DNA from: Kiritimatiellia bacterium
Lineage (GTDB): Bacteria > Verrucomicrobiota > Kiritimatiellia > RFP12 > UBA1067
Assembly: GCA_017613085.1 (NCBI GenBank)
Contig: JAGAEL010000154.1
Location: 1 to 44,881, forward strand
Direction: 5' to 3'
DNA: 44,881 nucleotides
A model generated the notes under the pieces. It searched no databases. It saw nothing but the letters and a program-made list of their open reading frames with translations, and was not told the DNA's origin. The position numbers and the translations under genes were made by a program. Of this stretch, positions 1 through 44,881 are shown one piece after another. Positions within the stretch are counted from its first letter, which is position 1; each line of letters begins with the position of its first letter.

Positions 1-2780
1 GACACCGGGCGATTCGGAACAACTTCGTCACGGCTACAGATCTTGTAGACCGGTTCAGGCGACGAAATGATGCTACGCCGCCGCGCAAGGAGAGTCCCAG
101 GCGTCAGTTTCGCCACAAAAGTTTCAGAATCAGCTTTGAGAAGAACCGATTTCTGATCCCTCATTGCCGAGAACACACCCCATTCGTTCCGAATGTCTTC
201 GGCTGCTGGTTTTTCCGTCTGAATAGTCCAGTTTTGGACAAAGCCGCCAGAGAGCGCATAATAGAGAGCCGCGCCGACAACCGTTACCGTTTTTGCATCG
301 GCGATAAATCCATCGTCATTCGTGAAGGGATACCACTGCCCCGGTCTAAACGAACGAGCAAAGACCAACCGTTCCTCTTCAAGAGGAAGCATATCTCTGG
401 CCATTTGGCGCATGTGCGGCTGTTCGGACGTCTTTCCGCTGAAAACAACCATGTCAACCTCGTAAGCGGCTGCGTAAAGTGCGCAACTGCGGAAGAGAGG
501 CGCAAATGTTTCTTCCATCAAAGAGGCGATTGCCGCCGAATCGAAAGAAAAGCGCGGTTGTTCGATCTCTATTCTGAGTTCCTCACCTCCCTTTGAAAGC
601 AACTCATTGAACTCCTGCCAGTTCGCAGGTGAAATCCCCGCGTCCTGGGCTGAAAACTGCCGAACGATATGCCCTGGCCTCGTGTTAGAGAGACAGTAAG
701 TCGCAAGAGGAATGAGACACGTCCTCACGATACGGCTACGGACGGCTTGCTGGTCCGGTGCGGCAGCCGCTCGAGCAAATAACGTCGAAAGGCGTAACGC
801 AAGGGGATCCCGATTGCGGACAAGCGGACCTAGAACCACCTTCTCAATGATTCTCTTGAGAAGGTCGTCGCCCGCAAGTGCCTGCCCGTCTTTAAACAGA
901 AGCTTGTTCGATAGATCGTTGATACCTGTTCCTGTTTGGCCACAATCACGATATTCGAGAATCGAGATATCCGTTGTACCGCCACCAATATCAAAGTTCA
1001 TCACGCGAATCGTATCGGCTCCGTCTTCGCCACCCCGATGACGCCCCATTGTCGCAATCCAGTCACCAACGGTCTGTCCCGGATAACGAATCGTTTCCGA
1101 GAAGAGGAACGGTAGCTGGCCTGCGACCGCTTCATCCGGGCTTTGTTCGCGCTTGACAAGCTCTAGACGCAAGGGGGAATCAACACCGTTACGCACGTTT
1201 ACCGCAGAGAAAATGTCCAAGGCATCTTCGCAACACTTGCGATAGGTCTCAACCTCCTTGTCTGTCCACCCGGAAGGATAAGTGACAAGAACCTTACGAA
1301 ATCGGCGTGGTACGAAGGCAAGACCTTCCTTGAACGAATCGTTCGCCTGTACCATCGCTCGCTCCAAGAGATGAAGAAGAAACCAAGTAAGCGTAGCCTG
1401 GCGAGGATAACGAGGACTTTCTGGGTAGGGGTCTGGACGCTCTGTGGCCGAGATCTCATCCGAAAGACTCCTCCGCGAGACCTTTCCTGTTTCTTCGTCA
1501 AGGAATCGGCACAAATCGCCCTGCAATTTCGGCAAGAAAGCCGCGCCTTTCGGTTTCTCATCATATTGAGGATCCCATTCATTAAGAAGCATTGACCAGT
1601 CCAAAACCGAAGGTCTATCATCCCAGTAGAACCGCTTTGGAGAACTCTGCTGTATCAAAGCACCAGTCTCGACAAGGTTACGCGCATACGGCCGATGGAA
1701 TTGACGATAGGCGGCATCACCAACGAGTACAGGTGAAATCTGCATGAACATCTGAGGGATTCGTTCGATTACGGAGCCAGTCACCACTTTTTCTTTTCTA
1801 CGGAACGGCCAATACCCAGTAGTCTGAGTCTCGACATGGACATCCCACTCGCGCAAGAGAAGATCAGGTTCCTTGGAATCGATACGTGTCCGATAACGCT
1901 GATGATCCAATTCATGCAAAACAAACCACGAATCTGCAATACCGGCTTCTACGTCATCTACTGACCCAAACTCCCCAGACAATGGATCCGGCTTGATTCG
2001 AAGCGGCTTGAAGTTCTGACGAAATTGCAACGGTGGAAAAGTCAGATTTTTTATATAGTCGAAAAGCAGTGCCGATGTGCGGGTGTTCCCCAGATCAAGC
2101 ACAAGGTCAACATCACGCGTTGCACCTGCCGGTTGGACGAACACAAGTTCGATACTAAGGTTTCCAAGATCTAGCTTTTCGTCGTTTGCAATCTCGTCAA
2201 AATCAAAACCTTCGAAACGTACGGGGAACTTCAAAGGGAAGACCGTCCCTGCAACAACTCCAACGAACGGTGAATCACCGCGTCGAAGAGAACGGCCCGC
2301 CTCCGCCGATTCGAGGGCCAGCCTTTTATCGTCTGCCGAAAGCGCGTTCCGCTGATGAAAAAGGCCTCGGTCGTAAACGCCAGATGCCCCCCCCTTGGCC
2401 TCTCCATCGGCCGTATTGGTCTCTATGAACAACCATATTCCACGCAATGTACAGACATTTCCATCGGCCAAGGTCCAACACTTCTCCCCCAACCGAAATC
2501 GGAGCCATTTGTACATCTCCGTGAGTTTGAACGGACATCCGTCATTACTTGTCGTATTGTAGACTTTGTCGAGCATCCCCTTTGCATTTTCAGGAATCAC
2601 AGACTCCCACTCTTCTATTTCACGAATCGCCTCAAGAAGGTCTGCAGATGGTCGTTGGGCTTCTGTCGGAACCGCAAAATTTTCAGACTTGCAAAGCGGC
2701 ACAAAAGATCGCTGCAATCCCGTATCGAGAAAGACACGGATTGACTTGCGGTGCGGATTGCCATTATCAATATCACTCAT
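1..2780 (-). CDS. Large actin/Hsp70-fold (ASKHA) ATPase, tentatively SrfB-like. The C-terminus lies beyond the left window edge; at least 926 codons are present.
   Basis: Hand translation of the minus strand from the ATG at 2780-2778 (MSDIDNGNPHRKSIRVFLDTG...) stays open down to position 1. It is absent from the ORF track only because no stop codon lies in the window. A GGGAGA RBS (2787-2792) sits 6 nt upstream. It has a phosphate-1-like DLGNTRT motif (2076-2096, residue 229) and a phosphate-2 DIGGGTTD motif (969-992, residue 597). A VVFSGKTSEQP segment (about 420-460) resembles the adenosine motif. All ORFs listed in the other frames of this region are short. Confidence 0.85.
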   Translation of the reverse strand, partial: MSDIDNGNPHRKSIRVFLDTGLQRSFVPLCKSENFAVPTEAQRPSADLLEAIREIEEWESVIPENAKGMLDKVYNTTSNDGCPFKLTEMYKWLRFRLGEKCWTLADGNVCTLRGIWLFIETNTADGEAKGGASGVYDRGLFHQRNALSADDKRLALESAEAGRSLRRGDSPFVGVVAGTVFPLKFPVRFEGFDFDEIANDEKLDLGNLSIELVFVQPAGATRDVDLVLDLGNTRTSALLFDYIKNLTFPPLQFRQNFKPLRIKPDPLSGEFGSVDDVEAGIADSWFVLHELDHQRYRTRIDSKEPDLLLREWDVHVETQTTGYWPFRRKEKVVTGSVIERIPQMFMQISPVLVGDAAYRQFHRPYARNLVETGALIQQSSPKRFYWDDRPSVLDWSMLLNEWDPQYDEKPKGAAFLPKLQGDLCRFLDEETGKVSRRSLSDEISATERPDPYPESPRYPRQATLTWFLLHLLERAMVQANDSFKEGLAFVPRRFRKVLVTYPSGWTDKEVETYRKCCEDALDIFSAVNVRNGVDSPLRLELVKREQSPDEAVAGQLPFLFSETIRYPGQTVGDWIATMGRHRGGEDGADTIRVMNFDIGGGTTDISILEYRDCGQTGTGINDLSNKLLFKDGQALAGDDLLKRIIEKVVLGPLVRNRDPLALRLSTLFARAAAAPDQQAVRSRIVRTCLIPLATYCLSNTRPGHIVRQFSAQDAGISPANWQEFNELLSKGGEELRIEIEQPRFSFDSAAIASLMEETFAPLFRSCALYAAAYEVDMVVFSGKTSEQPHMRQMARDMLPLEEERLVFARSFRPGQWYPFTNDDGFIADAKTVTVVGAALYYALSGGFVQNWTIQTEKPAAEDIRNEWGVFSAMRDQKSVLLKADSETFVAKLTPGTLLARRRSIISSPEPVYKICSRDEVVPNRPV

Positions 2781-2809
2781 AAGAAATCTCCCGGTGTTGT
2801 AAACTGTGA

Positions 2810-5425
2810 TTAGAATTGGGCTGCAAGTGCATCCAAAAGGGTGCGAAGCTCTGTATCACCCGGTTGCGGTGGCCGAGCACTGGCTTTGGCGTTTTCCGAA
2901 AGATCGTCCAATCGGTTCAGAAGCGGCTCGATAACTGTCTTCCAGTGAGGCGACGATTCCCGATCTGTCGACTCCTCGACAAGCCCTGCAAGCAAAGTCC
3001 TAAGGTAAGTAGTGTCGGCCTCGCCCGGCCGTGTCGTAGAGACTCTGCGCCATGTGCCGCCACGAAGCATATTCCCAAATGCAACGGCGAATGGGAATCG
3101 TGCGGCATCAGCCGTATCATGGTCTGCGATACGACCAAGATTAAGTCGGAGGAACTCTCCAAGCCCCCCAGGCTTACGGTCAAGACGCACATTGTCGCGC
3201 AGCGTGCAGAGCAATTCCCGCTGATGTACAACATCCAATACAGGATGGCCTTCTACCCGCCGTTCAGCATCATCGAACCAATGTTTGACCTGATCCTTGA
3301 GCCAGCCATCAGCGACGTCACCATCTCGAACATTTCGCGGAACAGGATCAAAGATATCACGCGGAGCTGAAAACAAATCTCGGAGGAATTGCGCAAGACT
3401 TGCATAGTCTAGCGACGTGTCACCGTCCTCGATCTTCGACAACGCATCTCGGACATTTTTAGCCGATTCACCCAGCGATGCGCGGCGAGCGTCAAGGTTA
3501 GCTTCTTCTGTAGACGGCAACTGTCTCGCCAAGGCATCGGCGAGAATGGCCCACTCCTTCTTGAGGAGTTCGCCACAACGGATGCGTCTTGTTTCTGGAC
3601 AGACGGAGGCCGCCACTTCACGTAGCATGCGGTCGGTTCCACCGTCATCACCAAATACAGCGTCAATATCCTCCACTTTAAGTCCGGTCGAATCCATGAA
3701 TGGTGCGCAATCGGAAATCTTCCCGACAATATCACCCCGCCTCTCAATGGCGTCATTTTTAATCGGGCAGAATTTTGGATATGTGGTGACAAACCAACGA
3801 CAGGTTTCCTTCCCTGCGAACAAGAGCATCTCGATGCTCCTCGTCGCATACTGCGAGAACGTCGGCGTTACCCCGTTGAGTAAAACGGTGTTAATCGGAT
3901 CTGCAAAGAACGTCAGATCAAGGAACATGGGTAATGGTGCCGGCATTCCCTTTCGCCACCCCGACTCAAATGACTGGAACCACTTTCGAATTCCACTTCC
4001 TAGGATATCCGATTGCGCAGGATAAACGTCCAAGGCACTATTGAGAACAACGAACGAATCAATGCCATAACCGTCAATATGCCCATAGATGACGCACTGT
4101 GTACGGCCATCTTTAAGAACGTTTTTGTAGAACTGTAGATCCGTGAGAACATCCGGATGAATCTTGCTATCACTGTCTGTCTGCCCCGTCGACCCGCGAT
4201 TCTTTCGTCCCAAGCCTGGGAAGTCGAGAAGATCATGTGTTTCGAGGAGATCAAGGAGTGCGCTCTTATCTGGTCGATTTAGAACTTCGTACCGAACTGG
4301 AACAACGAGCTCCGAACACAACGCTTGAAAAGCACCAAATGCTTCTCCTGAAATGGCCGCAGCGGATGGTCGATCACCAATGCCAACGCGAATCGCTCCC
4401 GACGACGAATCTCTTTCCCATGTGATTCTTGAAAGGGTTTCTTTTGTCTTGGGATCAGGATTCTCGCAGTTCTTTGTTCCGCCAAAGAGTCGTTCCATCG
4501 TTCCAATATCAAGGACAAGCGCAGCGACACGAGGTGACAAAAGTATCTTGGAATAGCCCTTCCATTCGTGGTCAAGTTGAGTTCGAAGGGTCTCAATTCG
4601 GTCAAAAAATGCCGTTAGCTTTGAGGCACTATCCCAAAGCAACTCAGCCACATAGGCACGTGCGGCTGATTCATTTGACACCAAATGCGCTGCCGACACA
4701 AGGGCAGGGCGAACTTTCCTCGTCCAATCGCCGCTTCTGAAAAGATTGTTGAACCGATCTTCCGAAGAAAGTCTGTCAATCACATCTGCAACATCCCGGA
4801 GCCATTGGCAGGCCGATGGGTTAGGTGGAACATTGACCCCAGCGGCTTTTTCTGCCAGTTGTTTCAGAAACTCGTCCTTGTTGTATCGGATGATTTCGAC
4901 CGTTGCAGGATAGCACTCCTTAAGGTACCCCAAGGCGATAGCATGAAGTATCTCCTTGCGGGGAGCCAGACGAAATTCAACTGGGTAGTCTCTATCAGGA
5001 GGATTCTCGTCCGATGCAAGTGTGTAGCGGGTCGCCACACCAGAAGCATCCCCTTTGTTGTTAAACGGATTGAAACCTACAGTTGCAGGGAATAGTGTCT
5101 CCATATTTATGCCGAATCCCTCAGGTGGAGAAAAGCGTACAGGCGTCGCCGGATTCCACGTAAGAGCCGAGTCTGACCCATCTGGTGACTCGCCATCAAG
5201 ATAACGGCTCAATAAGGTAGACTTGCCCGTCTGGGATGGACCCCAGAGTGCAATTGTCGACTTTGAAGATAGGCTCTTGCGAAGAGTCTCGATTCGTTCA
5301 GCAGAATGCAAAACGGGATCAAACCAATCTCCTATGGATATCTTTCGCAAAGCACGATCTGGGTCAGCAGGATCCGATCCACGCAGAACGCCATGAGTCC
5401 AATACCACTTTGTTAATTCTTCCAT
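2810..5425 (-). CDS. P-loop NTPase (GTPase-like), 871 aa, tentatively SrfC / putative-virulence-factor family
   Basis: Uninterrupted 871-aa ORF. An AAGGAG RBS sits 4 nt upstream of the ATG at 5425. Walker A is GPSQTGKST (5216-5242, K68). A candidate DxxG appears in LLDFPGL (4214-4225, D401). The segment GDASGVATRYT...DYPVEFRL after the P-loop matches my recollection of SrfC-family proteins; this is from memory, not a database search. I saw no canonical NKxD motif. Confidence 0.85.
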   Translation of the reverse strand: MEELTKWYWTHGVLRGSDPADPDRALRKISIGDWFDPVLHSAERIETLRKSLSSKSTIALWGPSQTGKSTLLSRYLDGESPDGSDSALTWNPATPVRFSPPEGFGINMETLFPATVGFNPFNNKGDASGVATRYTLASDENPPDRDYPVEFRLAPRKEILHAIALGYLKECYPATVEIIRYNKDEFLKQLAEKAAGVNVPPNPSACQWLRDVADVIDRLSSEDRFNNLFRSGDWTRKVRPALVSAAHLVSNESAARAYVAELLWDSASKLTAFFDRIETLRTQLDHEWKGYSKILLSPRVAALVLDIGTMERLFGGTKNCENPDPKTKETLSRITWERDSSSGAIRVGIGDRPSAAAISGEAFGAFQALCSELVVPVRYEVLNRPDKSALLDLLETHDLLDFPGLGRKNRGSTGQTDSDSKIHPDVLTDLQFYKNVLKDGRTQCVIYGHIDGYGIDSFVVLNSALDVYPAQSDILGSGIRKWFQSFESGWRKGMPAPLPMFLDLTFFADPINTVLLNGVTPTFSQYATRSIEMLLFAGKETCRWFVTTYPKFCPIKNDAIERRGDIVGKISDCAPFMDSTGLKVEDIDAVFGDDGGTDRMLREVAASVCPETRRIRCGELLKKEWAILADALARQLPSTEEANLDARRASLGESAKNVRDALSKIEDGDTSLDYASLAQFLRDLFSAPRDIFDPVPRNVRDGDVADGWLKDQVKHWFDDAERRVEGHPVLDVVHQRELLCTLRDNVRLDRKPGGLGEFLRLNLGRIADHDTADAARFPFAVAFGNMLRGGTWRRVSTTRPGEADTTYLRTLLAGLVEESTDRESSPHWKTVIEPLLNRLDDLSENAKASARPPQPGDTELRTLLDALAAQF

Positions 5426-5593
5426 GGTGCTCCTTTGGACAAAATATGGCAGACGCCATTCTCGTTACATTCTTGGCGGGCTATAACCGATAACGACAAC
5501 GCACCAAGAATCGTCTTGAAACAAACGCATCGGCGACGTAGCAACATTTTCTTATCGATTCCTTTCCGTTCTCCTTTCCTAACATCGGCGGGG

Positions 5594-5630
5594 CGGAAAA
5601 CGAAAACCTCCTCCGATACATCGGAGGAGG
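5594..5630 (-). terminator. Intrinsic terminator, probably ending the uppP transcript
   Basis: Perfect 10-bp stem (CCTCCTCCGA 5607-5616, TCGGAGGAGG 5621-5630) with a 4-nt loop. On the minus strand it is followed by TTTTCGTTTTC (complement of 5596-5606). It lies 263 nt downstream of the uppP stop. Confidence 0.55.
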
Positions 5631-5892
5631 CACTTGGGAGAACCGAGAAAGAAGAAGACAACAAAACTGCACCAGCAGTGTTCTCTTCGTACGTCTTTCC
5701 GGTGAAGTTTCTCAGGCTTCCATCCGACGCAGTATTACACGTGTTACAATTGAGAGCATGATTCTTTGGAGGGCTCTACACGGATACCAAAACAACAGCT
5801 CTCAAAAACAACGTTCGTAGTATATACACTCCCCTGGCAGATTGCAACGCTTATTTCGCGTAAATTTCGATAAAGAACCACCTATACCAAAA

Positions 5893-6684
5893 CTACATCA
5901 GGCAGAGTACGGCAATACCCACCGCCGCGCAGTAGAGGCCGAACACCCAGAACCTACCGCTCCGCAACAAGCGCACCAGCAGGGCGAGCGAGGCGTACCC
6001 GATGACGGCGGAGAAGAGGCATCCCGACGCCAGAACCCAGGTGGGGAAAACCTCGGTCACGCTCGCGCCCTCCGCGCCGCTCGTATGTCCGAGCAGGGAA
6101 AGCACGGCCGCGCCCGCCAGCAACGGCAGACACATCAGGAACGAGAACTCCGCCGCCTCGTCCGGCGAAACACCCGACATACGGGCAGAGGAAATCGTCA
6201 TCCCCGAACGGCTCACGCCCGGCAGGATCGCGATCGCCTGGGCGATGCCGATCAGCACCGCCCGCGCCGGTGTGACCTTCCCGGTTCCCCCCGGTATCCA
6301 GCGCAACGCCGTCAGCACGAAACCGGTGAACAACAGGAAACCGCCGACCGCGGCCGCGTTCTCGTAGAAGGCATCGATACGGTCTTTGCAGAGAAAGTAG
6401 AAGAAAACGGCCGGCACGGCCGAAAGCGCGATGCACAGCACCGTCCGCCACGCATCCCCGTCGCCTTTGAACACCCCGGCAATCAACCGCCCGATCGTCT
6501 TGCGGTAATAGGCGAGGATGGAAAGCATGGTGCCGACGTGAAGCACGACCTCAACCGTCTCGCCGGGCGACTCCACCCGCAACAGTTTCTGGAGAAGCAC
6601 GAGATGCCCCGAACTACTGACCGGCAGGAATTCCGTAACCCCCTGCAAGACGGCCAACCATACCATGTTCAAAAAATTCTCCAT
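5893..6684 (-). CDS. uppP: Undecaprenyl-diphosphate phosphatase
   Basis: N-terminus MENFLNMVWLAVLQGVTEFLPVSSSGHLVLL carries the UppP/BacA signature (TEFLPVSSxGH), and the protein is polytopic. The start is moved from the track value (6786) to the ATG at 6684, because the upstream extension would read through the tRNA gene and its terminator. Confidence 0.9.
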   Translation of the reverse strand: MENFLNMVWLAVLQGVTEFLPVSSSGHLVLLQKLLRVESPGETVEVVLHVGTMLSILAYYRKTIGRLIAGVFKGDGDAWRTVLCIALSAVPAVFFYFLCKDRIDAFYENAAAVGGFLLFTGFVLTALRWIPGGTGKVTPARAVLIGIAQAIAILPGVSRSGMTISSARMSGVSPDEAAEFSFLMCLPLLAGAAVLSLLGHTSGAEGASVTEVFPTWVLASGCLFSAVIGYASLALLVRLLRSGRFWVFGLYCAAVGIAVLCLM

Positions 6685-6694
6685 AGCCGCAATC

Positions 6695-6728
6695 CTAAAA
6701 AACAGGGGCCGTCCTCTCGAACGGCCCC
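6695..6728 (-). terminator. Intrinsic terminator directly after tRNA-Asp
   Basis: 8-bp GC stem (GGGGCCGT 6705-6712, ACGGCCCC 6721-6728) with an 8-nt loop. On the minus strand it is followed by TGTTTTTT (complement of 6697-6704). It starts 4 nt after the tRNA CCA end. Confidence 0.7.
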
Positions 6729-6731
6729 AGA

Positions 6732-6808
6732 TGGCGAGGACGATGGGGCTCGAACCCACGACCTCCGGATCGACAGTCCGGTGCACTAACCAATTGTGCT
6801 ACGTCCCC
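6732..6808 (-). tRNA. tRNA-Asp (anticodon GUC), 77 nt, CCA encoded
   Basis: Hand-folded cloverleaf. Acceptor GGGGACG/CGTCCTC with one G-U pair. D stem GCAC/GTGC. Anticodon stem CCGGA/TCCGG with loop CTGTCGA. Variable loop AGGTC. T stem GTGGG/CCCAT with loop TTCGAGC. Discriminator G followed by CCA. Confidence 0.93.
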
Positions 6809-6825
6809 GCGCAAAAGTGGATTTC

Positions 6826-6854
6826 ACTCTAGCACAGCCCAAGGCTTTTGGCAA
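6826..6854 (-). promoter_or_regulatory. Sigma70-like promoter for tRNA-Asp
   Basis: On the minus strand: TTGCCA (6849-6854), a 17-nt spacer, then TAGAGT (6826-6831). An A/T-rich stretch (AAATTTTTTGAAATTTTA) lies just upstream. The -10 element ends 17 nt before the mature tRNA 5' end. Confidence 0.5.
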
Positions 6855-6941
6855 GCGTAAAATTTCAAAAAATTTGGAGCGGGGCGTGAACCGCCACGAC
6901 AGGCGACGTGCGGCACGGCCCGCCCCGTCCCAAGCCGCACG

Positions 6942-8108
6942 TCACAGATCGCGGAGATTCGGCGCCGTCGGTCTGGGCGGTTTCTTCTGCACATCGAGCG
7001 CCTTTTTCACGGGGGCGTCCGCCGGCAGCCAGCCGCCGGCGACCAGCATATCCACAAAACGCTGGAAGGACCGGAAGCGTGCGGCATCGGCGAAAGACCC
7101 CTTCCCCGCCTTGATGGCTTCCACGCAGGCGGCGCCGGCTTCGTCAAGGCGTTTCCGCAACGCATCGTCCGGTTCGTAGCAGAACGATTCCCAAAGACGG
7201 ATGAAACGTTCGGCGGGGTCCTGCGTCCCGTTCGCGAACGCGAGCGATTCGCGGGCGAGCTTGCGGCGCAGCGCGGCGACGTCGCCGTGCTTGACCCACG
7301 GGCCGCCGTTCACGGTATCCGCGCAACGCGGCGGGATACGGCGGATCCAGATGTTACGGAACGGCACGGGGTGGCCGTGATCCTGCAGCAGGATCGGCCC
7401 TTTCGTCTCTTTCGGGTGCGCACAACGCCGGCACCAGCTGGTATGCCCCTGTAACGGGAAACTGTCCTGCACGAGGACGCCGTTGAAAAATATGGTGACG
7501 GAACCGGGATCGACGAGACGTTTCCCCTCCCAGGCCGGCGGATGGAACACGATGTCGTAGCTCTGCCATTCGCCCGGCTTGCGGCAGGGCTGCACAAGGG
7601 GCGGATTCTCGCCGTACACCGCGCCGGCCTGCCCGTCGGCGTAGTTCGCCGGTTTCCAGGGCGAGCGCGAAGGCCTCACGGCGGACGAGTCGAGGATCTG
7701 GATCTCGTACTTGCCCATAAGGAAAACGCCTGAATTACCCCACCCGTAGAGATCGTCCACGGGCGTCTTCCACTCGATATGGAGCTGGCAGTCGGCGAAC
7801 GCCTCCTTTGTGGCCACGCTGCCGGAACCGGGCGTACAGATGAACTCGCCCTCCTTGACAGTCCACTTGGTCGGCTTGCCGCCGCCGGCCGTCCAGTTCC
7901 GGACGACGCTCTCCATCGTGCCGTCAAAAAGCACGACCGCGTCGCCCGGCGGCTTTCCGGCGGGCGCGTCGATCTTCACCGGATCGGGACGGTTCACGTC
8001 GTGTACGGACCAGGCGTGGGTGTCGTCCGGGCGGTCGCCCGAAGGTTCGGCCAGCGCGGCGAGCACCGCGAACGCGGCGAGCGGCAACAGCAGCGTTTTT
8101 CTTTTCAT
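6942..8108 (-). CDS. Secreted DUF1080 (3-keto-disaccharide hydrolase-like) domain protein
   Basis: Signal peptide MKRKTLLLPLAAFAVLAALA. DUF1080-type blocks are present (NSGVFLMGKYEIQILD, LQDHGHPVPFRNIWIRRI). The start is trimmed to the ATG at 8108; an AGGAG RBS overlaps the upstream stop. The 632-aa track ORF is an Arg/Gly-rich upstream extension overlapping the previous gene. Confidence 0.85.
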   Translation of the reverse strand: MKRKTLLLPLAAFAVLAALAEPSGDRPDDTHAWSVHDVNRPDPVKIDAPAGKPPGDAVVLFDGTMESVVRNWTAGGGKPTKWTVKEGEFICTPGSGSVATKEAFADCQLHIEWKTPVDDLYGWGNSGVFLMGKYEIQILDSSAVRPSRSPWKPANYADGQAGAVYGENPPLVQPCRKPGEWQSYDIVFHPPAWEGKRLVDPGSVTIFFNGVLVQDSFPLQGHTSWCRRCAHPKETKGPILLQDHGHPVPFRNIWIRRIPPRCADTVNGGPWVKHGDVAALRRKLARESLAFANGTQDPAERFIRLWESFCYEPDDALRKRLDEAGAACVEAIKAGKGSFADAARFRSFQRFVDMLVAGGWLPADAPVKKALDVQKKPPRPTAPNLRDL

Positions 8109-8119
8109 GGTTGACGCTC

Positions 8120-9442
8120 CTAGAGTTTCGAGCCGTCGAGACGTTCGCCGGGACGCAGCTGGGCGAGGTTGCCCATAAATCCCCATGCGGTCATGGGGGC
8201 GGCCATCGAAAAGGCGCTGCGCGTCTTCCCCCCGCCGAGGCAGCAGTCGATGTACTGGTGATAGTGCGAAGGGGCGGGACCGACGCTTGGCAGCGCGGGG
8301 GGCGTGGAACCGTCTTTCATCACGTAGCACGGCGCAACGCCGTAGTGCGTGGAGAGAAGCCAGCCCTTCGTGCCTTCGACCACGCGCCCCTGTTCGGGTA
8401 GTCGCTTCATCGACGTGCGCGCCGCGATATCCTGCAGGAACGCGGGCGGCAGGAACTTCGGCGGGATGCGGAACGCGACATGGCCGAAACCGTCGCACCA
8501 CTCCACCGTGAACGGTTTCATGCCGCTCGCCTTCACGCCGGGCATCGTCCACGTGACGTGCGACATCGAAGGCCAGAACTGTTCGCGCTGCGCGTCCGTC
8601 CACGCATCCGCCGAGACCTCCGCCGTCACGTCCGTCGGTATCGTCGCGCCGAGGTTCATGCCGAGCCACACCGGGCTCATCAGGTGAAGCCCCAGGTCGC
8701 CAAGCCACGACGTTCCGAACGCGCGCCACTTGCGCCATGCGCGGGGGTGGTAGCCCTCGCCGTACGGGCGTTCTTTCACGGGGCCGAGCCAGAGTTTCCA
8801 TTCGAGCGTCTTCGGCACGGGCAGTTCGGGCAGCGGCCATGTGTAGTATCCCGGCTTCGGCTCATGGCGCCGCGTGGAGAAGAGCCACACGTGGCGGACT
8901 TCGCCGATCACGCCCGAAGCGAGCGCGGCGACCGTCTGCCGGTCGCACTCCCATGCGGCGATCTGCGTCCCCAACTGTGTGACCGCGCCTTTCTCGGCGG
9001 CAAGTTTCCCGATGCGGCGGCAGTCGGCGAGGTCGTGGCAGAGCGGTTTCTGCGCATAGACGTTCAAGCCCCGTTTCAACGCCTCCAGGATGTACTGCGC
9101 GTGCGTGTGGTCGGGCGTCGAGACGTTCACGGAATCGATGCGGTCGCCCTCCTTCGCAAACATCTCGAAGGCGTCGCGGTAGACGCGGGCATCGGGAAAC
9201 CGTTTCCGCACGGCGTCGAGATACCGCGAATCGACATCGCAGAGCGCCGTGATGTGGATGTCGCGGTGGCTGGCCAGTTCGGAGAGGTCGTACCGCGCCT
9301 GGTTGGCGCAACCGATCGCGGCGTGGGAAAGCAGTTCGTTCGGATGCCTCCGTTTCAGAACCGCCGGGAAGCCGCTGAACGGCGCAACCGCCGCGCCGGC
9401 GGCAAGTTTGAGGAATCCGCGCTTGGTCACATTCGTCTTCAT
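8120..9442 (-). CDS. Gfo/Idh/MocA-family oxidoreductase with a twin-arginine-type signal
   Basis: N-terminus MKTNVTKRGFLKLAAGAAVAPF. It has an N-terminal Rossmann region and the STPDHTH motif typical of the family. The start at 9442 follows a GGGGAGGGGA RBS. The track ORF extends spuriously into the upstream gene. Confidence 0.88.
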   Translation of the reverse strand: MKTNVTKRGFLKLAAGAAVAPFSGFPAVLKRRHPNELLSHAAIGCANQARYDLSELASHRDIHITALCDVDSRYLDAVRKRFPDARVYRDAFEMFAKEGDRIDSVNVSTPDHTHAQYILEALKRGLNVYAQKPLCHDLADCRRIGKLAAEKGAVTQLGTQIAAWECDRQTVAALASGVIGEVRHVWLFSTRRHEPKPGYYTWPLPELPVPKTLEWKLWLGPVKERPYGEGYHPRAWRKWRAFGTSWLGDLGLHLMSPVWLGMNLGATIPTDVTAEVSADAWTDAQREQFWPSMSHVTWTMPGVKASGMKPFTVEWCDGFGHVAFRIPPKFLPPAFLQDIAARTSMKRLPEQGRVVEGTKGWLLSTHYGVAPCYVMKDGSTPPALPSVGPAPSHYHQYIDCCLGGGKTRSAFSMAAPMTAWGFMGNLAQLRPGERLDGSKL

Positions 9443-9456
9443 CCGTTCCCCTCCCC

Positions 9457-10776
9457 TTACAGACGGAGCGCCGCTTCCGATGCCGCGAAAAAGGCGAGAT
9501 AGGCCCGCTGGGTGTTGTAACAGTCTTCCTTCGCGGCGAGTTCCCAAGGCGCGTGCATATTCAACAACGGCGTCCCGAAATCCAGGACATCCATACCGAA
9601 ACGCGCCATAAACTTCGCGATCGTCCCGCCGCCGCCCTTCTCCGCACGACCGAGTTCGCCCATCTGCCAGGGGACTCCTGCATCGTCCAGCACGCGGCGC
9701 ATGGCGGCGACGAACTCCGCCCGCGCGTCGTTCGCGCCGGATTTGGAGGCCGCCCCCGTGTACTTGATCGCGCAGGGGCCGTGACCGAGACGCGCCGCGT
9801 TGCCGATCGAATCGGCGTCCGGGAAATGCGGGTCGCTGGCGGCGCAGACGTCCGCGCTCAACATCTGCGAGGCTTCGAGGGCGCGGCGCACATCGATATC
9901 GCGCGCGCCGCCCGCCGTCTCCCGCTCGATCAGTTCGGCGACGGTATTCTCGAAAAACGTGCTGTCCATCCCGCTCGCGCCGACGCTGCCGATCTCTTCC
10001 TTGTCGCACAACACCACCGCGCAGGTTTTCGCGGGAACCTTTCCCGCCGCCGTTTCCAGAAGCGCCGAAAGCCCCGCGTAGGCGCAGACGCGGTCGTCAT
10101 GCCCATAGGCGGCGAGCAGCGCGCGGTCCAGCCCCGTCTCGCGCGGCGCCCCGGCGGGGACGATTTCCAGTTCCGCGCTAAGGAGGTCTTCCTTTTCCAC
10201 GCCGTACTGCTCTTTAAGAAGCGCTTCGATATCGCCAAGCCCGGCAATCACGTCGAGGTCTTCGGCGGCGACGGCATCCTTCAACGGCTTCTCCTGCTGT
10301 TCCTTCCCGAAATGCGGGAGGATGTCGGAAATCAGGAAAACCGGATCGTCCGGATGGTCGCCGATGGCGATGTCCACTTTTGTGCCGTCCTTCTTCACCA
10401 CCGTGCCGTAGAGGGCGAGGGGCAGGACGAGCCACTGGACTTTCTTGATGCCGCCGTACATGTGCGTGTCGAAGAAGGTGACATCGCCCTTCTTGTAAAG
10501 CGGGTTCGGTTTCAAGTCGAGCCGGGGGGCGTCCGTGTGCCCGCCGACGACGCGCAGTCCCTGCGCGGTGGGCGTTTTCCCGATCACGGCGGCGAACAGG
10601 GTCTTCCCGTGATAGCCGCGATAGACGCGGTCGCCGGCCTTCAGTCTCTTCTTGCCGGAAAGAGGTTTGAATCCGGCTTTCTCAAGGAGACGCACGGCCG
10701 CCGCATACGCCCTACGCTCCGTCTTCCCCTGGGTCAGGAATGTCCGATAACCCGCCACATACGCTTCTTGTGTCAT
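9457..10776 (-). CDS. M18-family aminopeptidase (aminopeptidase 1 type)
   Basis: Motifs GGHTDAPRLDLKPNPL, YGHDDRVCAY and DKEEIGSVGASG are typical of M18/aminopeptidase-I zinc peptidases. The start is taken at MTQEAYV (10776). An alternative ATG lies 8 codons upstream at 10800. Confidence 0.82.
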   Translation of the reverse strand: MTQEAYVAGYRTFLTQGKTERRAYAAAVRLLEKAGFKPLSGKKRLKAGDRVYRGYHGKTLFAAVIGKTPTAQGLRVVGGHTDAPRLDLKPNPLYKKGDVTFFDTHMYGGIKKVQWLVLPLALYGTVVKKDGTKVDIAIGDHPDDPVFLISDILPHFGKEQQEKPLKDAVAAEDLDVIAGLGDIEALLKEQYGVEKEDLLSAELEIVPAGAPRETGLDRALLAAYGHDDRVCAYAGLSALLETAAGKVPAKTCAVVLCDKEEIGSVGASGMDSTFFENTVAELIERETAGGARDIDVRRALEASQMLSADVCAASDPHFPDADSIGNAARLGHGPCAIKYTGAASKSGANDARAEFVAAMRRVLDDAGVPWQMGELGRAEKGGGGTIAKFMARFGMDVLDFGTPLLNMHAPWELAAKEDCYNTQRAYLAFFAASEAALRL

Positions 10777-10890
10777 GAAAGAAACTCCATTCTCCGGCAT
10801 CGACTCCGCCGGATACGAGAAGCCTACACCCTCCCGCCCCGGGTTGCAAGTCCCAATTCCATTTCTTGTCGCCCGCCGGTCACTTTCCCG

Positions 10891-10920
10891 TTGAACCGCC
10901 TCGCCATTCTGGTGTAGAAT
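10891..10920 (+). promoter_or_regulatory. Sigma70-like promoter for the 10958 gene
   Basis: TTGAAC (10891-10896), an 18-nt spacer, then TAGAAT (10915-10920). This sits 38 nt upstream of the ATG, and an AAGGGGGA RBS follows. Confidence 0.45.
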
Positions 10921-10957
10921 GAAGACCGTGAATTCAACATGGTAAAGGGGGAACGAC

Positions 10958-13624
10958 ATGCGTACAGAGGGACGGATCAGTAGGCGCGGGTTTCTGGAGG
11001 GCGCGGCGGCGGCGTTCTGCTCGCTGTTCGGGGGACGCCTTTTCGCGGTTCCTTCCGGCTGGCGGCCAACGAAGAAGCCGAACCTGGTCTTCGGCGTCGT
11101 CAGCGACACGCATCTACGCACGACGATCAAAGGCGCCTACAGCAAGGGTTACTGGTCGGACAAATGGTTTGTCGCGGCGTTGAAGGATTTCCGCGAACAG
11201 GATGTCGATGCCGTCGTCCACCTCGGCGACATGGCGCACACCGGACAGGTCGAAGAAATGGAATTCCACCGCGCCGCCTGGGAGAAGGTGTTCCCCGGCG
11301 ACCTTGCCCCCGGCGGGCGCAAGGTCGAACGCCTGTTTGTCGCGGGCAACCACGATCTCGACGGCAGCACCTACGGGATCGGGGAGCTGGTGAAGAAAAT
11401 CCACCCCGATCCCGAAATCCGGAAACAGCATATCCTTTGCACCGACATCGCAGGCCACTGGGAACGCATCTGGGGCGAGAAGTACGAACCCGTCTGGCAC
11501 AAGGCGGTGAAGGGGTATCATTTCTTCGGGCGGCACTACGCGGGAAAGAATTTCAGGGAAGACGAGGCGAAGGTCACGGCGCTGGTCAAGGAGATGGATG
11601 CGAAGGCCGCACTCTCCAAGGGCAAGAACCCATTTTTCATTCTCTCGCACATCCGAACCCACGCAAACTTCCACAAAGCGATGTGCGGCTATCCCAACGC
11701 GGTCAGTTTCTTCGGACACTGGCATGCGAGCGCGGCGAACTGGCACGTCATCCACATGTTTGGTTCTTCGCCTTCGATACAGTGCCCCTCGTGCGCACCG
11801 ATGGGGGCAAACAGTTTGTCGCCGAATTCGTGCAAATGGACAACGGCCCCCTTCACAGGGGTGGATGCCGTCGGACAGAACAGGCAGGGATACATCGTCC
11901 GCCTGTACGACGACATGATGGTCATCAACCGCCGCGAGTTCGGGAAAGGCGGAAGCCTTGGCGCGGACTGGATGATGCCGCTCGGTCAATACGCCCCGCA
12001 TCCGTTCAAGCCGGAGGAATTGAAGAAGGTGATCGGCGAACCGCAGTTCCGTCCCGGCGCGGCCTTGCGCGTGGAAACGGCGGACCCGCAGTCCATCTGC
12101 ATTAAGATTCCTGCCGCAGACGGGAATCCGGATTCACGGGTGTTCGCCTACGAAGTCTGCGTGGAGGCGGAGGACAAGAAACGCAGCCAATTCGTCTACG
12201 CCGCCGGATGCAACCTCGGAACCGGACACGAACCGGACGGCGGCGAGACAACGTTCACCATCCCGAAAGCGGAATTGCCGCCGGACGGGAAGTGGACGGT
12301 TTCCGTGCGTCCCGCCACTTCCCTCGGCACCTTCGGGAAGGCGCTGACATTCCGCCCCTCCCTCCCTTCTCTTGCTTCTTCATTTTCCTCCCTTCTCTCT
12401 TCTTTCTTCATTTTTCTCGCTTCATTCTTCCTCCTCCCTGCCCGCGTGGAGGCGGGTGTTTCGCTTCTCGCGCCCCAAGACGGTTCAACCTTCGAGACCC
12501 TGCCGGACGCCCAGCTCGCCGTATTCGCCGGCGCAACGCGCACAAACCGTTGCGAGATCACCAAGAAGTTTCGGGACGCGAAACAGACCCGCGACGTATG
12601 GCGGTGCCAGAGACCGCTTGTCCTCAAGTGGAAAACGACCGAGGGCGAGTCCGGCCCTTGGCGCGTACGGCTCTCCCGGAAAGCCGATTTCTCGGAGGGC
12701 GACGACCTGTGGCTGACGGAGCGCGATACGAAAGGCGAAAAACAGAAAGACGGTTCGGAGGTGTGGACGTATACCGTGCCGCGCGCCAATCTTGAACTCG
12801 ACGCCACCTACCACTGGCAAGTGTGGAGCGATGTCAAATGCACCGAGTTCCGCTGCGGGTTCACCTACCCCGAAACCTGCAAATGCGGGAAAAGCAAGGC
12901 CGGGCACGTCTCGCCCGTTTCCACGTTCCGCACGTCGAAACAGCCGCCCCGCTGGATCGCCCTGGAAGGGCGCGTCCACAACATCCGCGACATCGGCGGC
13001 TGGCCGACAGAAGACGGAGGCCGGGTCCGCACGGGGCTTGTCTATCGCGGGAACGGCTTGAACGACAGCAGCCTCGCCGGCGTTGCCAGAGGGCGCAACC
13101 GGCTGACGGTCGAAGACGTCCGGTACCTGACCGAAACCCTCGGAATCAAAACCGACCTCGACCTGCGCGGCCCCCGCGAAGTCGCCGGGATGGACGCTTC
13201 GCCGCTCGGTCCGAAGGTCGCGTTCGTAAACATCGAGGCCAGATCGTACAGGGAACTCTTCACCCCGGAGGGACGCCAGATTTCGGCGCGGATCTTCCGC
13301 CTCTTCTGCGACAAGAAAAACTACCCCATCTATTTCCACTGCACCCACGGAGCCGACCGGACGGGAAGTCTCGCCTACCTGCTCGACGGTTTCCTCGGCG
13401 TGACGCGGGAAGACCTCGAACGCGATTGGGAATCGACCTGTTATCCAAAGGTGCGGGGCGTGGATTCGCCGGACGACTGGCGGTCGTGCGCGTTCTTCGA
13501 TGCCGGGTTCGCCGCATACGGCAAGCCGGACGATCCCCTCTCCGAGCGGATCCGTCTCTACCTGCTGGACTGCGGTATCCGTCCGGAGGAGATGGACGCC
13601 TGCAAGGCGATTCTGAAAGAGTAG
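10958..13624 (+). CDS. Fusion protein: a TAT-signal calcineurin-like metallophosphoesterase, an internal signal-peptide-like segment, an FN3-like domain, and a protein-tyrosine-phosphatase (Y_phosphatase3-type) domain
   Basis: N-terminus RRGFLEGAAAAF. Metallophosphoesterase motifs are GVVSDTHL, GDMAHTG and GNHD. Residues ~464-496 (SLPSLASSFSSLLSSFFIFLASFFLLPARVEA) look like a second signal peptide. The C-terminal half has the CX5R phosphatase loop HCTHGADRTGS. Confidence 0.8.
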   Translation: MRTEGRISRRGFLEGAAAAFCSLFGGRLFAVPSGWRPTKKPNLVFGVVSDTHLRTTIKGAYSKGYWSDKWFVAALKDFREQDVDAVVHLGDMAHTGQVEEMEFHRAAWEKVFPGDLAPGGRKVERLFVAGNHDLDGSTYGIGELVKKIHPDPEIRKQHILCTDIAGHWERIWGEKYEPVWHKAVKGYHFFGRHYAGKNFREDEAKVTALVKEMDAKAALSKGKNPFFILSHIRTHANFHKAMCGYPNAVSFFGHWHASAANWHVIHMFGSSPSIQCPSCAPMGANSLSPNSCKWTTAPFTGVDAVGQNRQGYIVRLYDDMMVINRREFGKGGSLGADWMMPLGQYAPHPFKPEELKKVIGEPQFRPGAALRVETADPQSICIKIPAADGNPDSRVFAYEVCVEAEDKKRSQFVYAAGCNLGTGHEPDGGETTFTIPKAELPPDGKWTVSVRPATSLGTFGKALTFRPSLPSLASSFSSLLSSFFIFLASFFLLPARVEAGVSLLAPQDGSTFETLPDAQLAVFAGATRTNRCEITKKFRDAKQTRDVWRCQRPLVLKWKTTEGESGPWRVRLSRKADFSEGDDLWLTERDTKGEKQKDGSEVWTYTVPRANLELDATYHWQVWSDVKCTEFRCGFTYPETCKCGKSKAGHVSPVSTFRTSKQPPRWIALEGRVHNIRDIGGWPTEDGGRVRTGLVYRGNGLNDSSLAGVARGRNRLTVEDVRYLTETLGIKTDLDLRGPREVAGMDASPLGPKVAFVNIEARSYRELFTPEGRQISARIFRLFCDKKNYPIYFHCTHGADRTGSLAYLLDGFLGVTREDLERDWESTCYPKVRGVDSPDDWRSCAFFDAGFAAYGKPDDPLSERIRLYLLDCGIRPEEMDACKAILKE
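12349..12446 (+). repeat. ~95-nt polypyrimidine (CT-rich) low-complexity tract inside the 10958-13624 CDS
   Basis: The plus strand reads cattccgcccctccctcccttctcttgcttcttcattttcctcccttctctcttctttcttcatttttctcgcttcattcttcctcctccctgcccgc, with only a handful of purines. Confidence 0.85.
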
Positions 13625-13654
13625 GTCGAACAAATGCGAAGGAGCGGAGGAAGT

Positions 13655-14629
13655 ATGACGATGCAACGTTTGGCGGCCATAGGCGCGGCGGCTTTGATTG
13701 GGTTCGGGGTATTCAACGGGGAGGCGCAGAATCGCGTCCCCGGGGGCGATCCCTTCATCCATTTGGAAAACGGAACCTATTATTTGTATTGTTCCTTCCG
13801 CGATTCGGATGGACTTACCGTGTACACCTCCACCGATTTGAAAACGTGGAAGGCTTACCAGGGGCGCGACAAGGGCGGGTTCGCCTACGTGAAAGGGAAC
13901 GGTTTCGGTTCACGCCGCTTCTGGGCGCCGGAAATGCACAAATACAAAGGCAAGTACTACCTCTTCCATTCCGCCGAAGAAAAAGTAACGGTGGATGTCT
14001 CCGATTCGCCGCTCGGACCGTTCCGGAATCCGGAGAAAAAACCGTTCTTCCCGGAAGGCAACATCGACAACTCGCTGTTCGTCGATGATGACGGCACCCC
14101 GTATATGCTCTACGCGCATTTTCACGCGGGCAATGAGGTCTGGATCTGCGAACTGGAGAAAGACCTGCTGCATGCGAAGCCGGAAACGCAGCGCAAGCTA
14201 ATCCGTTCGGTGGAGGAGTGGGAGATGAACCGGGCGAATCCGAAATTCGCCAAATTCTCGATCGCCGAAGGACCGTGCCTCGTGAAGGTGGACGGACTCT
14301 ACTACCTGACCTATTCCACCCACCACGTGATTGATCCCGCCTACAACGTCTGCCTGGCGACGGCTTCCAGTATCAAGGGGCCGTTCGTCAAACAAGGGCG
14401 CGGCCCGATCCTCTCGCCTCGCGGCAAACTGGAATGTACGGGACATCATTCGCTCTTCAAGGACAAATCGGGGAACTGGAAGATCGTTTTCCACGCCCGC
14501 GATCCCGGTTCCTTCAGACGCTACGTCTACACGGCCGACATCACATTCGTCACAAAGGACGGACACCCCTGGATCGACGTGGGCGACTTCTCACCCTGTC
14601 TCCTAGCCTCCCCGCCCAAACGCCCCTGA
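13655..14629 (+). CDS. Glycoside hydrolase family 43 protein (secreted)
   Basis: Signal peptide MTMQRLAAIGAAALIGFGVF. GH43 blocks are GDPFIHLENGTYYLY, FWAPEMHKYKGKYYLFHS and IAEGPCLVKVDGLYYLTYS. The start is placed at 13655 after a GGAGGA RBS. The track start at 13634 is also possible. Confidence 0.85.
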   Translation: MTMQRLAAIGAAALIGFGVFNGEAQNRVPGGDPFIHLENGTYYLYCSFRDSDGLTVYTSTDLKTWKAYQGRDKGGFAYVKGNGFGSRRFWAPEMHKYKGKYYLFHSAEEKVTVDVSDSPLGPFRNPEKKPFFPEGNIDNSLFVDDDGTPYMLYAHFHAGNEVWICELEKDLLHAKPETQRKLIRSVEEWEMNRANPKFAKFSIAEGPCLVKVDGLYYLTYSTHHVIDPAYNVCLATASSIKGPFVKQGRGPILSPRGKLECTGHHSLFKDKSGNWKIVFHARDPGSFRRYVYTADITFVTKDGHPWIDVGDFSPCLLASPPKRP

Positions 14630-14722
14630 AGCGGTTTTTGATGTTCGCGCCATCGACAACCTCCTTTACGAGACAACCGGGACGGACAAGACATTCGGGA
14701 CTGGTTTGTCCCGTCTGTCCCG

Positions 14723-15412
14723 TCATTGCCAGCCCTTTCGCTTCTTGATGCTCCACACCGCCTGATCGACCTTACGTTTGATTTCGCCGGCTCTCGCGAC
14801 AAGCTCCGCAACATCGGCAGCCGCATCAAGTCGAGAGTACACGCTCTTGTCCCAATCGTCGCCGCGAGCCGCCGTGCGAGCGGCGTGCATTCGTTCGCGT
14901 ACACCGCCACGCTTCTTGAAGTCCTCTTCCTGCGCGGCAATCATCTTGTCGAGCATGTAGCGCGTCTGGTGGCAGATGGTCAGCATCAGGTTCGCCACCG
15001 TGTCAGCCGGGCGCGTCTCAAAGAACTTCTGCCAATCAGGCCAGTCTGCATGCGCCTTCGCGTAGTCGCGCGCGGCGATACGTCGCTCGTCATCAGACGG
15101 CCATTCCGCAAATCCGTGCGACTTTAGCCAGTCGAGATAGTCCTCGATCAGTTCGTCAAGCGTGGCGCGGGCGACATTCGTAAGTTTGATCTCGGTTTCC
15201 TTGCTCGTGCCGCTCGCCGAGCTGCCCTCGGCGATATTCTGCTTGCAGCTACGGGCGGCCTGTGTCATCTGATCCACGGTGCGGTCGCCATGCGAAGGAA
15301 GAAACCGTCGGCAGAACGCGACCGTGCCCTGATAGATGACATCGCTCTTGCGATAGACGATGAGCTTCTTGTAGCCGCCATGCGGCAAAACGATCTTGGG
15401 GGGCTCAGCCAT
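14723..15412 (-). CDS. Four-helix-bundle protein (23S rRNA intervening-sequence / Avd-like family) with a C-terminal four-helix-bundle suffix-type extension
   Basis: 229-aa ORF with an AGGAGG RBS 6 nt upstream. The N-terminal ~110 aa (YRKSDVIYQGTVAFCRRF...SCKQNIAEGS) fits the four-helix-bundle family. The remaining ~115 aa are helical and charged. The family assignment is from memory of family signatures. Confidence 0.8.
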   Translation of the reverse strand: MAEPPKIVLPHGGYKKLIVYRKSDVIYQGTVAFCRRFLPSHGDRTVDQMTQAARSCKQNIAEGSSASGTSKETEIKLTNVARATLDELIEDYLDWLKSHGFAEWPSDDERRIAARDYAKAHADWPDWQKFFETRPADTVANLMLTICHQTRYMLDKMIAAQEEDFKKRGGVRERMHAARTAARGDDWDKSVYSRLDAAADVAELVARAGEIKRKVDQAVWSIKKRKGWQ

Positions 15413-15485
15413 TCACCACCTCCTGCAAAATAGAACGGATCGGTAAACGAGACATCCGAGACTTGCCATAGCCCCGTTGCATCCC

Positions 15486-15527
15486 ATGTCCCGGTTGTCC
15501 TGTATGTCCTGGTTGTCCTGTTCGTCC
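15486..15527. repeat. Tandem 18-nt duplication (9-nt sub-period TGTCCnGnT) upstream of the four-helix-bundle gene
   Basis: atgtcccggttgtcctgt (15486-15503) is repeated as atgtcctggttgtcctgt (15504-15521) with one mismatch, followed by a partial copy tcgtcc. The block is flanked by ccatag on both sides (15466-15471 and 15527-15532). Confidence 0.85.
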
Positions 15528-15564
15528 ATAGAGCTGCACCATCACACCACCTCCCTTTTCCCGG

Positions 15565-18168
15565 TTACCAGCTCGAAGCTGAGCGATTTCTTCGCGTCAC
15601 CGTGTGGACAATTCCGCCGAACAGTAATACGGACGCCCCGAGGGCGAATGTGCGTAACCAGACCTCAAGGGACAGGGGGACCGTCTGGAAGAGGTTTCCG
15701 CCGTACTGGACCATCAAGACCTGCAAGGCCGCCACAAGCCCCATCACGCCGAGGAAACTCCTGCTGCGGAAGAGGCCTCCGAACGCCGATCCACCGGCGC
15801 GGACACTCCGCGCGTTGACGGCGTTGAAGAGTTGAAGCCAGACAAAGCAGTTGAACACGGAGGTGGCTTTCTGCGCTTCCGGCGCCCCTAACCAGTTCGT
15901 CGTCTGGACGAACAACATGACCGCGACGAACGCCATCCCCATCGCGGCGATGTTGACCGCCATCGTCCGCGTCACAAACGCTTCGTCCGTCTTCTTCGGC
16001 GGTATCGACATCACTTCCGGGCGCGGCGGCTCCAGCCCGAACGCCAGCGCGGCGAGGGTGTCCATAATCAGGTTCAGCCAGAGGAACTGCAACACCGTCA
16101 ACGGCGTTTGCGCGAATCCGGCCGACGGCCAGAGCAATGCGGCAAGGGGACTGATAAACGCGAAGAACAGCGCGGAGACGTTCACCGTCAGCTGGAACTG
16201 CAGGAACTTCTGCAGGTTCTCATAGAGCGTCCGTCCCCATTTGACAGCGCGGACGATGCTCCCAAAGTTATCATCGGTCAACACGATATCGCTTACCGAT
16301 TTCGCCACATCCGTCCCTCGGACACCCATCGCGATTCCGACATCCGCCTGTTTCAGGGCGGGGGCATCGTTCGTCCCGTCGCCGGTCATCGCGACGACTT
16401 CGCCCTCCTCCTGCAACAGGCGCACGAGCCGCGCCTTGGTGTCGGGCCTCGCCCGCGCAATTACGTTCACGGACTTCAACAGGACGTGCAGTTCTTCGTC
16501 ACTTTTCGCCGCGAACGTCTCCCCCGTCAACACCTCCGTCACGGATTTCGGAGGCAACAGTCCTGCGTCACGGGCGATAGACCGTGCGGTAAGCGGATGG
16601 TCGCCGGTGATCATCATCACCCGGATTCCCGCCTTGCCGCACGACTGCACCGCCTCGGCCACATCCGGGCGGAGCGGATCGGACAGGCCGACAATACCGA
16701 GAAGCGTCAATCCCTCCTCCGGCGCGTCTCCATCCCGTTCTTTTTTATAGGCGACGGCCAACGTCCGCACCGCCCGTTCCGCCAGTTCGCGCACGATGCG
16801 TTCCGCCCCTGCGGTATCCCCTTCCGTACAGAGGGGGAATACCCGTTCCGGCGCACCTTTGGTAAAGACGTAACCGCCCGCCACCGTGGTCATCCGTTTA
16901 CGGTCTGCCGAAAACGGGATACGCCGATCGACCGGCGTTCCGGCGCGGAGATCCGTATACCGTACCCCCTGCTCGAAAAACCAGCGCAGGACGGCCGCTT
17001 CCGTGGCGTTACCGACCGCGTGTCCCTCCGCATCGATCTCGGCGGTCGAGTTGAGGGCGAAACTGCGGGCGAAAAGCTCGAAAGCCGCATCGGATTTCGC
17101 CTGTCCGAGCGTCGCCCCGGAGTAACGCGCCCCGCCGAACCAGAGGGTATCGACGCTCATCCGGTTCATCGTGAGCGTGCCGGTCTTGTCCGTGCAGATC
17201 ACCGTCGCGCTGCCGATCGTCTCCGCCGCGACCATTTTCCGGACAAGATTGTTGTCCTCCCGTATTTTCCGCATCCCGAGGCCGAGCGTGACGAAAACCG
17301 CCAGCGGCAACCCTTCCGGGACGGCGACGACCACGATCGTCACCGCGACCATGAACGCGCGGAACAACGCGCCCGCCACACCCGCGAACGTATAGTGGGC
17401 TATCGAGTTGAGGGCGCACCCCGAAAGGACGGCGAAGATCAAGACGGCCGCCGCCATGCCCCAGACGCTGATTTGCTGCGACAGCTTCTTCAAGCGTTTC
17501 TGCAACGGCGTCAACGGTTCCCCCTCCTTCGCCGCCTCGCCGCGCAGGGAGGCGGCGAGACGTCCGAGTTCGGTATTGTCGCCGACCGCCGTCACACAGG
17601 CGACCGCCTGTCCGGAGAGGACGTATGTCCCCCCGGTGAGACGGTCTCCCTGCCGTTCTTTCCGCACCGGCATCTGTTCCCCCGTCATCAGGGATTCATC
17701 CACCTCGAACTCCGCCCCCGAAAGATAACGTGCGTCCGCCGGAATCTTGTCCCCCGTCTCCAGATGCACAATGTCGCCCACGACGACCTTGCTGTTCGAA
17801 ATCAATAGGAAACGGGTGTCGCGGATCACCTTTACCTTGATTTCATCGGTATCGCGTTTCAACAGTTCAAACGCCTTGTCGGCTTTCAACTCGCTCCACA
17901 GCGTTCCGCAGGTCGCGACGAAGACGGCGAGCAGGATGGCCACGCCTTCCCAAGGGAAGTTCCCCCTCGTGACCTCCATCAGGATGGAAACGGCGGCACA
18001 GACGCAAAGGATGAGGACGGTCAGATCGGTGAATTTTTCCAGGAAGAGGGAAAGCAGGGATTTTTTCTTCGGAGGCGTAAGCGTGTTCGAGCCGTACCGT
18101 TTACGGCTTTCAAAGACCTCGGCGGAACTGAGGCCGGTTTTCGAATCGGTGGAAGGTTGCGTGTTCAT
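15565..18168 (-). CDS. P-type cation-transporting ATPase (P2, Ca2+/Mg2+-type)
   Basis: It has the phosphorylation motif ICTDKTGTLT, plus MITGDHPLTA and TGDGTNDAPALKQADVGIAMG. There is an N-terminal cation-ATPase-N-like segment and about 10 hydrophobic helices. The start is set at the ATG at 18168 (MNTQPS), which forms an ATGA overlap with the stop of the upstream ABC gene. The track start at 18183 is an alternative. Confidence 0.9.
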   Translation of the reverse strand: MNTQPSTDSKTGLSSAEVFESRKRYGSNTLTPPKKKSLLSLFLEKFTDLTVLILCVCAAVSILMEVTRGNFPWEGVAILLAVFVATCGTLWSELKADKAFELLKRDTDEIKVKVIRDTRFLLISNSKVVVGDIVHLETGDKIPADARYLSGAEFEVDESLMTGEQMPVRKERQGDRLTGGTYVLSGQAVACVTAVGDNTELGRLAASLRGEAAKEGEPLTPLQKRLKKLSQQISVWGMAAAVLIFAVLSGCALNSIAHYTFAGVAGALFRAFMVAVTIVVVAVPEGLPLAVFVTLGLGMRKIREDNNLVRKMVAAETIGSATVICTDKTGTLTMNRMSVDTLWFGGARYSGATLGQAKSDAAFELFARSFALNSTAEIDAEGHAVGNATEAAVLRWFFEQGVRYTDLRAGTPVDRRIPFSADRKRMTTVAGGYVFTKGAPERVFPLCTEGDTAGAERIVRELAERAVRTLAVAYKKERDGDAPEEGLTLLGIVGLSDPLRPDVAEAVQSCGKAGIRVMMITGDHPLTARSIARDAGLLPPKSVTEVLTGETFAAKSDEELHVLLKSVNVIARARPDTKARLVRLLQEEGEVVAMTGDGTNDAPALKQADVGIAMGVRGTDVAKSVSDIVLTDDNFGSIVRAVKWGRTLYENLQKFLQFQLTVNVSALFFAFISPLAALLWPSAGFAQTPLTVLQFLWLNLIMDTLAALAFGLEPPRPEVMSIPPKKTDEAFVTRTMAVNIAAMGMAFVAVMLFVQTTNWLGAPEAQKATSVFNCFVWLQLFNAVNARSVRAGGSAFGGLFRSRSFLGVMGLVAALQVLMVQYGGNLFQTVPLSLEVWLRTFALGASVLLFGGIVHTVTRRNRSASSW

Positions 18169-18926
18169 CCGGGCGTGACACAATAAGAGGGTGAGTCGGG
18201 AAGTTGGAAAAGGGAGACGGGACAGCCGTACACACGCGACAGGATTTCCGGACGGAAGAGGTCGGCGACACCTCCGTCCGCCGCGATCCGCCCATCGCGC
18301 AACAACGCGATCCGGGGGAAATAGCGGCTTGCGAAGGTGAGGTCGTGTACGGCGGCGACGATGGCGACACCTTTCTCCTCATTGAGACGAAGCAGGATCG
18401 ACGCGAGGCGCACGTGGTGCGCCAGGTCAAGGTTCGCGGCGGGTTCGTCGAGCAGGAGGACTTCGGGACGCGCCGCAAGGGCCATTGCAAGGGAGGCGAG
18501 GCGGCGTTCGCCGCCGCTCAGCTCCGTCACCGGGCGGTCTTCGAGAGGCAGAAGCCCGGTCGCCTCCAACGCTTCGTCAACCGCCTCGCGGTCTTCACGC
18601 GAAGGATTCCCGAACCTCGGAAGCCAGGGAGTCCTGCCCAGCGTCACGAACGCGCGCACGGTGAAGGGAACGTCACGCGGCGTCTCCTGGGGGACCGTCC
18701 GCAGACGACGCGCACGCGGTTCCGGAATCGTCACGCGACCGGAAAACGGGGCGAGCGCGCCGGAAAGGACGCGCAGCAGCGTGGACTTTCCGGCGCCGTT
18801 CGGCCCTGCCAAGGCAATCCGCTCGCCGGGATTCACGCGGAAGGTCACGCCTTGCAGAACGGTGCGGTCGCGGTAACCGGCCGTAACGTCTTCCAACGCG
18901 GAAATAGGCTGTCCCGTCCTCTCCAT
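18165..18926 (-). CDS. ABC transporter ATP-binding protein (FepC/BtuD/ZnuC-like), with no adjacent permease
   Basis: Walker A GPNGAGKST, signature LSGGERR, Walker B LLLDEP, and an H-loop (AAVHDL). Confidence 0.88.
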   Translation of the reverse strand: MERTGQPISALEDVTAGYRDRTVLQGVTFRVNPGERIALAGPNGAGKSTLLRVLSGALAPFSGRVTIPEPRARRLRTVPQETPRDVPFTVRAFVTLGRTPWLPRFGNPSREDREAVDEALEATGLLPLEDRPVTELSGGERRLASLAMALAARPEVLLLDEPAANLDLAHHVRLASILLRLNEEKGVAIVAAVHDLTFASRYFPRIALLRDGRIAADGGVADLFRPEILSRVYGCPVSLFQLPDSPSYCVTPG

Positions 18927-18929
18927 ACG

Positions 18930-21083
18930 TTATCCACCCGTCACCTTTCCCGTCATGCTGACCGTTAAATCCTCCGTCGCGCCCTTACGCGAGCGCAACG
19001 CGACATTCGCGAATCCCCATTCGGCAAGCGAGAGGAGAAGCGCCAGCCAAAGCACCAGTTCGGTGAACGAACGCCCGTTCCGGCGTTCTTCGACAAGCCT
19101 CGCCAGTTCCTCCGCATCGGCCGCGACAACGCAATTCTTGAACCCCGTACATTCCGCCACGTCGTCCGGCGACACGGGATCGAGCTTCGACTCCGCCCGG
19201 TCGGTGTTGACCGCCAGCACGGGTTCATCGGAAGCGTCCGCTTTCGTCCGCAGGTAGATGCCGGGTTCGGGAAGTTCTTCCAGGACGAAGTTCCGCCCCC
19301 CGGTTTCTTTCACGAGCAGCGGCGCACCGGAAGGAACCGTGATTTTGTCCTCCTCGCGGTAGTTCGGGATCGCCTCGTTGGCCGGCATCGAAGCGCCCAG
19401 CGTCACGTGCGCGGGCTGGACCGACGCGCCGCTTCCCTGGCGGATCAGCTGGTGTACGACCGGCACGAAAAACGCCGTCAACGGGAACGTGCTCCACTCG
19501 CGTGTCGCCCCGACGGTGAAAAGGAAACAACGGCCGCGTCCCACCGCACGGCCGAGCAGGAACGGCGTCCCCTCCCCTGCGGTAACGAGCGTCGCCGCCT
19601 GTTCCGCCGGTTCGCCGTCGATCCGCAGGATACGTTTGAGCGCGATGGTCGGCATCGTCCCCGGCGGCAACGGCATCGTGAAATCAACCGCCTGCCCTTC
19701 CTTGCGGGGCAAGCGGCGCAAGAAACGCGCGGCATCGGCCGACGCGACGGAGGCGACCTCGCCCGGTTGCGCGGGGAGGATTTTGAACGTGGCATAAGCG
19801 GAAGGATCGCACGTCTCGCCGGGGAAGAAGACGGCCACGCCGCCGTTCTGCACGTAGGTTTCGATCCGCAGGACGTCCTGTCCGGAAAGCGGGAGCGCGT
19901 CGCAGAAGAAGACCGCCTGGAAATCGCGCAGATCGACCGTGTCCAGCGCACCGGGGGCGACCTGCCGCACACTGTCATCCGACGCGCCGGGAGCAAGCGC
20001 GACGCGGAGGTAGCGCACGGCTTCTTCGCCGCCCACGACCAGCACCGGGAGCCGGCGGTTCACCCGCAGCAGAAACTGGAAGGCGTCATCCTCCGCCAGC
20101 GCGTCCTTCGGCGTGGAGACGGACGCGACGTGAACGCCGGCTTCCAGGTTGTTCAAGACGAATTCGACGGAGGCTTCCGTTCCCGGTTCCGCCGTGACGG
20201 AACGGCTGCCGTTTTCCTGTCCGTCAATCTTAAGCGTGACGGTGACGGGTTTCGGCGCGCCGGTACGCCCGACGCGCACGGCGACACGCGCACTCTGCCC
20301 CTGCAACATCAACGGCGGGGAAACCTTGACATGCGCGGGGAAAGCGTTCTCCGAGCTGACCGCGCCGGCGAGCAGCGTGAAGAGCGCGACCTTGTCCCGG
20401 TTTTCGCGGGAAATGCGTTCCTGTCCATCCCCGTCTTCTTTCGTTTTGGAAGAGCGGAAACCGTCCCACGACAACGCCTGTCCGTCCGTCAACACGAACA
20501 CTTCTTTCTCGGTCTTCTCCTTCAAGGCGTCGAGCGTCCGAATGGCGGCGGCGACGGCCTCGTCGAGTTTCGCGGAGACGTGCGTAGACGACAACGCCTG
20601 GATCGCGCCCACGACCGTCGCGTGCTCCGTTGTCGGCTTCTCGATGACCGGCACCGCCGTAGACGCGGCAAGATAGACACAGACGCGGTCGCCCGGATGC
20701 AACGCCTGCACAATCTGCACGGCGGCATCTTTGCAGAGCGACCAGACCTTGCCGCGATCCATTTCGTAGTTCATGCTGTAGGAGCCGTCGATCACGATCG
20801 CCACGTCGCGGCGCGAGCGGCCGAGAAAGGAATCCGCCCCCGCGACGTTGCGGAGTACGGGGCGGGCGAACGCCAGCGCCAACGCGACCAGAAGCGCGGT
20901 GCGCAGCAGCCACAGCAGGAAATTTTCAAACCGCACACGGCTGGAGGAACGCTTCTGCGCCGCCTTCAGGAACCGGATGGTCGGGAACGGCGTGTTCACC
21001 GTCCGCCGCCGCTGGAACATGTGGAGCATGAGCGGGATACCGGCGGCGAGTAACGCCCAGAGAAACATGGGGGATCCAAACAT
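18930..21083 (-). CDS. BatA-domain / von Willebrand factor A domain membrane protein
   Basis: N-terminal double-TM BatA-type segment (FLWALLAAGIPLMLHMFQRRR...FLLWLLRTALLVALALAF). VWA MIDAS-like motif VIDGSYSM. A C-terminal TM helix is present. The stop lies 3 nt before the ABC gene start. Confidence 0.85.
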   Translation of the reverse strand: MFGSPMFLWALLAAGIPLMLHMFQRRRTVNTPFPTIRFLKAAQKRSSSRVRFENFLLWLLRTALLVALALAFARPVLRNVAGADSFLGRSRRDVAIVIDGSYSMNYEMDRGKVWSLCKDAAVQIVQALHPGDRVCVYLAASTAVPVIEKPTTEHATVVGAIQALSSTHVSAKLDEAVAAAIRTLDALKEKTEKEVFVLTDGQALSWDGFRSSKTKEDGDGQERISRENRDKVALFTLLAGAVSSENAFPAHVKVSPPLMLQGQSARVAVRVGRTGAPKPVTVTLKIDGQENGSRSVTAEPGTEASVEFVLNNLEAGVHVASVSTPKDALAEDDAFQFLLRVNRRLPVLVVGGEEAVRYLRVALAPGASDDSVRQVAPGALDTVDLRDFQAVFFCDALPLSGQDVLRIETYVQNGGVAVFFPGETCDPSAYATFKILPAQPGEVASVASADAARFLRRLPRKEGQAVDFTMPLPPGTMPTIALKRILRIDGEPAEQAATLVTAGEGTPFLLGRAVGRGRCFLFTVGATREWSTFPLTAFFVPVVHQLIRQGSGASVQPAHVTLGASMPANEAIPNYREEDKITVPSGAPLLVKETGGRNFVLEELPEPGIYLRTKADASDEPVLAVNTDRAESKLDPVSPDDVAECTGFKNCVVAADAEELARLVEERRNGRSFTELVLWLALLLSLAEWGFANVALRSRKGATEDLTVSMTGKVTGG

Positions 21084-21088
21084 GGCGG

Positions 21089-21997
21089 CTACCTCGACAT
21101 CCGTTTCCGTTCTTCCAGATAGGCGCGGACAAACGTGTCCACCGGTTCGTCGGTGGTGACGAGGCGGTAATCGACCTTCATCTCCGCGAACGCCTTGCGG
21201 TAGGTTTCGATGAACGCGCCCATGATGTCCTTGTACTCTTTCGCCATCGAACGGGGATCGGCGATAATCTTCTCACCCGTCTCCAGGTCTTCGAACTCCG
21301 CGCCGCGTTTCAGGTTCAACGTCAGCTCGACCGGATCGAGCGTGTGGAAAACGATCACGTCGTGCATATTTTTCCTGAAATGCGCGACCGCTTTGACGAT
21401 TCCCTCCTGGTCATCCAGCAGATCGGAGACGAGGACGACGAGGGCGCGGCGGCTGATTGCCTCCGCGATCTGGTGCATCACGTCGGCGCCGTGCGTACCC
21501 TTCTCCGGCTTGAAGGTCTGCAAGACTTTGAGCGAATTGTTCCACTCGTTGAACGAATTGCGGCAAGGCAGGGCGGCATCCATCTTTTCCCCGTAGATGT
21601 ACATCCCCACCGCGTCCCGCGCCTTCAACACAACGTACCCGAGCGCGGCGGCGAGCGTCGCGGCGTAGGCGTATTTCGTGGGGCGGTCCGGATCGGAGGT
21701 GTAGTACATCGACCCGCTCCGGTCAAGAAGCAGGTAGACGCGCAGATTGGTCTCGTCCTGGTAGCGGCGGATGTAGTACTTGTCCGTCCGGCCCAGCACT
21801 TTCCAATCGATACGCTTCAAGTCGTCGCCGGGCATATACGAACGGTGGTCGGCGAATTCGGTGCTGGAACCTTTCTGCGCGCTACGGTGGCGTCCCGCCA
21901 GCGTGCCTTCCACGACATAGCGTGAATTCAAGACCAGCTGGTTCAGTTTCGCCATCTGCGCGACATTCAGATATGCCGAGATTCCTTCCTTCTGCAT
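21089..21997 (-). CDS. DUF58 domain protein (MoxR-associated VWA-like family)
   Basis: DUF58 core GRHRSAQKGSSTEFADHRSYMPGDDLKRIDWK and LLLDRSGSM. The start is trimmed to the ATG at 21997 (MQKEGIS), which follows a GAAGGAAGG RBS. Confidence 0.85.
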   Translation of the reverse strand: MQKEGISAYLNVAQMAKLNQLVLNSRYVVEGTLAGRHRSAQKGSSTEFADHRSYMPGDDLKRIDWKVLGRTDKYYIRRYQDETNLRVYLLLDRSGSMYYTSDPDRPTKYAYAATLAAALGYVVLKARDAVGMYIYGEKMDAALPCRNSFNEWNNSLKVLQTFKPEKGTHGADVMHQIAEAISRRALVVLVSDLLDDQEGIVKAVAHFRKNMHDVIVFHTLDPVELTLNLKRGAEFEDLETGEKIIADPRSMAKEYKDIMGAFIETYRKAFAEMKVDYRLVTTDEPVDTFVRAYLEERKRMSR

Positions 21998-22010
21998 CTG
22001 CACCTTCCTT

Positions 22011-22829
22011 CTAGCGCCGCGCGCGTTTCGCAAGAATCCAGAAATCGCCGGCGCTGTCGATCATCAAGGCGAACGAAGCGTCGGAAGCGAGTTTCACAAG
22101 ACGGATGCCGTTCACCGCCTTCCCGCCCTCGCCGGAGATACCCCGTTCGCGCTTGCCGTCGCGCACCGCCTCGAAATCGACCAGCAACGGCATCCCCGGT
22201 TTCACGCCGATGACCGCAGCTTCGAGTCCTGCGCCGTACGCATGCTGCGAAAACGTCTTCAACGACGTGCCTTCTCGTCCGAGCGCCGGACTGTAAAGGA
22301 CGAAACGCTGGTTCGTCAACCCTTTGATTTTTGAAAACTCCGCCAGGCGGTAGTTCCAGGCGTCGCCGAAACGGTCCGTCCTGGGCAACGGCGCACCTTT
22401 CGCGGCCGTCAACACGGGGGCGAGCGTGACGGGGTATTCGACGTGCGCGACGTAATAGCTCCGCAGCGCCTTGCCCACGCGCACGGCATCGAACCGGGTG
22501 AGCCAGCGTTTCGCCTGAATGTCCGCGAAACGCGCCGTCGCCGTCTTCGCCTTTCCCTTGAGCATGGCGGATTCGAAAACCCGTTCGGCATCCGCCGCAT
22601 CCCCCATCGCGTAGAGATGCCAGGCGGCGAGCGTCTTGACCGCCGGCAGCCACTCGCCGAGCGTGGAGGTTTTCTGCATCACAGGCTGGCACGCCGCGAG
22701 GAACGCCCGGTGGTCCGTCCCCGTGCGCACATGTACAGACCAGACCTTCAAAAACGATTCCTCCTGCGGCGTGACCGCGCCCGCGCACCCCGCCAAGAAA
22801 AGGAATCCGAGTATCCTTGCAAAATTCAT
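22011..22829 (-). CDS. Hypothetical lipoprotein
   Basis: A lipobox signal MNFARILGFLFLAGC follows the internal ATG at 22829. I do not recognise any family. It is the first gene in the same-strand run 22829->14723. Confidence 0.65.
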   Translation of the reverse strand: MNFARILGFLFLAGCAGAVTPQEESFLKVWSVHVRTGTDHRAFLAACQPVMQKTSTLGEWLPAVKTLAAWHLYAMGDAADAERVFESAMLKGKAKTATARFADIQAKRWLTRFDAVRVGKALRSYYVAHVEYPVTLAPVLTAAKGAPLPRTDRFGDAWNYRLAEFSKIKGLTNQRFVLYSPALGREGTSLKTFSQHAYGAGLEAAVIGVKPGMPLLVDFEAVRDGKRERGISGEGGKAVNGIRLVKLASDASFALMIDSAGDFWILAKRARR

Positions 22830-22941
22830 GTCTCCACCATACCATACATACAGGGCTGGTTGCAACCGCAATCAACGCATCTCCTCCAGACTTTTTCCGT
22901 TGGCCGGATGCGCCCTTCCGACAATTCGTTTTGTTTCGCGC

Positions 22942-22970
22942 TTGAATGGGAGGGGATTGTGCCGTATACT
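22942..22970 (+). promoter_or_regulatory. Sigma70-like promoter for gltX
   Basis: TTGAAT (22942-22947), a 17-nt spacer, then TATACT (22965-22970). An AAGGAG RBS is at 22992-22997. Confidence 0.55.
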
Positions 22971-23005
22971 AGACGTTCACGTTACGGATTCAAGGAGTTT
23001 TTTCC

Positions 23006-24334
23006 ATGTCAGCGATTCGCGTTCGTTTTGCACCTAGCCCGACCGGCAATGTCCACATCGGCAACATTCGCGCGGCCATCTTCAACTGGCTTTTCGCCCG
23101 CCACACGGGCGGCAAGTTCCTCCTCCGCGTTGAAGACACGGACAGGGAGCGTTCCACGCCCGAGGCCATCCAGACCCTCTTGGACGCTATGAAGTGGCTG
23201 AAGCTCGACTACGATGAACCCGAAGTCTACCAGAGTCACAACACCCGGCGCCACCTCGCCGTCGCGGAGGACTTCCTCCGCCGAGGGCTTGCCTACAAGG
23301 AGGACAAGGGCGGCAAGGGCGAGTGCGTCATCTTCCGGATGCCCAAGCAGGGCCGCCTGACCTACCACGACCTGGTGAAGGGCGACATGAAGAAGAAGGC
23401 GGAGGACACCCAGGATTTCGTGATCGTCCGCGCCGACGGTTCGCCGGTCTTCCACCTCGCCAACGTGATCGACGACATCGACCAAGGGATCACCCATGTC
23501 ATCCGCGGCGACGACCACGTGGAGAACACGTTCAAGCACATCGAGCTGTTCAAGGCGATCGGTGCGCCAGTCCCGCAGTACGCCCACCTCCCGATGATCG
23601 TCAACAACATGGGCAAGCCCTATTCGAAGCGAGACGGCGCGGCGTTCGTGGGCGAATTCCGCGAACAGGGGTATCTGCCCGACGCGCTCTTCAACTTCCT
23701 GTTGCTGCTCGGCTGGGCGCCGGGCGACGACCGCGAAGTGCTTACACGCGAGGAGATGATCGAGTTGTTCACGCTGGAGAAGTGCAAGTCCAGCCCCGCC
23801 CGTTTCGACATGAAGAAGCTCCAGTGGATGAACGGCGAGTACATCCGCAACACTCCCGTAGAAGAGTACGAGCGGGAGTTCGTAACCCGCGTGAAAGAGG
23901 CGGGGCTTCCCGTCGAAGGCGTGGACCTCAACGGGATTGTCTCGCAAATGCAGGTCAGGACGAAGTTCTACAAGGACATCCCGGGGAACTGTTCCTACTT
24001 CTTCACCGAAACGTATCCGTTCGACCCGAAGGGCGTCGCCAAGCGCCTGAAGGGGGAAGGCGTCCCGTCCCTCCTAGAAAAGGCCGCGGCCGCGTTCGAG
24101 ACGCTGGATCCGTTCGACAAGACGACTGCCGAGGAGGCGGTCAAGCAGCTTGCGGGCGAAGGCGGCATGGGCGCGGTGATCCATCCCGTGCGCGTCGCCG
24201 TCTCCGGCCTGACGGAGGGTCCCGGCCTCTTCGAAATGCTGGAACTCCTCGGCAAGGAGAAAGTCTGCCGCCGCCTTCGCGCGGTCGCGGCGGGGTTGCA
24301 GGATCCTTCCGGCCCGTTCGCCGCCCTCTCGTAA
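23006..24334 (+). CDS. gltX: Glutamate--tRNA ligase
   Basis: Class-I HIGH region APSPTGNVHIGNIRAA, EDTDRERS block, and KMSKS-equivalent GKPYSKRDG. The 442-aa length is typical. Confidence 0.93.
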   Translation: MSAIRVRFAPSPTGNVHIGNIRAAIFNWLFARHTGGKFLLRVEDTDRERSTPEAIQTLLDAMKWLKLDYDEPEVYQSHNTRRHLAVAEDFLRRGLAYKEDKGGKGECVIFRMPKQGRLTYHDLVKGDMKKKAEDTQDFVIVRADGSPVFHLANVIDDIDQGITHVIRGDDHVENTFKHIELFKAIGAPVPQYAHLPMIVNNMGKPYSKRDGAAFVGEFREQGYLPDALFNFLLLLGWAPGDDREVLTREEMIELFTLEKCKSSPARFDMKKLQWMNGEYIRNTPVEEYEREFVTRVKEAGLPVEGVDLNGIVSQMQVRTKFYKDIPGNCSYFFTETYPFDPKGVAKRLKGEGVPSLLEKAAAAFETLDPFDKTTAEEAVKQLAGEGGMGAVIHPVRVAVSGLTEGPGLFEMLELLGKEKVCRRLRAVAAGLQDPSGPFAALS

Positions 24335-24366
24335 TTTCCGAAATGAACCAACCTTAGGGTAACGCC

Positions 24367-27300
24367 ATGAATCTATACGCCTTCTTTTCCACGGAAACCC
24401 GCCCCGGCGCGTTTTTCCGCAAAGTTGACTGGAGTTCGTTCTGGACGGCGACCATCGTCTCCCTCCTGGTCTATTTCGTCACGCTGGGACCCTCCGTCAC
24501 GCTGGAGGACTGCGGCGAACTCGCTGTCGCGGGAGACTGGCTGGGCGTGCCGCATCCTCCGGGCTACCCGATCTGGACGATCTGCGCCTACCTCTTTGCC
24601 CGCGTCTTCAGCTGGGTCACCTACCAGGGGCAGCCGACGCCGGCATGGGCGATCTCCCTGATGTCGAGCGTCTTCGGCGCACTGGCGGCCGGCCTGACCG
24701 CCATGCTCATCACGCGCTCGGCGGCCGACCTGATGCACCGGCGCGACGGCGCGGAGGCGGATCTCCAGAAGAAACTGTTTGCCGGCACGGCGACGGACGG
24801 GATTCTCAGCGACATCCGCCTCCCGGAGGTCTTCTGCTGGGCGGGCGGCGTGGCCGGATCGCTCTGTTTCGCGTTCTCCCCGGTCATGTGGTCCCAGGCG
24901 ACAATCGTCGAAGTCTACTCCCTGAACGCCTTTTTCCTGATGTGGATCTTCCTCCTGACCTACCGCTGGATGCGGAAGCCGAGCGATAAGATCCTCTGGT
25001 TGACGGCCTTCGTTTTCGGTCTCGGACTGACCAACTACCAGGTCCTGCTGCTGGCCATGCTGCCGCTGGTGGTGGTGGTCTTCCTGCGCGACATCACGTT
25101 ATTCCGCGACTTCCTGCTGATCGGTATCCCGATCCTGCTGTCGGCGCACCTCCTGCAAATCGGCGCGATGCCGCCCGCCACGTCGGATATGCAGAGCGCG
25201 GCCTACGCAAAACTTGCGCCGATCCTGAAATGCAACGTTCCCTCGATGGAGTTCCTGGTGGTCGGCGCGGTGCTGGCGTTCGCCGGTTTGCTGACCGCGT
25301 TGGGTGTGCGCTTCCGTTTCGCGCCGCTTGTGCAGCTCCTGGACGAGAAAGAAGGGGAAAAGGGGGCCAGCCTTGTGCTCGGCCTGATGCTGGCGGGTGC
25401 GTTCTGCGTCGCCGCCTCCCTGCTCTTCTCGCACGAAGCCTCCGTCTCGCTAAACGACGCGCCGTTGACCAACCCCGCCATCTATGTCTGGACGGCGGCA
25501 CTGCTGGTGGCCGTCCTCGCCTTCTCGGTGGCGGGCGCGCTCCGGCTTCCCACGCCCGAAACGGAGCTGCAAGGCAAGAACAAGTGGGTCAACGACCTGA
25601 AAGGCGAGAAACGCCAGGCCGCGAACTATCATCTCTTCACCGCGATCGCGCTGGCGCTGGTGTTGCTGGCCGTGCTGAGCCCGGTTACCAAGGCGGTGAT
25701 GCCGCAAGGTTATCAGGGCGAAGGCTTCAGCTGGTTTTTCCCGGGGTTCCTGTTGATCGGCGGCCTGACCGTCCTTTTCCTCCTTTCGTACACCATCCCT
25801 CGCGGGTTGTTCTTCGCCGTCCCGGTCGCGGCCGTCCAGCTGTCGCTCTTCGTCCTGCTGCAGAAGGGCGCGATGAACGGGCTGACACATCCCTGCACCT
25901 GGTGGTTCTGGTGGCCGGTCCTCTGGAATTTCATCCTCATCCTGCTGGCCTGGATGTTCCTGCCGCACGGGCGCAACGTGGCGTTGACCACGTTCTTCGC
26001 GGAACTCGGCGCGTCATTCTACGTCTATATGCCGATCGTCTCCGACCTGCGCAATCCCCCGATGAACTGGGGATACCCGCGCACATGGGAGGGCTTCAAA
26101 CACGCGATCACGCGCGGGCAGTATGAGAAGATCTCGCCGTCGGACATCTTCGGCGGACGGATGTTGAAACAGCTCGGTTTCTACTTCACCGACTTGCGTG
26201 TGCAGTACACGTTGATCGCGGCGACGCTCGGGTTCCTGCCGTTCACGCTGTGGAGTTTCCGCCGGAAGGCGGCGGAAGGCGACGCCTCCGGCACAAAGCC
26301 CCCGGCCGCCGGACTCGGCCTCGCCTCGCTCGCGGGGAGCGTGATCCTGCTGGTGGCGACCGCCGTGGTCGCCCAGCACTTCCCGCAACTGTGGTGGGTC
26401 GTGGCCATCCTGTTCCTGCTGCACTTCGCGACGCTGGTGCTGGGACTGGCCAGTTTCGCGACGACGCACCGGTTCAAAGGCGTCTACGTCGCCTCGGCGC
26501 TCTACCTGCTCATCAGCGTCCTGGTCCTCGTCTCCGAAGCCGTCGGGGGTGAACCGTTCCTGCGTCTCGACAAGTTCCTGATCGGCGACATCTTCCTGAT
26601 CCTGTTCATCGGCGGCGTGACGATCGTCGGGCAGCAGCTCGGCTCGTTCGCGCGGAGGACGTGGGAAGGACGCAACCTTTCCGAGGGGTTGACCGTGGGC
26701 GTCTCGCTCGCCGGACTTGCGGCGGGGGCGTGCATCTTCTCGGCGAAGGTGATCCTGCACTTCCTGACCCTCCGCGCGCAGGAAGCCGCCAAACTCGGCA
26801 ACACCGCGTACGAGCCGGGTATGCTGCTGAAATTCGGCGCCCTGCTGTTGGCCATGCTGCTGGTCGCGGGGATCTGTTACGGCTGGTATCTTCTGAACCG
26901 TTTCGCGGAGAGGAAGTTCGAGTTCCGTTACGATGCGGACAACGTCATGCAGCAGTGGCTGATCGCGACGGCGGCGGGCTTCTTCGTGATGTCCGTCGTG
27001 TTGGTTGTGCTGGCGAACGTGAAGGGGGACATTCAGGACTCCTTCATCCAGAAAGTGAAGTTCATCAGTTCGCACGGGCTTTTCGCCATCTGGATCGGGT
27101 ACGGCCTCGTCTTCGGCCTTTTCATCGCGAACCGCATACTCGGCTGGCTTGACCTTTCCAAGTCGATGCGGAAAACCGCCCGCGCCGGGCTCGCCTGCTG
27201 TGCGCTGCTGGCGGCGGGCATCCCGATTTACGAGAACTACCACAACGAATGGGTCGCGTTCGCGCTGGGCGGCGCCGAGCAGAACGACCACGATTTCGGC

Positions 27301-28815
27301 TGGCAGTTCGGCAATTACCAGCTGCGCGGCGCGAAGGCGATCACCGAGGAACTCGACGCGGACGAAGAGCCGCTGCCGAATCCCCTCTACCCCAAGGAGA
27401 TGGGGCCTGGCGCCATTTTCTTCGGCGGCACCGATCCGGGGCGTTTCGTCCCGACCTACATGATCTACTCCGCCGACGTGCGCCCCGACGTCTTCCTGAT
27501 CACGCAGAACGCGCTCGCCGACAACACCTACATGTCCGTCATGCGCGATCTCTACGGGAACGACATCTGGATCCCGACGCCGGAGGACAGCGCGAGCGCC
27601 TTCCAGGTCTACGTGGACGAGGTGCAGTCGGGCAAACGCCCGAAGAACGCCGCGCTGACCATCGAGGGCGGGCGCGTCCAGGTGAGCGGCGCGCTCGGCG
27701 TGATGGAGATCAACGGCATCCTCTGCGACATGATCTTCAAGAAGAACAAGAACCTGCACGAGTTCTATATCGAGGAGAGCTACGTCATCAACTGGATGTA
27801 CCCGTACCTCACGCCCAACGGGTTGATCATGCAGATCAACGCGGAGAAGACCATGATCAATCCCGTGGAACGGCTCTACGACATGGACTTCTGGGACTGG
27901 TATTCCCGCAAGCTCGTGAAGAACCCGATGTTCCGGCGCGATGTCCCGGCGCAGAAATCTTTCTCCAAACTGCGCAGCGCGATCGCCGGCCTGTACGCGG
28001 CGCGCGGGATGGCGCGAGAGGCGGAAACCGCTTTCCAAGAGGCGCGGATCCTTTATCCCGTCAGCCCGGAGGCGAACTTCCGGTTGATCCAGGAGGTGCT
28101 GCTCACGCAAGGGCGCTATGCGGAATCCGAGGACATCCTCACGGACTTCTGCAAGCGCGACCCGAACAACGAACGCGGCCCCAGCTTCCTGGAGTTCACC
28201 CGGAAAGTCCAGCAGAGCCAGGGCGTGGTTTCCCGTCTCCGCGCGAAGGCGGCCGGCAACCAGCAGCTCACCTTCGCGGAGATGTACTCGCTCGCGCTCG
28301 CCTACCGTAACCTCGGCAACAACAGCGAGGCCGCCCGCCTGATGAAGCAGATGGCCTCCCTGCCCGGCATGCCGCCCTCCAAGGTGATGGAGTTCGCCTT
28401 TGCCGTATTCGACATGGGCAAGGGCAAAGAGGCCGCCGAGATCCTCGACATCGCGGACGGAAAACTCCCGCTCGACACGCTCGACGCAGACACCCTCTGG
28501 AAAATCACGCAGCTCTACGGTGACAACGGCCATTTCGACAAGGTCGCCCCCGTGCTCACCCGCTACCTCGGAAAGCGCGGCACAGATTGGCGGGCCTGGT
28601 TGAACATGGCGGTCATCTATGCCTCGAACGGGCAGTCGCAGGAGACGGAATACGCGATTCAGAACGCGCTCCAGTTCGGCACGACCGCCGCCCTGGACGC
28701 CATCCGGCAGAATCCCGACCTGGTCAGGATCGCGCTTCCGGTGCTCCGTAGACTTCAAAACCAGAGAAAAGCCGGCGGCGGGCTTCAGCTTCCGATCGGT
28801 CCACGGGTACAGTAA
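24367..28815 (+). CDS. DUF2723-family polytopic membrane protein (GT-C-like glycosyltransferase candidate) with C-terminal TPR-like repeats, 1482 aa
   Basis: N-terminal DUF2723 signature TLGPSVTLEDCGELAVAGDWLGVPHPPGYPIW. More than 20 hydrophobic helices. The helical repeat tail resembles TPR repeats. Confidence 0.85.
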   Translation: MNLYAFFSTETRPGAFFRKVDWSSFWTATIVSLLVYFVTLGPSVTLEDCGELAVAGDWLGVPHPPGYPIWTICAYLFARVFSWVTYQGQPTPAWAISLMSSVFGALAAGLTAMLITRSAADLMHRRDGAEADLQKKLFAGTATDGILSDIRLPEVFCWAGGVAGSLCFAFSPVMWSQATIVEVYSLNAFFLMWIFLLTYRWMRKPSDKILWLTAFVFGLGLTNYQVLLLAMLPLVVVVFLRDITLFRDFLLIGIPILLSAHLLQIGAMPPATSDMQSAAYAKLAPILKCNVPSMEFLVVGAVLAFAGLLTALGVRFRFAPLVQLLDEKEGEKGASLVLGLMLAGAFCVAASLLFSHEASVSLNDAPLTNPAIYVWTAALLVAVLAFSVAGALRLPTPETELQGKNKWVNDLKGEKRQAANYHLFTAIALALVLLAVLSPVTKAVMPQGYQGEGFSWFFPGFLLIGGLTVLFLLSYTIPRGLFFAVPVAAVQLSLFVLLQKGAMNGLTHPCTWWFWWPVLWNFILILLAWMFLPHGRNVALTTFFAELGASFYVYMPIVSDLRNPPMNWGYPRTWEGFKHAITRGQYEKISPSDIFGGRMLKQLGFYFTDLRVQYTLIAATLGFLPFTLWSFRRKAAEGDASGTKPPAAGLGLASLAGSVILLVATAVVAQHFPQLWWVVAILFLLHFATLVLGLASFATTHRFKGVYVASALYLLISVLVLVSEAVGGEPFLRLDKFLIGDIFLILFIGGVTIVGQQLGSFARRTWEGRNLSEGLTVGVSLAGLAAGACIFSAKVILHFLTLRAQEAAKLGNTAYEPGMLLKFGALLLAMLLVAGICYGWYLLNRFAERKFEFRYDADNVMQQWLIATAAGFFVMSVVLVVLANVKGDIQDSFIQKVKFISSHGLFAIWIGYGLVFGLFIANRILGWLDLSKSMRKTARAGLACCALLAAGIPIYENYHNEWVAFALGGAEQNDHDFGWQFGNYQLRGAKAITEELDADEEPLPNPLYPKEMGPGAIFFGGTDPGRFVPTYMIYSADVRPDVFLITQNALADNTYMSVMRDLYGNDIWIPTPEDSASAFQVYVDEVQSGKRPKNAALTIEGGRVQVSGALGVMEINGILCDMIFKKNKNLHEFYIEESYVINWMYPYLTPNGLIMQINAEKTMINPVERLYDMDFWDWYSRKLVKNPMFRRDVPAQKSFSKLRSAIAGLYAARGMAREAETAFQEARILYPVSPEANFRLIQEVLLTQGRYAESEDILTDFCKRDPNNERGPSFLEFTRKVQQSQGVVSRLRAKAAGNQQLTFAEMYSLALAYRNLGNNSEAARLMKQMASLPGMPPSKVMEFAFAVFDMGKGKEAAEILDIADGKLPLDTLDADTLWKITQLYGDNGHFDKVAPVLTRYLGKRGTDWRAWLNMAVIYASNGQSQETEYAIQNALQFGTTAALDAIRQNPDLVRIALPVLRRLQNQRKAGGGLQLPIGPRVQ

Positions 28816-28817
28816 CC

Positions 28818-31800
28818 ATGAAAGAAAACAACGTTGGGCAGTGCGCGGAAGGTTCGTTCTTCTGTAAAATCGACTGGGCGGCTTTCGCCGTCGTCACCAC
28901 GCTTTCGTTCCTCGTCTATTGCCTGACGCTCGGTCCGTCGGTCACGCTGGAGGACTGTGGCGAACTTTCCGTCGCGGCCGACCGGCTGGGTATACCGCAT
29001 CCGCCGGGTTACCCGTTGTGGACGGTCTGCGGATACCTCTTTTCGAGGCTTTTCACCTGGGTGACCTACCTCGGCTTCCCCGCCCCCGCCCGTTCGCTCG
29101 CGCTCATGTCCGCCGTTTTCGCCGCGCTCGCTTCCGGCCTGACGGCCATGCTCGTCTCGCGTTCCGCCGTCGACCTTTTCCGCCTCCGCACGAAGGAAGA
29201 CGGAACGGCGGATACCGTCTGCCGCGACCGTTTCTCGTTCGTCGGCGGCGTGGCTGCGGGATTGTGTTTCGCGTTCTCCCCGGTCATGTGGTCCCAGGCG
29301 ACGATCGTCGAAGTCTACACGCTCCATGCGTTCCTCCTGATGTGGATCTTCCTGTTGACCTACCGCTGGGTGGTCCGGCCTTCCGACAAGACGCTTTGGC
29401 TGGCGACCTTTCTGTTGGGGTTGGGCCTGGCCAACTACCAGGTCCTGCTGCTGGCCGCCGTCCCGTTCGCGGTCATCATCCTGGTCCGGAACATCGCGCT
29501 CTTCCGCGACTTCCTCCTGCTCACGATCCCGATGGGGCTGACCGGATACGCGCTCGCCATCGCCCCGAACCTGCCGCATGTGCGCAAGGCGCAGGCGGTC
29601 ATGATGCCCGCGTCCGTCATCACCGCGCTGGTCCTCGGAAGCCTCCTCGTGTTGGCGGGGCTTGCCCTGTTGATCGCGTGGTCACGCGGCGGCGCGGGCG
29701 AGGCACAACCCCTTCCCGACCCTGCGTCGAAAAAGCGCAGCCATCTCCGATCCCTCTGCGCAAGCGCCTTGATCGTCCTCGGAGGGGGCGCCTTCCTGAT
29801 TCCCGTCGCGACGCAGGGATATGCGGTCTACGCCGGACTCGCCGCGTTGCTGTGCGTCATCCTTGCCTGTTCGGCACTCTCCTCCGTATGGCGGAACTGG
29901 ATCGTCCTCCTCCTCCCGTGGATCGGGTTCCTGATCCTGTTGACCTGGCTGATCGTGCTTCCCGGTGTCCCGTTCAAGGCACACACCTTCGTCAACTGGT
30001 TCGTGCCGGAAGTCGTTTTCGTGACAGGCGTTCTCGCGCTGCTCCTGCTCGCGTTCAAGCTTCCGAACGGAATGGCTTTCGCGATTCCCGCCATCTCGGT
30101 GCAGACTGCGGTTTTCGTCCTGCTCTGCAAAGGGTATCTGCACGGGTTGACCAGCCCCGTCACCCTCTGGTTCTGGTGGGCGGTCGTCTGGAACTTCGTT
30201 TTGATCGCCTTGGGCTGGTTGACGCTGCCTCGCGGCAAGACGGTCGCGGTGACGGCCCTCGTCACGGAACTCGGCGTCTCCTTCTACATCTACATGCCGA
30301 TCGCCTCCTCGTTCAAGCCGCCGCTGAACTCCAACTGCCCCCGTCTGTGGTACGGTTTCGTGCGTACCATCACACGTAGCCAGTACTCGAAGCTGGAGCC
30401 GATGAGCATCGTGTCCATGCGCTTCCTCGAACAGTTCGCGCTCTATTTCCGCGGGCTCCGCATCCAGTTCTCCGCACCGCTCGCCGCGTTGGGGCTTCTG
30501 CCGTTCTCCCTCTGGTGCCTGCCGCACTTATGCGGCGGCGAAAGTCGTTCCAGGAAAACGGCCATCGCCGTCCTCGTCACCGGAATCGTGCTGGCGCTCG
30601 CGGCCTGTTTCTCGGAAACGCTCTTCCCTTACCTCCTTCCCCTCGCCGCGCTTGTGTTCGGCGCGGGATGGCTGGCCTGCTACCTTCTCAAGGGACGGGA
30701 CGACGACGCGATGCGTTCCGCACACTGGCTGCTCTCCCTGTTGACCGGGTTCATCGTGCTCTTCATCCTCCTGCTGATGTTGGCGAACGTGAAGGGCGAC
30801 ATGAAGGACGTGTTCGTCCAGAAGGTCAAATTCATCAGCGCGCACGGGATCTACGCCCTCTGGATCGGATACGGGATCATCTTGGCGCTGTACCTGGCGT
30901 ACCGTGGATTGAAGCTCCTTCCGGCGAAAGCGGCGAAGGCGCTGTTCGCCGCGCTCGCGCTCTGCGCGCTCCTCACCCCGGCGATCCCCTTCGCCCAGAA
31001 CTACCTGCGCCGCCAGATCGTGTTCCTGTTGGGCGGCGCGGAACAGAACGGGCATGACTTCGGCTGGTTCTTCGGACGGGCGGCGGTGGACGGCGCACCC
31101 GGCATCCGCGACTCGCTCTCCGCCGACGAAGAGCCGCTTCCGAACCCCTGCTACCCGCCCCCGATGGAACGGGGCGCGGTCGCCTACCCCGGTTCCGACC
31201 CCGGCATCTTCCTGCTCCAGTACCTCTCGTTCTCCGCCAAAGTCCGGCCCGACATCGCCGTGATTTCGCACCGGTCGATCTCCAACATCGACATGTACCT
31301 CGACTCCGTCCGCGACCACTTCGGCAAGGAACTCTGGCTGCCGGAGCTGAAGGACAAGAACGAGGAGATCGCCGCATGGCGCGCCGAAGACCCCGAAAAG
31401 CGGAAGCATCCCATCCCGTTCAATGAACTCAACGGGCGTTTCTGCCGCTTGATCTTCGAGCGGAACAATGACACGCACGCCTTCTATTACGAAGAGAGCC
31501 TGAACTTCCCCTGGATGAAACCCTACCTCGTCCCGAACGGGATCTTCTTCCGCCTGAACAAAGAGAAAGTCTGGCTCACCCTCCGCGACGAAGAACGCGA
31601 CCTGGAGTTCTGGGACTGGACGTCGCGCCGCCTGTTGCGCAACCCCGCGTTCCGCCGTGACATCCCCGCGCAGCGCGAATTCTCCAACAGGCGCGCCGCG
31701 ATCGCCGGGCTTTACTCGACGCTCGACCGAAAAGGCGCGGCGGAAGTCGCCTTCCGTCAGGCGAACCTGATCTACCCGGCCTGCCGCGAGGCGACCATCC

Positions 31801-32384
31801 GGTACGTCCGCGACTTCCTTCTCCGCCAGATGCGTTGCCGCGAATCCATCCGCATTCTCACGGAATTTACGCATTTCGATCCGTATGATATGCGCATCCA
31901 GCAGATGCTTGCCAAATTGACGAAAGAGCCGGAAGGCAATGTCCAGCTTGCCCTCCAGTACTACTACGACGTGTTGACGGCGGACAACGTGCCGTTCGAA
32001 AAAATCGCGGAACTCGGCGCCGCCCTCTACGACATGGGGCAGTCCAAGGCCGCCTGTACGATCTTCGACAAGTCGTGGGAAGATGTCGCCGGCGGTGAAC
32101 GCCTCACAACGGCGCAGACCCGCAAAGCCGCGAAGGCGTATTCGCGCGCGGGCTTCCCCGCCAAAGCCCTGGAAATCCTGGACCGCTTCACGACGGTCAC
32201 GCCGGATGAATGGCCGCTCTGGCTCGATTACGCGCTGGACGCCGTTGAACGCGGCGCGTTCAACGAAGCCTCCGCCGCCCTCGCGGGCGCCCGCCGCGCC
32301 GGCGGGAAGACGGCCGACGACTGGATCCGCAACGACGGACGGTTCGCGCGTTTCACCAAGAAACGTGCAAAGGGGGGGATGTGA
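28818..32384 (+). CDS. DUF2723-family membrane protein, tandem paralog of the preceding gene, 1188 aa
   Basis: The same N-terminal signature is present (TLGPSVTLEDCGELSVAADRLGIPHPPGYPLW). A near-identical DNA stretch links the two copies: 29265-29325 versus 24865-24925, with one mismatch in ~60 nt by eye. The start is 2 nt after the upstream stop. Confidence 0.85.
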   Translation: MKENNVGQCAEGSFFCKIDWAAFAVVTTLSFLVYCLTLGPSVTLEDCGELSVAADRLGIPHPPGYPLWTVCGYLFSRLFTWVTYLGFPAPARSLALMSAVFAALASGLTAMLVSRSAVDLFRLRTKEDGTADTVCRDRFSFVGGVAAGLCFAFSPVMWSQATIVEVYTLHAFLLMWIFLLTYRWVVRPSDKTLWLATFLLGLGLANYQVLLLAAVPFAVIILVRNIALFRDFLLLTIPMGLTGYALAIAPNLPHVRKAQAVMMPASVITALVLGSLLVLAGLALLIAWSRGGAGEAQPLPDPASKKRSHLRSLCASALIVLGGGAFLIPVATQGYAVYAGLAALLCVILACSALSSVWRNWIVLLLPWIGFLILLTWLIVLPGVPFKAHTFVNWFVPEVVFVTGVLALLLLAFKLPNGMAFAIPAISVQTAVFVLLCKGYLHGLTSPVTLWFWWAVVWNFVLIALGWLTLPRGKTVAVTALVTELGVSFYIYMPIASSFKPPLNSNCPRLWYGFVRTITRSQYSKLEPMSIVSMRFLEQFALYFRGLRIQFSAPLAALGLLPFSLWCLPHLCGGESRSRKTAIAVLVTGIVLALAACFSETLFPYLLPLAALVFGAGWLACYLLKGRDDDAMRSAHWLLSLLTGFIVLFILLLMLANVKGDMKDVFVQKVKFISAHGIYALWIGYGIILALYLAYRGLKLLPAKAAKALFAALALCALLTPAIPFAQNYLRRQIVFLLGGAEQNGHDFGWFFGRAAVDGAPGIRDSLSADEEPLPNPCYPPPMERGAVAYPGSDPGIFLLQYLSFSAKVRPDIAVISHRSISNIDMYLDSVRDHFGKELWLPELKDKNEEIAAWRAEDPEKRKHPIPFNELNGRFCRLIFERNNDTHAFYYEESLNFPWMKPYLVPNGIFFRLNKEKVWLTLRDEERDLEFWDWTSRRLLRNPAFRRDIPAQREFSNRRAAIAGLYSTLDRKGAAEVAFRQANLIYPACREATIRYVRDFLLRQMRCRESIRILTEFTHFDPYDMRIQQMLAKLTKEPEGNVQLALQYYYDVLTADNVPFEKIAELGAALYDMGQSKAACTIFDKSWEDVAGGERLTTAQTRKAAKAYSRAGFPAKALEILDRFTTVTPDEWPLWLDYALDAVERGAFNEASAALAGARRAGGKTADDWIRNDGRFARFTKKRAKGGM

Positions 32385-33931
32385 CGGAGACACAACGACA
32401 CGCCCTTCCCCGTTTGCTTGTGCCGTTTGTGATTGCGCTGGCCATCGCGCTGGCGTTCCGGTTGCCGCGCCTGGCGTCGCGCCCGATGCACGGGGACGAA
32501 GCGAACCAGGCGGTGCGGACGGGCGGGTTGATGGAGCGGGGCGTCTATCGTTACGATCCGCATGACCACCACGGGCCGGTGCTGTACTACGCCGCGCTTC
32601 CGTTCTGCCGCCTGCAGTCGAAACATTTTGCGGAGACGACGGAAACGGCGTACCGTGCCGTGCCGGTCGTTTTCGCGTGTCTCACGCTTCTGGGGATGGC
32701 GTTGATTCCGCTGTTCCTTCCGAAGGCGGCCACGGCCGCCTTCTGTGCGATGCTGCTGTTCGCCGTCTCGCCCGCCTTCTGCTACTACAACCGTTTTTTC
32801 ATCCAGGAGTCGCTGCTGGTCTGTTTCCTGACGGGAATGTTCGTTAGCGCGCTGGCCTGGCTGCGTTGCGAAGGACGGCGGAAGCGCATCGCCTCCTCCA
32901 TCGGTTTCGGCGTATTCGCCGGACTCGCGATGGCAACGAAAGAGACGTTCGTACTCTCCTTCGCGGCGGGTGGGCTGGCGGCGCTCGCCGCCTGGCTCGC
33001 CGTGCCGAAAGCGGAACGGAACGGACGGATTCGCGGATTCCTGCCTTCGCTCGTCGCGGCGATGCTCGCGGCTGCGTTTGTCTTCGTCTTGTTCTACTCC
33101 TCCTTCTTCACCTACGCGCAGGGCGTTCGCGACGCGCTCTTCTCGACGGTCGGCGCCTACTTCCACCGGGCGACCGCCGTCCCCGAACACCAGCATCCCT
33201 GGTGGTTCTATTTCCAGACGGTTTTCGGGTTCAAGTACGGGCGAGGCCCCCTCTTCAGCGAGGCGTTGCTCGCGCTCCTCGCGTTGCCCGCCCTGTTCCG
33301 TGCGTTCTCGAAAGAGAAACCGGATCGCACGGCGACCTTCCTCGCGGTGTACACGCTGGTGTTGACGGCGGTCTATGCGGCGATTCCGTACAAGACGCCC
33401 TGGTGCGCGCTTTCGTTCCTGCACGGGTGGATCCTGCTGGCGGGCTTCGGTTTCGCGCAGCTTCTCGAAACGTGCAAGGGATACAGCGTCAAATTCGTTT
33501 TCAACGGCTTGCTGCTCATCCTGATCTGGCACGGCCGCCAGGCGTACAACGCCTGTTTCCGCTATCCGGCGGATCCGCGCAATCCCTACGTCTACGCGCA
33601 TACGGGGAGCGACTGCCTGAACCTGGTCGCCGCCGTGCGCGGGCGGGCGGCGGAACTTCACGGGAATCCCGCCGCGACGCGGATCGCGGTCGCGGCGCCG
33701 CCCTCCGACACCTGGCCCCTCCCCTGGTATTTCCGGGGATTCCCCGAAACGGGTTACTGGACGGATGCGGCGGAGATCCCGGAGGAATTCGCGCCGGAAA
33801 TCGTCGTTTCGGCGGAAGCCCGGGGCGAGGTTGTTTCCAAACGTTTCGGGCAGGGGAAGGAGGCCGCGTTCTACGGCATCCGCCCCGGTGTGCTCGTCTA
33901 TCTTTTTTTACCTAGCAAGGAGATCAAGTAA
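32381..33931 (+). CDS. TIGR03663-like / ArnT-PMT-like (GT-C fold) membrane glycosyltransferase candidate
   Basis: The N-terminal block LPRLASRPMHGDEANQA followed by multiple TM helices fits the TIGR03663 pattern (from memory). It has a GTG start in a GTGA 4-nt overlap with the upstream stop. Confidence 0.72.
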   Translation: MTETQRHALPRLLVPFVIALAIALAFRLPRLASRPMHGDEANQAVRTGGLMERGVYRYDPHDHHGPVLYYAALPFCRLQSKHFAETTETAYRAVPVVFACLTLLGMALIPLFLPKAATAAFCAMLLFAVSPAFCYYNRFFIQESLLVCFLTGMFVSALAWLRCEGRRKRIASSIGFGVFAGLAMATKETFVLSFAAGGLAALAAWLAVPKAERNGRIRGFLPSLVAAMLAAAFVFVLFYSSFFTYAQGVRDALFSTVGAYFHRATAVPEHQHPWWFYFQTVFGFKYGRGPLFSEALLALLALPALFRAFSKEKPDRTATFLAVYTLVLTAVYAAIPYKTPWCALSFLHGWILLAGFGFAQLLETCKGYSVKFVFNGLLLILIWHGRQAYNACFRYPADPRNPYVYAHTGSDCLNLVAAVRGRAAELHGNPAATRIAVAAPPSDTWPLPWYFRGFPETGYWTDAAEIPEEFAPEIVVSAEARGEVVSKRFGQGKEAAFYGIRPGVLVYLFLPSKEIK

Positions 33932-36900
33932 TGTTCAAACCGGTATCCAACAAAACCGATTTTCCCGCGATGGAGCGCGAGATCCTCGCGTTCTGGGAAG
34001 CAGACCAGACCTTCGAGAAGAGCCTGGCGAAGACGGCGGGTAAAGACGAATACGTGTTCTATGACGGGCCGCCCTTCGCGACGGGACTTCCGCACTACGG
34101 CCATCTGCTGGCGGGGACGATCAAGGACATCGTGCCGCGCTACCAGACGATGCGCGGGTTCCACGTCGAACGCCGTTTCGGGTGGGACTGCCACGGGCTT
34201 CCGATCGAGGCGCTGGCGCAGGATGCGCTGGGCGTGAGCGGCGCCCCCGCGATCAAGGCACTCGGCGTGGACGTGTTCAACGAGAAGTGCCGTTCGATGG
34301 TCTCGACCTACGTCAACGAATGGAAGAAGACCGTCACGCGCATGGGGCGCTGGGTCGATTTCGACCACGGCTACAAGACGATGGACCGGGACTTCATGGA
34401 ATCCATCTGGTGGGTCTTCAAGCAACTCTGGGAACAGGGGCGCGTCTACAAATCCTACCGCGTCGTACCGTATTCCCCGAAACTCAGTACGCCGCTGGCG
34501 AACTCCGAGGCGAGCAGCAACTACAAGGACGTGCAGGATCCGACGGTGACGGTGCGCGCGAAAGTGATTCCCGAATCGGTGACCATCGACCACCTCCGGG
34601 ATCTACCGGGCGCAACCTACCTCCTCATCTGGACGACGACGCCGTGGACGCTTCCCGAAAACCTGGCGATCTGCGCGGGGCCGGAAATCGAGTACGTGGT
34701 CGTGCGCGACAAGGGCGAGGGCGTTTGCTACGTACTCGCCGAGGCGCGGCTCTCCGCCGTCTACAAAAAAGAAGACCAGTACGAACTGGTGGCGAAGCTG
34801 AAGGGGACGGATCTGCTCGGCTGGAGGTACGAACCGATCTTCCCGTATTACGCCGATTTCGCGAAGGAGGGCTGTTTCCGCGTCCTGAACGACGGCTATG
34901 TCACCACAGGCGACGGCACGGGGCTGGTACACATCGCGCCCGCGTACGGCGAGGACGACTTCCGCGTCTGCAAATCCGCCGGTATCGAGGTCATCGCCGA
35001 TCCGCTCGACGTTTCCTGCGCCTTTACCGAGAAAATCCCGGAATACCAGGGACGTTTCTGCAAAGACTGCGACAAGGACATCATCCGCCGCCTGAAGGAG
35101 GAGGGCAAGCTTGTCCACCAGTCCACCATCGTCCACAGCTACCCGTTCTGCGAACGCACGGAAGCGCCGCTCATTTACCGCGCCATCAACGCCTGGTACG
35201 TGAAGGTGGAGGATATGCGCGACGCGATGGTCGCCAACAACGAGACCGTCCACTGGATGCCCGACTACGTCGGCACGCGCCGTTTCGCGAACTGGCTGAA
35301 GGATTCCTGCGACTGGAACATCTCGCGCAACCGTTTCTGGGGTTCCTGCATCCCCGTCTGGGTGGAGGAGAAAGACCCGACGGACACGACGCCGCCGGAT
35401 ATGCTCTGCATCGGATCCGTCGCCGAACTGGAGGCGCTTTCCGGCGAAAAGATCGATGACCTGCACAAGCATTTCGTGGACAAGGTGGTCATCCGGAAGG
35501 GCGGCAAGACCTACCGGCGCACGCCGGAAGTGCTGGACTGCTGGTTTGAGTCCGGCTCGATGCCCTACGCGCAAGACCACTACCCCTTCGAGCAGAAGCC
35601 CGGCGCGGACGGCACGATCCCGCCGCCGCGATGGGCGGATTTCATCGCCGAAGGCTTGGATCAGACACGCGGCTGGTTCTTCTCGCTGATGCGTCTCTCC
35701 ACCGCCCTGTTCGGCGTCTCCGCCTACAAGAATGTCGTCGTCAACGGCCTTGTCCTCGCGGAAGACGGCAAGAAGATGTCGAAGCACCTGCACAACTATC
35801 CGGATCCGACGAAGGTGATCGAGGGCTACGGCGCGGACGCGCTGCGCCTCTACATGATCTACTCGCCGGTGGTGCGCGCCGAAGACCTGCGTTTCTCCGA
35901 GGCGGGCGTGAAACAAGTGTTGCGCGACCTGCTCATCCCCTGGTGGAACGCCTACAGTTTCTTCGTCACGTACGCGAACGTCGACGGCTTCTACGAGGAA
36001 GAGGTGACGCGCCCGTCGGGCGACAACATTCTCGACCGCTGGATCGTCAGTTCGCTGGAGACGCTGGTACACGACGTCACCGAGGCGATGGACAATTACG
36101 ACCTCCAGCGCGCGGTCCGTCCGTTTGTCGCCTTCATCGAGGCGTTGACCAACTGGTACATCCGCCGCTCGCGCCGCCGTTTCTGGAAATCGCAGAACGA
36201 CGGCGACAAGACGGCCGCCTACCAGACCCTCCGCTACGTCCTGGTGCAGCTCAGCAAAGTCGCCGCGCCGTTCACGCCGTTCATCAGCGAATCCATCTAC
36301 CGGAACCTGCGCGGCGCGTCGGATCCGGAGTCCGTGCATCTCTGCGACTTCCCGACGGCGAACGCGACGGCGCGGGACGAAGCGCTGGAACGCCGCATGG
36401 CCCTGGTGCAACAGGTTGTCGGACTCGGCCGCCAGTTGCGCACGGAGAACGATTTGAAAGTCCGCCAGCCGCTTTCGGCCCTCCACCTCGTCTCTGCGAA
36501 ACTCGACCTCGCGGACGAACTGGGCGGCGCCTATGAAGAGCTGCTGCTGGACGAACTCAACATCAAGTCCGCGACCTACGGACGCGACGAGACGGAAATG
36601 GCGGAGATCGCCGTCAAGGCGGATTTCCGCAAGCTCGGCCCCCGGTTCGGCGCGAAGATGAAGCTCGTCGCCGCCGCGATCGCGAAGCTGGATACGGCGG
36701 GGATCGTCCCGTTGTTGAACGGCGGGACGGTGGCGTTGACGCTGTCCGACGGAAGCGAAGTCACGATCGGCGCGGAAGACGTCTCGATACGCCGCACGCC
36801 GAAAGCGGGTCTTGTGGTCGCCTCGGAGGGCGATGTCGTGATCGCGCTGGAGACGGCGCTCACGCCCGCGCTCGTCCAAGAGGGACTTGCCCGCGAATTC

Positions 36901-37125
36901 GTGAGCCGTATCCAGAACCTCCGCAAGGAGGCGGACTACGACGTCGTGCAGCAGATCCGCGTGACGGTGGACGGCGACGCGGAACTCCGTGCCGCCATCG
37001 AGGCGTATGCCGACTACTGCAAGGGCGAGACCCTTGCCGATGAAATCCGTTTCGAGCCGATTTCCGGCGCCGAGGCGGTCGTGTTGAACGGCCACGAAGC
37101 GAAACTCGCGGTCGAAAAGGTCTAA
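33931..37125 (+). CDS. ileS: Isoleucine--tRNA ligase, type 2 (eukaryote-like) form
   Basis: YVFYDGPPFATGLPHYGHLLAGTIKDIVPRY (HIGH region), RRFGWDCHGLPIE, and KMSKS motif KKMSKHL. It is 1064 aa and lacks the type-1 C-terminal zinc-finger pattern. The start overlaps the upstream stop (TAATG). Confidence 0.95.
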   Translation: MFKPVSNKTDFPAMEREILAFWEADQTFEKSLAKTAGKDEYVFYDGPPFATGLPHYGHLLAGTIKDIVPRYQTMRGFHVERRFGWDCHGLPIEALAQDALGVSGAPAIKALGVDVFNEKCRSMVSTYVNEWKKTVTRMGRWVDFDHGYKTMDRDFMESIWWVFKQLWEQGRVYKSYRVVPYSPKLSTPLANSEASSNYKDVQDPTVTVRAKVIPESVTIDHLRDLPGATYLLIWTTTPWTLPENLAICAGPEIEYVVVRDKGEGVCYVLAEARLSAVYKKEDQYELVAKLKGTDLLGWRYEPIFPYYADFAKEGCFRVLNDGYVTTGDGTGLVHIAPAYGEDDFRVCKSAGIEVIADPLDVSCAFTEKIPEYQGRFCKDCDKDIIRRLKEEGKLVHQSTIVHSYPFCERTEAPLIYRAINAWYVKVEDMRDAMVANNETVHWMPDYVGTRRFANWLKDSCDWNISRNRFWGSCIPVWVEEKDPTDTTPPDMLCIGSVAELEALSGEKIDDLHKHFVDKVVIRKGGKTYRRTPEVLDCWFESGSMPYAQDHYPFEQKPGADGTIPPPRWADFIAEGLDQTRGWFFSLMRLSTALFGVSAYKNVVVNGLVLAEDGKKMSKHLHNYPDPTKVIEGYGADALRLYMIYSPVVRAEDLRFSEAGVKQVLRDLLIPWWNAYSFFVTYANVDGFYEEEVTRPSGDNILDRWIVSSLETLVHDVTEAMDNYDLQRAVRPFVAFIEALTNWYIRRSRRRFWKSQNDGDKTAAYQTLRYVLVQLSKVAAPFTPFISESIYRNLRGASDPESVHLCDFPTANATARDEALERRMALVQQVVGLGRQLRTENDLKVRQPLSALHLVSAKLDLADELGGAYEELLLDELNIKSATYGRDETEMAEIAVKADFRKLGPRFGAKMKLVAAAIAKLDTAGIVPLLNGGTVALTLSDGSEVTIGAEDVSIRRTPKAGLVVASEGDVVIALETALTPALVQEGLAREFVSRIQNLRKEADYDVVQQIRVTVDGDAELRAAIEAYADYCKGETLADEIRFEPISGAEAVVLNGHEAKLAVEKV

Positions 37126-37166
37126 TTCCGGGCGTGAACGCCCGGTCGTTCAGTAAGGAGAGTAAG

Positions 37167-37646
37167 ATGAAAAAAGTGTTTGTTTCCCTGTGCGCGGTTT
37201 GTGTATTGGCGGTGGGTTGCGTCACGCTGGAAGGCGACAACGGCGGCGTGGACACGCGCCCCGTCGCGGCGGACGGCACCCGCCTGAACCGTATTCCCGG
37301 CACGGAATCGATTCCCATTCCGAACGGCCTCACCGACGTCCAGGTGCTGGACGCCGTAGAAAGCGCGATCAAAGGTACGGGCGCGGGCGACCGGAACATC
37401 TACTGGGTAAGCCAGTGGCGGGTGGAAAACCGCGACCCCGCGAACAAATGGGTTCAGGTCGTGCTGACCGCCCGCGCGCACATTCTGCACGTCTGCTACC
37501 GCATCGAGAACGGCGCCCTCATCCCGGACGTCCCCTCGTCCTCGAACCTCAAGCAGAACGGGACGCGGATTCATCGCAAAGTTCCCCAGTGGATCAATCA
37601 GTTGAACGTCCTGATTTCCAGCAGACTGTACGAACTGAAAAAGTAA
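37167..37646 (+). CDS. Hypothetical lipoprotein (159 aa)
   Basis: An AAGGAG RBS precedes the ATG at 37167. Lipobox MKKVFVSLCAVCVLAVGC. No family recognised. Confidence 0.65.
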   Translation: MKKVFVSLCAVCVLAVGCVTLEGDNGGVDTRPVAADGTRLNRIPGTESIPIPNGLTDVQVLDAVESAIKGTGAGDRNIYWVSQWRVENRDPANKWVQVVLTARAHILHVCYRIENGALIPDVPSSSNLKQNGTRIHRKVPQWINQLNVLISSRLYELKK

Positions 37647-37718
37647 AGTTTTACGAAATTGCGCCCCTCCCTTTTCTGGGAAACACACGGATTTAGGGTT
37701 CATTTCCAGCTCTGTTTT

Positions 37719-38035
37719 TTGCCTCACGCAGAGGAACGAACAGGAGGGTCGCGCCCCGTCGCGACCGAGTGGCGGATGTCGGATGTCGGGTGTCGTGCGG
37801 GAGGGCGCGTGTCCTCACGCGCCGCATCGGAATGGACGCGACAACCTCCGTCTATTGCCTCACGCAGAGGCGCAGAGAGGCAGAGGACGCAGAGCGTGTA
37901 ACGCCCTTACACGTTCTACACGCCCTACACGCTCTACCCGGCTAATCCTTTCGTTCGGGGAGGGTCGGGCTTCGTCCCGTCCGTGTCTTTCAAAAGTTGT
38001 CCCTTGTTGTCCGTGTTGTCTTCTTTTTCAAAACC
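37719..38035. repeat. Repeat-rich non-coding tract containing YCTCACGC-core direct repeats, three different short tandem repeats and two GC hairpins
   Basis: A 16-nt perfect direct repeat ttgcctcacgcagagg occurs at 37719-37734 and 37855-37870. Tandem repeats: a 7-mer (GGATGTC) x3 at 37774-37794, an 8-mer (CGCAGAGG-like) x4 at 37863-37894, and a 9-mer (CTACACGCY) x3.5 at 37906-37939. Hairpins: GGTCGCG/CGCGACC at 37747-37766 and GGCGCGTG/CACGCGCC at 37804-37823. TGTCC-rich segment at 37967-38030. Confidence 0.85.
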
Positions 38036-38162
38036 GGCATACAACCTTCGACAACCGCCCCGCCCGCTCGTCGCGGCGGCCGGCGTCCCGTTTCGGCAGC
38101 CCTGCGACTTCGCTCGTTTCCTTTTCCCGACTTCGTTGCTTGCTGGAGGATTCAGAGAATCA

Positions 38163-38966
38163 TTACAGTCCTGCGGAACAACAGAGGCGGAAGCCGTAGT
38201 AGTAGTAGTAGTAGTAGTTGCTGTACGACGGGAAGTAGTCGCCGCGGGACGCGGAACGGCAGTACCGAGCGCAGTTGCCCCAACCACCGCCGCGTAGCAC
38301 ACGGCCAGAACCCGAGGAAGGACCTGTCGGATCGGTCACGCTTCCCGACGGATAGTCACCGTACCAGTCCGCGCACCACTCCCACACGTTCCCGTGCATA
38401 TCGTACAACCCCCAGTCGTTCGGCGCCTTCAGTTTCACGGGATGAGTCCGATCACCGCTATTCTCGTCATACCACCCCATCTCGTCCAGGTTTCCCGTCC
38501 CGCCGTATGCCCCCGTCGTCCCCGCACGGCAGGCATATTCCCACTCCGCCTCCGTCGGGAGGCGTAGCCGTACCCCCGAAAGTTGGGCGTTCACCTTCTC
38601 GATGAACGACTGGCTATCATCCCAGGAAACCTGTTCCACGGGGAGGTCTGCTCCTTTGAAATAGGAGGGATTGTTCCCCATCACGCTCTCCCACTGCCCC
38701 TGCGTTACCGGGGTTTCCGCCAGCCAGAACCCCTTCGTCAGCGTCACGCCGTGCTGCCGTTCGTCGTCCTCCTCGCTTTCGGGGTTGCCCATCGTGAACG
38801 TCCCCGCCGGACACCAGCGGAACCGCATCTCCTCCCCGCCGGGCAGGGGGATAGTCTTGACAGCCCCTGCCTTTGTCGCGGTCTGCCGCGATGCCGCCGG
38901 GCTTTCACTACCCGGAACCCCGTTTCGTTCGCCCCGCATCGATTCCAGCCTCGATAAGTCTTCCAT
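38163..38966 (-). CDS. Formylglycine-generating-enzyme (SUMF1/FGE-sulfatase, C-type-lectin fold) family protein
   Basis: Family blocks LPTEAEWEYACRAG, PNDWGLYDMHGNVWEWCADWY, RVLRGGGW and GFRL. The start is trimmed to MEDLSRLE (ATG at 38966) after a GAGGTGG RBS. The 391-aa track ORF extends through the divergent promoter region. Confidence 0.85.
   Translation of the reverse strand: MEDLSRLESMRGERNGVPGSESPAASRQTATKAGAVKTIPLPGGEEMRFRWCPAGTFTMGNPESEEDDERQHGVTLTKGFWLAETPVTQGQWESVMGNNPSYFKGADLPVEQVSWDDSQSFIEKVNAQLSGVRLRLPTEAEWEYACRAGTTGAYGGTGNLDEMGWYDENSGDRTHPVKLKAPNDWGLYDMHGNVWEWCADWYGDYPSGSVTDPTGPSSGSGRVLRGGGWGNCARYCRSASRGDYFPSYSNYYYYYYYGFRLCCSAGL
38196..38216 (-). repeat. (TAC)7 trinucleotide microsatellite encoding Tyr7 inside the FGE-family gene
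   Basis: The plus strand reads gta x7 at 38196-38216. In frame on the minus strand this gives SN-YYYYYYY-GFRL. Confidence 0.95.
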
Positions 38967-39158
38967 ACCACCTCGCCCTTCGGGCAACGGCGACGCTGCC
39001 CTGATCCACGTAAAATCCGCCGTTACCTTACCACAAACGGGGGCGGATGGGAAACAAAAATAGAAAGCAAGGGGAATTGTGGGCGCATCCGCGAATCGAC
39101 AAGCGGTCTTTTGTCTCACGCGGAGGCGCGGAGGAAAGAGTTTGTTTCGTTTATCAGC

Positions 39159-39187
39159 TTGGCGAAAGGTCTTTCGCGTGGTAAAAT
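39159..39187 (+). promoter_or_regulatory. Sigma70-like promoter for purL
   Basis: TTGGCG (39159-39164), a 17-nt spacer, then TAAAAT (39182-39187), preceded by TGG (an extended -10-like TGn). Confidence 0.5.
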
Positions 39188-39225
39188 AGACCGGTTTTTC
39201 AACCTGATTGGATAGGGTTTGCACG

Positions 39226-42200
39226 ATGGACACGAAATCCGTTCTTTTCCTCGCCGGTGTTCCGGCGTTTTCCAAGTTCCGTTTGGATGCGTTGTCGGCG
39301 CGTCTCGCCGAAAAACTTCCCGCGTTCAGCGGGTTCACCGTCGCAGCGGTCTACCTCTACCTCCTGCACGTCAACCCGGACGAAACGCCCGACCAGGGAG
39401 AACTGGAGAAGGCGGCCGCGCTTCTGGGCGCCTCGTTCGCCCCCGTGGGCAAGGGCGGCTTTTTCGTGACGCCGCGCAAAGGGACGATTTCGCCCTGGTC
39501 GTCCAAGGCGACCGACATCTTCCGTAACTGCGGCCTTTCACACATCCTGCGCGTCGAACGCGGCATCCACTTCCGGATCAAGGCGCTCGATCACGGGACG
39601 CGCCGCGAGTTGACGGTCGAAGAACTCCTGCCCGCGTTCGCCGCCCTGCACGACCGGATGACCGAGGGCGTCTACACGGAGCTTGCCGATTTCTTCGACC
39701 AGCGTCCGCCGCAACCCGGCCGCGTCTTCGACGTGCTGGGACGCGGCATCGAAGCCCTCCGCGAGGCGAACGTCTCCATGGGACTCGCCCTCAGCCCGGA
39801 GGAGATCGACTACCTCTTCCGCAGCTACACTGCGGCCGGACGCAACCCGACGGACACGGAGCTGGTGATGTTCGGGCAGGTCAACTCCGAACACTGCCGC
39901 CACAAAATCTTCAACGCCGAATGGGTGATCGACGGCGTTCCCCGCGAGAACTCCCTTTTCGGCATGATCAAGAACACCCACAAGCTCCACCCCGAAGGCA
40001 CGCTGGTCGCCTACAAGGACAATTCCGGCGTGGTCGAAGGGTTCGACGCCGAACGCTTTTTTGTGGACGGGAAGACCCATGCGTACCGGTTCGAGCCGGA
40101 CCGCATCGACATGCTGATGAAGGTCGAGACGCACAACCACCCGACCGCCATCTCGCCCTTCCCCGGCGCGGCGACCGGCGTCGGCGGCGAGATCCGTGAC
40201 GAGTCCGCCACGGGCACCGGCTCGAAAACCAAGGCGGGAATCTGCGGGTTCATGGTCTCCAACCTGAACATTCCGGGATTCGCGATGCCGTGGGAAAAAG
40301 AGTTCGCCGAATTTCCCCGCCGGCTCGCCACCCCGCTCGCCATTATGACCGAAGGACCGATCGGGGGCGCGGCGTTCGGAAACGAATTCGGGCGTCCCCA
40401 GCTGAACGGCTTCTTCCGCACCTATCAGGAGACGGTGAACGGGCGCGAACGCGGCTACCACAAGCCCATCATGCTCGCCGGCGGCATGGGCAACATCCGC
40501 CACGGGCTCGTCTATAAAAAAGAAGTCCCCCCCGGCGCGCTGATCGTGCAGATCGGCGGCCCCGCGCTACGGATCGGCCTCGGCGGCGGATCCGCCAGTT
40601 CCCTCGTCATCGGGACGAACGACGAAGAGCTTGACTTCAACTCCGTCCAGCGCGGCAACGCCGAGATGGAACGCCGCTGCCAGGAAGTGATCGACGCCTG
40701 TGTCGCGATGGGCGGCGACAACCCCATTCTCAGCATCCACGACATCGGCGCGGGGGGCCTCTCCAACGGTTGCCCCGAACTGGTCGAAAAGACCGGCGCC
40801 TCCTTCGAACTCCGCGAAGTCCACAACGAAGAGCCTTCGATGAACCCGATGGAAATCTGGTGTTGCGAGGCGCAGGAACGCTATGTCCTCGCCATCCAGC
40901 CGGAGTGCGAGGCGATGTTCCGCGCCCTCTGCGAGCGCGAACGCTGCCCCGTAGCGTTTATCGGGAAGGCGCGCGACGACGGACGGCTTGTACTCACCGA
41001 CCGCCACTTCGGCGACAAGCCGATCGACATGGACATCCACGTCCTGCTCGGCAAGCCCCCCCGGATGTTGCGCGATGTCGCGTCGAGCCCCGTGCGTCCC
41101 GCGCCGCTCGTCCTCCCCGAAAAGGTCGATTTGAGGGCCGAGGTTGACAACGTGCTGCGACTCCCCTCCGTCGCCAACAAGACCTTCCTGATTTCCATCA
41201 CCGACCGGAGCGTCACCGGCATGGTACACCGTGACCAGATGGTCGGGCGTTACCAGCTCCCCGTCGCCGATAATGCCGTCACCGTCACCGACTACATCCA
41301 TTACACGGGCGAGGCGATGTCCACCGGCGAACGTCCGGTCGTCGCCTTGATCGACGGTCCCGTCTCCGCCCGTATCGCAGTCACCGAGGCGATCCTGAAC
41401 CTCGCCTCCGCCGACATCGGCGCAATCGGCAACATCAAGCTTTCCGCGAACTGGATGGCCGCCGCCGGCGAACCCGGCGAGGACGCGAGGCTCTACGAGA
41501 CCGTCCAGGCGCTCGGGCTTTCCTTCTGCCCGGAGGCCGGCGTCTCAATCCCCGTCGGGAAAGATTCCTGCTCGATGCGCACAGTCTGGAAGGACAGCGG
41601 CGGGACCGACCGCAAACAGGTCGCCCCGCTCAGCCTCGTCATCAGCGCGTTCTCGCCGGTGCGCGATGTCCGCAAGACGGTAACACCCGATTTCAAGCCC
41701 GGCGCGAGCCGGTTGTTGCTGGTGACGCTCGATCCGCGCACCCCCGCCGTCGCCGCACTCGGCGCCGGCGCCTGGGCGCAGACACGGAACCAGGTGGGCG
41801 ATGTTTCGGCGGATGTCGATCCGAAACGCCTGCGCGCCCTGTTCGAGGCCGTCCAGGAACTCGTGGACAAGCAGTTACTGCTCGCCTACCACGATGTCTC
41901 GGACGGCGGCGTGATGGTCACGCTTACCGAAATGGCGATGGCCGGCGGACGCGGTTTCGATGTTCTCCTCCCCGGCGAAGCGGAATACGCGGCGGACGAA
42001 CTCGCCGCGCTCTTCGGCGAAGCCCCCGCCGTCGTGCTGCAGGTCGCCGACAAAAACCTTGCCGCCGTGACCGAGGTGCTGGCCGCGCACGGATTTGACG
42101 ACGAGCCCGACTGCCGCGACATCGGCGCTCCGACGGACGGGCGCGTCGCGCGCATCCGGATGTTTGACACCGCCGAATCGGAACGCTGCGTACTGGAAGC

Positions 42201-43149
42201 TTCCCTTTCCGAACTCCGTTCCCGCTGGTCGGAACTCACCTACCGGATGCAGGCGCTCCGCGACAACCCCGTCTGCGCGAAACAGGAATTCGAAATCGCG
42301 CAAGACGAGACCGATCCCGGCATGACCTTCCACATCGGATACGATCCGGAGTGGAAACCGGAGACCAAGGGCGAGAAGCCGCGCATCGCCATCCTGCGCG
42401 AACAGGGCGTAAACGGGCAAGTCGAAATGGCCGCCGCGTTCACGCTCGCCGGATTCGACGCGGTGGACGTCCACATGACCGACCTGCAGACCGGGCGCGC
42501 GGACCTCGCCTCGTTCAACGGCTTGGTGGCGTGCGGCGGTTTCTCCTACGGCGACGTGCTGGGCGCGGGGTCGGGCTGGGCGCGGAGCATCCTCTACAAC
42601 GACGAGCTCATGGAGGCGTTCCGCGTCTTCTTTGCGCGTCCCGACACGTTCACGCTGGGCGTGTGCAACGGATGCCAGATGGTCGCCCAGTTGAAAGACA
42701 TCATTCCCGGCGCCGCCCACTGGCCGCTGTTCGGCCGCAACATTTGCGAGCAGTTCGAGGCGCGTTACGTGACGCTGGAGGTGATGGACTCGCCCTCCAT
42801 TCTGTTGAAAGGGATGGCGGGATCGCGTATCCCCATCGTGACCGCGCACGGGGAAGGGCTCGCCGTCTTTGCCAACGAGGCGGACCGTGAAGCCTGCCGC
42901 GCCGCCCTCCGTTATGTCGATGGGAAGGGGAACCCGACCGAGCGTTACCCCTGGAATCCGAACGGGTCGAAGGGCGGGTTCACCGGATTCACGAGCGACG
43001 ACGGTCGTGCGACGATTATGATGCCGCACCCGGAACGGAACTTCCGCAGCGTCCAGCTCTCCTACCGTCCCGACGATGCCTTCACGGGCGAGGCCGGCCC
43101 CTGGATGCGTATGTTCCGCAACGCCTACGCCTTCGCGACAGGGCAGTAG
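39226..43149 (+). CDS. purL: Phosphoribosylformylglycinamidine synthase, single-chain (large) form
   Basis: About 1300 aa with a PurS-like N-terminus and the FGAM synthetase core ([26 protein letters not shown]). The C-terminal glutamine amidotransferase has a GVCNGCQ nucleophile and an HPER block. The start is taken at the ATG at 39226 (MDTKSVLFL) rather than the TTG at 39208. Confidence 0.93.
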
Positions 43150-43158
43150 AGGAGGCGC

Positions 43159-43815
43159 ATGAAACCGAGTGACATACCGGCGGTGAACCGCCTGTTGAAA
43201 AAAGAGTTCGCCAGACAGCACGCGCCGATCATCGAGCTGGTGGCGGCGCAAACCCGCGACCCTTTTCATGTGCTGGTCGGGACGATCCTCAGCGCGCGGA
43301 CGAAGGACGCCTGCACGGCTGGCGCCGTCCGCCGGCTTTTCGCCGAGATTTCCTCGCCGGACGACCTTCGGGAAATTCCGCTGGAACGGCTGGAGAAGCT
43401 GATCTTCCCCGTCGGATTCTACCATGAAAAAGCGCGGCATCTGAAAGCGCTCCCCGATGTCCTCCAGTCCAAATTCGGAGGCGTCCTGCCCGACACGGTC
43501 GAGGCGCTGTGCGAACTTCCCGGCGTCGGGCGGAAAACCGCGAACCTCGTCGTCGCGCTCGGTTTCGACAAACCCGCCATCTGCGTAGATGTCCACGTCC
43601 ACCGCATCTCCAACCGGCTTGGCCTGCTTCAGACCAAGACCCCGTTTGAGACGGAAATGGCGTTGCGGCAAATCCTTCCCGTCCGGTACTGGAAAACCTG
43701 GAACTCGTATCTCGTTTCTTTCGGGCAGACGCGGTGCGCCCCCCGGAACCCGCGTTGTGACGACTGCCCGATCCGCGCCTTCTGCAATGAATGTAACGCT
43801 ACACGATCTCGTTAA
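43159..43815 (+). CDS. nth: Endonuclease III (DNA glycosylase / AP lyase)
   Basis: HhH-GPD motif LPGVGRKTANLVV and a C-terminal 4Fe-4S loop of form CX6CX2CX5C (CAPRNPRCDDCPIRAFC). Confidence 0.92.
   Translation: MKPSDIPAVNRLLKKEFARQHAPIIELVAAQTRDPFHVLVGTILSARTKDACTAGAVRRLFAEISSPDDLREIPLERLEKLIFPVGFYHEKARHLKALPDVLQSKFGGVLPDTVEALCELPGVGRKTANLVVALGFDKPAICVDVHVHRISNRLGLLQTKTPFETEMALRQILPVRYWKTWNSYLVSFGQTRCAPRNPRCDDCPIRAFCNECNATRSR

Positions 43816-44881: not shown

Follow-up and report, generated by a model that had tools for sequence, protein, structure and literature searches.

A permuted Srf-type locus on a low-GC island of a Kiritimatiellia bacterium, encoding a predicted dynamin-like NTPase and a predicted Hsp70-like ATPase

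SrfB and SrfC have been labeled 'virulence factors' since they were first described, and to our knowledge no biochemical function is known for either protein. At the left edge of a 44,881-nucleotide stretch of DNA (the window; contig JAGAEL010000154.1 of assembly GCA_017613085.1) there lies a pair of genes that resemble srfC and srfB, in a metagenome-assembled genome (MAG) of Kiritimatiellia, so that the PVC-type host suggested by an earlier sequence-only reading is the correct one. That reading had proposed a candidate two-NTPase system, and the locus therefore raises the question of whether the two proteins constitute a system by themselves or are part of something larger. Both genes are indeed present; three more co-oriented genes, however, lie past the left edge, and what emerges is a known but unexplained Srf system in a new form rather than a stand-alone two-enzyme module.

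The island and its boundary

The GC content is 49-53% over positions 1-6000 and 59-67% elsewhere in the window, in agreement with the low-GC island on which the pair had been placed. Longer contigs of the same organism extend the locus leftward, completing the second gene (984 aa, recovered from contigs L002 and P0123) and supplying genes 3-5. The island is then ~12 kb in length, with five genes at ~50% GC in a chromosome of 62-65% GC. After srfC and srfB come genes for a coiled-coil membrane protein, a bitopic membrane protease and a fifth membrane protein, all five in the same orientation, tightly spaced (intergenic gaps of 11-71 nt) and inside the low-GC segment. Features that fall within the window are listed in Table 1; the spacing of srfC and srfB is typical of an operon junction.

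Table 1. Positions of features at the uppP-side end of the island and in the adjoining chromosome
Feature	Position	Strand	Description and basis
srfB-like gene	1..2780	-	First 926 of 984 codons, cut by window edge; translation
Intergenic spacer srfC-srfB	2781..2809	-	29 nt; GGGAGA ribosome-binding site 6 nt before srfB ATG at 2780
srfC-like gene	2810..5425	-	871 aa, no TM segment; translation
44-aa ORF (MLLRRRCVCFKTILGALSLSVIA...)	5413..5547	-	Signal-peptide-like N-terminus; overlaps srfC start; ORF list
Leader between uppP and srfC	5426..5892	-	467 nt; end of low-GC island, uppP side
11-bp GC-rich hairpin, then TTTCGTTTT	5606..5631	-	Terminator-like; conserved in L060
Sigma-70-like promoter match TTGCAA-17 nt-TATACT	5819..5847	-	Weak; consensus scan alone, 9/12 positions
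uppP/BacA, flank outside system	5893..6684	-	263 aa, native GC; Pfam BacA on contigs L001/L002
tRNA-Asp	6732-6808		With uppP, chromosomal side of island boundary

A second copy of the island, on contig L060, is 81% identical, likewise low in GC, and situated in a different genomic neighborhood. From the GC content and the context of this copy we infer an insertion, and the five-gene island appears to have been acquired horizontally. No direct repeats of at least 10 nt were found at the island ends, and a search of JGI metagenomes with a degenerate uppP pattern gave no match to an empty insertion site. Contig L004, considered as the island in yet another context, proved to be this very locus (99.9% identity), with gene 3 frameshifted, and was rejected.

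The stretch between uppP and srfC had been described as a non-coding leader. Its length, measured to uppP/BacA, stands, but it is not featureless. A block of about 230 nt is conserved in an alignment with the L060 copy (72% identity over 185 nt by blastn), the RNA fold z-score is -4.6, and the conserved hairpin could be a terminator of uppP or an attenuator ahead of the operon. The 44-aa ORF looks like a truncated remnant, as its L060 counterpart is a 133-aa protein against which the window shows a gap of ~290 nt in the alignment. A search of Rfam returned the tRNA-Asp as the only match.

Two predicted NTPases

The srfC-like protein contains the motifs that had been read from the 871-aa ORF, namely a P-loop GPSQTGKST at G62-T70 (K68) and, at D401-G404, the candidate DxxG, which reads DFPG and conforms to a DxPG switch II. 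In six canonical SrfC proteins the corresponding motifs are G[PAH]SQAGKS and DxPG, and the window protein agrees with SrfC in having a GPSQxGKS P-loop, a DxPG downstream of it, a length within ~800-950 aa and a gene beside srfB. It matches Pfam Virul_Fac/SrfC (PF10139) with E=9.7e-12 and 44.4 bits (cut-off 28.1) over residues 119-286 only, corresponding to model positions 87-243 of 878, and there was no match in NCBIfam; judged from these comparisons it is a marginal, deep-branching member of the family. Its homologues form 106 clusters, all of about 860 aa, and both the G1 P-loop and the G3 DxxG are invariant across 39 homologous sequences. As had been noted for the single sequence, there is no canonical NKxD; neither a conserved NKxD nor a conserved TKxD (G4) was found after G3 in the alignment, so that either GTP or ATP may be the substrate. 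Of the SrfC-like GTPase originally proposed, the family and a dynamin-like fold are supported; specificity for GTP is not.

An AlphaFold2 model of the protein (pLDDT 89.5, pTM 0.81) predicts a large GTPase-type domain together with a long helical stalk or bundle, and the best Foldseek matches in the PDB are to SynDLP (E=6e-7), followed by IniA, BDLP, Drp1 and MxA, all of the top ones being dynamin-like; the low TM-scores of about 0.2 are what one would expect when multi-domain proteins differ in conformation. The model therefore identifies the protein as a predicted dynamin-like P-loop NTPase, a deeply diverged SrfC. With the bacterial dynamin-like proteins (BDLP, SynDLP, IniA, DynA, Campylobacter DLP1/2 and LeoABC) it shares the predicted fold and the DxPG switch II found in dynamins. 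It differs from them in that there is no detectable sequence similarity, no conserved G4 N/TKxD, no predicted hydrophobic paddle or TM segment, and in that its partner is an Hsp70-like ATPase instead of a second dynamin-like protein.

The second ORF begins after 29 nt with its own GGGAGA, as first described, and its at least 926 residues include both of the ASKHA motifs that had been picked out, phosphate-1 D229xGNxR (DLGNTRT) and phosphate-2 D597IGGGTxD (DIGGGTTD), to which we add an adenosine motif, S781GKxSE, aligned to HscC by hhalign. These nucleotide motifs are invariant in alignments of 29 and 34 sequences and are present in canonical SrfB as well. Pfam SrfB (PF07520) matches the window fragment with E=6e-60 and 203.7 bits and the full-length protein with 207.9 bits, the cut-off being 27.1. 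The AlphaFold2 model (pLDDT 87.3, pTM 0.89) gave 177 Foldseek matches at E<=1e-3, with DnaK/BiP at E down to 5e-17, and these alignments extend across full-length DnaK/BiP. On the strength of the model the protein is a deeply diverged SrfB with the predicted fold of an Hsp70/DnaK-like ASKHA ATPase; the initial assignment to an actin-fold, SrfB-like ATPase holds as regards the ASKHA fold and the family, but the likeness is to Hsp70/DnaK specifically and not to actin. Common to SrfB and Hsp70/DnaK are the fold of the nucleotide-binding domain and all three nucleotide motifs. Sequence similarity is limited to the motifs, in contrast, and SrfB has ~215 extra N-terminal residues and large inserts, including 368 aa from phosphate-1 to phosphate-2. 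Neither a J-domain partner nor GrpE turned up in the genes that were called or scanned near the loci.

For both proteins profile and structure comparisons lead to NTPase folds and to Pfam matches above cut-off, well outside anything that chance would produce. The fold assignments rest on AlphaFold2 and Foldseek, since profile searches against the PDB yielded nothing significant for the SrfC-like proteins and only sub-threshold ASKHA motif matches for the SrfB-like protein.

Membrane partners and the relation to canonical srfABC

In 37 non-redundant related loci, almost all of them from PVC bacteria, srfC and srfB are adjacent without exception, and srfC precedes srfB in 36, so that the C-like then B-like order first remarked upon in the window is a clade-wide trait. 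The C-to-B gaps are mostly between -4 and about 100 nt in 36 related loci. A coiled-coil gene follows the pair in most family members, and wherever the sequence extends far enough downstream there is nearly always a co-oriented gene for the N-domain of gene 4 plus a TM helix; an HMM of this domain matched 39 ORFs (E from 3e-80 to 6e-12). No components other than SrfB and SrfC can be recognized by sequence in every locus, as might be expected of a self-contained two-NTPase module with unrelated cargo downstream. This explanation is nevertheless largely refuted by the conserved synteny of the pair with the genes that follow it, and the short gaps and shared low GC of the window's island, together with the need of canonical systems for the bitopic partner SrfA (PMC6950479; bioRxiv 10.64898/2026.09.18.752743), add to the case against it; we give it hardly any credence.

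Genes 3, 4 and 5 each have one or more predicted TM segments, the TM and topology calls being those of a simple hydropathy scan. Gene 3 is predicted to encode a signal peptide and one TM helix ahead of a cytoplasmic coiled coil of ~370 residues and a conserved C-terminal domain, and gene 5 a coiled coil with one hydrophobic segment. The gene-4 product begins with a predicted cytoplasmic N-domain of ~190 residues, followed by a single TM helix; a Gly-rich linker and a middle domain then lead to a trypsin protease of the HtrA/MarP type, whose His-Asp-Ser triad is intact and conserved. By TM topology and by the positive-inside pattern the protease is extracytoplasmic, in a predicted periplasmic position. 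Searches of NCBIfam, Pfam and the PDB gave only chance-level matches for genes 3 and 5 and for the N-terminal and middle regions of gene 4. The protease is present in 6 of 73 downstream ORFs and is limited to a Kiritimatiellia/Lentisphaeria/UBA3750 subclade; it cannot, therefore, be the universal output of the system.

Canonical SrfA consists of an N-domain, a TM helix and a periplasmic domain and has been modeled as a platform for SrfB and then SrfC (bioRxiv 10.64898/2026.09.18.752743), and the three proteins co-precipitate (PMC6950479). The statement that no srfA-like gene precedes the pair is true of the upstream side; downstream, however, gene 4 has the architecture of SrfA and possibly its N-domain. 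An hhalign comparison of the gene-4 N-domain with SrfA-N gave 84%, 66% or 42% depending on the alignment, running through a shared LV(L)WG[YF] block before the TM helix, and NCBIfam SrfA_fam (NF040486) did not match gene 4. We regard homology to SrfA-N as no more than suggestive.

With the canonical srfABC loci of Salmonella enterica, Xenorhabdus stockiae and Haemophilus parainfluenzae the window shares both families (Pfam SrfB and Virul_Fac/SrfC) in adjacent genes, the signatures GPSQxGKS and DxPG in SrfC and DxGN[ST] and D[IV]GGGT in SrfB, and a bitopic partner in which one TM helix joins a cytoplasmic N-domain of ~200 aa to an extracytoplasmic domain. The differences are considerable. The order is C-B-x-A' in the window clade and A-B-C (or B-C) in canonical loci; identity to canonical SrfB and SrfC is only 21-27%; between the P-loop and DxPG, SrfC of the window clade is longer by an insertion of ~60 aa; the membrane partner ends in a trypsin protease here and in a lipocalin-like C-terminal domain in canonical SrfA; additional coiled-coil membrane proteins are encoded; and the vWA or Lol-like ABC neighbors of canonical loci are absent.

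There is also a group of alphaproteobacterial plasmid operons (Cereibacter, Mesorhizobium, Methylobacterium) in which SrfB and SrfC occur with a membrane-anchored, trypsin-like protease that is also HtrA/MarP-like and is also preceded by an N-terminal cytoplasmic domain and one TM helix. The gene order there is protease-A-B-C-D, with the protease gene upstream of a separate srfA and with vWA, ABC and FGE genes after. The N-domain of these proteases is an SrfA-N domain (hhalign 99.3%; NCBIfam SrfA_fam E=1e-16). As a direct bridge between gene 4 and SrfA it was rejected, the gene-4 N-domain scoring 0.3% by hhalign against the protease-paralogue profile alone, so that this link stays weak. On a Runella plasmid an SrfA-N HMM matches the N-terminus of an S8 peptidase encoded directly behind srfB-srfC (E=3e-19); this peptidase has no detected TM segment.

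What the system may do

Taken as a whole, a dynamin-like NTPase with an Hsp70-like ATPase, bitopic membrane partners and an extracytoplasmic module that can be swapped (lipocalin-like, trypsin, S8 or Ig-like) suggest a trans-membrane NTPase machine. Our preferred reading, which we hold to be somewhat better than even, is that the locus encodes the Srf machine in a variant peculiar to PVC bacteria and equipped with a periplasmic protease module, concerned probably with envelope stress or conflict. By analogy with the binding of SrfB and SrfC to the cytoplasmic N-domain of bitopic SrfA, the two soluble NTPases would dock on cytoplasmic domains of the membrane proteins and form a trans-inner-membrane machine, in which ATP-driven Hsp70-like clamping and nucleotide-driven dynamin-like assembly or membrane remodeling might be coupled to a periplasmic effector or sensor, the serine protease in the window's system. 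Candidate roles would be membrane repair or vesiculation, or the control or release of the protease upon envelope attack. The system would be carried on a mobile island, its gene order having been permuted (C-B-x-A') and its periplasmic module swapped during evolution. Recurrent families in the flanks of related loci (TerD/TerC, FHA, Ser/Thr kinase and FGE) lend the loci an envelope-stress flavor. Against this reading, the only functional data on Srf proteins, on lysates that are cytotoxic to animal cells (PMC6950479), indicate another role. If the machine remodels membranes it would represent a new class of bacterial dynamin partner system, and if it serves in defense or competition, a family missed by current defense catalogues.

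The sequence-only reading had raised the possibility of a conflict system, and an anti-phage role of the abortive-infection type, in which the two NTPases detect infection and switch on the trypsin-like protease as a killing effector, would suit a mobile low-GC island with a patchy distribution. Related precedents exist: a canonical SrfB-SrfC-S8 peptidase cluster adjoins BREX-1 on the Runella plasmid, the trypsin domain resembles protease modules of PADLOC families, RT-Protease_XI (E=1e-14) and LmuA, and bacterial dynamin-like proteins can give protection against phage (PMC8844932). The GTPase-centric conflict systems of Kaur, Burroughs, Iyer and Aravind (2020) likewise combine a GTPase with an HSP70-family ATPase and variable effectors, including trypsin-like peptidases, at mobile loci (PMC7159879). 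They are built, however, on other TRAFAC GTPases (AP-GTPase, GAP1-N2), often with tubulin, and have cytoplasmic effectors, and that article contains no occurrence of either Srf or dynamin. Our own comparisons with PADLOC-DB v2 produced no system-model match for any component: the SrfC-like and SrfB-like proteins are without meaningful match, and the matches of genes 3-5 and of SrfB and SrfC from Runella are confined to generic models of proteases or coiled coils. Nor are the flanks of 28 PVC loci classic defense islands, with no restriction-modification, CRISPR or typical defense families among the top flank families. The protease, moreover, is missing from most family members and is predicted to be periplasmic, away from cytoplasmic targets. 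We consider this role unlikely, if still credible.

No relatives were found in viral contigs or in a phage collection, an observation that is neutral with regard to an anti-phage function. A literature search on SrfB/SrfC with defense, Hsp70, dynamin or Ter gave nothing relevant beyond the toxin paper (PMC6950479) and the 2026 SrfA preprint (bioRxiv 10.64898/2026.09.18.752743).

A multi-component toxin directed at eukaryotes, equivalent to the 'tripartite toxin' SrfABC of Xenorhabdus, with export in membrane vesicles as one possibility, is in our estimation quite improbable. It is favored by the shared protein families, by the cytotoxic and insecticidal activity of SrfABC lysates and the complex formed by the three proteins (PMC6950479), and by the vesicle-mediated export that has been proposed for canonical SrfABC (bioRxiv 10.64898/2026.09.18.752743). 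The toxicity data nevertheless derive from crude lysates, which leave the mechanism undefined, and the window proteins are related only distantly to their canonical counterparts, as the identities given above attest. SrfB and SrfC have no secretion signal, no secretion system is found among the genes called or scanned around the loci, and the hosts are uncultured PVC bacteria that are represented by metagenomes only and are without a known pathogenic lifestyle. The PVC clade demonstrates that the system also occurs apart from animal pathogens, and this speaks against 'virulence factor' as its primary meaning.

PVC bacteria are noted for complex endomembranes, and a housekeeping system for membrane remodeling or the cytoskeleton has to be considered, all the more so as the pairing of a dynamin-like with an Hsp70-like protein echoes eukaryotic membrane trafficking and as close relatives are found almost only in PVC MAGs. 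Such a role is very improbable. The locus does not look like part of a vertically conserved core of native composition, its GC content being foreign and its close relatives lying at non-syntenic locations; only about 40 of 185,579 species genomes match the P-loop pattern of the clade, and homologues are found also on proteobacterial and Bacteroidota plasmids.

The preferred reading of a PVC variant could be widened to a picture, fairly improbable at present, in which Srf proteins in general form a bacterial dynamin + Hsp70 membrane machine and the PVC clade is an independent, permuted lineage. An SrfA-N-type cytoplasmic adaptor on bitopic proteins would recruit both NTPases. The inner membrane would then be pinched, repaired or vesiculated by them, and in this way exchangeable periplasmic modules would come under their control: lipocalin-like in enterobacteria, trypsin in alphaproteobacteria and Kiritimatiellia, S8 peptidase in Runella and Ig-like repeats in Verrucomicrobiota. 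If true, the general machine would be a prokaryotic functional analogue of the action of dynamin and Hsc70 in eukaryotic trafficking. SrfC-like proteins in public data amount to about 1,000 sequence clusters.

The five-gene island and its leader

The sequence-only reading of the left end of the window proposed a module of two NTPase genes, srfC-like and srfB-like, behind a non-coding leader. All of its statements about the sequence itself (ORFs, motifs, spacing, leader length and GC content) are correct, with 467 nt separating the srfC-like ORF from the stop codon of the upstream neighbor gene and a GC content of 49-53% from 1 to ~5900 that changes to 59-67% over the remainder of the window. 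The module, on the other hand, is larger than two genes. An exact-sequence look-up with the SrfC-like protein recovered, from the same organism, five contigs that share 99.9% identity with the window, and in the one with the longest downstream extension (L002) the order is uppP/BacA, srfC-like (871 aa), srfB-like (984 aa), genes of 681, 771 and 468 aa (genes 3-5) and an RraA-like gene. GC content is 43-60% (mean about 50%) over exactly the five middle genes, and 57-62% just past the last of these. Because genes 3-5 are co-located with the pair in the low-GC stretch and carry membrane-protein features and a trypsin domain, we consider the locus to be a five-gene operon that includes three membrane proteins, with a predicted periplasmic protease, rather than a two-gene module.

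After its TM helix the gene 4 protein continues with a Gly-rich linker, a middle domain and a C-terminal Trypsin_2 domain (E=5e-17) resembling MarP and HtrA/DegP. The protease triad (His, Asp, Ser) is kept in all aligned relatives, and from its sequence the protein carries an active-looking serine protease predicted to lie outside the inner membrane. Gene 5 shows 54% identity to its counterpart in a related island. In L004, another contig of the same organism, gene 3 is divided into two ORFs (6691-8813), either through a frameshift or through an error in assembly.

The length given for the leader stands, but the term non-coding does not do it justice, as a conserved block, a hairpin and a 44-aa ORF are present and RNA folding gives z=-4.6. 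Block and hairpin could form an attenuator or small RNA before srfC, or simply the uppP terminator. The counterpart of the small ORF in the related island (L060:9622-10023) encodes 133 aa, a putative secreted protein or lipoprotein, and the version in the window seems to have been truncated through a ~290-nt deletion.

Features of the island and its upstream flank (window coordinates in nt; genes 3-5, which lie beyond the left edge, by length, with TM helices in residue numbers)
Feature	Position or length	Strand	Remarks
srfB-like ORF	ATG 2780, leaves left edge after 926 codons	minus	DLGNTRT (D229), DIGGGTTD (D597)
srfC-srfB spacer	29 nt after srfC TAA	minus	contains GGGAGA; srfB ATG at 2780
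srfC-like ORF	2810-5425	minus	871 codons; GPSQTGKST (K68), DFPG (D401-G404), TAA stop
44-aa ORF	5413-5547	minus	signal-peptide-like N-terminus; overlaps srfC start codon
Conserved leader block, ~230 nt	5560-5731	minus	72% over 185 nt to L060 island copy
Hairpin, 11-bp GC-rich, plus T-run	5606-5631	minus	within conserved leader block, downstream of promoter-like site
Promoter-like site	5847-5819	minus	upstream of leader hairpin
tRNA-Asp(GTC)	6732-6808	minus	one gene (uppP) from island boundary; not abutting island
Gene 3	681 aa		TM helix 142-174; signal-peptide-like N-terminus; ~370 residues Glu/Ala/Arg/Lys-rich, apparently coiled-coil; C-terminal domain
Gene 4	771 aa		TM helix 191-220, Lys and Arg before it; 190-residue N-domain without signal peptide
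Gene 5	468 aa		one hydrophobic segment; N-terminal part apparently coiled-coil

Predicted folds of the two NTPases

The SrfC-like protein, annotated by NCBI as 'hypothetical protein J5985_06855', belongs to the Pfam family Virul_Fac/SrfC (E=9.7e-12; its 44.4 bits exceed the cut-off of 28.1), with the alignment restricted to residues 119-286; neither NCBIfam nor PADLOC returned a match. A search of 5.8 billion proteins produced 106 related clusters, each ~860 aa, and an alignment of 39 of these keeps W61-G-P-S-Q-x-G-K-S-T70 and D401-x-P-G404 in every sequence and has no conserved N/TKxD motif. The SrfC-like superfamily is widespread though modest in size: when 1.84 billion representative proteins were searched exhaustively with the profile, 1,031 SrfC-like clusters reached E<=1e-3, of which 274 reached E<=1e-30. 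By sequence the profile matched none of the solved structures. An AlphaFold2 model built from the 39-sequence alignment is confident (pLDDT 89.5, pTM 0.81), and in the PDB Foldseek matches it mostly to members of the dynamin superfamily, SynDLP first (E=6e-7), with Dnm1, IniA, BDLP, Drp1, MxA, the Campylobacter DLP pair, EHD and mitofusin among the others. Since TM-scores are low (~0.2), as expected for long multi-domain proteins, we limit the claim to a predicted dynamin-like architecture and not a close structural match.

The SrfB-like protein falls into Pfam SrfB (E=6e-60; 203.7 bits, where the cut-off is 27.1), and its NCBI annotation is 'virulence factor SrfB, partial'; NCBIfam gave DnaK motif matches at chance level only, and PADLOC none. 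D229-x-G-N-x-R, D597-I-G-G-G-T-x-D and G782 are invariant in two independent alignments, the full S781-G-K-x-S-E motif in the first of them. The profile draws ASKHA proteins only (MreB, Hsc70, DnaK, actin, EutJ), on the phosphate-2 motif and at sub-threshold E values, and hhalign matches the adenosine motif to that of HscC. The earlier description of this ORF as actin-fold is thus right for the superfamily and too broad for the protein, whose AlphaFold2 model (pLDDT 87.3, pTM 0.89) is specifically Hsp70-like, matching DnaK at E=5e-17 with 177 matches at E<=1e-3. With isolated nucleotide-binding domains the TM-scores go up to ~0.6, and the alignments span full-length DnaK and BiP. The island encodes two NTPases with intact catalytic motifs, their folds predicted to be dynamin-like and Hsp70-like.

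Gene order and relation to canonical Srf systems

Searching 185,579 species genomes for the P-loop pattern of the clade yielded 41 loci, nearly all from MAGs of Kiritimatiellae, Lentisphaeria, Verrucomicrobiota and Planctomycetota; ORFs were called in all of them and then searched with the five island proteins. The two NTPases are always encoded together. The two genes share a strand, with SrfC-like directly ahead of SrfB-like, in 36 of 37 non-redundant loci, with gaps usually of -4 to about 100 nt, the exception being a canonical-type B-then-C locus in Candidatus Adiutrix. Almost always the pair is followed by membrane proteins with a conserved domain predicted to be cytoplasmic: an HMM of the gene 4 N-domain finds a matching ORF downstream in nearly every locus with enough sequence (39 ORFs, E 3e-80 to 6e-12), its TM helix usually ~170-235 residues from the start, and between it and SrfB there is usually one gene of 350-735 aa, coiled-coil where examined. 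That the NTPases form a stand-alone pair is, in our estimate, very improbable. What comes after the TM helix varies. Trypsin is confined to the subclade closest to the window (6 of the 73 downstream ORFs); in the other loci this part has Big_5 Ig-like domains, SWM or Sel1 repeats, or no recognisable domain.

In tblastn searches 143 plasmids carry annotated srfB genes that match the SrfB-like protein at 22-27% identity. The order is srfA-srfB-srfC in Rahnella; a Salmonella record has srfA-srfB, with no srfC in its gene table and just a 177-aa ORF after srfB. On alphaproteobacterial plasmids (L054, L056, L058) a serine protease gene just upstream of srfA is followed by SrfA-like, SrfB, SrfC and a 320-350-aa TM protein, and in Cereibacter vWA, ABC and FGE genes come after these. 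On the Runella sp. SP2 plasmid pSP2_1 (L055) srfB-srfC-S8 peptidase (8152-16840) stands directly after BREX-1 pglZ-brxL; the gene two beyond the peptidase weakly resembles Double-GTPase. Canonical SrfC proteins have in common the P-loop G[PAH]SQAGKS and a DxPG some 270 residues further on, as compared to 333 in the PVC clade, and the motifs shared by canonical SrfB are DxGN[ST] and D[IV]GGGT. Xenorhabdus SrfA, SrfB and SrfC are reported to form a complex and the lysates to be cytotoxic (PMC6950479); for the PVC clade we regard a toxin directed at eukaryotes as a rather improbable explanation.

SrfA is described as a bitopic inner-membrane protein whose N-domain is kinase-like but non-catalytic, whose TM helix lies at about 208-250 and whose periplasmic domain is lipocalin-like; in an AlphaFold3 model SrfA-N serves as the platform for SrfB and then SrfC (2026 preprint, bioRxiv 10.64898/2026.09.18.752743). 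In our comparisons an N-domain of ~170-250 aa followed by one TM helix is found in gene 4, in the alphaproteobacterial proteases and in every SrfA-like protein. In the membrane-anchored, trypsin-like alphaproteobacterial protease this domain is clearly SrfA-N (hhalign 99.3%; NCBIfam SrfA_fam E=1e-16) and an SrfA-N HMM also matches the S8 peptidase of Runella at its N-terminus (E=3e-19), so that SrfA-N behaves as a reusable adaptor domain fused to differing extracytoplasmic modules. For gene 4 the hhalign probability varies with the alignment used (84%, 66% or 42%), the match always running through the same LV(L)WG[YF] block ahead of the TM helix, and the NCBIfam SrfA_fam model does not detect the domain, so that we claim only architectural equivalence to SrfA-N; homology is possible.

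The SrfB and SrfC families are known and annotated, and the SrfA architecture and modelled SrfA-B-C complex are already in a preprint. What appears new, in that we found no description in the literature searched, is the permuted-order, PVC-specific clade, its regular coiled-coil and N-domain-plus-TM partners, the trypsin module, and the wider pattern of SrfA-N-type adaptors on interchangeable peptidases. As a kind the Srf system is known, if mechanistically unexplained; the findings would be of interest to specialists on bacterial dynamins, Hsp70-like ATPases and conflict systems.

Genomic surroundings and a possible role

The window comes from a MAG that NCBI annotates as Kiritimatiellae bacterium, and Kiritimatiellia is a member of the PVC group. 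The L060 island, with an SrfC 81% identical, has the same genes plus a second gene 4 N-domain paralogue without protease (WRVSRGSKRRLFVLWGYH motif; 19937-21232) between the protease gene and the gene 5 homologue; two consecutive N-domain proteins also occur in another locus, L010. The neighbors of the L060 island differ (a class II aminoacyl-tRNA synthetase, a sigma factor and a faint Y1-transposase-like gene), and it too is about 50% GC in a background of 58-62%. Given this other neighborhood and the low GC, vertically conserved core synteny with native composition, which the sequence-only reading had set against its own proposal, does not describe the island, and we hold a housekeeping membrane system of the PVC group to be highly unlikely. 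Direct repeats of 10 nt or longer were not found at the island ends, nor was an empty insertion site in JGI metagenomes searched with a degenerate uppP pattern.

TerD and TerC genes surround the pair in Verrucomicrobiota (L008 6218-17978; L062 5863-19190), together with several unannotated genes of 240-350 aa; a resolvase, an SNase and an SOS-type polymerase cluster are close by in L008. Over 114 flanking ORFs from 28 loci the commonest families are FHA (5), TerD (4), TerC (4), Ser/Thr kinase (4) and FGE-sulfatase (3), and restriction, CRISPR or other classic defence genes do not feature. No component matched a PADLOC system, and phage collections contained nothing related. A classical abortive-infection system seems to us an unlikely reading. 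The most economical one is a role in envelope stress or conflict, because of the Ter, FHA-kinase and FGE neighbors and because bacterial dynamins have roles in membrane repair and phage tolerance (PMC8844932). In such a role both NTPases would assemble on the cytoplasmic domains of the membrane proteins, a docking model taken over from canonical SrfABC, and nucleotide-driven clamping or polymerisation may be coupled to the periplasmic module across the membrane.

The remainder of the window is made up of housekeeping genes (IleS, GltX, PurL, P-type ATPase, BatA-vWA and glycosyltransferases) and is therefore chromosome and not the backbone of a mobile element. Three tandem large genes on the plus strand (24367-33931; 1482, 1188 and 516 aa) carry TMEM260-like or PMT-like protein O-mannosyltransferase domains, the first also with TPR repeats. 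On the minus strand a 717-aa BatA-N plus vWA protein of the aerotolerance (Bat) operon type (18930-21083) is adjoined by a P-type cation ATPase (15565-18183).
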